From: Candidatus Lokiarchaeum ossiferum
Lineage (GTDB): Archaea > Asgardarchaeota > Lokiarchaeia > Sigyniarchaeales > Promethearchaeaceae
Direction: 5' to 3'
DNA length: 32,000 bases
Assembly (NCBI GenBank): GCA_025839675.1
Contig: CP104013.1
Location: 4,950,001 to 4,982,000, forward strand
A program made the translations under genes and the position numbers. Shown piece after piece: positions 1-32,000 of this stretch. How positions within the stretch are numbered: position 1 is the stretch's first letter; each line of letters begins with the position of its first letter. Below the pieces are notes generated by a model that saw only the letters and a list, made by a program, of their open reading frames with translations, searched no databases and was not told where the DNA came from.

Positions 1-1
1 T

Positions 2-1270
2 GGTTTCGATTTTAATGAAATGGCACAAAAGAAGGAACCATTTGCCATGGCATTTAGATCTCTGGTTTCTTTTCTCTCAGGTAAATATTTTCAACAACAT
101 AAACCTCTAAGGAAATGGAAATCACCGGTTGGTCACTCCGTCAGATTTGGTTATTTCGTAACTGCTGCAACAAAATTATATCTTGAAAATGGTGATTCTA
201 CTCTGCTATCCACTTTAGAACGATTATGGGACAAAATGGTTAGTAGAAGAATGTATATTACGGGAGGTGTGGGCTCTCTTCCGATCATTGAAGGATTTGG
301 GCGGGATTATGAATTAAATAATTCTTACGCATATTGTGAGACTTGTGCCGCAATTGCCTCCATATTTTGGTCATGGGAAATGGCTTTAGCGACAAGTGAG
401 CCTAAATACCATGATTTAATTGAACGTCAATTATATAATGCGGCTTCGGTCGGCATTTCTCTTGATGGAACAAAATACTTATACCGCAATATTTTGGAAT
501 CTGAAGGGCATTTTGAAAGAAAACCGTGGTTTGATACACCTTGTTGTCCTTCTAATATTTCACGTTTGTGGGGACATTTAGGTAAATACATCTATTCAAG
601 TAGTAACAATTCCATCTGGGTAAATCAATACATCGAATCAGAAACAAGGTTCAAATTAAATGATTCTAAAGAAGGTAAGATGCAAGAAGTAAAGATTCAA
701 ATGGCTTCCCAATTTCCTTGGGGAGGAAAAAGCAATATTCAATTTCGCATGGCTTCTTCCCATGAGTTTAATCTTATTCTAAGAATCCCAAGTTGGGTTG
801 AACATTTTGAACTGAAGTGCAATGATTCATCCATACCCTATACACTTCTCAATAATCCCAGTTCAAATTCTCAAATATTTCCCGATCGCTTGTTGCACAA
901 TTCTTACTATATTAATGTTTTACGCACATGGCAACCCGATGATGTGATATCAATTAATTTTCCAATGAAAGTCCAGATAAATTATTCAAATCCTAAAGTA
1001 CGATCTAATAATCACAAGATCGCTCTTTCTCGAGGTCCCCTAATTTATTGTCTTGAAGATATCGATAATTTAAATGAAGATATGTCTAATGTGAAAGTAG
1101 ATTTGAATGAACCAATTCAAATTGAATTCAACGATTCTCTTCTAAAAGGAGTCACCACTCTTCAAGCTCGTTCAAATAAAAGTACTCCTTTAAATTTTGT
1201 TCCCTATTTTACGTGGTTAAACCGTAAAAAGTCAAAGATGCAAGTTTGGATTCGGACAAATAATTCGTAA
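2..1270 (+). CDS. Glycoside hydrolase family 127 (DUF1680, beta-L-arabinofuranosidase-like), 5'-truncated by window edge
   Basis: The frame is open from base 2 (GFDFNE precedes the listed M), so the gene runs off the 5' edge. Family motifs are present: YITGGVGS, the Zn/Cys motif E-T-C in AYCETCAAIA, and CC-P-x-N in TPCCPSNISR. These correspond to the Glu/Cys ligands known in HypBA1-type GH127 enzymes. Confidence 0.8.
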   Translation, partial: GFDFNEMAQKKEPFAMAFRSLVSFLSGKYFQQHKPLRKWKSPVGHSVRFGYFVTAATKLYLENGDSTLLSTLERLWDKMVSRRMYITGGVGSLPIIEGFGRDYELNNSYAYCETCAAIASIFWSWEMALATSEPKYHDLIERQLYNAASVGISLDGTKYLYRNILESEGHFERKPWFDTPCCPSNISRLWGHLGKYIYSSSNNSIWVNQYIESETRFKLNDSKEGKMQEVKIQMASQFPWGGKSNIQFRMASSHEFNLILRIPSWVEHFELKCNDSSIPYTLLNNPSSNSQIFPDRLLHNSYYINVLRTWQPDDVISINFPMKVQINYSNPKVRSNNHKIALSRGPLIYCLEDIDNLNEDMSNVKVDLNEPIQIEFNDSLLKGVTTLQARSNKSTPLNFVPYFTWLNRKKSKMQVWIRTNNS

Positions 1271-1316
1271 AATATATTATTTTGCGTTTCTTTTTTTTCT
1301 ACAAGGTATAAAATTT

Positions 1317-1712
1317 ATGCGAAGAAAAGGATTAACAATATTTTGGCCACAATATTTCGATAAATCGCGTACAGTTAATATGGGTCGCAAAATTTCACTC
1401 GAAAGTGCAACAGAAAAACCAATACTTAAAGATTTAGCTACTGCGGCTCAAAAATTAAAATTTAAATATGAAATTGATCCTCGAAGTAAATATCCCCGCT
1501 CAACTTGGGATGAACCGGGATTATTACTCGTAGACACATTAGGCCAAAAAAAAAATGATGTATTAAAGAAAATGGCTCCTGAAATCCAAAAAGCTCGCAC
1601 TAATCGGTTGAAACAGTTGAAAGAAAGTAAAGTCAAAAAGAAACATAAGAAAAAAGCCCAACAAGCAGACATTCTCCGGCAAAAAATTGCGCAACAACGC
1701 AAGAAGAAATAA
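1317..1712 (+). CDS. srp19: Signal recognition particle protein SRP19, with a ~35-40 aa Lys-rich C-terminal extension
   Basis: The N-terminal ~90 aa match the SRP19 pattern (IFWPQYFDKSRTVNMGRKI ... KPILKDL ... KYPRSTW ... GLLLVD). The C-terminus is KESKVKKKHKKK...QQRKKK. Confidence 0.85.
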   Translation: MRRKGLTIFWPQYFDKSRTVNMGRKISLESATEKPILKDLATAAQKLKFKYEIDPRSKYPRSTWDEPGLLLVDTLGQKKNDVLKKMAPEIQKARTNRLKQLKESKVKKKHKKKAQQADILRQKIAQQRKKK

Positions 1713-1833
1713 AATCCAAAACATCTTTTTCTTTATTCTATTTTCCAGTTAATTAAAATAGTGTATGTAATTTGAATTTCAAATAAATATATTGAGAATA
1801 GAGTTAAAAAAGATGAATTTATTGTGTATTTAA

Positions 1834-2214
1834 TTATTCTAATAAAACACCATTAATATGTCCATGTTGCCCCGGTCGACTGGTAATTCTAACCTTACCA
1901 AGCTCGGTTTCAACAATTGCGCCTTTGGTTAAAATACTTCGACGCTGATAATCCACAGAAGCTTTATTCTCCTCAAGTCCTTTAATTGATACTTTTTGGG
2001 TTGTATTCTTTTTTGCATCTGTAACATTAATCATATCAATAGAATAAGCCTTAATCTTAATATTCCCACCTTGGGTTCGAACTATTTTTTTTCGTTCTTC
2101 ACCAATTTTGGTTTCGATTGGATCTCGACCCATTCGAGATTTTCGTTTTTTATGGGCCGAATGGATTTTCGCTCCAGTAGATCTCCTTTTTGATCGTTCT
2201 TGATATTGTACCAC
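1834..2214 (-). CDS. rps8e: 30S ribosomal protein S8e (eS8)
   Basis: GTG start. The protein has the typical S8e layout: RSKRRSTGAK...KKRKSRMGRDP...IVRTQGGNIKIKA...ITSRPGQHGHINGVLLE. Confidence 0.9.
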   Translation of the reverse strand: MVQYQERSKRRSTGAKIHSAHKKRKSRMGRDPIETKIGEERKKIVRTQGGNIKIKAYSIDMINVTDAKKNTTQKVSIKGLEENKASVDYQRRSILTKGAIVETELGKVRITSRPGQHGHINGVLLE

Positions 2215-2318
2215 TTTATATCACTAAGTTGTTCAATTTTTCGTTAATATTAAATTTTTCGATTAACCTTCCTTCCTTACTCCCTAAAAAACCTTTGTGA
2301 TAATAGATATTTCCCATC

Positions 2319-3626
2319 TTATTCTGCCGCTTCTATTTTATCATCTATTCGTTTATCTAATGAAAAAATCGTATTATAGAAGAATTCTTTGAGATCAGAA
2401 ATGATTTGATAATTTGATAATGAACATTTCTCCTCTGTTTTTCCGAAATTCAATTTTATTTTGTTTTGCTTTTTTGGCGCGGTTATTAAGAAGTAATTGA
2501 GATTTGGGCCATGAAGGTTTTTTGCAAATCGAAATTCTGGAACTTTTTTCTTATTTTTTCTTAACGGACATTTCATTTTTGACAAATGATGCTTGAAAAT
2601 GTTGTCAATCTCATTTTTTGTCTTTGTTTGTTGGAGGATATTTGACATGGAATTATATTCCATTTGTTGATCCATTTGTTTCAAATCAAAAACATATATA
2701 TCTTTGTAGGATTGCAGCAAATTTCTCTGAGAAATAAAAAATGATCGTTTTCCATATAAGCCTTGCTCTTCTGCCCCAGGAAAAAGAAATTTGATGTCAG
2801 ACCATTGAAAAATATCATGCTTATCCAAAATTTCTTCTAAAAGAGCTTGGAAGCAAATTATTCCCATTGCATTATTTTTTAATCCATCGGATTTATTGTT
2901 CAAAGTATTTGCTTTAAGAAAAGTTAATGTCCCAATTTCAAGAACACTAAGGAGTAGTATTATTCCTATGAAAAAATAAAATAAACTTGAACGAGTAAAA
3001 TTGCTCTGGTTTACCTTGAACAAAATAATGACGAATGACAAAAGGTGCATATCATATATTATTATATTTTCACAGATGGATGTATATTTCGATGCAAATT
3101 TATTCCCCGTAGAATCATAATGGGCAATTAGAAGAATTAACCCCATCTTCATTTCAAAATTCTCATTTTTCTTTGAGTTTAGGTGGGTAGAGATATTTTT
3201 AGACTTCTTCTTCTTTTTACTCTCTTTGGGAATCAATTTCTCTTGGATATTTGGCCATAGTTGAAATCCTAGCCAGATGAATAAGATAAATCCAATTGAA
3301 AGTATAGTATTCGCTATTAATTGGATAAAAAAATTGACAAGAAGTAAAATTGAAAAAATATTTCCTCGATATTTTTTTATTTTATCAGTCCAATTTTCAT
3401 ACTCAAAGGTCTCCACAGTTGTTGGTAAGTTTTTTCTCTTCAATAAATTATAAAGATAATTCTGCGCTTTGATTTCTCCCTCGGTTCCTGTTAACCGCGG
3501 GAAAGCAATCTTTTGCAAATCTTCATTCATTTTCTCGGAGAGAGATTTGAATTTGGAAGAGACCATTTTTTCTAAATAAAAGAAAAGAAAACAGTTATAA
3601 AAAAAGATTTGGATCTCAATTAGCAT
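2319..3626 (-). CDS. Membrane-embedded M28 peptidase-like protein, possibly non-catalytic
   Basis: M28 signatures are present: PRLTGTEGEIKAQNYL, LLIAHYDS and FPGAEEQGLYG. Long hydrophobic segments are inserted (FSILLLVNFFIQLIANTILSIGFILFIWLGF; LFYFFIGIILLLSVLEIGTLTFL). Where M28 proteins have GAxDNASG, this protein reads GLKNNAMG. The start is uncertain: 3626 lies 3 nt after the PMM stop, and 3566 (MVSSKF) is the alternative. Confidence 0.6.
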   Translation of the reverse strand: MLIEIQIFFYNCFLFFYLEKMVSSKFKSLSEKMNEDLQKIAFPRLTGTEGEIKAQNYLYNLLKRKNLPTTVETFEYENWTDKIKKYRGNIFSILLLVNFFIQLIANTILSIGFILFIWLGFQLWPNIQEKLIPKESKKKKKSKNISTHLNSKKNENFEMKMGLILLIAHYDSTGNKFASKYTSICENIIIYDMHLLSFVIILFKVNQSNFTRSSLFYFFIGIILLLSVLEIGTLTFLKANTLNNKSDGLKNNAMGIICFQALLEEILDKHDIFQWSDIKFLFPGAEEQGLYGKRSFFISQRNLLQSYKDIYVFDLKQMDQQMEYNSMSNILQQTKTKNEIDNIFKHHLSKMKCPLRKNKKKVPEFRFAKNLHGPNLNYFLITAPKKQNKIKLNFGKTEEKCSLSNYQIISDLKEFFYNTIFSLDKRIDDKIEAAE

Positions 3627-3629
3627 TCA

Positions 3630-4322
3630 CTACACAATATTCACTAATAATTTTTGAGTTTCTTGCCAATTTTCGACTTGCGACACTTTATGGGGTGGAG
3701 ATAACAGCTGACTTGCAATAGCATAATCATTCCCTCCCTTCTGAGTTTTATCTCCAAAGAAGTGGATGGGTCCTTGAATTAATTTAATAATTTGCGCTTT
3801 ATTTTTACCTTTTTCATAAATATCTATACTTATTTGCCCTCCAACTGTTGCTTCTATAGAAGGAAATTTTTCCATAATTATTTTACAGAAATTTTCTCTT
3901 TCACCTTTTTCATTATCATATTTATTATAATCTAACCGTTGTTTTTGGGTACAATTTCGTCCCACAATGGAAAAATTTAACATCCCTACTCGATGTTCCA
4001 TGTGATTTCCTGCTCGGATAGGGTATTCGCTTTCTTTTAAAAATTTTGAAAGAAGATCAATCAATTCTGGAGGTGCATGCCATTCGTTGCGGTAAACTTC
4101 TTTACCTTTGACATACTGAATATTTCCTGCTGTATTGTAACACGCGTTGACCGATTCGCAGATCTTTTGTCCGACTTGTTCCACAGACTTTGGGTAATCG
4201 GACCCCGTCACCAAATATACATTTTTATCTTTGATCCAATCTAAAAAGAATGTTTCAAATACAGGATCAATTTTCAACCGCGAAGGGGTTAACGTTCCAT
4301 CAATATCAAATACATAGTTCAT
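3630..4322 (-). CDS. Phosphomannomutase, eukaryotic PMM/Sec53 type (HAD-IIB)
   Basis: FDIDGTLT (DxDxT), VTGSDYPKSVEQVG, GMLNFSIVGRNC, GGQISIDIY and FFGDKTQKGGNDY line up closely with the conserved blocks of eukaryotic PMM1/2 as I recall them (FDVDGTLT, GMLNVSPIGRSC, GGQISFDVF, FFGDKT.PGGNDH). Confidence 0.85.
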   Translation of the reverse strand: MNYVFDIDGTLTPSRLKIDPVFETFFLDWIKDKNVYLVTGSDYPKSVEQVGQKICESVNACYNTAGNIQYVKGKEVYRNEWHAPPELIDLLSKFLKESEYPIRAGNHMEHRVGMLNFSIVGRNCTQKQRLDYNKYDNEKGERENFCKIIMEKFPSIEATVGGQISIDIYEKGKNKAQIIKLIQGPIHFFGDKTQKGGNDYAIASQLLSPPHKVSQVENWQETQKLLVNIV

Positions 4323-4438
4323 TTTTTTTCTCTTCTATCGTTTTGTTTTTTTTTGCAAATAATAGTAATTTGAAGTAGAATTTATAAAATTGATAAAACT
4401 CAATTGAAAAAAAGAGTTCTATCACTTTCGTTTTATTA

Positions 4439-5548
4439 TTATTTGTTCTTTTGCAAATAATCTTGATACACATTTTCCACTCTATCTGTCACAGCATCCC
4501 AAGTGTATTTTTTAATATATTCTGATGCTTTTACTAACATTTCTTGACTTTTATCTGGTGTTTGGAAAAAATTGACAAAAGCTTTTGCAAGTAAATCAGG
4601 TCTTTGACGTTCTACAAAAATTGCATTGTCTTGTAATATTTCTTGATACGCGGGCATCGTTGAACAAATTACGGGTGTCCCGCATGCTATTGCTTCAATT
4701 GGTGTGATTCCAAATCCTTCTGCTGCATATGAATATGTTACAAATACATCTGCCATGGAATAATAACTCGCCATGTCCTCTTCTTTGACTATTCCAATAA
4801 AATGTACTTCTGGATATTTTTGTTTCCATTGTTCATAGATAGGGCGCATTTTTAATGTTGGTTTTCCTCCAATAACTAAATTTAAGTCTTTAATTTCCTT
4901 TTTTGCTTCTTTGAAAGCTTCAATTATATGATCTACTCCTTTATAGAATGCAATTCTACCCACATAGTAAATTGTGGGTCCGGATATATTCAGATTTGCT
5001 CGAATTTTATCTCGTTCATCCATTCTAGGGTGAAATTCCGTATCATATCCACAATATACCGTGGTTATTTTATCTTCCGCGACTCCCATAAATTCAACAA
5101 TTCCTTCCTTTATAATATTTGAAATTGTAAGAATGCTCTCTGATTTTTGAGCATTACGCCTTTCTAACCATTTCAAGACTGGAATCTTGACAAAATCTGC
5201 TTCGAAAGGACCTAAATCGTGAATTGAAGTTATAAATTTTTGTTTTGAAAAGGTCAAAGGTAGGTACCCTCTTGATCCGTTTGTATGTATGATATCAAAA
5301 TGATTGTTTTTCAAATATTTCCGAACTTTTCGATAAAAGCTGGGAACCCAAAAGAGTCTGGATTTTGGGATTTTGAATGCTATAATATTTGGATCTGAAA
5401 ATCCATCTTCCCACTGTCCTGTAAGCATTGTTACTTCATGACCTCGGGCTTTAAGACTATCAAATAATCCACGGATTAGTTTTGCGGCACCATCCTTATG
5501 ATCAGGGAAAACTCCAAGGGAAATTATGCAGATTTTTTTTTTTTCCAT
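4439..5548 (-). CDS. Glycosyltransferase family 4 (GT-B, 'group 1')
   Basis: The C-terminal GT4 signature EGFGITPIEAIACGTPVICS is present, with the N-terminal ICIISLGVFPDHKDGAAKL and GHEVTMLT pattern. Acceptor and donor are not inferable from sequence. Confidence 0.8.
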   Translation of the reverse strand: MEKKKICIISLGVFPDHKDGAAKLIRGLFDSLKARGHEVTMLTGQWEDGFSDPNIIAFKIPKSRLFWVPSFYRKVRKYLKNNHFDIIHTNGSRGYLPLTFSKQKFITSIHDLGPFEADFVKIPVLKWLERRNAQKSESILTISNIIKEGIVEFMGVAEDKITTVYCGYDTEFHPRMDERDKIRANLNISGPTIYYVGRIAFYKGVDHIIEAFKEAKKEIKDLNLVIGGKPTLKMRPIYEQWKQKYPEVHFIGIVKEEDMASYYSMADVFVTYSYAAEGFGITPIEAIACGTPVICSTMPAYQEILQDNAIFVERQRPDLLAKAFVNFFQTPDKSQEMLVKASEYIKKYTWDAVTDRVENVYQDYLQKNK

Positions 5549-5601
5549 AGTTAAAATACTATATACATCTTTATTTGGATTACGATCTTTTCATGACACA
5601 T
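5549..5601. promoter_or_regulatory. Compact divergent promoter region between the GT4 (-) and the guanylyltransferase (+)
   Basis: Only ~26-53 bp separate the two divergent starts. The spacer contains the AT-rich TATA-like core AAAATACTATATACA. No transcription data are available. Confidence 0.3.
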
Positions 5602-6627
5602 ATGAAGATCATCACTTTGATTTTAGCGGGAGGGCGCGGAGAACGATTTTGGCCACTTTCTCGGATTGCACGTCCAAAGCAAAGTTTACCGCTCATTTCA
5701 GATAAACCTATGATTCTGGAAACGTATGATCGATTGAAATCGTTGGGTGATTTTGCAATTGTGGCAAATTCTGATTTATGTCAACAATTTAAAGATGTTT
5801 TACCCTCGAGTTTATTTTATATTGAAGAGCCTTGTGCACGAAATACTGCGCCTGCAATAGGTTTTGCTTGCCAAAAAATTATGCACACATACGGAGATTG
5901 TATTATTTTTATCGAAACTGCAGATCATTTTTACAAAGATATCGAAAATTATTTATCAGAAATACAAAAAGCGTGCATCTTTGCCGAAAAAGAAAACAAA
6001 ATTGTGCTTATTGGAATTAACCCAACAGAACCACATACTGGTTATGGGTACATAGAAGAAGGGAATAAAATAATTGATAATTTCTATTCTGTTTCTTCCT
6101 TCAAAGAAAAACCATCACTTGATCTTGCTAAACATTATTTAAAACAAGGAACATTTTCGTGGAATTCAGGAATGTTCATTGCGAAATGCTCGGTATTACT
6201 AAAGGAATTTAAGAAATATTTACCTTCAATGTATGAATCTTTTCAAACCATGGACGATCAAGATTATAAGGAGGAAACCGTTCAAAAAATATTTCCATTA
6301 TTACAAAGAATTTCGATTGATTATGGTATCATGGAGAAGAGCATAAATACTGTTGTCTTAAGAAGTAATATGCATTGGGATGATATTGGTGATTTTAATG
6401 CTATTAGTCGGGTTCATTCGGTTCGAAAAAATGGAAATTACTACCATGATGAAGTAGTAGCTCTTGATTCTCAAGAGAATATTATAATTTCTGAAAAACT
6501 CGTTGCGTTAATTGGTGTAGAAAACCTTGTTGTTGTCGATACACCTGACGCATTATTAATATGCGATCGGAATGAAACTCAAAAAATCAGGACTATTTTG
6601 AAGGATCTTGATGAAAAATATTTGTAA
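5602..6627 (+). CDS. manC: Mannose-1-phosphate guanylyltransferase (GDP-mannose pyrophosphorylase) family
   Basis: The nucleotidyltransferase N-terminus MKIITLILAGGRGERFWPLSR...PKQ is present, with a length typical of ManC-type enzymes. The ORF track starts at TTG 5575. I prefer ATG 5602 (5593 is also possible) because homologues begin immediately before the LAGGxG motif. Confidence 0.75.
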   Translation: MKIITLILAGGRGERFWPLSRIARPKQSLPLISDKPMILETYDRLKSLGDFAIVANSDLCQQFKDVLPSSLFYIEEPCARNTAPAIGFACQKIMHTYGDCIIFIETADHFYKDIENYLSEIQKACIFAEKENKIVLIGINPTEPHTGYGYIEEGNKIIDNFYSVSSFKEKPSLDLAKHYLKQGTFSWNSGMFIAKCSVLLKEFKKYLPSMYESFQTMDDQDYKEETVQKIFPLLQRISIDYGIMEKSINTVVLRSNMHWDDIGDFNAISRVHSVRKNGNYYHDEVVALDSQENIIISEKLVALIGVENLVVVDTPDALLICDRNETQKIRTILKDLDEKYL

Positions 6628-6657
6628 TTCTTTTTTAAAATCTCTAATTCTAATTTA

Positions 6658-7221
6658 TTGATGATAATCATGAAGTATATTATTGGTTTGGTGGGTATGC
6701 CTGGATCGGGGAAGTCTACGGCATTGGAAATTGCAAAACAATTCGGTGAAGTAGTAGTCATGGGGGATGTTGTGAGAGAAGAGGCAAAAAATCGCAATAT
6801 ACCCATAAATTCACAAAATCTTGGACAGTTGGCAAAATCATTAAGAAATCAATATGGACCAGATGCCATTGCTCAAAAGTGTATCCAGAAAATGCAATCA
6901 ATTACAAATGATTTTTGTTTTCTTGACGGAATTCGATCGAAGCATGAAATGACTGTTTTTGCTGAAAAATATTTGATAAAAGTTGTTGCAATTATTGTAC
7001 CTGATCATATCCGACATCAATGGCTTATTTCTCGAAATCGACAAGATGATTCCTCATCAATAGATGATATTTTAGAACGTGATAAAAGAGAACTTGATTT
7101 TGGAGTCCAAACAGTGATTGAAAATGCAGATTTCCAAATTGAAAATCTTGGCACGATTGAAGAATTAAAATTAAATTGTGAGAAGACCTTTAAGGAATTG
7201 ATATTCAATGATTTTAGTTAA
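6658..7221 (+). CDS. UPF0200 family P-loop kinase-like protein (CoaE/adenylate-kinase-like, archaeal)
   Basis: IIGLVGMPGSGKST...VVVMGDVVREEAKNRN matches the archaeal UPF0200 pattern. The start may be MKYII at 6670. The gene overlaps the next gene by 14 nt. Confidence 0.7.
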   Translation: MMIIMKYIIGLVGMPGSGKSTALEIAKQFGEVVVMGDVVREEAKNRNIPINSQNLGQLAKSLRNQYGPDAIAQKCIQKMQSITNDFCFLDGIRSKHEMTVFAEKYLIKVVAIIVPDHIRHQWLISRNRQDDSSSIDDILERDKRELDFGVQTVIENADFQIENLGTIEELKLNCEKTFKELIFNDFS

Positions 7222-7654
7222 CATTTCAACACAAGTTTTTCCCACAGAGGATCTGGAAGTGATACATAAGATTTTTAATTATTTCTCAGATTTTGACGAA
7301 TTGGAAGAAACAATTCCCAATGAAAAAGGAGTTATTGAAGTTTCTGCCAAAATGGAAGGGTTATCGGGATTGACTTTTCTTTATAGACAATCCCGTAAGC
7401 AAAGGATTGTTCAAGCTATTCGTAATCATGTCGAAAATCTTATGGATTTGCATGCCAATACTTGTGTTTTTATGTTAAACAAACAAGCACTCACACAAGG
7501 GTATATTGGAATTTGTCAAACACCAAGTGAATCCCCTCTTGGTCCAATCCACGTAAAAATTTCTGCTACTAACATCGAACGCGTTATCAACTATCTTTTT
7601 CCACCAACTGAGAAAGGTCACGTATTGGAAGTCGATTATACGCCAACTGAATAA
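7208..7654 (+). CDS. UPF0201 family protein (COG1931-type predicted RNA-binding protein)
   Basis: VFPTEDLEVI near the N-terminus, LNKQALTQG and PLGPIHVKI are hallmark blocks of archaeal UPF0201. The conserved pairing with UPF0200 is also present. Confidence 0.7.
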   Translation: MILVNISTQVFPTEDLEVIHKIFNYFSDFDELEETIPNEKGVIEVSAKMEGLSGLTFLYRQSRKQRIVQAIRNHVENLMDLHANTCVFMLNKQALTQGYIGICQTPSESPLGPIHVKISATNIERVINYLFPPTEKGHVLEVDYTPTE

Positions 7655-7678
7655 AACAAAAAATAAATATAAATAAAA

Positions 7679-8590
7679 TTAATTCTTTTTTATGGCCTTT
7701 CCAATCACTTCCGCCATTGAAGCTTGCATAGCAATGGAATCAATTGTATCGGAACCAATGATTTCAGTAGTTCCGGCCTTTAATAGTTTATATGTGGCAT
7801 TTTTTATAAGTAGAGGATGTGTTCCAACCGCATAAATCGATTTAGCGCCTGCCTTTTTCGCAATTCCTAAGGCTCTTGCCATGGTTCCACCCGTTGCAAT
7901 GATATCATCGGCAATAATGACTTCTCGTCCATTAACATCTATATCCCCTTCCATCGTAATCTCTCCTGTTTTTACATCTCGTGTTTTGTTAAATTGGACG
8001 ACTGGAATATCTTCGCCCAAATAGCGAGCAAAAGCCCTGGAACGTTCATAAGCTCCTTTATCTGGACAAATTACTATCGGATTTATAACATTACGATCTT
8101 TCACGATTTGAGCTAATATTTCCATGGGGTCTAAGTTGAAGGTCGGAATGTCCACGGCATCAAAAATTGTTTCAGCATGGATATCGATTGTATAAAATTC
8201 TGTGGCTCCTGCTCGTTCAATCCATTTTAATACCTCCGTGGCAAAAAGACATTCTCCGGGACGAAATGCTTTATCTTGACGTGAATATGCAAAATAGGGG
8301 TTGATAACGCGAATTTTCGATGCTTTGGCTCGTTTAGCTGCACTGATCATCATTATTAATTCCATGATCCGCTGATTTTGATCTCCTGCAGCATTCGCTC
8401 CAGTGGTTTGAACAATGAGTACATCAGCATCCTCCAAAACCGTATCATTTTCAATATCAATACGTAAATAACATTCTCCATCTGGAAACACTTTATTTTC
8501 TGTCGCATATACTTGGACATCTAAATAATTTGCCAGGTTCACAGCTAAACCTTGGGAAGATGGTCCAGCAATCACAATTTGATTTGACAT
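7679..8590 (-). CDS. prs: Ribose-phosphate pyrophosphokinase (PRPP synthase)
   Basis: The PRPP-binding loop VIIADDIIATGGTM is present, and the overall layout is class-typical. The track start is GTG 8599. ATG 8590 (MSNQIVIAG) is preferred because it is preceded by AAGTGA (SD-like). Confidence 0.9.
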   Translation of the reverse strand: MSNQIVIAGPSSQGLAVNLANYLDVQVYATENKVFPDGECYLRIDIENDTVLEDADVLIVQTTGANAAGDQNQRIMELIMMISAAKRAKASKIRVINPYFAYSRQDKAFRPGECLFATEVLKWIERAGATEFYTIDIHAETIFDAVDIPTFNLDPMEILAQIVKDRNVINPIVICPDKGAYERSRAFARYLGEDIPVVQFNKTRDVKTGEITMEGDIDVNGREVIIADDIIATGGTMARALGIAKKAGAKSIYAVGTHPLLIKNATYKLLKAGTTEIIGSDTIDSIAMQASMAEVIGKAIKKN

Positions 8591-8664
8591 AAATTTCACT
8601 TCTAATGAAAATCTCTAAGTTACATTAACTTTAATAAAGAAAAAAAATTTCCTAAAACGAAAAA

Positions 8665-9072
8665 ATGTCTTCTCAATCAAAATTTGAAATTATTTTTACT
8701 TTTGTTGGAACGGATAGTGTCGTCATCGGGGAAATTATTCGATTTCAAGCACCCCAAACCTTTGAAGCTTTACAAGATAAAACGCGTGAGAAAGGATTCT
8801 ATACGGTAAGAAGTCGCGCCAATATTGGGAGGGTAAAATCCTATTGGATGGTGCTTGTAGATCTTCAACGAGGGGGGGAAAAAAACGAATACAAAGAAAG
8901 TCAAATTGGTGATATTGTCTATTGTCCACGACAAGATGCGATCTATTTAATTTATGACACTCCAACTTTAACTTTGCCCGTCTATTATCTTGGAAAAATA
9001 AAATCGGGCATAGAATCTTTGCCAAACATGCGGAATGGAACTATGGTAAAAATTACGTTTAAAGAAATCTAA
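8665..9072 (+). CDS. Cyclophilin-like (TM1367-like) family protein, function unknown
   Basis: The C-terminal pattern IGDIVYCPRQDAIYLIYD...YYLGKIKSGIESLPNMRNGTMVKITF resembles the IGDVGYWPPGKAL..FFG...IGKI..G.E.L..I..G..V.. pattern of the cyclophilin-like family. This is a by-eye comparison only. Confidence 0.5.
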   Translation: MSSQSKFEIIFTFVGTDSVVIGEIIRFQAPQTFEALQDKTREKGFYTVRSRANIGRVKSYWMVLVDLQRGGEKNEYKESQIGDIVYCPRQDAIYLIYDTPTLTLPVYYLGKIKSGIESLPNMRNGTMVKITFKEI

Positions 9073-9092
9073 AAAAAAGTGTCCAAAATCAA

Positions 9093-11996
9093 TTAAAATA
9101 CAATTTTTTTACGCCTGGCGATATATCTGATGATCTCAAAGCCAAGTAAGGCGGGTAGGCAGAGACCAAGGCAAATAAGCCAATCTGTGAAATTCAGAAA
9201 CATGAAATTACAATTGATTGTAGTTCCAATGTTACTTCCTATTAGTTCTTGAATTCCGGGGCTGTAAATCATGATCACTAAAATCACAATCGAGAGAAGA
9301 TAGAACGAAAATTCTCGAAGGAATTTAATATCTTTTAATGAATCAATTATGGAATGGTTTATTCTTCGGATTTGCAAAGGCATTATTAGCGATTCTGTAA
9401 TAAACAAGACTACCAATGCCATTGTACGAGCTTTTATTTTTGGAATTGATGGATTGACTTCTATTTGGGATCCATTATATCCGATTATACTATTGATTCC
9501 ATCTATTCCAATTTTTTCATTTAAAGTCAAATAATATGCGAGAACTATTCCTAATCCGAGTAATATAATTTGAATGAAAATCAAGCCAAATAATTTTTTT
9601 CCAATAATTTCAGCAGAATCTCGTGGTTTTTCGTTCATAATGTCTTTTGAAATCGTACTAAAGGTAAAACCTAGGGATGGAAATGCATGGGCCGTAACAT
9701 ATAGAATGTTCAGTTGCCCATAATCCCACATTTGAAATTCTGGATCGTTAAATAGCAGCGTACTTGAGAATAAAATGATGGCTTCCATTACCGATACAAG
9801 AATAAAGAAATAAATTATCATCCGGATCTTCATAAATAATCCTCGACCTTCGCGAATACCCGTAACAATAGTGCTAAAGGAATCATCTGTGATTATCATA
9901 TCTGCGGCTTCTTTCGCCACTTCGGTACCTTGGATTCCCATGGCTAAACCACAATCTGCCATTGATAGCGCTAGGGCATCATTCACCCCATCTCCGCTCA
10001 TTGAAACAATCTTGTTCTTTGCTTGATAGCGGCTTACAATGATTTGTTTATGGTCAGGAGATACACGTCCATACACTGTTGTTTTGAGAAAATCAGTGTC
10101 AGAAAGAGTTTCTATATCTATCCCTTCTTTAGCTAAGTTTATATTTTCTTGATAAATTCCAAGCTGTTTTCCAATTGCCTTAGCGGTTGAAATATTATCA
10201 CCCGTAATCATAATTGGAGTGATGCTTGCACTTTTACATTCTTCTATCGCTTGAAATACATCATCGCGAGGAGGATCTAAAATTACCACAAATCCAAGAT
10301 AAATGAGGTTTTTTTCAAAATTTTCTCTTGCATCTTCCACTTCAAGCATATTATAGGTCGTATCCGAAGGTAAAGTGCGGGATGTTATACTTAAGATCCG
10401 ATATCCCTCGGAAGCATATTTATTCATGTTGGACATTATGGTTTTATGCATATCTTCAGTCAAATCGATGACTTTCCCATCGATTTGAATTCGAGTGCAT
10501 AAAGGTAAAATCCATTCTGTGGCTCCTTTGCAATAAAGCGTCATGGTATTATTTTTTTGAAAAACTTTACTCATTCGCTTAATTGCAGAATCAAAATTGA
10601 ATTCATAAATAAATTGATGATCCTCAATTAGCATATCTACATTTGGGTCATATTTCTTCGCCACAACTTTTAACGCAGCTTCCGTTGGGAGACCAATTAT
10701 TGACCAGTTAGATCGCGTTATATTTTTCCGCAGCGTTTTAACTTTTTCTTCTTTCAGAATACAATTATTGTTCAAATACCCTGAAAGAATTAAAGATTCT
10801 AAATCTTGATTTTTGACGGCAATTTTTTCTGCTTCATTTGTCCCGATAACACCTGCAACATCATATCCATACCCAGATACTGAATATTCTTGAGTAGGGG
10901 TCCAGATCTTTTCAACTGTCATTTCATTTTTTGTTAAAGTTCCTGTTTTATCAGAACAGACTACTGAAACTCTCCCCAAACTCTCGGTGCGTGAAATCTC
11001 TCTAACAATGACTCCTTTTTGGGCCATTGCCAAAACCCCTGTGAGTAATACGATCGTCGTTAATACTGGGAGGTTTATGGGCATAACTTTCATTCCTAAA
11101 TCAATTGAATTTACCAAAACCTGATTTACAGTTAATCCTTCGGGCAAACCTCCGTTGGCTGAATAGTAAATGAATTTAAAAATTACTGATGAAATTAACA
11201 AGATCAGAACACCAATTCCCAAAACGATGGCGATATGATTCATTTTTTTCCGAAGTGGGATGTCTCCTGTCGAACTTTCTTCCAGTTTGACCGAGATCTT
11301 CCCAATCTCTGTGGATGAACCGATTTGCACGACAATTGCTTTGCATTGACCTGCCGATATATAGGTTCCCAAAAACAACATATTTTTCTGCTCTTGTAAA
11401 GAAAGTTCTGACCTATCAATTCGATCTCGCGTGGAATTTTTCTTGACGGGATCCGATTCTCCGGTTAAACTCGCTTCATCAACGGACAAATTCATACTTG
11501 AAACAATCCGACAATCCGCTGGAACTTTATCTCCTTGATTAAGAACTATAAGATCGCCCTTAACAATTTGATTTGTGGATAAAACTTCTTCTTTCCCGTT
11601 TCGAATCACAGTAGCTGTCGCTTCACTTAGTTTCTTTAGGGCTTCCATTTGTTTTTCTGCGCGAAACTGCTGTACAATTGCAACTAATGCATTAGCTCCT
11701 AATATTAGAAAAGTTGGTGCCGTTCTGGCTGCAGCTCCTAATATTAACATGAAAACCGCGCTAACTAAATAGATGATAATCAGCAAGTTGATGATCGGGG
11801 CAAGAAAAACTTTAAAGAAAGATCTCTTTACCTTCTTTAACTCATTTGGACCATAGATTTCTAAAGATTTATTTGCTTGCTCTGTAGATAATCCAGTCTC
11901 AATATTAACCTCCAATTCCTTGATAATGTCTTCAAAAGGTTTTTGATAATAATTATCTAAGGCATTTTCAGTCGGGGGGATTGTTACCGTACTCAT
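9093..11996 (-). CDS. P-type cation-transporting ATPase, P2-like
   Basis: LTGESDPV, the phosphorylation site VCSDKTGTLTKNEMTV, MITGDNISTAKAIG and GDGVNDALAL are present, with ~10 hydrophobic segments. An SD-like GGAGAG lies upstream of the ATG. The M4 motif reads PINLP rather than PEGLP. Confidence 0.9.
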   Translation of the reverse strand: MSTVTIPPTENALDNYYQKPFEDIIKELEVNIETGLSTEQANKSLEIYGPNELKKVKRSFFKVFLAPIINLLIIIYLVSAVFMLILGAAARTAPTFLILGANALVAIVQQFRAEKQMEALKKLSEATATVIRNGKEEVLSTNQIVKGDLIVLNQGDKVPADCRIVSSMNLSVDEASLTGESDPVKKNSTRDRIDRSELSLQEQKNMLFLGTYISAGQCKAIVVQIGSSTEIGKISVKLEESSTGDIPLRKKMNHIAIVLGIGVLILLISSVIFKFIYYSANGGLPEGLTVNQVLVNSIDLGMKVMPINLPVLTTIVLLTGVLAMAQKGVIVREISRTESLGRVSVVCSDKTGTLTKNEMTVEKIWTPTQEYSVSGYGYDVAGVIGTNEAEKIAVKNQDLESLILSGYLNNNCILKEEKVKTLRKNITRSNWSIIGLPTEAALKVVAKKYDPNVDMLIEDHQFIYEFNFDSAIKRMSKVFQKNNTMTLYCKGATEWILPLCTRIQIDGKVIDLTEDMHKTIMSNMNKYASEGYRILSITSRTLPSDTTYNMLEVEDARENFEKNLIYLGFVVILDPPRDDVFQAIEECKSASITPIMITGDNISTAKAIGKQLGIYQENINLAKEGIDIETLSDTDFLKTTVYGRVSPDHKQIIVSRYQAKNKIVSMSGDGVNDALALSMADCGLAMGIQGTEVAKEAADMIITDDSFSTIVTGIREGRGLFMKIRMIIYFFILVSVMEAIILFSSTLLFNDPEFQMWDYGQLNILYVTAHAFPSLGFTFSTISKDIMNEKPRDSAEIIGKKLFGLIFIQIILLGLGIVLAYYLTLNEKIGIDGINSIIGYNGSQIEVNPSIPKIKARTMALVVLFITESLIMPLQIRRINHSIIDSLKDIKFLREFSFYLLSIVILVIMIYSPGIQELIGSNIGTTINCNFMFLNFTDWLICLGLCLPALLGFEIIRYIARRKKIVF

Positions 11997-12146
11997 TTAA
12001 TTCTCTCCAAAATATCTGAATTGTCGAATTTCACTTTAGTATAAATAATGATATTAGGAACAATGCTATATAATTATCGTTTTAACACGATCCTTTTCGA
12101 TAATCAAAATCGTATCAAAAATTAGAGGGAATTTTGGTGAAAATCA

Positions 12147-12572
12147 TTAGTTATAGTCAATTATTTTCTTCTTAATAGCAGAAGAGCTGGTGAGCGGATA
12201 ATCTGTATAGAATTGCTCCAATCGTCTGACTTGTATATGGCTTGCATTATTTTTTTGGAGCATCTGTTCAAGAGAATCAATGTGAATTCGTTGATTTGGT
12301 CCAAGAAGGATGATGTTGGGTTCCAAATCTAGTGCTTTTCGAATAAAATTATTATTTTCATTCCCCAATTGAGCAAAAGTAACATATTTAATTGCTTGAA
12401 TTACAGCTAATCTTTGTTCCTCGGGAATTGTTGGATTTTTCTTTTTGTATTTCTTGATTGTTGAATCTCGCGCTACAATAACATAGACCTCGCCTAATTT
12501 TGCGCCTTCTTTCAATAAAAAGATATGTCCTGGATGAATTATGTCAAAACAACCTGTGATTAGCACTCTCAT
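12147..12572 (-). CDS. ribL: FAD synthase (FMN adenylyltransferase), archaeal RibL type
   Basis: The cytidylyltransferase-like sequence TGCFDIIHPGHIFLLKEGAKLGEVYVIVARDSTIKK...PTIPEEQR is colinear with M. jannaschii RibL as I recall it. Confidence 0.8.
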   Translation of the reverse strand: MRVLITGCFDIIHPGHIFLLKEGAKLGEVYVIVARDSTIKKYKKKNPTIPEEQRLAVIQAIKYVTFAQLGNENNNFIRKALDLEPNIILLGPNQRIHIDSLEQMLQKNNASHIQVRRLEQFYTDYPLTSSSAIKKKIIDYN

Positions 12573-12928
12573 TATTAATTCTCAACTATTTTTCCTTCAA
12601 TGTGAAGTCTACTTGAACTATATAATCGCCGATTTCATTTAACCATATTGGGTAGACTTTTTGTTAATCGGTTAATCAACATAAAAATCATGAGGATAAT
12701 CAGAGAAGATTTAGTAAATCAAAATAAAGAAATATGTTATTTTCATAAGAAAAATCTTGTTAATTATGGTTTTCAATTGTATAAATATAGAATTTTGAAG
12801 ATTTTGAGTTTAATCCCTATTCTCCTCTGATTACAAAATCATGATAAAATTATTTAAAATTAAAGAACCTTTGGGTTAAAGTAGAAGTGAAATAAAAATA
12901 TTTTTCAGTAAATCCCAAGATTTCGCTT

Positions 12929-12942
12929 GAAAAGCTTTATTT
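12929..12942 (+). promoter_or_regulatory. Putative BRE/TATA element for the transketolase-like gene
   Basis: GAAAAG followed by CTTTATTT is centred ~41 nt upstream of ATG 12980. An SD-like GAGGA at 12968-12972 lies 7 nt before that ATG. The TATA would overlap the alternative ATG at 12944, which argues for the 12980 start. Confidence 0.3.
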
Positions 12943-12979
12943 CATGCATTATATGTTCCTAATTCTTGAGGAAAAGAAT

Positions 12980-14947
12980 ATGCCTTCAGTACAAAAATTT
13001 CCCATTGACATGAGCGGGTATAAACCCGTAATTTTGGATTTATCACAACCTGATTTATCAAACGATGAAGTTAATCAACTTGAAAAAAATGTACAATTGG
13101 CTCGCGATGCCATCATTTTCTTTACTGCTTATGCTGGAGTAAAGCGGCTGGGTGGTCATACTGGTGGAGCCTATGATATTGTTCCTGAAATGTTAATTGC
13201 AGATAGTTTAAAGATAGGAAGAAACAAAATCCATCCTGTTATTTTTGACGAAGCAGGACATCGGGTAGCTGTGCACTATTTACTCGCCGCTTTAAATGGC
13301 TTTATGCCTCTTGAAGATTTACTTCACTACCGCCAAGCTTACTGTTGGCTTCCAGGCCATCCTGAAAAAGGATACACTCCAGGGATTGAGTTTAGTTCTG
13401 GGAGATTAGGACATATGTGGTCCTTTGTTAACGGCGTTGCTCTGGCTAATCCGACTCAGAAAATACTCATGATGGGCAGCGATGGATCCCAACAAGAAGG
13501 TACTAATGCTGAAGCTGCTCGATTTGCAGTCACCAATAACCTTGAAGTGAAATTATTCATCGATGATAATGATATGACCATAGCGGGACATCCTAGCAAT
13601 TATTTAGCAGGATATAATATTGATAGAACCCTAAAAGGCCATGGGATGTCTTCGGAAGTATGTGAAGATCCAGAAAATATCCGATTGCTCTATCGACATA
13701 TGGTGCGTTGTATTACTACTAAGGGGCCGGCTGCTGTTGTGTGTAAAAGAAAGATGGCACAAGGCATCCCTGGAATTGAAGATACTTCCAAGGGTCATGA
13801 TGTTATTCCAGAAGAAGCTGCTATTGCCTATTTGACAAAGCGAGGATATACTAAAGCAGTGGAAATGATTCAAAATGCCGAAAAGGAAAAAGCAATCTTC
13901 GATTATTTAGGGTCTACAAAAGAATTTCGTAAACCTCGGGATAAATTCGGAAAAGTAGTGTGTGAGATTCTTGGAAAAATGACCTTAAAAGAACGGTTAC
14001 ATAAAGTTCGTGTAATTGATAATGATTTGCTCGGGTCATGTGGGCTTCATTTTGTAAAAAATGAGTTTCCTGAAGTGTTCATTTCTGGTGGAATTATGGA
14101 GCGGAATAATTATACCGTCGCGGCAGGGTTCGGATCCACTCCTGGACGCCAGGGAATAACTGCGACATTTTCGGCCTTTTTAGAGATGCTTCCGTCAGAA
14201 ATAACCATGGCGCGATATAATGATGCAAATGTTCTCGCTCACTTTTCCCATGCTGGAGTGGATTGGATGGCTGATAACAATTGTCACTTTGGTATTAATA
14301 ATTTCTTTGCCGACAATGGGATTGCGGAAAAAGATACCACTCGACTTTATTTTCCAGCCGACTATCATCAAATGGGGGCGATTGTAAAAGAAGTGTTTAA
14401 CGATCCTGGTTTGCGTTTTGTCTTTTCAACACGATCCCCTTCTCCTTTTATCTTGGATGAGAATGGAAATCGATTCTTTGATATAAAGAATGGTTATAAG
14501 TTCAAACCTAAAAAAGATGAATTAATCCGAGAAGGGACGGATGGGTATATTGTTGCTTATGGTGAAATGCTTCATCGATGTTTGGATGTTGTTGAATCGC
14601 TGAAAAAGGAAGGTAAATACGTGGGATTGATTAATAAACCGACGCTTAATAAAGCTGACAAAGCCATGATGGCGAAAATCGGGGAAGCTCCATTTATTTT
14701 GGTGGTTGAAAGCCAAAACTATAAAACAGGCCTTGGGGCTCGGTTCGGGACTTGGTTGCTTGAATCAGGTTATTCTCCTGTTTATCAACATCTTGGGGTT
14801 ACAAAATTGGGTGTGACTGGTCTTTGGGAACAAATTGACCATCAAGGCTTGGATCCTTACAATATTGCAAAAGTTACCCGAAGATTAGTATTAAATACCA
14901 AGAAAGGCAAGGGCAAAGATCTCACCCAATGGTTAAAAAATGAGTAA
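12980..14947 (+). CDS. Transketolase-family protein, N and C halves fused, divergent
   Basis: GGHTGGAYD, LPGHPE and the ThDP motif region GSDGSQQEGTNAEAARFAVTNNLEVKLFIDDNDMTIAG (GDG...N pattern) are present. The Pyr-domain sequence GIMERNNYTVAAGFG...FSHAGVDWMADNNCHFG aligns to THDS..GEDGPTHQ with substitutions. Confidence 0.75.
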   Translation: MPSVQKFPIDMSGYKPVILDLSQPDLSNDEVNQLEKNVQLARDAIIFFTAYAGVKRLGGHTGGAYDIVPEMLIADSLKIGRNKIHPVIFDEAGHRVAVHYLLAALNGFMPLEDLLHYRQAYCWLPGHPEKGYTPGIEFSSGRLGHMWSFVNGVALANPTQKILMMGSDGSQQEGTNAEAARFAVTNNLEVKLFIDDNDMTIAGHPSNYLAGYNIDRTLKGHGMSSEVCEDPENIRLLYRHMVRCITTKGPAAVVCKRKMAQGIPGIEDTSKGHDVIPEEAAIAYLTKRGYTKAVEMIQNAEKEKAIFDYLGSTKEFRKPRDKFGKVVCEILGKMTLKERLHKVRVIDNDLLGSCGLHFVKNEFPEVFISGGIMERNNYTVAAGFGSTPGRQGITATFSAFLEMLPSEITMARYNDANVLAHFSHAGVDWMADNNCHFGINNFFADNGIAEKDTTRLYFPADYHQMGAIVKEVFNDPGLRFVFSTRSPSPFILDENGNRFFDIKNGYKFKPKKDELIREGTDGYIVAYGEMLHRCLDVVESLKKEGKYVGLINKPTLNKADKAMMAKIGEAPFILVVESQNYKTGLGARFGTWLLESGYSPVYQHLGVTKLGVTGLWEQIDHQGLDPYNIAKVTRRLVLNTKKGKGKDLTQWLKNE

Positions 14948-14972
14948 GGTGGATTTTTCACCGTTTTTTTTT
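14948..14972 (+). terminator. Hairpin plus T9 terminator-like element after the transketolase gene
   Basis: GGTG-GATTTTT-CACC followed by G and nine T residues, immediately after the TAA stop. Confidence 0.45.
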
Positions 14973-15012
14973 AATAAATTTAAACTTTTTACCTCTTTTT
15001 TGTATCCCATTC

Positions 15013-16110
15013 TCAGCTAAATAATTCAATGTGATTTTGGGTCCAAACTATTAAATTTTTGAGTCCCTTAAGTGCGTCTATTTGAGGTTGCCAGGAAAAT
15101 GCCTTGGAAACTTTAGAAATATCCGTTACATAATATTTTTGATCGGCCGGACGCCAGATTTGAGATGAAAGCATGATTTTTTTACCCAATTGGTCTTCTA
15201 TTATATCAATAAGTTCTAGAAGTGAGATGGTATTTTCTTTTCCCCCTCCAACATTGAAAACTTTGTTTGCTTCTTGATCTAAGAACTCTTGAGATTCCGA
15301 ATTTTCCATTTTTTGAAGGTATGTCATTACCAAATCCACTAAATCGTCAATATATAAAATATCACGAACCTGCTTTCCATTTCCATAAATGGTGATTTCT
15401 TTATTTAGGAGCGCTTGGATAACAAAATGAGATACCCACCCTTGTTCCTCAAATCCAAATTGTCTATCTCCATAAATGCATGAAAGACGGAAAACACACG
15501 TATCCATATTATAGAGTTTTCCATATTCTTGGACATATAAATCTCCTGTTAATTTTGAAATGCCATAGGGGGTGTGTTTTGTTTGATCTATCGAACTATT
15601 TTCGGCGATCCCCATCGTTTTTGGATTACTTGGAAAGTATCGTAAATCTCCTTCAGTCAAAGATACATTATTTGGAGCTGTTCCATACACCTTATTGGTT
15701 GAAAAATAAATGAACGTAGTTCTGTTCAAACTTTGACGACAACACTCCAAAATATTAAACAAACCTATTACGTTATTTTGAAAATCAAATTCTGGATTTG
15801 AGATGGAATCAATCGCTGAAGTCTGCCCTGCTGCATGGATAACTATGGATGGTTGAATTTCCGCAAAAATTTGCTGAAGAGTCTCCTTGTTACGAATATC
15901 TTTCACATAAATTCTAATTGAAGGATATTTTTCTTGAATTAAATTTCGAGTAAAAAATTTGGTCTTCTCTTTGTTATTATTTTGGGGTGAAGTTGGCCGA
16001 GATAAATTATCTATAATGGAAACTCGATATCCTTGTTGAATTGCTTCTATAGCTATGTGGGATCCGATAAATCCTAATCCTCCGGTTATTAATATCGATT
16101 TTTGATTCAT
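15013..16110 (-). CDS. NAD-dependent sugar-nucleotide epimerase/dehydratase (extended SDR; CDP-paratose-2-epimerase-like)
   Basis: The Rossmann motif ILITGGLGFIGSHIA, the catalytic YGISK (YxxxK) and GWVSHFV...YGNGKQVRDILYIDDLV are present. Confidence 0.8.
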   Translation of the reverse strand: MNQKSILITGGLGFIGSHIAIEAIQQGYRVSIIDNLSRPTSPQNNNKEKTKFFTRNLIQEKYPSIRIYVKDIRNKETLQQIFAEIQPSIVIHAAGQTSAIDSISNPEFDFQNNVIGLFNILECCRQSLNRTTFIYFSTNKVYGTAPNNVSLTEGDLRYFPSNPKTMGIAENSSIDQTKHTPYGISKLTGDLYVQEYGKLYNMDTCVFRLSCIYGDRQFGFEEQGWVSHFVIQALLNKEITIYGNGKQVRDILYIDDLVDLVMTYLQKMENSESQEFLDQEANKVFNVGGGKENTISLLELIDIIEDQLGKKIMLSSQIWRPADQKYYVTDISKVSKAFSWQPQIDALKGLKNLIVWTQNHIELFS

Positions 16111-16120
16111 AATACCATCT

Positions 16121-16768
16121 TTATAATTTGCTTACTTCATCTTTTTGAGATAATCTCAAATTTGAATTTAACTTGATAATATTTATTGAAACGGTTACAT
16201 CTCCTTCAGTTTTAGCTAAAATATTCCGCGCCATATCCGTTTTTTTCCGTAATCCTGGAACAAGACCATTAGGATAATCAAGTGTAAATAAATATGAATA
16301 AATTTCATCCATGTGAGACAATCCCCATAAGGCCTTTGAGAGATTTTCGTTTCTTATACAATTCAATACATAGCGACGTAATTCACCTACAACATCTGCT
16401 AATGCAAACGCATAGTCGGTTAATTCGATGCTACACTCTTCTGGTTTTGGAAAACTATCGTTAACTACGAGATTGTACAAAATTACTGCTTCTCCAAATT
16501 CCTGTTTCACAATTTGGATATAATCTTTGGAAAATGATGCGGGGGCGTCATCGAGCAATTGTTGCATAACAAGTAAGTTTTTTCTGGCTTTTTCGATTTT
16601 TGCAGGGATTGAGGAAATTTCTCCCCGATGTACATTTTTAATAATTTCACTGCACCATCGTACCGTTTGGCGTTGGATAGGTAAGAGTTTTTCACGAATG
16701 AGATCCATGGCATCAAGATGCTCTCGTAAATGTACGAATATGGGTTTTAACGGATGATTTTGTTCCAT
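16121..16768 (-). CDS. Translin family protein
   Basis: QEFGEAVILYNL, YAFALADVVGELRRYVLN, MDEIYSYL and LRKKTDMARNILAKTEGD follow the translin/TRAX family block order. A strong SD (GGGAGGAA) lies upstream. Confidence 0.8.
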   Translation of the reverse strand: MEQNHPLKPIFVHLREHLDAMDLIREKLLPIQRQTVRWCSEIIKNVHRGEISSIPAKIEKARKNLLVMQQLLDDAPASFSKDYIQIVKQEFGEAVILYNLVVNDSFPKPEECSIELTDYAFALADVVGELRRYVLNCIRNENLSKALWGLSHMDEIYSYLFTLDYPNGLVPGLRKKTDMARNILAKTEGDVTVSINIIKLNSNLRLSQKDEVSKL

Positions 16769-16898
16769 AATTATTCCTCCCTTTCATTTAGCTTCTATGA
16801 AAATGAGTATCATTGGTTTAAAAGCGTGCTTCCCAAAAAAATTAATTATCCAAGTATGAAATTTTAAAGACTGCTCCTCCTTCTAGATCCTTAAGAAA

Positions 16899-17552
16899 AT
16901 GTTGGTTGCCCCCTCCATATTAGCCGCAGACTTCAGTAAATTAGGCCAAGAAATCCGTGATGTTGATCAAGCCGGTGCCGATTGGATCCATTTAGATGTC
17001 ATGGATGGACAATTTGTCCAAAATTTGACTTTTGGTGCTCCGATTATCAAAAAAGTGCGTTCTTGCACTTCTAAGATTTTTGATGTCCATTTAATGATTG
17101 TGAATCCGGAAAACCTCCTTGATTCGTTTCTGGACGCTGGAGCTGATTTAATCACTGTTCATTATGAAGCCACATCCAAATTGGATGACATTATTTCCCG
17201 TGTGAAAGCAGCGGGGAAAAAAATTGGCATATCCCTAAAACCGAATTCTCCTGTCGATGTGTTGGATCCCTATCTTGATCAAATTGATCTAATTCTTATA
17301 ATGTCCGTCGAACCTGGTTGGGGAGGGCAATCGTTTATGGAATCAATGTTAGACAAAGTGTCCTATCTTTCTTCGCTTAGAAATAAAAATCCCTCAAAAT
17401 TTCATTTTCAAATTCAGATGGATGGAGGAATAAAAGATTCAAATATTGAAAGGGTTAAAAAAGCCGGTTGTGATGTGGTGGTGGCTGGTTCTTATGTGTT
17501 CAAGTGTGAAGATTATTCCATTCCCATCGGTATTTTACATGAAAATTCCTAA
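16899..17552 (+). CDS. rpe: Ribulose-phosphate 3-epimerase
   Basis: APSILAADFSKLGQEI...GADWIHLDVMDGQFVQNLTFG...VHLMI...MSVEPGWGGQSF...DGGI is the canonical Rpe pattern. Confidence 0.92.
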   Translation: MLVAPSILAADFSKLGQEIRDVDQAGADWIHLDVMDGQFVQNLTFGAPIIKKVRSCTSKIFDVHLMIVNPENLLDSFLDAGADLITVHYEATSKLDDIISRVKAAGKKIGISLKPNSPVDVLDPYLDQIDLILIMSVEPGWGGQSFMESMLDKVSYLSSLRNKNPSKFHFQIQMDGGIKDSNIERVKKAGCDVVVAGSYVFKCEDYSIPIGILHENS

Positions 17553-17666
17553 ATATTAAAAATCAAGTGTAATTTAATCTCAAGTTCCATCTATAAATAG
17601 GGATCGATCCAACAAGAATCTTAAAAACATTTTAATAAACATTTTTGTTTTTAATAAATAAAGATC

Positions 17667-18458
17667 ATGAAATCAAAAAGAAGAAATGTTAAAAAACAGA
17701 TTTACTGGATACTCTTGGTTAGTATCTTTATTGTCAATTTTTTTCCATCCATTTCATGCATTGAGAATTTAAATTATAACTACAGACCTGATGGACACTA
17801 TCAAACACCTTTCCAGAAAATAATCTTAAATAATTCTATTGATAATTTTACTTATTCTGATGATTGTTTATACTCTTTTTCTCGAGAAAACCCATTAAAT
17901 CATACCTCTGCATTGATAATAAAGAATGAAGTAACTGATGAAGAAATCATCACCACATCCTACCCTTGGAATTATTCCATTTATGGTGTTGATTATGGAG
18001 ATCCTGATTCGCATTATTTTGGTTATAGTTCTGATCCCTCAACTTCTATTGGCTGGTATTTTGAAGAACGCTCCAGCTTTAAAACTCACGACATTAACGG
18101 TATGCTAGTATTGGGTGTTGAATTTTATTTTTATGTGGTAAATCTCACAAATGGATTAAGATTGTGGTGGTCAGTGGATATTGGAAGGGGAGATGATCAG
18201 ATTGTCTATTATAATCAAAATTCAACTGATTCATTGGCAAAATTCTTTTTTTATGATAATAATTGCCATGAAATCATCATATTTTCTTTAGAACTTCTTG
18301 GTGAAGGTGAGTATCATCCTCCCAAATACTTTGGATGGCAATATACATTTAAAATACGGCTAGAAATACTTTCTTCAATAATGGGGGTAAGTTTAGGGTA
18401 TTCTATCTTGAACATAATTATTAGGAAGAAAAAAGGAAGCAAACTCGTTATTAATTAA
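17667..18458 (+). CDS. Hypothetical surface/membrane protein (N-terminal signal-anchor, C-terminal TM plus basic tail)
   Basis: MKSKRRNVKKQIYWILLVSIFIVNFF at the N-terminus, and LSSIMGVSLGYSILNIIIRKKKG at the C-terminus. There are six N-x-S/T sequons. I recognise no family. Confidence 0.5.
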   Translation: MKSKRRNVKKQIYWILLVSIFIVNFFPSISCIENLNYNYRPDGHYQTPFQKIILNNSIDNFTYSDDCLYSFSRENPLNHTSALIIKNEVTDEEIITTSYPWNYSIYGVDYGDPDSHYFGYSSDPSTSIGWYFEERSSFKTHDINGMLVLGVEFYFYVVNLTNGLRLWWSVDIGRGDDQIVYYNQNSTDSLAKFFFYDNNCHEIIIFSLELLGEGEYHPPKYFGWQYTFKIRLEILSSIMGVSLGYSILNIIIRKKKGSKLVIN

Positions 18459-18534
18459 TTTTTATAAACAATTAATAATTTAGCCTTTTACAGTACATAA
18501 AAATTCTCGAAGGTTGGGTTTTTACCAAAAGGTC

Positions 18535-18542
18535 AAAAAAAA
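18535..18542 (-). terminator. Oligo-T (T8) tract downstream of the small GTPase stop
   Basis: On the minus strand, GTTTTTTTTGACC lies ~20 nt after the stop at 18561. Archaeal termination typically uses oligo-T. Confidence 0.35.
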
Positions 18543-18560
18543 CTAATCCATATCTGATTC

Positions 18561-19115
18561 TTATTCGAAATTCTGGTCTGCTTCAATCCGCTTTGCATTC
18601 TCATAACATTGACGGGCGATTTCCATAAACATTTCTTCCACATTTGTCCCATCCTTGGCTGAAGTTTCAATGTGGGTTGCATTTAATCGACTGGTTAAAT
18701 CCTCTGCTTCTTCCCGATTAACGCGCCTCTCTTCCTCAGCAATGTCTATCTTATTTCCAATTACGATCAATGGTATATTTCCAGCTGCATTTTGCATGGT
18801 GGTGGTCCATCCTGGTAATCTAAGTAATGATTCGGGCATTGTGATGTCATATACTCCAATGGCCCCTTGACTTCCCTTAAAATAAATGTTTCGCATCGTG
18901 GAAAATTGCGCTTGGCCGCCAATATCCCAAATCATCAGACGGATATCGTTTCCCTCAATTTCAACATCTTTAATAAGGAAATTCGTTCCGATTGTCTGTT
19001 TGAGATCTAAGGAAAAAGAATGTTTAATAAACCTGAGAATTAAACTGGTTTTTCCAACATTTTGGCTTCCGAATAAGGGTATTTTGAACTTGTATTGTTT
19101 TCGCTGTGTGCTAAT
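18561..19115 (-). CDS. Rab/Ras-like small GTPase (184 aa if initiated at ATT 19115)
   Basis: My own translation upstream of the listed ATG (18935) stays in frame: ISTQRKQYKFKIPLFGSQNVGKTSLILRFIKHSFSLDLKQTIGTNFLIKDVEIEGNDIRL-MIWDIGGQ. That gives G1 GSQNVGKT, a switch I Thr, G3 WDIGGQ, G4 GNKID and G5 ETSAK. There is no in-frame ATG/GTG/TTG between the upstream TAA and 18935. ATT at 19115-19113 is preceded by GAGGAG with a 6-nt spacer. Confidence 0.8.
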   Translation of the reverse strand: MSTQRKQYKFKIPLFGSQNVGKTSLILRFIKHSFSLDLKQTIGTNFLIKDVEIEGNDIRLMIWDIGGQAQFSTMRNIYFKGSQGAIGVYDITMPESLLRLPGWTTTMQNAAGNIPLIVIGNKIDIAEEERRVNREEAEDLTSRLNATHIETSAKDGTNVEEMFMEIARQCYENAKRIEADQNFE

Positions 19116-19121
19116 GGTTAT

Positions 19122-19127
19122 CTCCTC
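19122..19127 (-). promoter_or_regulatory. Shine-Dalgarno-like GAGGAG upstream of the candidate ATT start of the GTPase
   Basis: The minus strand reads TATGAGGAGATAACCATTAGC. Other genes in the window (translin, ATPase, transketolase) show comparable GGAG-type SD sequences at similar spacing. Confidence 0.4.
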
Positions 19128-19322
19128 ATAATTTCTGTTTGTGCTGTAATCATCAATAGTTAGATTTTTTCTATAATATATTTATTTTCTTTAGTAGTAT
19201 TAAATAATCCATTTTCTAACCCTTCTGTCAATAAAAGCTTTTTTAAAAGAGGATTGAAAATAGTTGGATATTAAATAGTAGTTTAAAAAAGAGCTTATTT
19301 TGTTCCCTTCATGTTTCTTCTT

Positions 19323-20210
19323 TTAGTTCTCATGCAACAAATCAATTTCGATCAATTTAATCTCATCCACATCGCGAATTTGGCGTAATCGTTCCTTGGT
19401 CTCGTCAAAATTATCAAAATTCAGCGGATTGAGATAAACCTCATAGATACATTTTCCCCCCTGTTGACAAATCCCAGAAGTGTAAACAAACGGAAGTTGA
19501 AGTTCTTGAAAGACTATACTAATTTCCTTCAATGTATCTGGACTTAATTGCCCATTGAAAATAACCGCAATCTTCACTACCCGTTCTTGATCGTAAGGGA
19601 TAATATCTACCTTAAAATTTTCTTTCCGTTTTTGAAAAACAACAAAATAATTTTTGCGGGTTTCAATAAAAGATTCGAGATCTCGGACTATCTTGATAGG
19701 TAGGTGTAAAGATTGCTTCTTGCGAAGATCTTGAAAGGGAACCAATATTCCGTGGGTTTGGGCTTGTCCAATGGCAAAAAACTTAGCCAATATTTCAAAT
19801 TCCTTGGTGAGGTATTCGAACTCTCCCTTAATTTCTTCCTCGTAATTTAACGGGGGATTATTGATATAGAGGGCTTTATAAATCTCTTTTCGCTTTTCCT
19901 TAATGATTTTCACAAATTCTTTGAATTCATGTTCATAGGAATTAAAATTGGGGGATTCTTCTTCAATTATCTTGGTTATCATTACCATCTCTTGCTTTCC
20001 CCGCGCCCACGCAGAAGGGATCATGAAGAAATAATTTGCGGTATTAAGTTCGGCAGAAAACGCATGGGTGAAAAAGCCCGGAGTTGCTGCATCCATCAAC
20101 CGTTTAATCTGGTTAATATCATCCTCTGACACAATATCCGTAATATTTTTTGGGACGCTGTAAAGGATGTCGGGTCCGATGATGGGATTGAAGTAAGTTA
20201 AGATGAGCAT
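19323..20210 (-). CDS. Longin-like (FLCN/NPRL2/DENN-type) domain protein with a C-terminal ACT-like region
   Basis: The N-terminal LTYFNPIIGPDILYSVP resembles NPRL2 FFSEFHPTLGPKITYQVP. FFMIPSAWARGKQEMVMITKII resembles FLCN [21 protein letters not shown]. Residues ~211-290 (VKIAVIFNG..PDTLKEISIVFQEL..FVYTSGICQQ..CIYEVYLNP..TKERLRQI..EIKLIEI) read as a beta-alpha-beta-beta-alpha-beta unit. Confidence 0.55.
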   Translation of the reverse strand: MLILTYFNPIIGPDILYSVPKNITDIVSEDDINQIKRLMDAATPGFFTHAFSAELNTANYFFMIPSAWARGKQEMVMITKIIEEESPNFNSYEHEFKEFVKIIKEKRKEIYKALYINNPPLNYEEEIKGEFEYLTKEFEILAKFFAIGQAQTHGILVPFQDLRKKQSLHLPIKIVRDLESFIETRKNYFVVFQKRKENFKVDIIPYDQERVVKIAVIFNGQLSPDTLKEISIVFQELQLPFVYTSGICQQGGKCIYEVYLNPLNFDNFDETKERLRQIRDVDEIKLIEIDLLHEN

Positions 20211-20344
20211 TTTAGACCGGATTTGAAGTTAGTGATATAATTAAATAAAGAAGCTTTTAAAGCTTTTATTTCTGGAATATTTCCTATTCTTGGTGAAAAT
20301 GGGATAATACATTATCGACATAAACAATTACTCCCCTTTCTATG

Positions 20345-20354
20345 AAATAAAAAG
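20345..20354 (-). terminator. Oligo-T tract (CTTTTTATTT) downstream of the gelsolin-like gene
   Basis: It lies 33-42 nt after the stop at 20387 on the minus strand. This suggests the gelsolin gene is its own transcription unit. Confidence 0.3.
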
Positions 20355-20386
20355 ACGCAATTTCGATTTTTCCTATCGTTCATGTC

Positions 20387-20665
20387 TTATTTCAAACTTT
20401 TTGTAATTTCCTCCATTATAGGCGAAGGAAACTCTGCTTGATTGTTCCGATATTGGTAATTGGAGTATTGAATCTTTTTTATGAGTAAATTTTTCTTCGC
20501 CATTTCAATCGCTTGAGGTTTGGATTTTTTTCCCGACCAAAAATAGATCCGATTCTGTGTTTGATCGACCACTATTGCGATATCATCGTTTAGCAATTGT
20601 TCCGTCTGTATCCACCCCTTTTGTTGAAATTTATACACTTTCAGCTTATTTTCTTTCGTTTCCAT
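20387..20665 (-). CDS. Single-domain gelsolin/villin-like protein
   Basis: KVYKFQQKG...LLNDDIAIVVDQTQNRIYFWSGKKSKPQAIEMAKKNLLIKKI follows the gelsolin-repeat signature (LFQVKG...L.sgDcFILD.g..IyvW.G..S...E..kA...a..I). Confidence 0.7.
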   Translation of the reverse strand: METKENKLKVYKFQQKGWIQTEQLLNDDIAIVVDQTQNRIYFWSGKKSKPQAIEMAKKNLLIKKIQYSNYQYRNNQAEFPSPIMEEITKSLK

Positions 20666-20780
20666 TTACTTGTTCACATCAAATAACCATTGTTTGTGTT
20701 TATGAGTTTTCCTACTTGCTCCATTCTTCGAAATTACTTCAAGTGAATAAAGCGGAAAACCAAAAGTTATTAATTATTTA

Positions 20781-21062
20781 ATGCTTTTCAAAAATATAAA
20801 TATCTGCGCAATGGGATGCATCGTGAAATTCCGACTCGTTTTTGAAACCACAACTAAGCATGGAAAGAAAGTGCAATTGAAGTTTAAAGTCCCCCCCTCC
20901 AAACATTTGGGCTTGATGAATTTTCTAAAGATCGCTATGGAAGGCGATGAGGACATTCAATTTGCTGTTGAAAAAATCTCTGAAGATAAACATGACCTCA
21001 GTAAAGCTAAGGGGACTTTCCGCTTAGTGCAAGATGATTCTGACGAATCGATCACCGATTAA
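20781..21062 (+). CDS. Hypothetical small acidic-tailed protein
   Basis: The ORF is 93 aa, or 83 aa from MGCIVKF at 20811. It is predicted beta-rich with one helix, and I recognise no family. It is kept as coding because it sits directly upstream of the transferase gene, ending 19 nt before that gene's preferred start at 21082 (29-nt overlap with the track ORF at 21034). Its codon usage resembles that of its neighbours. Confidence 0.4.
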   Translation: MLFKNINICAMGCIVKFRLVFETTTKHGKKVQLKFKVPPSKHLGLMNFLKIAMEGDEDIQFAVEKISEDKHDLSKAKGTFRLVQDDSDESITD

Positions 21063-21081
21063 CCCCTTTCTGGGATTTTTT

Positions 21082-21723
21082 ATGCCTTCTCGTTTCCGCC
21101 TCCGTAAAATTTTTGCCCCTGTAGTCAACTTTATGGCCAAAGGCTTTATCAAATTACAAGTCACTCCTAATATTGCCACTCTTTTGATGCTTTTTTGTGC
21201 CTGTATGAGTGCTTTGTCTTTGATTTTATGGGAGAGTTTACTATGGTATGGGATTTGGATTTTTATTACTGGGTTGATGGATGGTGTCGATGGGGCTATA
21301 GCTCGACTCACTGGTCGAAAGAGCAAATTTGGGGCGTTTTTTGATTCTTCCATGGATCGCTTGTCTGAAGGAATAATTTATTCCGCCTTATTAGTAAAAA
21401 TGGATTTGCTGTTTGATATTCCTGAAATTTGGAGCGTTCTTTTAATTGGGATGTGTTTATTATTTTCTTTTCTAATTAGCTACACTCGAGCCAGGTTAGA
21501 ATTAATTGGAAAAAGGGAAAAAATTAACTTTGATTCTAATATTGGTTTAATGGGTCGTTCGGAACGATTGTTTTACTTATTTCTCTCAAGTATGATTGTG
21601 GGATTTTTTCATATTGGCCTTCTTATTTTTATAATCACTTATTTCGTTTTAATTTTGACTACCGCCATCTATCGTTTCATAAAATATCAACAATTCATCG
21701 AGTCTATTGAAAAAAAGTTATGA
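21082..21723 (+). CDS. CDP-alcohol phosphatidyltransferase family; archaetidylinositol-phosphate-synthase-like
   Basis: The complete motif D-G-x2-A-R-x8-G-x3-D-x3-D is present in DGVDGAIARLTGRKSKFGAFFDSSMDRLSEG, with ~6 TM segments. The FGAF.DS..DR..(D/E)G variant resembles AIP/PIP synthases. Start moved from the track's 21034 to ATG 21082, which lies after the stop of the upstream ORF. Confidence 0.8.
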   Translation: MPSRFRLRKIFAPVVNFMAKGFIKLQVTPNIATLLMLFCACMSALSLILWESLLWYGIWIFITGLMDGVDGAIARLTGRKSKFGAFFDSSMDRLSEGIIYSALLVKMDLLFDIPEIWSVLLIGMCLLFSFLISYTRARLELIGKREKINFDSNIGLMGRSERLFYLFLSSMIVGFFHIGLLIFIITYFVLILTTAIYRFIKYQQFIESIEKKL

Positions 21724-21759
21724 TATTACTTGACATCCAATTTCAGAGGAGTGTTATTT

Positions 21760-22818
21760 TCATTCTGCTTTCGTTTCAAAAAATAATTCGATTCCCATCA
21801 AAGAGAATAGATCCTTAACATTCTCTCCCGTTTTTGCCGAAGTTTCAATAAATAAGCAATTTAATTCTTTTGCGAGAAGTCTTCCTTCTTCTTCAGTTAC
21901 TTGTCTTTCTTCAACAAGATCGCATTTATTGCCAACAATCACAATCGGTGCATCATGAACTATGCAACGAATATCTTCTAGCCAATATTTTATCCGTTCT
22001 TCAAAAGTGTTTCGTCTTGTTATATCATATAAAATAAACGCGGCTCGTGCTCCAGAATAATATGTTTTTCGTACCCGATGAAAAATTTTTTGTCCTGCAA
22101 TGTCCCAAATTATGAATTCTACGACTTTATTTTTTAATCCCTGTAAATTATTGGTCCGATTGGATATGGAAAATCCCAATGTTGGTTTATACTCTTTTTG
22201 ATATCGATTGGTGACAAATTGCTGAATTAAACTCGTTTTTCCTACGGCTTGATCCCCTAAAACACAAAATTTATACACCAATTTTTCATCTTCTGTACAT
22301 TGAAACGAGATTTTCTCCTCAAAATTCTGAAATTTACTCTTTGAAATTGTATGTGTTTTTTCTCCCACATTTAGATTGGGGATAGAAAGAGCTACTTTTT
22401 CTTCAGAATTGTCCATAAGTTGAACTATTTTTTCTGTAATCAAGAAAATGTTTGGCATTTCATCATTTATCTCTGGATCGTGTTCATATACACAGAGTAA
22501 AATTGCTTTTGATCCAGCCTCTGTGAATATAAATTTATGATCTTCTGTTTCAAACATTCCTGTACCGAAAGATCCAGGATATTCAAGTGAGATTTGTTTT
22601 AGTGTTGATTCTACACTATTCGCAACTGATCCGTAAATATTGTGTTCTGTATTTGTATTTTCCTCGTGTTTTATCTGGTTGAGAATTAAGGTTCCATCAC
22701 GTTCAAATAAATGGATCTCCAATAATCTATTTGAGGATGTTTTGAAGAAGTTTTGGAAGAGAATAGTTAACTTTTCATTAATTTTTGACATTATCTTTCC
22801 CTTTTCTTGATGCATCAA
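21760..22818 (-). CDS. Roadblock/LC7 (MglB-like) domain fused to a Rab-like small GTPase
   Basis: Residues ~11-136 follow the Roadblock pattern (LLEIHLFERDGTLI ... GSVANSVESTLKQIS ... FETEDHKFIFTEAGSKAILLCVY). Residues ~181-345 form a complete GTPase: G1 GDQAVGKTS, G3 WDIAGQ, G4 GNKCD and G5 ETSAK. An alternative start is MSKINE at 22791. Confidence 0.8.
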   Translation of the reverse strand: MMHQEKGKIMSKINEKLTILFQNFFKTSSNRLLEIHLFERDGTLILNQIKHEENTNTEHNIYGSVANSVESTLKQISLEYPGSFGTGMFETEDHKFIFTEAGSKAILLCVYEHDPEINDEMPNIFLITEKIVQLMDNSEEKVALSIPNLNVGEKTHTISKSKFQNFEEKISFQCTEDEKLVYKFCVLGDQAVGKTSLIQQFVTNRYQKEYKPTLGFSISNRTNNLQGLKNKVVEFIIWDIAGQKIFHRVRKTYYSGARAAFILYDITRRNTFEERIKYWLEDIRCIVHDAPIVIVGNKCDLVEERQVTEEEGRLLAKELNCLFIETSAKTGENVKDLFSLMGIELFFETKAE

Positions 22819-23085
22819 CTATTTCTTTTTCAGTTAATAAATGTTTTCTTAACCAATTATCACGACTTGAGTCAATTAAATTTCCGTTTTAACTCAATAT
22901 TAGGATTCAGAAATTAAAATGATGAGATTTAATAATTTTTGAAACAAATACTGAAAATTACATAAAAATGTTAAAAATTATAAGTGGAAACACTGCCCTC
23001 AAAAAGCAAAAACAAAATAAATTGCTATCTATTTTTTTGGATAATAATTGATTTCATAAATATTTTATATCACCACAACAAGAAT

Positions 23086-23093
23086 CTATATAA
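23086..23093 (+). promoter_or_regulatory. TATA-like box (CTATATAA) ~22 nt upstream of the GT2 ATG
   Basis: The spacing fits a leaderless or very short-leader archaeal transcript. No experimental support. Confidence 0.3.
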
Positions 23094-23111
23094 CAACAGA
23101 GATAGATCGTA

Positions 23112-23948
23112 ATGCAACAAATTATTTCAACCCAGATTCCCTTAAGTTCTAATGGAATTTTTAACAATCATAAACATTATCCTCCTCTTCATATTATCAT
23201 TCCTGCATATAATGAATCTCGTTCTATCATCTCAGTAATTAGGCGCATTGAATCATCTTTAATGTTGTATCCCTACCAATTTAGGATCACTGTCATTGAT
23301 GATGGCAGTTCTGACTCAACATATGAAATATTACAAAATTCCAATTTGAACATCTCATTGAAAAAAAATCATCAAAATCTTGGTAAAGGAAAAACTATGA
23401 GAAGGGGAATCTTACAGAGTAAAAAAGAAGAAATTGTTGTTATGATAGACGGAGATGGAGAACACATTCCAGAAGATATTTCTAGATTAATAGATCCCAT
23501 ATTGACAGGAAAAGCAGACTGTGTAATTGGTTCTCGTTTTTTACCAAGAAATTCAAGTATCACTTTATCGGGTTCCTATTTAAAAAACCAAAAGAAACAT
23601 AGCTATTTCCGTAAAGCAGGAAATAATCTCATTTCCTTCTTAATTTATACGTTTTTTAGAAGATGGATCACCGATTCTCAATGCGGGTTTAGAGCTTTTG
23701 CCCCTGATATCGCAAAACTTTATAAACCTACATATTCTGGTTTCGAAATTGAAACAGAAATGACTTTGTTTTATATACTCAACAACTTTAAAATTGTAGA
23801 AATACCGATCGATACTGGCTTGAATACTCGAGAATCCCATATGAATATCTTAAAAGATAGTATGAAAATTCTCTTTGTAATCCTGTCTCTGCGATTTAAG
23901 AAATTCGATAATGTATATCAAAAAATTCGAACAAAAATATTAAAATGA
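23112..23948 (+). CDS. Glycosyltransferase family 2, dolichyl-phosphate hexose synthase-like
   Basis: IIIPAYNESRSI, ITVIDDGSSDST, NLGKGKTMRRG, MIDGDGEH and CVIGSRF are typical of the DPM1/Alg5/AglD-like GT2 layout. Confidence 0.8.
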   Translation: MQQIISTQIPLSSNGIFNNHKHYPPLHIIIPAYNESRSIISVIRRIESSLMLYPYQFRITVIDDGSSDSTYEILQNSNLNISLKKNHQNLGKGKTMRRGILQSKKEEIVVMIDGDGEHIPEDISRLIDPILTGKADCVIGSRFLPRNSSITLSGSYLKNQKKHSYFRKAGNNLISFLIYTFFRRWITDSQCGFRAFAPDIAKLYKPTYSGFEIETEMTLFYILNNFKIVEIPIDTGLNTRESHMNILKDSMKILFVILSLRFKKFDNVYQKIRTKILK

Positions 23949-25115
23949 TTCACTTTCTTCGATTATATTTTGAAAGATATCAATTCTCTCAAACCATGTC
24001 ATTTCTTTTTTCTTTTTCAAAATATTCGATTTAATCTTTTCGTAAATTCCTTCATTTTGCAATAAATAATTAACCGCATAGACTATTTCACAAGAATTTC
24101 CGGGTTTAATTAAAACCCCTGTTTTTTCATGAACTATCAATTCTTTAATTCCCCCGACATTACTACCGATAACTGGGATATTAAATCCGAATGCTTCAAG
24201 CAACACATTTGGACAGCCATCATATAAAGAAGGAATTATTATCAAATCCGCTTGTCTATAATATTTCACAATTTCTTTACTTGGTAAATAACCTCGACAT
24301 TTTATCCGAGTAATGTTATTTTCTTTAATATATTTTAATATGGAATGATATAATGGCCCATCTCCGACAATATTGAATGTTAAATCTATATGTTTTTGAG
24401 AAATTTCATGGAAAGCATTTATTAAAATTTCACTTCCTTTTAATTCCGTTAGTGACCCTACAAAAAGTATTGATTTTATTCCCTTGCGAGATAAAATAGG
24501 GGGATTCTCATCCATTTTTTCAATTCCATTAGGACTATGGGTTGATTTCGTGTTTTCTATATTGTAATATTTGGAAACGACTAAAGATTCGAATTTTGAC
24601 ACCGATATTATTTTTTCAGCCTTTTGAAACAATCTTTTTTCTAAAAAATAAATTAGAAAGTAAAAAAGTTTAAAGTAAAACTGGTAAGGCGAATCTAAAG
24701 AATTATTTGAAATTTTAGCAATATAATTGCAGCCTCCATTTTTTATTGAATAGGGTATGTTTTTTGGTGAGTAATATATCGCCGGGGATATTATGAATAT
24801 ATAATCTGGTTTTTCAGTTCTTAAATACTTTGAAATTTTTATTGAATGAACCAGATTTTGAAATAGAGGTACTTTTGGAACTTGCATTCGATAAATTTTC
24901 CACTTGGAACCAATTTCAACATAATCCTTTTTAAAAAAGGGGAGTAGTATTTCTCTTACTGGAGAAATATTAAAGGAATGCATACGATCCCCCGTTATAA
25001 TTGAAATTTCGTGTTTATATTTTAAATTTAAGTATTTAGCTAATCTATAAGCACTTTTTCCTGTACCTTTAGAGTGTGGGGGAAAATCTCCTGATAGAAT
25101 TACTATTTTTGCCAT
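23940..25115 (-). CDS. Glycosyltransferase family 4 (GT-B)
   Basis: PSLYDGCPNVLLEAFGFNIPVIGSNVGGIKELI is the GT4 C-terminal signature. The gene's 3' end overlaps the convergent GT2 by 9 nt. Confidence 0.8.
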   Translation of the reverse strand: MAKIVILSGDFPPHSKGTGKSAYRLAKYLNLKYKHEISIITGDRMHSFNISPVREILLPFFKKDYVEIGSKWKIYRMQVPKVPLFQNLVHSIKISKYLRTEKPDYIFIISPAIYYSPKNIPYSIKNGGCNYIAKISNNSLDSPYQFYFKLFYFLIYFLEKRLFQKAEKIISVSKFESLVVSKYYNIENTKSTHSPNGIEKMDENPPILSRKGIKSILFVGSLTELKGSEILINAFHEISQKHIDLTFNIVGDGPLYHSILKYIKENNITRIKCRGYLPSKEIVKYYRQADLIIIPSLYDGCPNVLLEAFGFNIPVIGSNVGGIKELIVHEKTGVLIKPGNSCEIVYAVNYLLQNEGIYEKIKSNILKKKKEMTWFERIDIFQNIIEESESF

Positions 25116-25120
25116 TATTT

Positions 25121-26236
25121 TTACTGTATCCTCTTATAGATGATCAATAGTTTTTTGATTACTTCTTTCGAAGAATAATTTAGTTCAATATCATTTCTCG
25201 CACTTTCACGCATTTTTTCTGCAAAATTTTGATCATTGATATATTTTTCCATATTATTGGATAAATTTTTCACAGAATCTACTTGAAATACCAATCCATT
25301 TCTGTGATTTTTAATTAATTGCATATTTCCTGCAATGTTTGATACTATTACTGGAATTCCAAGGGCCATTGCTTCAAGTAAAGAATTACTTAACCCTTCA
25401 CTTTCCGAAGGTAATATAAAACAGTCAAAACTTGAATATATTTCATGAGCATTGGTTTGGAATCCTTTAAGTTTTATAACATTCTCCAATTGTTTTGATT
25501 TTATATATGAATCAATTTGATTATATAATGTGCCTAATCCATATAATTGGAGTGTAATTTCACAATTTTTCTGTAGAACAATCTCAAACGCTTCAAGCAT
25601 CAAAAAGATATTCTTGACCTTCTCAAGTCTTCCTACATAACCAAAACGGGTTATTTTTTTCATTTTTTTTATGTATTTAAAGTCGTCCAGATTAATTGCA
25701 TTTGGAATCAAATGGATTTTTTCGGTAGGAACATTGTAGTTTCTTTGTAAATCTTCTTTTATTCTATTATTCAATGCCTGAAAATGATTGGAATTTTCGA
25801 TCAAAAATTTTACAAAAATTTTATCTAGAGCTTTAATCAAATGATTTTTAGTTCTTGTATTGATCAATTGATAAATTTCACCACTGATTTTAGTCATTAT
25901 TTGGGTTTTTACAAACATTTTGAAGAATATACATGGAATTATAGTAATCCCTAAAATATGAGGATTTAAAATTGTGATTTCTTGTTTCTTATTGATGGAA
26001 AATAATCTGAAAAAGGTTTGGATAACAAAAAGAATTGAATTGCTTGAAAGCTGATGAATAATGATATTATTGGAATGTGGGATATACTTGGTATATTTTG
26101 TGATTAAATCAATCTTGATTTCCTTGTGGTTTGCATAAGTTGGAAGCAAACGTAAAATTTGTTTCTCCGCTCCACCAATTCTTAAATTCTTGCCCAAATT
26201 TTCATCCGTATTTGGAATTAATATTACGATATGCAT
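25121..26236 (-). CDS. Glycosyltransferase family 4 (GT-B)
   Basis: PSESEGLSNSLLEAMALGIPVIVSNIAGNMQLI is the GT4 signature. There is a 5-nt gap to the next gene. Confidence 0.8.
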   Translation of the reverse strand: MHIVILIPNTDENLGKNLRIGGAEKQILRLLPTYANHKEIKIDLITKYTKYIPHSNNIIIHQLSSNSILFVIQTFFRLFSINKKQEITILNPHILGITIIPCIFFKMFVKTQIMTKISGEIYQLINTRTKNHLIKALDKIFVKFLIENSNHFQALNNRIKEDLQRNYNVPTEKIHLIPNAINLDDFKYIKKMKKITRFGYVGRLEKVKNIFLMLEAFEIVLQKNCEITLQLYGLGTLYNQIDSYIKSKQLENVIKLKGFQTNAHEIYSSFDCFILPSESEGLSNSLLEAMALGIPVIVSNIAGNMQLIKNHRNGLVFQVDSVKNLSNNMEKYINDQNFAEKMRESARNDIELNYSSKEVIKKLLIIYKRIQ

Positions 26237-26257
26237 TGCGTGAAACTCCTAGGCATT

Positions 26258-27655
26258 TCAGATGGAAAAATCTAAATTGGAAATAATGCATTTTCGTTTT
26301 CCAGAAGCCAGAGAAGGAATAGATTTAACCTCATTAAAAGATACATTCAGTTGATGATCTAAGTCCTTTTTTATGATTTTTATAATTTTAGTTTTTAGTT
26401 TTTTTAATTTTTCTTGGGTGGAATTCTGATTAAATACATAATTTATTTGAATATGATCCAATCTATCTTGTATGACCTGAAAATCTAAAATTGATGTCTG
26501 ATGGTAGAAAAGGAATGTAAAAAATAAACTATGTGCGAGTTTTCCTGAAGGTGTCGGCATAAAATCTGATTTACGACCGTGTATTGTCTTCAAACGTTTT
26601 AAATTTCTTCCACATTTACATTTATGATTTGAAAACTCACCAATATCTTCATTTTGATATCTTATAAATGGAAACGTGTAATTAACTAAGTCTGTGAGAA
26701 TAATATGCCCAATTTCCGAGTTTTCTTTTTCCTTTTTTATTTCAACATGTCGTATCTCTTCACTAATATGTAAACCATCTTTATATTTGCATTCATGTGC
26801 AATACTCGATATCTCTCTACTCCCATAGCTATTAAATACATTCGTTTGGAACATTCTTTCAATAGTGTTTCTCATTTCGGGGTATAAATTTTCTGCGGCA
26901 GATTGAATATTAAATTTAAAATGACTGCAATCAAAGTTATTTTTTTCCAAAAATTGAGCAAAAGTATTAAGTGCATTTGCGTAGCCTATTAATATTTTTG
27001 GCTGGAACTTGGTAAGTTTATTGTAAAAAGATTGCATTTTATTTTGATCCATACTAAAAGAATTTAAAAAAATCTCTCCAGATACTAATTCGCGAAATCC
27101 TTGAAGTTTTCTATCCTTAAAATTCATATAATCTTTATGCGATCCCCAAATATATGCCTTTTTTTCCCATAAGTGCCAATCACACCATTGAAAGTGTCTT
27201 AATCGATCAGCAAATGTCCAAGTATGATAATATCTATCTTGAAAAAAATTCAAGGGGTTTCCTGTGGAACCACCTGTGGAATTTTGATATTCAGGAGGAT
27301 AAGCAATAAATTTGGAGTGCAATTTGTGAGAATTTTTCTGAATTTCGCTTTTTGTTATTATAGGAAGAATTTCTTCAAAAGATTCAATATCTTTAATATT
27401 GGAAATTCGAATTTTTAATCGCTCAATAAGTTCTTGATAAAATGGATTATGTTTAGAACAGAAACGCAATAATTTTACTATTTTATCATATTTTAATTCA
27501 TATATTTCTTGTTCTGAATAATATTGGGTTTGATTTAAAATGTTGAGATATTTCAAATAATTTTGCTTTTTAAAAAGATTATTATTATAGAGGTGCATCA
27601 TTTTCTTCCTCAAATTGGATTGAATGAGATCGAAGCTTGAATTATTTGAAACCAT
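26258..27655 (-). CDS. Adenylate-forming ligase of the PaaK/CapK/F390-synthetase family
   Basis: NSTGGSTGNPL (the T/SSG-S/T-TGxP AMP-binding loop), YGSREIS (YGxxE) and FPFIRYQNEDIG (the RYrtgD motif) are present. Confidence 0.7.
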   Translation of the reverse strand: MVSNNSSFDLIQSNLRKKMMHLYNNNLFKKQNYLKYLNILNQTQYYSEQEIYELKYDKIVKLLRFCSKHNPFYQELIERLKIRISNIKDIESFEEILPIITKSEIQKNSHKLHSKFIAYPPEYQNSTGGSTGNPLNFFQDRYYHTWTFADRLRHFQWCDWHLWEKKAYIWGSHKDYMNFKDRKLQGFRELVSGEIFLNSFSMDQNKMQSFYNKLTKFQPKILIGYANALNTFAQFLEKNNFDCSHFKFNIQSAAENLYPEMRNTIERMFQTNVFNSYGSREISSIAHECKYKDGLHISEEIRHVEIKKEKENSEIGHIILTDLVNYTFPFIRYQNEDIGEFSNHKCKCGRNLKRLKTIHGRKSDFMPTPSGKLAHSLFFTFLFYHQTSILDFQVIQDRLDHIQINYVFNQNSTQEKLKKLKTKIIKIIKKDLDHQLNVSFNEVKSIPSLASGKRKCIISNLDFSI

Positions 27656-27791
27656 TTTTGATTATTCTAAATTAAGTTATGGACTTAAAATTTATTAGAT
27701 GAATTTTATTTCACAATTCAAAAAAAAAAGATACTATCTTAAAATATCCTGGATTGAACCAAATGAGAAATTTCAGATTCATATTACAAGA

Positions 27792-28799
27792 TTACGAGGT
27801 TATGTGAATACTATTCAAATATTTTATATTGGGAATTAACCATCCAACTTGGAATTTTTTTTTTTTTAAGTATTTTACAGCCAATAGCAATAAATTTTCT
27901 TTAAACAAGCAAAAGAAAGGCTTTAGTAAAAAAGAATTGATAAATATGAAAATATAACTTTCCAATCTTTTGGATTGGATTGCGATCGATGCAAAATAAA
28001 ATTTATTGGCTAATTTTAAACTATTATTCATTAATAATCTAAAGGCTAAATTATTTAATTGATAAGAGAGAATTTCAGGATATTTGTTATATTGAATATA
28101 ATTTTTTATTAGAATTTTCAAAATACCCCTCACTTTTTTAAAATAATTTGATGAAATACTTTGATTTTGAATATAATAATTAACTAAATGTTCATTAACG
28201 AATTTTATTTTATATTTCTGAATTAATCTTATCCACAAATCCCAATCTTGTGCTGAATCTAAGTTATCATCAAATCCATTTACTTCATGGATATATTTTG
28301 TTCTAATCAAGGGGTAACTACAGCTGCCTATAAAATTAGTTTCTAATATTTTTTTTTTGGGGTTTTTTATTTGGGCAGGCAATTTTTTCTCATAAATAAT
28401 TTGGTTTGATTCGAGTTTTTTGATAAAACCGCAATAAACTATGCCTATTTCAGGAGAATTCATATTGAAAATTTGATATTGCTTCATGAGTTTATTTGGG
28501 AAAAATTCATCATCATCATCCAAAAATGCAATATATTTTCCCTTAGCTAGTTTTATTCCTAAATTCCTTGCTGCTGGTGCTCCATGTTTACCTTTTAAAC
28601 TTTGGAAAATGATGTTTTTTTCTTTAAAAATGCCTAATTCTTCTTGTACACTATAATCTGAATGATCATCTATGACAATTATTTCAGTAGATGGATAATT
28701 TTGACGAATTACGCTTTTTATGGCTCGTTTCAATTGTTTAAACCTGTTATGGGTCGGAATTATAACTGATATAAGTGGATATTCCATGAGAATTTCCAT
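27792..28799 (-). CDS. Glycosyltransferase family 2
   Basis: ISVIIPTHNRFKQLKRAIKSVIRQNYPSTEIIVIDDHSD, APAARNLG and AFLDDDDEF (the DxD motif) are present. The track start is TTG 28823. ATG 28799 (MEILMEYPL) is preferred. Confidence 0.85.
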   Translation of the reverse strand: MEILMEYPLISVIIPTHNRFKQLKRAIKSVIRQNYPSTEIIVIDDHSDYSVQEELGIFKEKNIIFQSLKGKHGAPAARNLGIKLAKGKYIAFLDDDDEFFPNKLMKQYQIFNMNSPEIGIVYCGFIKKLESNQIIYEKKLPAQIKNPKKKILETNFIGSCSYPLIRTKYIHEVNGFDDNLDSAQDWDLWIRLIQKYKIKFVNEHLVNYYIQNQSISSNYFKKVRGILKILIKNYIQYNKYPEILSYQLNNLAFRLLMNNSLKLANKFYFASIAIQSKRLESYIFIFINSFLLKPFFCLFKENLLLLAVKYLKKKKFQVGWLIPNIKYLNSIHITS

Positions 28800-28905
28800 T
28801 ACCCTATTTATTTCTTTATTCAAAATTAATTTTTTTCATTTATTACTTGAACTACTACTTGACATCGTTTTACTATTTATTTTCCCATGAATTGATCCCA
28901 AACAA

Positions 28906-30405
28906 TTATTTCATAGAAAACTCATCTTTTAATCCTTTTTTATAATTTTTTAAGTTGAATAAATCCAAAAAGAATGAAATATCATCCCTATTAATAAAAT
29001 GGCATATTATTAAGCTTATAATAAAAAAAATAAATGATATTAGCGAAGATAATACAAGAAGAATGAGTTGTGACTCAATAACTTCGATTAATAAGTATTT
29101 CAGTAGATAACTGATTAAAAATGTCAAGAAAGAAAGAGGTAATATGAAAAATAATTTGTTTTCACCTTCAATACCAAAATATTTTTTAGAAAAATATCGA
29201 TAAAATGCATAATCAATGATATTGAACGTCAAATTTAAAAAACAATAACCAATTACTCCAAATCCAAGCAAATTTATCCCCCATATGTTTTCCGGAATTA
29301 TGATCACAATTAGGATTAAAAAACACACACTTCTTATGGAAAGATATCTTGAAATTACTCCTTGTTTCTTCCCTGCATACAAATGCTTATTGTAAGGCCG
29401 ACTCAAACTGCTGAATAATGGAATAAAAACTAAGATTTGCAAAATTGGGATGGAATCTATATAATTTGGTAAAAAAATTTGGAAAGCGATTTCTGCATTT
29501 AATAATGTGAGGATTGCCACCGCACAATAAAAAATCGCAGAATATTTTTCGATTTTCTGTGTCATTTTTTGAATTTCTTTGTATTTATTGTTGACAAACC
29601 ATTTCGCAAAATAACTCTCGTATATTACACCGATCGATAGTGTCACGGTGGTTAAAGTTACGATTATAAATGATTTGACGAAAAAATAATAAGCAAATTG
29701 TTCTGTTCCATAAAAGTGATCAATTATTAAATTTCCAATATTATCATTGAAGATTAGAATTAAAGATGTAAAAATGAGTGGTTTAGTTTCTTTCAACAGC
29801 TGGAAAATTCTACTTTTAGAGATTTTCGTTCGAGTTCTTTCTCCTTTAGATATGTAAAGTGTAAAAAATAGATTAATTCCAGCAAATAATAGTGATACCG
29901 CACCATATACTATTAATGGGTTCGAAAATTTGTTTAAATTGATCGAGATAATTGTTTTTACTATTGCGTTCAAAAAACCAATTACAAAACTTGGAATTTC
30001 GGCTTTATATATTTTCAATTTTGCTCTGAGGTGAGTATTTACAACAATTGAATATTTTGTTATTAATTCAGTTAAAGAAATGAGCAGGAAATATCCTTTA
30101 TATTGAAAATCAATTAAGAAAATGAAAAATAAGAGAGAAATAAATGATAAAAATATAATGGACAATTTAATAAACATAAAATTTGAATAATAAGATTCAA
30201 AATTGGAATCTCCACTATGTTGAATATAAATGGATTCAATTCCAATTGATAAGAACATAGTGAATATTCCAATATAACTCGAAACTTCTCCAGTAACTCC
30301 CATTAATTCTAATGACAAGTATTTTGCAAAAAAGTAGGCCGCAAAGATGTTTAGAAACTGAAGTCCTACCTGAAAAATCATTCTAATTATAAATTTATCC
30401 TTCAT
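28906..30405 (-). CDS. Polysaccharide/oligosaccharide flippase (Wzx-like, MOP superfamily)
   Basis: The protein is ~500 aa and almost entirely hydrophobic, with a dozen or so predicted TM segments by eye. The N-terminal FAKYLSLELMGV resembles the PST-family AR.L.pe.fG motif. It is embedded in the glycosyltransferase operon. Start moved from the track's 30477 to ATG 30405, which avoids a 64-nt overlap with the upstream gene. Confidence 0.7.
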   Translation of the reverse strand: MKDKFIIRMIFQVGLQFLNIFAAYFFAKYLSLELMGVTGEVSSYIGIFTMFLSIGIESIYIQHSGDSNFESYYSNFMFIKLSIIFLSFISLLFFIFLIDFQYKGYFLLISLTELITKYSIVVNTHLRAKLKIYKAEIPSFVIGFLNAIVKTIISINLNKFSNPLIVYGAVSLLFAGINLFFTLYISKGERTRTKISKSRIFQLLKETKPLIFTSLILIFNDNIGNLIIDHFYGTEQFAYYFFVKSFIIVTLTTVTLSIGVIYESYFAKWFVNNKYKEIQKMTQKIEKYSAIFYCAVAILTLLNAEIAFQIFLPNYIDSIPILQILVFIPLFSSLSRPYNKHLYAGKKQGVISRYLSIRSVCFLILIVIIIPENIWGINLLGFGVIGYCFLNLTFNIIDYAFYRYFSKKYFGIEGENKLFFILPLSFLTFLISYLLKYLLIEVIESQLILLVLSSLISFIFFIISLIICHFINRDDISFFLDLFNLKNYKKGLKDEFSMK

Positions 30406-30413
30406 ATTATCAT

Positions 30414-31487
30414 CTATTTTTGCAAAGTTTCTCTGAATATTTTCTTTAGTTGATTTCCTATTTTTTTTGGCGTACAATACTGAAGATATGTTTTATATCC
30501 TTCATGAGCAATTTTGGTTCTCAATATTGAATTTGTATATAAAGTAAGAATTGAATTTGCAAGTGATTCTGGATCTTCCGCTTTACAGAGTATTGCATTA
30601 TGTCCGTTTGTGAATAACTCCCGAATTGCTGGGTGATTGGATGATATAATTGCCTTTTCCAATGCTATTGCAGCATAAATCTTATTTGGAATTACAATCT
30701 GAGACTTAATAGAATTACCAAAAATACCCAAAATGATATCCGCTCTATTCAATTCATTGATCAATTGAGTTTCTTGCATGAAAGGAATTATTTCTACATT
30801 GTTTAAATTATTTTTTAACTTGAATTCAAGCATTTCTCTGAACAGAATCTTTTTTGGATTTCCGCCGATTATTTTAAAATGGATTTCAGTTTGATTTAAC
30901 AAAATTTTTGCAGCTTGGAATATAATCGGTATTCCTTGTAATGGAATATAGCTACCAAAGAAAGTAACTTGAAAATGTTGAGTTTTTGATTTTGAAATGC
31001 TATTTTCTTTTTCATAATCAGAACCAACGAAAACTCTGTGAATTTTTGATTTTGGTACTTGAATTTCTTCTGAAAAATAATTTCCATGGATCTTGGTGTC
31101 CGATATTAGTACATCGGCCATATTAAACGATAGGTTTTCAACAAATCGCAAGATATTTCCACGTAGACTATGTTTCGGAAACATATGGTAGTCGTTTACT
31201 TTAGTATTATATTGTGATATCAGCGGGTCATAAACAATTTTCTTTCTCTTTACACATTTGAGCAAAAGTGCTATGGGCATTGCTAAAATACTTGCTGGAA
31301 ATCCAATAAATATGATGTTATATTCTTCATTTAATGCTTTTTTAAGAAGCAGCCATTTTCTTTTGAAACTCCTTACATTGAAAATGTTACAATGAATTAC
31401 TTCGATTGAGTTTGCTTGTAATCCTTTCAAAATTATTCTATTTCTTGAATAATTTTGATGATAGGAACCAAAAAATAGTGCTTTCAC
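30414..31487 (-). CDS. GT-B fold glycosyltransferase (GT4-like)
   Basis: The C-terminal VIPNKIYAAIALEKAIISSNHPAIRELFTNGHNAILCKAEDPESLANSI matches the donor-binding half of GT-B enzymes. The N-terminus is MKALFFGSYHQNYSRNRIILKGL. It has a 4-nt ATGA overlap with the upstream gene. Confidence 0.6.
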   Translation of the reverse strand: MKALFFGSYHQNYSRNRIILKGLQANSIEVIHCNIFNVRSFKRKWLLLKKALNEEYNIIFIGFPASILAMPIALLLKCVKRKKIVYDPLISQYNTKVNDYHMFPKHSLRGNILRFVENLSFNMADVLISDTKIHGNYFSEEIQVPKSKIHRVFVGSDYEKENSISKSKTQHFQVTFFGSYIPLQGIPIIFQAAKILLNQTEIHFKIIGGNPKKILFREMLEFKLKNNLNNVEIIPFMQETQLINELNRADIILGIFGNSIKSQIVIPNKIYAAIALEKAIISSNHPAIRELFTNGHNAILCKAEDPESLANSILTLYTNSILRTKIAHEGYKTYLQYCTPKKIGNQLKKIFRETLQK

Positions 31488-31996
31488 TCCCTCACATCCA
31501 TATTATTTCGCTTATTCTCAATTTTCTGATACCAGAAATAAATTACTCCTAATATTATTGCAGACAATAAATAGAAAGGGAGGGCATGAATATCATCATA
31601 AAATGGATTTCGTTCATTAGTTTCATTTTCATTGAAAACGATTTCTTCCATTTCTCCTTGAATTACTTCAATATTTCGTATAATTATAAACGGATCCCCA
31701 AGATCGAGCGTTGTTTTTATATTTCCTAAGTATATACGGTTTCTTAATTCAGACGATGTCTCATAAAAACTGTTTCGCCAATTTATGAATTGCATTTTTT
31801 TTGCATTAATTTCAGGTTCTCTTATGTAACAATAAGATTGGTCTGAATTAATTTGTATACTTTCAATACTTGTAAACAAATGAGTTTTATTTTGATTCTC
31901 GAAAGAAATTACAGAATCCAATGCATTCTGGAAATTAATGCCAATTTGAGTAAAGAAACTTTCAATATAATAGCTAATTCCGGTAGACAAATTCAT
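31484..31996 (-). CDS. Hypothetical protein with a C-terminal TM anchor, first visible gene of the glycan operon
   Basis: The ORF is 170 aa with the TM segment LPFYLLSAIILGVIYFWY near the C-terminus. I recognise no family. The frame is still open for the 4 nt upstream of the ATG, so the gene may extend beyond the window. Confidence 0.45.
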   Translation of the reverse strand: MNLSTGISYYIESFFTQIGINFQNALDSVISFENQNKTHLFTSIESIQINSDQSYCYIREPEINAKKMQFINWRNSFYETSSELRNRIYLGNIKTTLDLGDPFIIIRNIEVIQGEMEEIVFNENETNERNPFYDDIHALPFYLLSAIILGVIYFWYQKIENKRNNMDVRE

Positions 31997-32000
31997 TTCT

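Follow-up and report, generated by a model that had tools for sequence, protein, structure and literature searches.

Six consecutive genes between positions 18561 and 22818 of a 32,000-nucleotide stretch of the Candidatus Lokiarchaeum ossiferum genome (hereafter, the window) encode proteins related to eukaryotic small GTPases, GTPase regulators and actin-binding proteins, along with a lipid headgroup transferase. An earlier note on this DNA proposed that these genes comprise a functionally linked module of GTPase switch, regulator, membrane lipid and actin. Here we ask whether the six genes form one unit, and if not, which of them belong together.

Gene content and expression of the locus

The ORF, profile and model checks confirmed all six genes, with the order, strands (four of the six on the minus strand, two on the plus strand) and families originally reported (Table 1). 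The sequences are identical to the Ca. Lokiarchaeum ossiferum entries NEF87_004253 to 004258; the starts of genes 4 (83-aa protein), 5 (transferase) and 6 (Roadblock-GTPase) were corrected to 20811, 21082 and 22791, respectively. All the gene families are already known individually from Asgard archaea, as the note had it.

Table 1. Features of the locus (coordinates refer to the window)
Feature	Coordinates	Strand	Evidence
Rab-like small GTPase NEF87_004253	18561..19121	-	Pfam Ras, structure matches
NPRL2-type longin protein NEF87_004254, 295 aa	19323..20210	-	AF2 model and Foldseek
Single gelsolin-domain protein NEF87_004255, 92 aa	20387..20665	-	orthologue profile
Divergent intergenic region, gelsolin gene/83-aa gene	20666..20810		alignment of 7 genomes
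Conserved 83-aa protein NEF87_004256	20811..21062	+	orthologues in related loci
CDP-alcohol phosphatidyltransferase NEF87_004257 (UYP47972.1)	21082..21723	+	Pfam, NCBIfam
Roadblock (N-terminal) and Rab-like GTPase fusion NEF87_004258, 343 aa	21760..22791	-	Pfam Ras, AF2

Oligo-T tracts had been taken to separate the genes into neighbouring transcription units. Runs of T5 to T8 are indeed present 3' of the stop codons of genes 1-3, but they are weak evidence because runs of six or more T or A are frequent in the AT-rich local DNA (4.75 per kb). In the proteome, GNAMCCOK_04288 to 04291 were found in 14-16 of the 16 columns, so that four products are seen at the protein level; the proteome identifiers were mapped to the NEF87 genes by inference from consecutive numbering.

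The first gene encodes a Rab-like GTPase (Pfam Ras, 1.4e-45) for which the closest solved structures are Rab21, Rab30, Rab43 and Ypt1. Motifs G1-G5 are all intact, and the catalytic Gln is kept within a DIGGQ motif; a C-terminal Cys is absent. The ORF contains no in-frame ATG, GTG or TTG upstream of the P-loop, and orthologues of the gene share a conserved GAGGAG-AT[ACT]-NNN-ATT; translation likely starts at a non-AUG codon, either ATA at 19121 or ATT at 19115. The RefSeq version starts at ATA 19181 (206 aa), and the GenBank version is only a 124-aa piece, from ATG 18935.

Conservation of the gene neighbourhood

Promethearchaeum, Harpocratesius and more distant Lokiarchaeia keep the neighbourhood, and five of the six genes (the Roadblock-GTPase excepted) are found as a group in Promethearchaeum, L006 to L010 and L014. 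The collinear block also holds genes for ribulose-phosphate epimerase, translin, sugar epimerase, cytidylyltransferase, P-type ATPase and PRPP synthetase, and in P. syntrophicum the collinearity takes in the housekeeping genes g09 to g17, of which L014 and L003 show part. Given such broad regional collinearity, descent alone could account for much of the linkage. The six-gene clustering in a single genome is not beyond chance either: eukaryotic signature proteins (ESPs) make up 5% of genes (PMC9834061), and at this density, about 0.44 runs with at least four ESPs in six genes are expected per genome. Thus, the locus might be simply a slow-rearranging segment of the Lokiarchaeia chromosome in which no two gene products work together. 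Independent transcription, suggested by the oligo-T tracts and separate promoters, fits this explanation, as does the observation that ESP and GTPase genes are mostly not in operons (PMC10933270; Liu et al., bioRxiv 10.1101/2020.10.19.343400).

The rearranged genomes argue against descent only. In these, the cluster comes apart: longin and GTPase form one group, and the small protein forms another with gelsolin, transferase or both. Across the rearranged loci (L003, L012 and L064 to L070), these pairings persist while the housekeeping neighbours differ, and the two sub-clusters lie apart from each other in L064, L065, L069, L070 and L013. An orthologue of the Rab-like GTPase (Ras1; orthologues were recognised at 194-320 bits, with paralogues scoring at most 62 bits) is encoded downstream of the longin gene, on the same strand, in 10 of the 12 species-level loci as well as in L066 and L067. 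This linkage spans five deep Lokiarchaeia lineages, with longin identity between them of only 30-41% and reaching as low as 30-36%. The two genes are directly adjacent in L003, L012, L066 and L067 (gap of 61-88 nt), and in most relatives, the gap holds two unrelated genes on the opposite strand, one for an HTH protein and the other for a membrane protein. Harpocratesius (L005) and L013 have no GTPase near the longin gene, and about 30 of the 49 paralogous longin loci lack a GTPase within 8 kb. Longin-domain relatives are fused to Arf-like GTPases in L014, L015 and L016, and are encoded immediately upstream of Gtr1/RagA-type GTPases in L040 and L047; such independent fusions and operons, which join this longin domain to GTPases, speak against descent only.

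The gelsolin gene and the gene for the 83-aa protein (orf83) are divergent neighbours in all nine longin-orthologue loci that cover them, and also in L064, L065 and L068. The transferase gene follows orf83 in window-type loci, follows the gelsolin gene in L064, and is divergent from orf83 in L069 and L070; that the transferase gene is tied to one or other of these two genes in two distinct arrangements again speaks against descent only, as does the retention of the divergent promoter core. Between orf83 and the gelsolin gene lies a putative bidirectional promoter. About 45 nt of this intergenic stretch form a conserved core that includes two TATA-like boxes: when seven genomes are aligned, L014 included, 29 columns are invariant, among them ATA-TTATAT and another AT-rich, TATA-like element, which in the window reads AATAATTAATAA. 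Loci with a different gene arrangement do not conserve this core. Taken together, these comparisons leave descent only a possible but somewhat unlikely explanation. We favour, with about as much confidence as doubt, a collinear Lokiarchaeia segment carrying two independent partnerships, longin with Rab-like GTPase and gelsolin with the 83-aa protein and transferase, plus one unrelated neighbour.

The longin protein and its putative GTPase partner

The 295-aa longin protein has no match in Pfam, including NPR2, Folliculin and DENN. Its AF2 model (pLDDT 82.8) consists of an N-terminal longin domain (β-β-α-β-β-β-α) joined through a helical linker to an ACT/NikR-like β-α-β-β-α-β domain at the C-terminus, for which Foldseek finds PGDH ACT and NikR. 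In the full-length Foldseek search against the PDB, NPRL2-length chains from NPRL2-containing GATOR1 entries rank 1, 3, 8 and 24 (E 1e-4), the similarity being structural only (TM 0.35); hhalign aligns the GP regions of the two proteins over 29 columns (E 0.003). In the longin domain, G12-P13, at the start of strand 2 (alignment and AF2 model), and R70, in the WARG of the β4-β5 loop, are invariant; the R70 context is seen again as (W/I)ARGKKEM in the longin paralogues inspected. C248 and C254 are invariant in the C-terminal domain. The top-ranked NPRL2 match and the GP motif bear out the initial assignment to longins of the FLCN/NPRL2/DENN kind.

Asgard NPRL2-like longins have been published (bioRxiv 10.1101/2020.10.19.343400; PMC12290439). 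With NPRL2 (GATOR1), FLCN, SMCR8 and the Asgard FLCN/SMCR8-type GP-motif longins (PMC12290439), the 295-aa protein has in common the N-terminal longin fold, the GP motif at the β1-β2 loop or β2 start, a nearby conserved Arg and a genomic link to a small GTPase. It differs from them in having no sequence-level family match and in being linked to a GTPase of Rab-like type instead of Rag or Arf; its C-terminal part is neither the NPRL2 C-terminal domain nor a DENN domain, and no partner longin subunit is encoded nearby. The conserved Asgard operon of LAMTOR1-like Roadblock, Rab-like GTPase and DENN genes (Liu et al., bioRxiv 10.1101/2020.10.19.343400) likewise pairs a Rab-like GTPase with a candidate regulator of the longin/Roadblock superfamily. 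Here, however, the regulator is a longin of NPRL2 type that carries an ACT-like domain and has no Pfam match to DENN, there is no LAMTOR1-like gene, the pair is confined to Lokiarchaeia within the sampling, and the two genes mostly have their own promoters or are split by other genes.

We propose that the Rab-like GTPase, whose gene lies just downstream, is controlled by the longin protein, which most likely serves as a GTPase-activating protein (GAP), with activity that would depend on the invariant Arg70 beside Gly12-Pro13, as in NPRL2, FLCN and SMCR8. The ACT-like domain may tune this activity to a small ligand, and in L. ossiferum, the two genes would be transcribed from separate promoters. 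Longin GAPs of eukaryotes function as heterodimers, and the L. ossiferum locus contains no second longin gene, which weakens the proposal; furthermore, the targets of known longin GAPs are Rag and Arf GTPases, not Rab-like ones. Alternatively, the protein could be a nucleotide exchange factor (GEF) or scaffold, like the TRAPP, Mon1-Ccz1 and DENN longins: longin and Roadblock platforms are mostly GEFs (PMC10933270), the longin-fold regulators of Rabs, to which the partner is similar, are GEFs, and a GATOR1-like catalytic pocket would need the absent second subunit. Nevertheless, the GP motif is reported to be specific to GAP-type longins and is missing from TRAPP, adaptin and DENND longins (PMC12290439), the β4-β5 loop carries an invariant Arg, and it is NPRL2, not a GEF longin, that tops the full-length structural ranking. 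We consider a GEF or scaffold unlikely and retain GAP as the candidate function.

Gelsolin-domain protein, 83-aa protein and CDP-alcohol transferase

The 92-aa protein matches Pfam Gelsolin with an E-value of 0.0074, which falls short of the cut-off, whereas a profile of eight orthologues matches villin (4.6e-14), the 94-aa gelsolin-like chain 7c2f_B (8.4e-6), gelsolin (4.5e-4) and Loki 2DGel (2e-3), so that the gelsolin assignment holds, with a single domain. Like the Asgard single-domain gelsolins (Thor ProGel; 7c2f_B) and 2DGel, it shows one gelsolin-homology domain of about 90 aa and profile-level likeness to 7c2f_B, villin and gelsolin. The difference lies in its orthologues: the protein is soluble in L. 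ossiferum, but in six other lineages, sequences and hydropathy indicate about four additional, C-terminal transmembrane helices, so in most lineages the gelsolin protein itself would be membrane-anchored. This combination is not mentioned in the gelsolin literature searched, and both the four-helix form and the conserved pairings appear to be undescribed in the papers searched. The L. ossiferum motility preprint does not list the 92-aa protein among its actin co-IP gelsolins.

The second partnership centres on the 83-aa protein. Noted previously only as a small ORF, it is a real, conserved protein, with orthologues in related loci (6e-32 to 8e-15) and a family of 128 small proteins, in which all source-named members are from Promethearchaeota. 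Pfam and PDB give no match, and the protein is seen in the L. ossiferum proteome via the inferred mapping to GNAMCCOK_04291.

The transferase (Pfam CDP-OH_P_transf, 1e-12) had been described as being of the inositol-phosphate-synthase type, in agreement with its best NCBIfam match, archaetidylinositol phosphate synthase (archin_ph_syn; 2.4e-36, 125 bits, under the 180-bit equivalog cut-off). By sequence, it is closest to this type. As in archaetidylinositol phosphate synthase and bacterial phosphatidylinositol phosphate synthase, the CDP-alcohol transferase motif, DGxxDGxxAR-x8-G-x3-D-x3-D, is complete; both NCBIfam models are matched full-length, and membrane helices are predicted. The enzyme differs from these in scoring below the cut-off and in being one of three L. 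ossiferum paralogues, so that inositol phosphate would be a candidate substrate. NEF87_004257 was identified with the 'PIPS' GNAMCCOK_04292; the motility preprint lists it as an expressed 'PIPS', one of three in L. ossiferum. Asgard profilin has been reported to be PIP-sensitive.

The Roadblock-GTPase fusion

The last gene encodes a GTPase (Pfam Ras, 9e-48; best Foldseek matches Rab8, Rab1 and Rab6) preceded, as first reported, by a Roadblock domain: Robl_LC7 is matched by 8 of the 24 aligned family members (NEF87_004258 and homologues; best 8e-8), and the AF2 model (pLDDT 82.2) has an N-terminal α-β-β-α-β-β-β-α domain. This Roadblock-before-GTPase architecture has been published for MK-D1 (PMC10933270). 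Rag/Gtr, MglA-MglB and the MK-D1 RB-GTPases (PMC10933270) likewise combine a Roadblock domain with a small GTPase, and Roadblock-mediated dimerisation of the fusion is plausible; in distinction from Rag/Gtr, the Roadblock domain is N-terminal, and the Rab-like G domain has NKxD, where the Rag-like genes of L040 and L047 have HKxD. The gene and the transferase gene converge, and no orthologous locus compared contains the fusion gene; it is specific to this lineage at this position, marks a break in synteny and would be unrelated to the other five. In L014, its place is taken by the longin-Arf-like GTPase fusion, convergent with the transferase gene; this replacement, the recurrence of the other five genes and the co-detection of four products in the proteome are compatible with a single module in which both GTPases, the longin, the gelsolin and the lipid synthase form one pathway that connects GTPase switching with membrane lipid and with actin, but such a module is very improbable, given the absence of the Roadblock-GTPase from every orthologous locus, the separation of the sub-clusters, the unrelated genes that break the block in most genomes and the unsupported co-transcription.

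Accordingly, what stands of the proposed functional linkage is two conserved partnerships, not one six-gene unit, and the best reading is a candidate GAP-GTPase pair plus an actin/inositol-lipid link. In the latter, the gelsolin-domain and 83-aa genes would be transcribed divergently from a compact common promoter region, with the 83-aa and inositol-phosphate-type transferase genes probably forming one operon. The three products probably act jointly at the membrane, which would tie actin regulation to inositol phospholipid synthesis.

Gene content of the segment

Exact look-ups identify the six genes as NEF87_004253 to NEF87_004258 (UYP47968.1 to UYP47973.1) of Candidatus Lokiarchaeum ossiferum, which encode a Rab-like GTPase, a 295-aa longin protein, a 92-aa gelsolin-domain protein, an 83-aa protein, a transferase and a Roadblock-GTPase. 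The order and strands of these ORFs described in the earlier note are confirmed by the ORF scan of the window, and all six of its family assignments stand when examined with Pfam and NCBIfam models, profile searches, AF2 models and Foldseek. Rfam and tRNA scans of the whole window gave no match. In the proteome table of the L. ossiferum motility preprint, the entries GNAMCCOK_04288 to 04291 have mean log2 intensities between 16.8 and 18.3, and actin has 21.7. The identity of GNAMCCOK_04292 with UYP47972.1 was verified, and consecutive numbering from this pair maps 04288-04291, presumably, to the Rab-like GTPase, the longin protein, the gelsolin-domain protein and the small protein. The coordinates of these and other features are collected in the table.

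Coordinates of genes and gene arrangements in the window and in related loci. Coordinates without a prefix are window positions; L-prefixed handles denote fetched relative loci.
Feature	Coordinates	Remarks
Transketolase-like gene, 667 aa	12944-14947	Highest-GC stretch of the window (0.39-0.41)
Start region of the Rab-like GTPase gene	18935-19181	Minus strand; no in-frame ATG, GTG or TTG before the P-loop
295-aa longin ORF	19323-20210	NEF87_004254, 100% identity
83-aa small protein	20811	Refined start
Transferase, 213 aa	21082	Refined start
Roadblock-GTPase, 343 aa	22791	Refined start
Roadblock N-terminus	22294-22791	
Glycosyltransferase gene run	23112-32000	GC 0.25-0.30
Gelsolin domain with about four transmembrane helices	L001:9251-9952; L014:7097-7918; L003:14502-15206; L064:4874-5686; L065:4853-5707; L068:6019-6813	
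83-aa gene in tandem duplicate	L064:5765-6303	
HTH and membrane-protein gene pair	L001:10915-12328	Equivalents in L006-L011 and L014; absent from the L. ossiferum window
Longin domain fused to Arf-like GTPase	L014:4606-5568; L015:794-1780; L016:4205-5167	GP/(W/I)ARG longin domain
Longin gene upstream of Gtr1/RagA-type GTPase gene	L040:553-2518; L047:1958-3968	GP/WARG longin
Window-type layout		Transferase downstream of small gene
L064 layout		Transferase downstream of gelsolin gene; two tandem small genes opposite
L065, L068 layout		Gelsolin gene and small gene paired, nothing more
L069, L070 layout		Transferase divergent from small gene; gelsolin gene absent

The 295-aa protein resembles GAP-type longins

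The family of the 295-aa protein comprises 31 members, and all those with a named source are from Asgard archaea (Lokiarchaeia/Promethearchaeota and one partial sequence labelled Heimdallarchaeota). Pfam, with E-values up to 1, and NCBIfam place the protein in no family, NPR2, Folliculin and DENN included. When PDB sequences were searched with a profile made from the longin alignment, neither NPRL2 nor FLCN came up, only coiled-coil noise. The AF2 model, built with the family as the alignment, is confident (pLDDT 82.8) and consists of an N-terminal β-β-α-β-β-β-α longin domain (E2-8, E12-19, H29-41, E45-50, E56-66, E72-82, H89-106), a helical linker and a C-terminal β-α-β-β-α-β domain; the N-terminal domain has the β-β-α-β-β-β-α(-α) fold of longin GAPs. 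In a Foldseek search of the PDB, the top full-length matches (ranks 1, 3, 8 and 24; E 1e-4) come from GATOR1 entries, each being a chain about 365 residues long; a sequence match with NPRL2 verified that these entries contain it. A DENN identity can be dismissed, given that there is no DENN match and that the top-ranked full-length fold match is NPRL2.

G12-P13, at the start of strand E12-19, is invariant in 20 sequences. A GP motif at the start of strand 2, or just before it, has been described as specific to the GAP-type longins NPRL2, FLCN, SMCR8 and C9orf72 (PMC12290439). In an hhalign comparison, the stretch around this motif pairs with NPRL2 residues 10-38 (E 0.003, 29 columns), with G12-P13 aligned to NPRL2 G20-P21. 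R70, within the motif WARG in the β4-β5 loop, is also invariant, and the paralogues examined retain it; this residue is a candidate arginine finger that would be equivalent to NPRL2 R78. The protein thus shares the longin fold and the GP motif with the NPRL2/FLCN/SMCR8 longin GAPs but not their Pfam-level sequence family. No second longin gene, which could encode the partner in a GAP heterodimer, is present in the locus.

For the C-terminal domain, the Foldseek matches are phosphoglycerate dehydrogenase ACT domains and the metal-binding domain of NikR. This ACT-like domain carries, at residues 241-260 of the protein, an invariant SGIC-x5-C-IYEVY hairpin in which both cysteines are invariant; the hairpin may serve to bind a metal or ligand.

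Two Rab-like GTPases, one with a probable non-AUG start

Both GTPases have complete sets of G1-G5 motifs and match the Pfam Ras family strongly (1e-45 for the Rab-like GTPase and 9e-48 for the Roadblock-GTPase). In translation, G1 (GxxxxGK[ST]), the switch I Thr, G3 (DxxGQ), G4 (NKxD) and G5 (SAK) read GSQNVGKTS, TIGT, DIGGQ, NKID and SAK in the Rab-like GTPase, and the motifs of the Roadblock-GTPase include GDQAVGKTS, DIAGQ, NKCD and SAK. The best solved-structure relatives of both are all Rab or Ypt proteins. The C-terminal cysteine prenylation motif of eukaryotic Rabs is absent from both proteins, which end in ...EADQNFE and ...FFETKAE, respectively.

Because the Rab-like GTPase gene has no canonical start before the P-loop, the GenBank annotation is limited to a 124-aa fragment starting at the G3 motif; the RefSeq version is 206 aa long and starts at an ATA codon. 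The arrangement GAGGAG-AT[ACT]-NNN-ATT, directly 5' of a conserved YKFK, is conserved in five related genomes, including orthologues in Promethearchaeum and at two further relative loci (L006 and L011), and in more distant orthologues the aligned site is an ordinary ATG. This pattern suggests a clade-conserved non-AUG start codon (AUA, AUC or AUU) behind a Shine-Dalgarno-like element. That the gene is a truncated pseudogene is argued against by the open frame, by the same non-AUG arrangement in the orthologues and by the detection of the protein under its probable proteome identifier, GNAMCCOK_04288.

The N-terminus of the Roadblock-GTPase is modelled as α-β-β-α-β-β-β-α (H3-18, E23-30, E35-40, H47-70, E77-81, E85-92, E96-103, H108-126). 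The protein itself matches Robl_LC7 only at E 0.16, and a Robl_LC7 match was obtained for 8 of the 24 aligned family members (homologues and the protein itself), at best 8e-8, with MAPKK1_Int matched in one. The model fold and these matches uphold the fusion with an N-terminal Roadblock domain proposed previously. Rab matches dominate the whole-model Foldseek list, with Rab8, Rab1 and Rab6 at TMt 0.9. In Rag/Gtr GTPases, a Gtr1/RagA-type G domain precedes a C-terminal Roadblock domain. A Rag/Gtr identity was rejected, as the Roadblock domain lies at the N-terminus here, the G domain is closest to Rab and Gtr1_RagA is not among the matches. Exhaustive search with the Roadblock N-terminus found 37 relatives; a word-indexed protein search returned none, not even the query itself, which reflects a gap in the sensitivity of the tool, not biology.

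A gelsolin domain, a small protein and a putative inositol-lipid synthase

A profile of eight orthologues of the 92-aa protein matches villin (4.6e-14), the 94-aa gelsolin-like chain 7c2f_B (8.4e-6), gelsolin (4.5e-4) and Loki 2DGel (2e-3). The protein alone falls under the Pfam Gelsolin cut-off, and its orthologues have no Pfam Gelsolin match at all. It is absent from the gelsolins co-immunoprecipitated with actin in the motility preprint. About four transmembrane helices are predicted C-terminal to the gelsolin domain in the orthologues of P. syntrophicum and of five other loci (L003, L014, L064, L065 and L068), and the copies of L. ossiferum, Harpocratesius (L005), L006 and L009 are soluble. 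No mention of transmembrane forms was found in the Asgard gelsolin papers searched, and, as far as these papers go, the predicted four-helix membrane-anchored gelsolin would be a new architecture.

The 83-aa protein has no match in Pfam or NCBIfam, and a profile search of PDB sequences with its alignment was also empty. Among its 128 relatives there is a subfamily of about 100 aa, and at one locus the gene is duplicated in tandem.

The transferase carries the motif D-x2-D-G-x2-A-R-x8-G-x3-D-x3-D, present in translation as DGVDGAIARLTGRKSKFGAFFDSSMD, and matches Pfam PF01066 at 1e-12. The best of ten NCBIfam models is archaetidylinositol phosphate synthase, matched over the full length at 125.4 bits, below the equivalog cut-off of 180. 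The protein is one of three designated "PIPS" in the motility preprint.

Conservation of the neighbourhood

In L. ossiferum, 258 ESPs make up 5% of the genes (PMC9834061). Under random placement, about 0.44 runs with at least four ESPs in six genes are expected per genome, and the island in one genome is not statistically remarkable; conservation therefore becomes the deciding question. For comparison, we assembled 60 loci from species-representative genomes and ten by protein look-up, and scanned their ORFs with the window proteins.

The transferase and the small protein, followed on the opposite strand by the gelsolin-domain protein, the longin protein and the Rab-like GTPase, occur in this order in P. 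syntrophicum, three other Promethearchaeum species and the loci L006, L009 and L014, the last of which is distant, its longin being 36% identical to that of the window. The Roadblock-GTPase is present at none of the orthologous loci. In P. syntrophicum, an unrelated 389-aa gene takes its place, and synteny with L. ossiferum ends exactly at this position, where a low-GC glycosyltransferase region begins. The glycosyltransferase gene run of the window looks like a variable surface-glycan region. Collinearity also exceeds the island, extending to ribulose-phosphate epimerase, translin, a sugar epimerase, a cytidylyltransferase, a P-type ATPase and PRPP synthetase. The transketolase-like gene may be acquired because it is absent from the otherwise collinear P. 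syntrophicum locus.

In most relatives, the longin and GTPase genes are separated by a conserved opposite-strand pair, one gene encoding a DUF7347/ArsR-like HTH protein (about 310 aa) and the other a membrane protein (about 150 aa). At four loci (L003, L012, L066 and L067), the longin gene lies directly upstream of the orthologous GTPase gene, with a gap of 61-88 nt, and the remaining neighbours vary (thymidylate synthase; proteasome subunit). The longin-GTPase linkage is kept in five deep groups, as defined by longin identity (pairwise 30-41%), and fails in Harpocratesius and at L013. Independent support for a functional tie comes from paralogous longins, some of which are fused to Arf-like GTPases or encoded upstream of Gtr1/RagA-type GTPases. 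One of the fusions, at L014, is convergent with the transferase gene, where the window has the Roadblock-GTPase. At L040 and L047, the longin gene immediately precedes, with an overlap or a gap of 29 nt, a gene for a 311-aa Gtr1/RagA-type GTPase (Pfam 5e-23), and the pair looks like an NPRL2/FLCN-like and Rag-like operon. About 30 of the 49 paralogous longin loci have no GTPase within 8 kb. Contigs DATKTP0100... (L017, L040, L052 and L058) are labelled as the bacterium 'Candidatus Deferrimicrobium sp.', yet carry Asgard-type longin and Rag-like genes, and are probably Asgard contigs in the wrong bin.

The small protein always adjoins the gelsolin-domain gene, the transferase gene or both, in layouts that vary. 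Where the layout is of the window type (seven genomes), the divergent intergenic region retains a core of about 45 nt that includes two TATA-like boxes; this core is absent from loci with other layouts and so is not a family-wide feature. The idea that a GTPase generally flanks the transferase on its outer side was also rejected: only 2 of about 7 genomes show this.

Discussion

The proposal in the earlier note that the six genes form one module survives in part: subclusters recur in relatives, but none of the orthologous loci keeps the Roadblock-GTPase, the block breaks up into two sub-clusters and the collinearity is wider than the island. Accordingly, the six genes are not retained together beyond background synteny. 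The best-supported reading is that of two conserved partnerships, one of a candidate GAP-type longin regulator with a Rab-like GTPase and the other of the gelsolin-domain protein, the small protein and the inositol-lipid synthase, which lie, together with an unrelated Roadblock-GTPase, in a slowly rearranging segment. How the members of either partnership act on each other is something that we infer.

NPRL2-like longins, RB-GTPase fusions, gelsolins and small GTPases are already known in Asgard archaea. Most Asgard ESP genes lie outside conserved neighbourhoods (Liu et al., bioRxiv 10.1101/2020.10.19.343400); the Rab-like GTPase operon of these authors is a different one, with LAMTOR1-like and DENN genes. 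The GTPase genes of MK-D1 do not generally share operons with RB or longin genes, and regulator-GTPase pairing can rarely be read from Asgard gene order (Tran et al., PMC10933270). Which GTPases are the partners of the GP-motif Asgard longins has been raised as a question (PMC12290439). We found no description of the longin-GTPase pairing or of the gelsolin/small-protein/transferase pairing in the literature searched, the coverage of which is incomplete. The present case also advises caution, in that single-genome ESP "islands" may be due to chance and need comparative support.

Small GTPases number in the dozens in Asgard genomes, as do longin and Roadblock proteins, and the longin-GTPase linkage across deep Lokiarchaeial lineages provides one concrete pairing to test, with both products apparently made in the cultured organism. 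The gelsolin/small-protein/inositol-lipid-synthase group, along with the four-helix form of the gelsolin, offers an entry to the question of whether actin regulators were already under lipid control before eukaryotes arose. A more far-reaching scenario, which we regard as improbable, is that the NPRL2-type longin, with its ACT-like domain, would act under ligand control as a GAP on the Rab-like GTPase encoded next to it, an archaeal counterpart of the nutrient-sensing switches built on longin GAPs in eukaryotes (for example GATOR1-Rag and FLCN-Rag), and that the membrane-anchored gelsolin domain, the 83-aa protein and the inositol-phosphate lipid synthase would connect phosphoinositide-type lipids with actin regulation in a prokaryote. 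If this were true, two hallmark control circuits of eukaryotes would already have been wired in Lokiarchaeia.

Follow-up and report, generated by a model that had tools for sequence, protein, structure and literature searches.

Eukaryotic longin GAPs act as heterodimers and use catalytic arginines, namely R78 of NPRL2 on RagA, R164 of folliculin (FLCN) on RagC, and R147 of SMCR8 on Arf1. A GP motif and an arginine finger are the defining marks of these longin GAPs, and some Asgard longins carry both (PMC12290439). In Avl9-type DENN GAPs, an arginine of the β4-β5 loop has a catalytic role (bioRxiv 10.64898/2026.01.05.697756). Longins of the NPRL2-like and FLCN/SMCR8 types that bear GP and Arg motifs have been published from Asgard archaea, a class in which Lokiarchaeum ossiferum is reported to be enriched, and the longin half described here is less novel than first assumed. 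A study of longin GAPs posed the question of which GTPases are targeted by Asgard longins that bear both motifs, and another group pointed out that genome layout makes it difficult to match Asgard GTPases to their regulators. According to Tran et al., MK-D1 does not as a rule have its GTPase genes in one operon with genes for longins.

NEF87_004254 is a protein of Candidatus Lokiarchaeum ossiferum that is annotated as a "hypothetical protein" and is 100% identical to the product of the open reading frame at 19323..20210 of the window, the 32,000-nucleotide stretch of contig CP104013.1 analyzed here. The preliminary description of this DNA had placed the protein at exactly these positions, where the list of open reading frames gives a 295-aa minus-strand frame with an ATG start. 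NEF87_004254 has 31 close homologues of 289-305 aa; those with names come from Lokiarchaeia/Promethearchaeota, apart from one partial record labelled Heimdallarchaeota. A profile search recovered 589 wider relatives at E≤1e-3, and all named members of this superfamily are Asgard archaea (Loki, Hel, Hod, and Promethearchaeota). A further search with a profile of the N-terminal domain added nothing to this set, and a degenerate DNA pattern used to seek more loci in metagenomes gave zero matches. Within the window, no Rfam RNA family and no second longin gene were found. The locus tags of NEF87_004254 and its neighbours are absent from the searchable literature.

The protein is predicted to join a longin domain to a cysteine-bearing, ACT-like module, and it is encoded next to a conserved small GTPase (Table 1). 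The preferred reading, with a probability of roughly 50%, is that NEF87_004254 is an arginine-finger GAP for the adjoining GTPase that is gated or dimerised by the Cys-containing module. The locus is a concrete candidate for a regulator-GTPase pair and is open to testing. Both Lokiarchaeum ossiferum and Promethearchaeum syntrophicum are in culture.

Table 1. Positions in the window of the features of NEF87_004254 and the adjoining GTPase gene
Feature	Position	Strand	Basis or remark
Open reading frame, 295 aa, ATG start	19323..20210	minus	ORF list
N-terminal longin domain, residues 1-146	19773..20210	minus	AlphaFold, Foldseek, hhalign
GP motif G12-P13, β1-β2 turn	20172..20177	minus	Conservation, alignments to NPRL2 and SMCR8
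W68-A69-R70-G71, β4-β5 loop	19998..20009	minus	R70 codon 20001-20003
Linker part of C-module, residues 147-209	19584..19772	minus	AlphaFold, pLDDT 70-86
ACT-like unit, residues 210-290	19341..19583	minus	AlphaFold, pLDDT 85-93; Foldseek
Signature G246-I-C248-x5-C254-I-Y-E257-V-Y259, β2-turn-β3 hairpin	19434..19475	minus	Conservation in 47 domains
TAA stop codon of NEF87_004254	19323-19325	minus
Intergenic spacer, 207 bp	19116..19322	minus	Direct reading; AT-rich stretches
T6 run in spacer	19285-19290		Putative terminator
GAGGAG in spacer	19122-19127		Putative ribosome-binding site
Ras-family small GTPase, 184 aa, probable ATT start	18561..19115	minus	Translation, Pfam, synteny

The N-terminal longin domain and its GP and Arg70 motifs

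Based on the AlphaFold model, profile alignments, and Foldseek matches, residues 1-146 are predicted to be a longin domain of the NPRL2/SMCR8/FLCN type. The modelled domain has the order beta-beta-alpha-beta-beta-beta-alpha-alpha in a three-layer α/β/α arrangement, which is the longin fold; its elements are β1 (2-8), β2 (12-19), α1 (29-41), β3 (45-50), β4 (56-65), β5 (73-81), α2 (89-106), and α3 (121-146). The order of helices, with α1 between β2 and β3 and two helices at the C-terminal end, is that of a longin and not of a PAS domain. The model was built from a 26-sequence alignment and has an overall pLDDT of 87, with about 90 over residues 1-146, and a pTM of 0.55 for the full-length protein that makes the placement of the two domains relative to each other uncertain. 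A single-sequence prediction (pLDDT 43) was set aside, and all structural results come from the alignment-based model.

In Foldseek, the N-terminal domain matched the NPRL2 chains of GATOR1 with E-values of 2.8e-4 to 2e-3 and probabilities of 0.98-1.00. These chains are the sole matches identified as longin proteins among the top 50, in which no SNARE, TRAPP, or adaptin longins occur. Structures of PAS-histidine-kinases are also listed, with rmsd values of 26-30 Å and lower probability. The longin similarity claimed from the letters of the DNA is borne out by the modelled topology, the NPRL2 matches, and the profile alignments.

Profiles were compared by hhalign with a 40-sequence family profile, and significance was also estimated from 150 shuffles per target. 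The human NPRL2 query scored 871 bits over all 380 residues against NPRL2 chains in the PDB, and the FLCN query is identical to PDB 6ULG_L. Against NPRL2, P was about 1.2e-4 to 1.3e-4 with a probability of 55%, and the confident part comprised 31 columns around the GP motif. Against SMCR8, P was 7e-4, and the 96-column alignment pairs both motifs. No shuffle (0/150 for each target) reached either score, and by this measure the resemblance to NPRL2 and SMCR8 exceeds chance. The comparison with FLCN was not significant (P about 0.08-0.1; 12/150 shuffles equalled the score), and the non-GAP longins AP2S1 and SEC22B gave P=0.3-0.4. In HMMER searches of the PDB, no profile, whether of the full family, of the superfamily of N-domains, or of the C-domain, gave a significant match (NPRL2 E=0.81); those to FliG, NEMO, and a CCCH zinc-finger (E=0.063) were dismissed as coiled-coil noise or chance. 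The Pfam longin, NPR2, Folliculin, and ACT models do not detect NEF87_004254, and a Pfam scan of the whole protein found no family at E≤1. When 40 N-domains and 10 C-domains were scanned at E≤10, only scattered noise appeared, including two weak Afi1 matches at E=0.038.

Conservation across the archaeal superfamily of about 590 relatives is highest at the GP motif and Arg70. In 40 diverse members F7, G12, and R70 never vary, and P13 and E74, the latter four residues past R70, are at least 90% conserved; R70 is also invariant in 26 close sequences. GP aligns with G20-P21 of NPRL2 and G68-P69 of SMCR8. R70, which the model places between the strands spanning 56-65 and 73-81, pairs with NPRL2 R78, SMCR8 R147, and FLCN R164 in extended hhalign alignments of low per-column confidence, and it is a candidate arginine finger. 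Residues 5-20 (TYFNPIIGPDILYSVP) had been described as an NPRL2-like start, F-x-P-x-x-G-P-x-I-x-Y-x-V-P, and this pattern occurs in the same register in residues 15-28 of human NPRL2 (FHPTLGPKITYQVP). The strand motif proposed for residues 60-82 (YFFMIPSAWARGKQEMVMITKII) fared less evenly: its A-R-G matches S-L-A-R164-G of FLCN, with the spacing from the FF pair off by one residue, and the FLCN comparison is not significant.

An unlikely but serious alternative is that the longin serves as a GTPase-binding platform, acting as a GEF, scaffold, or effector in the manner of Mon1-Ccz1, TRAPP, or Ragulator, with Arg70 and GP in structural or binding roles. Longin and roadblock modules that have been characterised are mostly GEFs or platforms (PMC10933270), Liu et al. 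assigned a putative GEF role to another Asgard DENN/longin module, E74 could pair with R70 as an internal salt bridge, and gene linkage and fusions would suit any GTPase regulator equally. However, the invariant positions are the two that separate longin GAPs from other longins, and the family profile scores with NPRL2 and SMCR8 and not with AP2S1 or SEC22B.

The C-terminal cysteine-bearing module

ACT and NikR domains are regulatory, usually dimerising, ligand-binding modules. According to the AlphaFold model, residues ~150-290 of NEF87_004254 form an apparently undescribed domain with an ACT-like ferredoxin-fold core. A linker part with helices at 159-165 and 172-181 and a beta-hairpin at 188-205, which ends at the invariant P205, is kept in stand-alone C-domain proteins of 140-150 aa. 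It is followed by an ACT-like unit composed of strand 210-219, helix 224-237, strands 241-248 and 253-260, helix 269-276, and strand 281-290. This order reproduces the beta-alpha-beta-beta-alpha-beta C-terminus that had been forecast from the translation, and Foldseek finds ACT and NikR domains as its structural matches. The C-terminal domain of NikR (3lgh_D) aligns with a TM-score of 0.78 and an rmsd of 2.4 Å over 77 columns, and the ACT domains of PGDH/Ser33 align with rmsd values of 2.2-2.9 Å over 81-85 columns. Taken together, the ACT and NikR matches span 2.2-3.6 Å over 77-85 columns, a likeness of fold only.

Other identities for this module were considered and rejected. The NPRL2-specific C-terminal domain, which Liu et al. 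report in a few Loki genomes, gave P=0.67 in an hhalign comparison with NPRL2 150-380, and homology to NikR was rejected at the sequence level with P=0.67 against verified E. coli NikR. A Roadblock fold is incompatible with the modelled order of secondary structure. In Pfam, the C-domain alone matched no family at E≤10, and nine stand-alone C-domain proteins gave unrelated weak matches only (E≥0.015) and no ACT family.

Across 47 diverse C-domains, including stand-alone proteins, G246, C248, and E257 are 100% conserved, C254 98%, and Y259 94%. The resulting G-x-C-x5-C-x2-E motif is missing from the preliminary description. Its conservation makes it a candidate ligand site, and the invariant Cys-x5-Cys-x2-Glu points to a metal or redox ligand at least as much as to an amino acid.

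The two modules also occur as adjacent separate genes in other Asgard genomes. In one split version, 44 bp separate the gene of a 477-aa longin protein from the stand-alone C-domain gene that comes next, beside a RagA-like GTPase. The longin module and the C-module functionally belong together.

Linkage to small GTPase genes

The adjoining GTPase carries the P-loop GSQNVGKTS and the motifs WDIGGQ, GNKID, and TSAK, and it matches Pfam Ras at E=1.1e-45 over model positions 1-161 of 162. Its reading frame, which ends at 18561, contains no ATG, GTG, or TTG ahead of the P-loop; the ATT at 19115 lies 6 nt past GAGGAG, and a start at this codon gives the 207-bp spacer. Translated from this ATT, the Rab-like GTPase reported 207 bp from the longin gene proves to have a full-length Ras-family domain. 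The T6 run past the stop codon suggests that the longin and GTPase genes may be transcribed separately.

In 13 of 14 loci, an ortholog of this GTPase (~185 aa) is encoded downstream in the same orientation. Q90 is invariant among the orthologs, which score 287-339 bits against the family HMM, compared with 98-152 bits for other Ras-like GTPases. In homologues of NEF87_004254 at 40% identity the GTPase is the very next gene, after a gap of about 90-250 bp, and the linked GTPase is the most persistent neighbour (10 of 11 loci compared). Up to three genes intervene between the longin and GTPase genes in related genomes, and in Harpocratesius repetitus the linked GTPase is not within 5 kb of the longin gene. 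Much of the synteny sits among related Lokiarchaeia. Neighbouring translin and CDP-alcohol transferase genes are co-conserved too, which indicates that part of the synteny is shared ancestry. The frame at 21760-22818 was correctly recognised as a second GTPase; it has a Ras-family domain, and its N-terminal Roadblock match is weak. As a member of the conserved module it was rejected: it has no ortholog in the other loci, where it matches only the linked 185-aa GTPase, at 33-38%.

More distant relatives are associated with other GTPases. Two of five distant homologues with contigs examined adjoin RagA-type GTPase genes. In a second clade with both domains, which includes one member labelled Hodarchaeota, Gtr1/RagA-type GTPases of 402-403 aa stand head-to-head with two homologues. 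At least 23 of 102 representatives lacking the C-domain are longin-then-GTPase fusions, and the fusion partners among 56 sampled relatives include PAS (16), HATPase_c (7), Arf (11), and Ras (10). The genomic association with GTPases, the lack of which would have counted against the preliminary description, is strong and shows as conserved linkage and as domain fusions.

The same gene neighbourhoods and fusions bear on a quite unlikely alternative, in which the protein senses a small molecule, a metal, or redox state and GTPases play no part in its action, with a PAS/GAF-like input domain (profilin-like fold class), an ACT/NikR-like regulatory domain, and a GTPase that is a mere syntenic neighbour. 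In 16 of the 56 sampled relatives the N-domain lies N-terminal to PAS and histidine-kinase domains, the typical input position, and PAS-histidine-kinase structures appear among the Foldseek matches, at very high rmsd. The partly ancestral synteny and the T-run between the two genes would also fit. Against this stand the direct fusions to GTPase domains in 23 of 102 relatives and the recurrence of linkage with different GTPase families in separate lineages, Ras-like in the Lokiarchaeial family and RagA-like in the second clade and the split version. The helix packing order is also that of a longin, and the PAS-kinase matches have the high rmsd and lower probability given above.

Proposed mechanism and comparison with known systems

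In the preferred reading of NEF87_004254 as an arginine-finger GAP, the longin face that carries GP and Arg70 would dock on the nucleotide pocket of the GTPase whose gene lies 207 bp downstream. Arg70 would then speed GTP hydrolysis as an arginine finger, analogous to NPRL2 R78, FLCN R164, and SMCR8 R147, and the partner would retain its own catalytic glutamine (WDIGGQ). The C-module may bring about dimerisation, in the manner of ACT and NikR domains, and make the activity of the protein depend on ligand binding. Two cysteines paired on a single hairpin hint at a metal ion, a cluster, or a redox signal as the input, more than at an amino acid.

Several observations weigh against a GAP. Most longins are exchange factors or scaffolds, the sequence likeness to eukaryotic longin GAPs is weak, those GAPs are heterodimers and the window encodes no second longin, and histidine-kinase and PAS domains are frequent fusion partners of this longin type, which a sensor or adaptor role would fit as well. 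It is very doubtful that the likeness to NPRL2, SMCR8, and FLCN is convergent or due to chance in a generic Asgard longin without a specific tie to eukaryotic GAP longins: the HMMER profiles lack significant PDB or Pfam matches, the confident hhalign segment is short, FLCN is not significant, and the Foldseek E-values are modest (about 3e-4), but two independent motifs lie at topologically equivalent loops and are the family's most conserved positions, none of the 150 shuffles attains the NPRL2 or SMCR8 score, NPRL2 chains are the sole identified longins in the Foldseek top 50, and independent published analyses make the same assignment for Asgard longins.

A broader form of the GAP reading, which is speculative and itself rather unlikely, is a self-contained, signal-gated GAP in which an NPRL2-type arginine-finger longin is under the direct control of a fused or adjacent Cys-ligand, ACT-like sensor for a metal, an iron-sulfur cluster, or a redox signal. 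In Lokiarchaeia it would act on a Rab-like GTPase dedicated to it, and in relatives, among them one labelled Hodarchaeota, on GTPases of the RagA-like kind, which would make it an archaeal forerunner of GATOR1/folliculin logic. Were this true, the coupling of a longin GAP, a Rag/Rab-type GTPase, and a metabolic signal would be older than eukaryotes. Confirmation of GAP activity and of a ligand for the Cys-domain would mean that signal-controlled longin GAPs predate eukaryotes and would make available a minimal system in which to study how they work. Without confirmation of the activity, the locus still adds to a known Asgard domain family a well-characterised member that carries a new conserved domain.

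The C-domain and the conserved longin-GTPase gene pair appear to be new; the papers that could be searched give no account of the Cys-bearing, ACT-like domain, its separate-gene form, or the conserved pairing with one GTPase orthologue. The longin half belongs to the same class as the Asgard NPRL2-like longins of Liu et al. (asCOGs), which share the fusions to PAS/histidine-kinase, TPR, and GTPase domains seen among its relatives, and it conserves GP and the arginine finger as do the FLCN/SMCR8-type Asgard longins (Traffic 2025).

Among eukaryotic proteins, NPRL2, the RagA/B GAP of GATOR1, shares with NEF87_004254 the longin fold, the N-terminal pattern in register, and the β4-β5 arginine (R78 versus R70), and relatives of NEF87_004254 adjoin RagA-type GTPase genes, a pairing that mirrors NPRL2-RagA of eukaryotes. 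Unlike NPRL2, NEF87_004254 lacks the TINI and the NPRL2 C-terminal domain, the NPR2 Pfam model is silent on it, its partner gene in Lokiarchaeum is Ras/Rab-like and not Rag-like, and no NPRL3 or DEPDC5 partners were found. The GP motif and the A-R-G arginine-finger motif are also shared with SMCR8-C9orf72 (Arf GAP) and folliculin-FNIP (RagC/D GAP), and S-L-A-R164-G of FLCN is similar to A-W-A-R70-G, although the overall similarity to FLCN is not significant. SMCR8 and FLCN are longin-DENN heterodimer proteins, whereas the longin of NEF87_004254 is followed by an ACT-like domain and no DENN.

The C-module shares the beta-alpha-beta-beta-alpha-beta fold with the ACT domains of 3-phosphoglycerate dehydrogenase and CASTOR1 but has no Pfam ACT match, and unlike ACT and NikR domains its core is preceded by an extra two helices and a beta-hairpin. 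NikR binds Ni through H76', H87, H89, and C95. H89/C95 have the same x5 spacing as C248/C254, and the topology suggests that the two pairs lie on equivalent hairpins; H76 and H87 are not conserved in the C-domain. MglB-MglA is likewise a prokaryotic small GTPase with an adjacently encoded regulator of the Roadblock/longin class. MglB, however, is a Roadblock homodimer without an arginine finger of its own, whereas NEF87_004254 is a predicted longin with an invariant arginine.

Architecture and fold of NEF87_004254

NEF87_004254, a longin and ACT-like protein recorded as "hypothetical" in the cultured Asgard archaeon Candidatus Lokiarchaeum ossiferum, is 100% identical to the translation from the window. 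The reading frame given in the preliminary description is exact, and residues 5-20 and 60-82 carry the two peptides quoted there. A Pfam search with the protein gives nothing at E<=1. Its 31 close homologues (289-305 aa, 39-72% identity) include DSAG12_01826 of Promethearchaeum syntrophicum MK-D1, and their named hosts are Lokiarchaeia or Promethearchaeota, except for one partial record labelled Heimdallarchaeota.

Single-sequence AlphaFold modeling gives a pLDDT of 43, and a model built from a 26-sequence family alignment has a mean pLDDT of 87 and a pTM of 0.55. In the latter, residues 1-146 form β(2-8), β(12-19), α(29-41), β(45-50), β(56-65), β(73-81), α(89-106), and α(121-146), which as modeled is the longin order. 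G12-P13 occupies the β1-β2 turn and R70 the β4-β5 loop; because the 2-1-5-4-3 sheet puts both loops at the same end on adjoining strands, they should be neighbors in space. The longin similarity proposed earlier is also recovered by Foldseek, which matches GATOR1 chains in the PDB (9v0j_A, E=2.8e-4; 9o5d_D, E=3.5e-4; also 9o5a_H and 7t3b_B). These chains have 362-370 residues and come from entries that include NPRL2 (380 aa); they are taken as NPRL2 because their lengths fit, and the assignment rests on length.

The longin domain belongs to a large Asgard superfamily marked by GP and an arginine, and an exhaustive profile search yields 589 representatives at E<=1e-3. Only F7, G12, and R70 are invariant in 40 diverse N-domains; conservation reaches 90% or more at P13, P20, N59, F62, S66, G71, E74, and Y115. 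Pfam does not detect this domain, and plain HMMER against the PDB finds nothing significant (NPRL2 at E=0.81). For profile comparison, the NPRL2 sequence was checked against its PDB chain (871 bits, all 380 residues), and the FLCN, SMCR8, and NikR sequences are residue-for-residue identical to theirs. Using hhalign, the 40-domain alignment matches an eight-sequence NPRL2 profile with P=1.2e-4 (probability 55%) over 31 columns spanning β1-GP-β2, placing LILTYFNPIIGPDILYSVP opposite IFFSEFHPTLGPKITYQVP, and a single NPRL2 sequence with P=1.3e-4. R70 falls opposite NPRL2 R78 in extended and global alignments, where per-column confidence is low. The SMCR8 match (P=7e-4, 96 columns) sets GP opposite G68-P69 and R70 opposite R147, and the FLCN comparison, which is not significant (P about 0.08-0.1), sets R70 on R164. 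The non-GAP longins AP2S1 and SEC22B give P=0.36 and P=0.30. Of the eukaryotic longins named at first, NPRL2 and SMCR8 score above chance (0 of 150 shuffles reach either score) and FLCN does not (12 of 150). From fold, motifs, and profile together, we conclude that the N-domain is an NPRL2/SMCR8-type longin; the sequence signal alone is weak.

The cysteine-bearing C-terminal module

Residues 147-209 are modeled as two short helices and a hairpin, and the β-α-β-β-α-β arrangement foreseen for the C-terminus reappears at residues 210-290. Foldseek aligns this unit with the NikR nickel-binding domain (3lgh_D; TM 0.78, rmsd 2.4 Å, 77 columns) and with phosphoglycerate dehydrogenase ACT domains (rmsd 2.2-2.9 Å, 81-85 columns). 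The module has no match in Pfam or among PDB sequences, and homology to NikR by sequence was rejected (hhalign P=0.67), so its kinship to ACT and NikR lies at the level of fold only. Similarity to the NPRL2 C-terminus was likewise rejected (hhalign P=0.67).

Among 47 diverse C-domains, P205, G246, C248, and E257 are 100% conserved, C254 98%, and Y259 94%. The resulting signature, [ST]-G-x-C-x5-C-x-[YF]-E-x-[YF], maps to the β2-turn-β3 hairpin of the modeled ACT-like unit. The NikR nickel ligands H89 and C95 have the same x5 spacing across what the topology indicates is the equivalent hairpin. A cysteine pair across this predicted hairpin, in a cytoplasmic protein of an anaerobe, suggests that a metal, a cluster, or a redox reaction may be involved where two subunits would meet, which appears to fit better than the amino-acid binding first proposed.

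The two domains are modular. Parsing of 180 proteins (the 31 close homologues and 149 further representatives) assigns 63 to the N plus C architecture (34 of 150 representatives), 103 to N-domain only (102 of 150), and 14 to C-domain only, at 140-150 aa (14 of 150). On two contigs, L007 and L008, the gene for a 477-aa N-type longin protein (E=5e-42) lies 44 bp ahead of one for a stand-alone C-domain of 141 aa; the larger protein carries a GP/Arg longin N-terminally and then ~300 residues without a Pfam match. The modules are thus also encoded as adjacent genes, and a functional partnership between them is therefore supported.

Linkage to GTPase genes

The neighboring gene, read from ATT at 19115, encodes the small GTPase of the preliminary description as a full-length Ras-family domain (Pfam E=1.1e-45), with P-loop, DxxGQ, NKxD, and SAK motifs invariant across its orthologues. 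An orthologue HMM scores 287-339 bits on the same-strand downstream gene in 13 of 14 loci with a longin-ACT gene, the exception being Harpocratesius repetitus; other Ras-like GTPases score 98-152 bits. This GTPase is the most persistently linked of all neighbors in the 11 loci compared. In the most divergent homologues (~40% identity; L003, L004, L019) the pair is directly adjacent, with gaps of ~90-250 bp, despite different flanking genes. Elsewhere, as in MK-D1 and some further genomes, the pair is separated by two or three genes, most of which lie on the opposite strand.

A second N plus C clade has ~29% identity to NEF87_004254. Two of its members, P0048 (labelled Hodarchaeota) and P0050, have a divergent 402-403-aa GTPase (best Pfam match Gtr1/RagA) ~250 bp off, and no GTPase is visible on the short contigs of three others. 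Gene order is the same in two sub-lineages of this clade: the RagA-like GTPase, the divergent longin-ACT gene, and an 830-850-aa TrmB-domain protein. The split version on L007 also has a divergently transcribed RagA-type GTPase. Besides the 13 of 14 linked loci, fusions bear out an association with GTPases: among the 102 N-only representatives, no fewer than 23 join a longin to a following GTPase, in proteins of ~320 aa whose GTPase parts are Arf- or Rag-like. In one locus (L020), such a fusion lies 2.4 kb from a family member.

Positions of features in the window and in related loci
Feature	Contig	Position (strand)	Linked in related loci
Longin-ACT gene, 295 aa, ATG start	Window	19323-20210 (-)	
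Ras-family GTPase, 184 aa (~185 aa across loci)	Window	18561-19115 (-)	10/11
T6 run	Window	19285-19290	
GTPase start region	Window	19113-19127 (-)	
GTPase start region, MK-D1	L001	8421-8435	
92-aa ORF	Window	20387-20665 (-)	
233-aa protein, MK-D1	L001	5251-5952	
93-aa ORF	Window	20781-21062 (+)	8/11
CDP-alcohol phosphatidyltransferase	Window	21034-21723	7/11
352-aa protein, TTG start	Window	21760-22818 (-)	
Translin-family protein, 215 aa	Window	16121-16768 (-)	7/11
667-aa ORF	Window	12944-14947	
G+C ~40%	Window	13001-15000	
G+C 25-29% (last 7 kb)	Window	25001-32000	
Intervening gene, MK-D1	L001	6915-7844 (-)	
Intervening gene, relative	L005	4971-5915 (-)	
Split modules, two separate adjacent genes	L007	2357-5426	
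Split modules, two separate adjacent genes	L008	116-2018	
Second-clade gene order	L021	1342-6956	
Second-clade gene order	L025	625-5963	

The 207-bp spacer between the two window genes holds a T6 run just past the longin-ACT stop codon and AT-rich stretches, because of which the genes may be transcribed separately. Ahead of the P-loop, the GTPase gene lacks ATG, GTG, and TTG. L. ossiferum and P. syntrophicum share GAGGAG, 6 nt, and ATT at its start; the MK-D1 gene is annotated from ATC directly after GAGGAG, and more distant orthologues start with Met. On this pattern, a non-canonical start codon, ATT (or ATA/ATC), may be conserved along with a Shine-Dalgarno-like element.

Several other features surround the pair. 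The 352-aa protein, with a Ras-family domain at its C-terminus (E=9e-48) and a weak Roadblock/LC7 match at its N-terminus (E=0.16), looks like a Roadblock-GTPase fusion; other genomes do not conserve its gene alongside the longin gene. Immediately upstream of the longin gene, the 92-aa ORF shows a weak match to gelsolin repeats (E=0.007) and 31-32% identity to part of the MK-D1 233-aa protein at the equivalent position and to an ORF on L013. The 93-aa ORF, 42-70% identical across its loci, overlaps the start of the phosphatidyltransferase gene by 29 nt, and no Pfam family is precomputed for its equivalent in MK-D1. The translin-family protein (Pfam E=2.7e-9) is co-conserved in this neighborhood. 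Opposite-strand genes between longin and GTPase genes in MK-D1 and some relatives are absent from this locus in L. ossiferum; the 309-aa MK-D1 protein matches DUF7347 and, weakly, a Yip1 domain (E=0.043). In eukaryotes, Yip1 proteins are membrane proteins that interact with Rabs. G+C content is 29%-38% across most other parts of the window, and no Rfam family matches anywhere in it.

Proposed mechanism and known systems

The fold classes of both modules, the conserved GP, Arg, and Cys residues, the domain modularity, and the GTPase linkage are the observations on which a mechanism can be drawn, and we put its probability at about one half. The longin face with GP and Arg70 would dock on the neighboring GTPase, and Arg70 would act as an arginine finger that completes an active site to which the GTPase already contributes a glutamine. 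The ACT-like module would dimerize the protein and gate its activity through a ligand at the Cys motif.

The closest rival keeps the GTPase partner, to which the gene linkage points equally, and makes the longin protein a GEF or scaffold; the conserved arginine speaks for the finger. A GTPase-independent sensor would fit the frequent PAS and histidine-kinase fusions and sits less easily with the direct fusions to GTPase domains and with the linkage to different GTPase families in separate lineages. Mere convergence on eukaryotic longins is the weakest, set beside the shared motifs and the shuffle results.

Among Asgard proteins, those with NPRL2-like longin domains already form an established class, abundant and found in two-component fusions (Liu et al.), and the L. 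ossiferum genome is enriched in them according to its genome paper; the N-terminal half therefore adds a member to a known class. The literature searched contains no Cys-bearing ACT-like module or split-gene form of it, and no conserved pairing of a longin with one particular Ras-like GTPase or, in relatives, with RagA-type GTPases. A 2025 Traffic paper reports Asgard longins with GP and arginine-finger motifs and raises the question of which GTPases they serve. According to Tran et al., GTPase genes of MK-D1 are not, as a rule, grouped with longin genes, which makes the window locus an informative exception. In a 2025 study (PMC12290439), GP and arginine are the features that set apart the longin GAPs NPRL2, FLCN, and SMCR8/C9orf72, and some Asgard longins have them too; the β4-β5 arginine is catalytic in Avl9-type DENN GAPs (bioRxiv 10.64898/2026.01.05.697756). 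The superfamily of NEF87_004254 conserves GP and the β4-β5 arginine as these longin GAPs do.

Follow-up and report, generated by a model that had tools for sequence, protein, structure and literature searches.

A Roadblock–Rab-like GTPase fusion gene of the Asgard RG class in Lokiarchaeum ossiferum

Asgard small GTPases, together with Roadblock and longin platforms, are central to the debate on the origin of eukaryotic membrane-trafficking regulation. The bacterial MglA/MglB polarity switch pairs a Ras-superfamily GTPase with a Roadblock protein, the two being separate polypeptides from one operon. The eukaryotic Rag/Gtr proteins (RagA–D, Gtr1/2) combine a small GTPase and a Roadblock domain in one chain, with the Roadblock domain at the C-terminus. 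A covalent fusion of a Roadblock domain with a Rab-like GTPase is the clearest genomic evidence that both types of module cooperate in Asgard cells, and, being a single polypeptide, it is a convenient object for studying the control of a Rab-like switch by a Roadblock platform. As Lokiarchaeum ossiferum has been cultured, experiments on such a protein are feasible.

Roadblock domains fused to Ras-like GTPases were described in Lokiarchaeum by Klinger et al. 2016, as summarised by Dey, Thattai and Baum 2016 (PMC4917890). In Tran et al. 2024 (Commun Biol, PMC10933270), all 74 small GTPases of MK-D1 were modelled, 26 of them with Roadblock or longin domains, and proteins of the "RG" type, such as WP_147664993.1, were catalogued. 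According to the same paper, a switch II insert is found in GR but not in RG architectures, none of the MK-D1 small GTPases has a terminal cysteine, the switch I arginine of MglA is absent from the Roadblock-fused GTPases, and the AF2 models of the fused proteins form Roadblock or longin dimers of the typical kind. Those authors read the fusions as a functional interaction between Roadblock domain and GTPase, and they found that small GTPase genes as a rule do not share operons with genes for Roadblock or longin proteins (PMC10933270). Further, Liu et al. (bioRxiv 2020.10.19.343400) reported that Roadblock/longin and GTPase asCOGs are abundant and that their domains are shuffled. Our literature search found no biochemical study of any RG protein.

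The window analysed here, a stretch of 32,000 nucleotides from L. ossiferum, is AT-rich (GC 26–41%) and contains one genuine monocistronic Roadblock-GTPase (RG) gene of a Lokiarchaeum-type Asgard archaeon. On the minus strand, the list of open reading frames gave an unbroken frame at 21760..22818, comprising 352 codons when counted mechanically from a TTG at 22818. The database gene call for the same sequence (P0001) has 343 aa and begins with MSKINEK at the ATG at 22791, and in the alignment the N-termini of close orthologues all start within a few residues of MSKINEK. We therefore took 21760..22791 on the minus strand (343 aa plus stop) as the likely coding sequence; the protein ends in ...GIELFFETKAE. 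Almost certainly, this protein is made up of a Roadblock domain, then a linker, then a Rab-like GTPase in one polypeptide. The first-pass annotation had placed both domains in a single chain, and the single continuous frame indeed carries both.

Considering that a fusion may also arise when a Roadblock gene and a GTPase gene are merged by sequencing or assembly error, or by a recent frameshift in the linker, we examined the junction. The sole weak point of the gene in this respect was that the linker is predicted to be disordered and is poorly conserved beyond residue 140. The frame was open throughout the region around 22280–22410, where the first-pass annotation had asked for a frameshift or assembly join to be sought, and a frame scan of the linker revealed neither a stop codon nor a start-plus-RBS. 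In a second, independent complete genome, CP163304.1 (GCA_041410205.1), there was a syntenic orthologue of 343 aa with 97% identity and 0 gaps, and a Logan contig repeated the arrangement of the window with the same uninterrupted 343-aa frame. The dN/dS between the RG gene and the CP163304.1 orthologue was 0.09 overall, 0.08 for the Roadblock domain and 0.05 for the G domain, and both domains are under purifying selection. In addition, the Roadblock-GTPase architecture was present in at least 86 clusters from independent metagenomes, and a conserved Ile-Pro motif sits within the linker itself. On these grounds we rejected the artefact, which we regard as hardly conceivable.

The Roadblock/LC7-fold domain comprises residues 1–127 (22411..22791, minus strand). 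The first-pass annotation had suggested scanning with the Pfam Ras and Robl_LC7 models, and the two scans differed in outcome: the Ras match was very strong (E 9.1e-48), whereas Robl_LC7 (PF03259) on the single N-terminal piece (179 aa) reached only E 0.054 and 13.7 bits, below the cut-off of 23. As the score of the lone sequence was sub-threshold, the assignment of this domain rests on family-level and structural evidence. Among the 65 full-length homologues, defined as those aligning end to end with the RG protein, 25 matched Robl_LC7 at E <= 0.01 (best 5.4e-11) and 8 matched MAPKK1_Int/LAMTOR3. A family profile built from 25 N-terminal regions, when compared with the PDB, matched the Thorarchaeota Roadblock protein 7f8m (2.4e-8) and MK-D1 Roadblock3 9jue (5e-8), as well as 7yh1, Streptomyces CvnB5 3leq and MglB (E 0.01).

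The AF2 model of the N-terminal region had a mean pLDDT of 81.7 and the topology α-β-β-α-β-β-β-α, with elements H3–18, E23–30, E35–40, H47–70, E77–81, E85–92, E96–103 and H108–127. Longin domains have the topology β-β-α-β-β-β-α-α, and a leading helix before β1 marks the Roadblock fold instead. When the model was submitted to Foldseek, the 50 best listed solved structures were all Roadblock, MglB/MglC, LAMTOR/Ragulator or Rag C-terminal domain structures, with a probability of 1.0 and E down to 9e-7; at the top were the MK-D1 Roadblock2/3 homodimers, MglB, Ragulator and the Rag C-terminal domain. MglB entries among the best matches were 1j3w, 3t12 and 6h5b, and the Rag C-terminal domain was represented by 6u62_B and 8fw5_D. 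The family Pfam matches, the profile matches to the PDB (E 2e-8), the AF2 topology and the Foldseek results thus bear out the Roadblock fold that had been proposed for the N-terminal domain.

A word-indexed search of a set of 5.8 billion proteins with the N-terminal 170 aa alone returned no match, probably for want of exact words in common, and a full-length query was needed. A six-frame scan detected no second Roadblock domain of the RG family within the window. The RG Roadblock domain is acidic (pI 4.8), whereas in MglB and MKD1-RB a basic face has been proposed to bind membranes; this observation counts against the platform model discussed below.

The inter-domain linker spans residues 128–169 (about 42 aa; 22285..22410, minus strand), as delimited by AF2 confidence and the alignment of homologues. 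In the full-length AF2 model (343-aa numbering), the Roadblock domain occupied residues 3–127, followed by a low-confidence linker to about residue 166 and a G domain from residue 169, in agreement with the earlier estimate of a Roadblock domain at about 11–136 and a linker of about 45 aa. The first 10–12 residues of the linker had a pLDDT of about 80, and the value fell below 50 over residues 150–166; the first third of the linker is therefore modelled as ordered, and the rest is predicted to be disordered and differs in length among orthologues. The N-terminal regions of RG homologues as a whole span 137–207 aa. Immediately after Roadblock helix α3 lies the Ile-Pro motif (22378–22383, minus strand), whose proline, P138, was conserved in at least 90% of the 65 homologues and invariant in the 12 closest.

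The Rab-like small GTPase domain occupies residues 170–343 (21763..22284, minus strand), and all of the G1–G5 motifs were present and in order. The G1/P-loop GDQAVGKT lies at 22234..22257, with G179, V183, G184, K185 and T186 invariant in the 65 homologues, as was the switch I/G2 threonine T204 in KPT (22180..22188). In the G3/switch II motif DIAGQ (22090..22104), D230 and G233 were invariant and the catalytic glutamine Q234 was conserved in at least 90% of this set. The guanine-specificity motif G4, NKCD (21919..21930), had N288, K289 and D291 invariant, and G5, SAK (21832..21840), had T317, S318 and A319 invariant, again in the 65 homologues; all of these motifs are on the minus strand. The first-pass annotation had described a complete Rab-like GTPase with intact G1, G3, G4 and G5, and the motif scan and the Pfam match agree with it, with G2 also present.

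Pfam Ras (PF00071) matched residues 183–341 (352-aa ORF numbering) with 162 bits, compared with 52 bits (6.5e-14) for Arf, and there was no match to Gtr1_RagA (PF04670) at E <= 0.1 in the RG protein; in 47 of the 65 relatives, Gtr1_RagA appeared as a weak secondary match only, beneath a much stronger Ras match. In the PDB sequence search, the 60 best entries listed (best E 5e-35) were all Rab, Ypt, Sec4 or the Thorarchaeota Rab 7EZB, and the G domain was 41% identical to Rab6. The top 50 Foldseek matches of the G domain were likewise all Rabs, with target TM-scores of 0.88–0.95 and identities of 31–42% for Rab6B, Rab4 and Rab8. Switch II aligned without gaps to Rab14 and had no insert, and the domain is mildly basic (pI 8.6). 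By sequence and structure matches, the G domain is nearest to Rab, not to Ras, Rho, Ran, Arf or Rag.

Five RabF motifs, IGVDF, KLQIW, RFRSIT, YYRGA and LVYDIT, were reportedly defined by Pereira-Leal and Seabra in 2000. The corresponding positions of the RG protein read LGFSI, EFIIW, IFHRVR, YYSGA and ILYDIT; read by eye, RabF4 and RabF5 matched well, and RabF1 to RabF3 only partially. Like the stand-alone Rabs (Rab6, Rab14, Rab2 and the Thorarchaeota Rab 7EZB), the protein has intact G1–G5 and the catalytic glutamine, and its G domain shares 35–42% identity with theirs, but it differs from them in having an extra 170 aa of N-terminal Roadblock domain and linker and in lacking a hypervariable tail and a cysteine prenylation motif. 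No CC, CXC or CAAX motif was found at the C-terminus, the last cysteine being about 30 residues from the end, in NCLFIETSAK. With no terminal cysteines, the GTPase is Rab-like yet lacks the prenylation motif of true Rabs, in line with what Tran et al. report for all MK-D1 small GTPases. Judged by its motifs, it is predicted to be nucleotide-competent and to have no lipid anchor.

The position of the Roadblock domain sets the RG protein apart from Rag/Gtr. In the AF2 model and in the cluster architectures the Roadblock domain is N-terminal, so the order is the reverse of that in Rag/Gtr, just as had been pointed out before. The G domain, moreover, is Rab/Ras-like and not Rag-like (see the Ras and Gtr1_RagA results above), and no Ragulator-type partner is linked to the gene. 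Compared with MglA/MglB, the RG protein has both domains in a single open reading frame, and its G domain shows the canonical DxxGQ and Rab-like switch regions; the absence of the MglA switch I arginine from Roadblock-fused GTPases was noted by Tran et al. (PMC10933270).

With the Asgard RG class, in contrast, we found no architectural difference. The members share an N-terminal Roadblock domain, a C-terminal small GTPase, the lack of a switch II insert and of terminal cysteines, and restriction to Asgard archaea. The G-domain alignment rows of the MK-D1 protein WP_147664993.1 (...VGKTSL..., ...YKPTLG.SITN... and ...FLETSAKSG..ENV...) contain the same motifs as the protein studied here. The RG protein is thus a member of an already published class, of which it represents the Lokiarchaeum orthologue or paralogue set. 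The novelty implied by the first-pass annotation was overstated, since the architecture had already been published, both in PMC4917890 (Dey et al. 2016) and in PMC10933270 (Tran et al. 2024). What the window adds is a well-verified instance and family-level detail, not a discovery; in the parts of these two papers available to us, neither the conserved Ile-Pro motif nor a family size of at least 86 clusters at 50% identity is stated.

To gauge the extent of the family, we searched 1.84 billion representatives exhaustively with an HMM profile of the Roadblock region; this search yielded 449 clusters, 123 of them at E <= 1e-10. Among the best 150 clusters (at 50% identity), 86 had exactly the order Roadblock then GTPase, and 4 more had a Roadblock domain directly before a GTPase inside larger arrangements (RGG, GRG and GRRG); the remainder were mostly short fragments or free Roadblock proteins. 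All of the named full-length RG relatives were from Asgard archaea, namely Lokiarchaeum ossiferum, Harpocratesius, Promethearchaeota/Promethearchaeia, Hel-, Thor-, Hod- and Hermodarchaeota, and matches confined to the GTPase also came from further Asgard lineages and from a small number of Thermoplasmata and Methanomassiliicoccales MAGs. The CP163304.1 genome also carries, at another locus (P0003), an RG paralogue with 59% identity, which NCBI labels Candidatus Lokiarchaeum ossiferum, indicating that the family was duplicated within the genus.

As to function, the fusion may reasonably be regarded as a putative obligate regulator-switch unit, and Tran et al. 2024 (PMC10933270) argue likewise for the MK-D1 fusions. 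We consider it probable that the locus is best explained as a genuine RG-class gene whose product forms a Roadblock dimer platform tethering Rab-like switches. The Roadblock domains of two RG chains would pair into the canonical Roadblock dimer, as in every solved homologue, and this dimer would serve as a platform to which two Rab-like G domains are attached by long tethers. The platform, which is acidic, would dock at or near the switch face of the G domain, which is basic, and docking would couple the nucleotide state to the conformation of the platform, much as the MglB dimer acts on MglA or as the Roadblock dimer at the C-terminus of the Rag proteins couples two G domains. The platform might also provide the surface for localisation or partner binding that eukaryotic Rabs obtain from prenylation.

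The top structural matches of the RG Roadblock domain were all dimeric (the 9jue homodimer, MglB, LAMTOR and the Rag C-terminal domain). Since its structural homologues all function as dimers that offer a platform to a GTPase (MglB2-MglA, the Rag C-terminal domain and Ragulator), an RG homodimer is the most economical model. For the dimer-platform mechanism taken by itself, which is argued by analogy with these systems, we judge the case to be evenly balanced. MglB activates MglA via the switch I arginine of MglA itself; with this arginine absent from the MK-D1 Roadblock-fused GTPases according to Tran et al., a GAP mechanism of the MglB type is doubtful for the RG protein and may not transfer.

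The AF2 model of the full-length monomer had a pTM of 0.82 despite the disordered linker, a prediction that indirectly suggests a defined packing of the Roadblock domain on the G domain. This value, the opposite charges of the two domains (pI 4.8 and 8.6) and the Ile-Pro motif are compatible with a Roadblock–G contact in cis or in trans and on either face. The same model result is consistent with packing in cis, in which one Roadblock domain would fold onto the G domain of its own chain in a 1:1 arrangement and act as an intramolecular GAP, GEF or auto-inhibitor, giving a self-timed switch that needs no dimer. A linker of about 42 aa is long enough for such a fold-back, the charges of the two domains are complementary, and the gene is monocistronic and has no conserved partner gene. 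We nevertheless think a built-in cis regulator unlikely, as the solved Roadblock proteins matched here are all dimers, MglB acts on MglA as a dimer (3T12), and we could point to no catalytic residue in the Roadblock domain.

A reading that we hold to be rather unlikely confines the Roadblock domain to scaffolding or localisation. The domain would heterodimerise with a free Asgard Roadblock or longin protein, in a Ragulator-like manner, and recruit the switch to a complex or membrane patch, where external GAPs and GEFs would act on it. Potential partners are plentiful, with dozens of stand-alone Roadblock and longin proteins per Asgard genome, and the Roadblock profile itself detected stand-alone Roadblock proteins of about 110–145 aa; without prenylation cysteines, the GTPase would also need some other targeting device. 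Yet a linked partner gene was found in none of the genomes examined, and the RG Roadblock domain is acidic, not basic.

The tethered dimer platform remains our preferred reading. It can be extended, in a form that we find quite doubtful, to RG proteins as Rab-like switches that are autonomous and regulate themselves. GAP or GEF activity, or a locking of the nucleotide state, would then come from the fused Roadblock dimer itself, much as Rag dimers cross-talk; the Ile-Pro motif would be an allosteric coupling element, and the "GTPase on a Roadblock platform" design would be ancestral, later split or permuted into the Rag-Ragulator and Rab-longin/Roadblock-GEF systems of eukaryotes.

Finally, we compared the gene neighbourhood. 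The RG gene converges with a CDP-alcohol phosphatidyltransferase gene on the plus strand (21034..21723), the two lying 3ʹ end to 3ʹ end; on its other side, a family-2 glycosyltransferase gene (23112..23948) diverges from it, with about 320 nt between that gene and the 5ʹ end of the RG gene. Genes for a 92-aa protein (with a weak gelsolin match), a 295-aa protein and a stand-alone Rab-like GTPase lie on the same strand as the RG gene, 1.1–3.2 kb downstream, and are separated from it by oppositely oriented genes. At the syntenic site, the place of the RG gene is taken by an unrelated gene of 389 aa in MK-D1 and by an inositol-phosphatase/APS-kinase gene in Harpocratesius, and the neighbours of the Harpocratesius RG orthologue and of the CP163304.1 paralogue were entirely different. 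When 11 neighbours from the window were searched by tblastn at these last two loci, the only matches were the RG protein itself and cross-matches between the stand-alone GTPase and the G domain of the RG protein. We considered an operon or module that would unite the RG gene with the genes for the 295-aa protein and the stand-alone GTPase, and rejected it, as the linkage was absent in MK-D1, in Harpocratesius and at the paralogue locus.

The first-pass annotation had put the RG gene 1 kb from a longin protein and the stand-alone GTPase; the 295-aa protein in question lies 1.55 kb away, and the linkage is not conserved. Nor did its identity as a longin find support: there was no Pfam match, no PDB match with a profile of 16 sequences and no profile-profile similarity to the Roadblock alignment. 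The 295-aa protein is nonetheless highly conserved in Lokiarchaeia, with 71% identity to MK-D1 DSAG12_01826, and in MK-D1 and one distant relative its gene is linked to a stand-alone Ras-like GTPase gene, a linkage to which the RG gene does not belong.

The stand-alone Rab-like GTPase gene (window 18561-19181, minus strand), located downstream of the Roadblock-GTPase fusion (RG) gene on the same strand, has counterparts at the syntenic locus of the second complete genome, CP163304.1 (L085:5030-5650), and in MK-D1 (L088:7427-7984). When we searched the window gene for an in-frame ATG, GTG or TTG upstream of the P-loop, none was found; the earliest canonical start was at 18935, and initiation there would remove G1 and switch I. 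The CP163304.1 and MK-D1 genes likewise lacked a canonical start before the P-loop. Directly ahead of the G domain, all three genes kept the stretch GAGGAG AT[A/C] nnn ATT AG, whereas the stand-alone GTPase of the distant relative L092 begins with ATG. This conservation suggests that translation initiates at a conserved non-AUG codon (ATT, ATA or ATC) behind the Shine-Dalgarno-like GAGGAG. A frameshift out of a short upstream ATG open reading frame (ORF) would offer another route into the G domain, which we considered less likely than non-AUG initiation at the conserved stretch.

The gene of a 295-aa protein (window 19323-20210, minus strand) kept its linkage to a stand-alone Ras-like GTPase gene across genera. 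The protein is strongly conserved across Lokiarchaeia, with 71% identity to MK-D1 DSAG12_01826, and carries a conserved Cys-rich motif near its C-terminal end (G246, C248, C254 and further residues). The first-pass annotation had called it a longin, a label that could not be confirmed, as searches for Pfam and PDB sequence matches returned none. We regard it as a candidate conserved GTPase partner. Directly upstream of its gene in the Lokiarchaeum strains compared is a 92-aa ORF (window 20387-20665, minus strand), whose weak Gelsolin-repeat match (E 0.007) fell under the Pfam cut-off; it may encode a single-domain Asgard gelsolin.

The window and two Logan contigs, L084 and L086, share a 263-aa ORF without a Pfam match (window 17667-18458, plus strand), predicted to encode a secreted or membrane protein, which was missing from the otherwise syntenic CP163304.1 locus. 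The difference therefore amounts to a strain-specific indel, about 0.9 kb long and flanked by the GTPase and ribulose-phosphate 3-epimerase genes. A Translin-family gene occupies window 16121-16768.

The RG gene is bordered on one side by a series of genes for glycosylation and polysaccharides (window 23112-31487), comprising GT2, GT4, a 371-aa ORF, a 465-aa protein without assignment, a second GT2 and a Polysacc_synt_3 flippase-like gene, and is followed on the other by a CDP-alcohol phosphatidyltransferase gene. Besides the 97%-identical RG orthologue, CP163304.1 carries a 59%-identical paralogue next to an esterase gene at an unrelated locus (L001:6001-7038; L001 spans CP163304.1 38195-51232), and the RG family has therefore been duplicated within Lokiarchaeum.

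Several tblastn matches to the GTPase only (L036, L037, L049, L054, L064, L068 and L078), from Promethearchaeota and from Thermoplasmata, Methanomassiliicoccales and Methanobacteriota metagenome-assembled genomes, spread about 165 query residues over 1.2-1.5 kb of DNA, which suggests a large insertion within these Ras-like GTPase genes; the inserted segment may be an intein or an additional domain.
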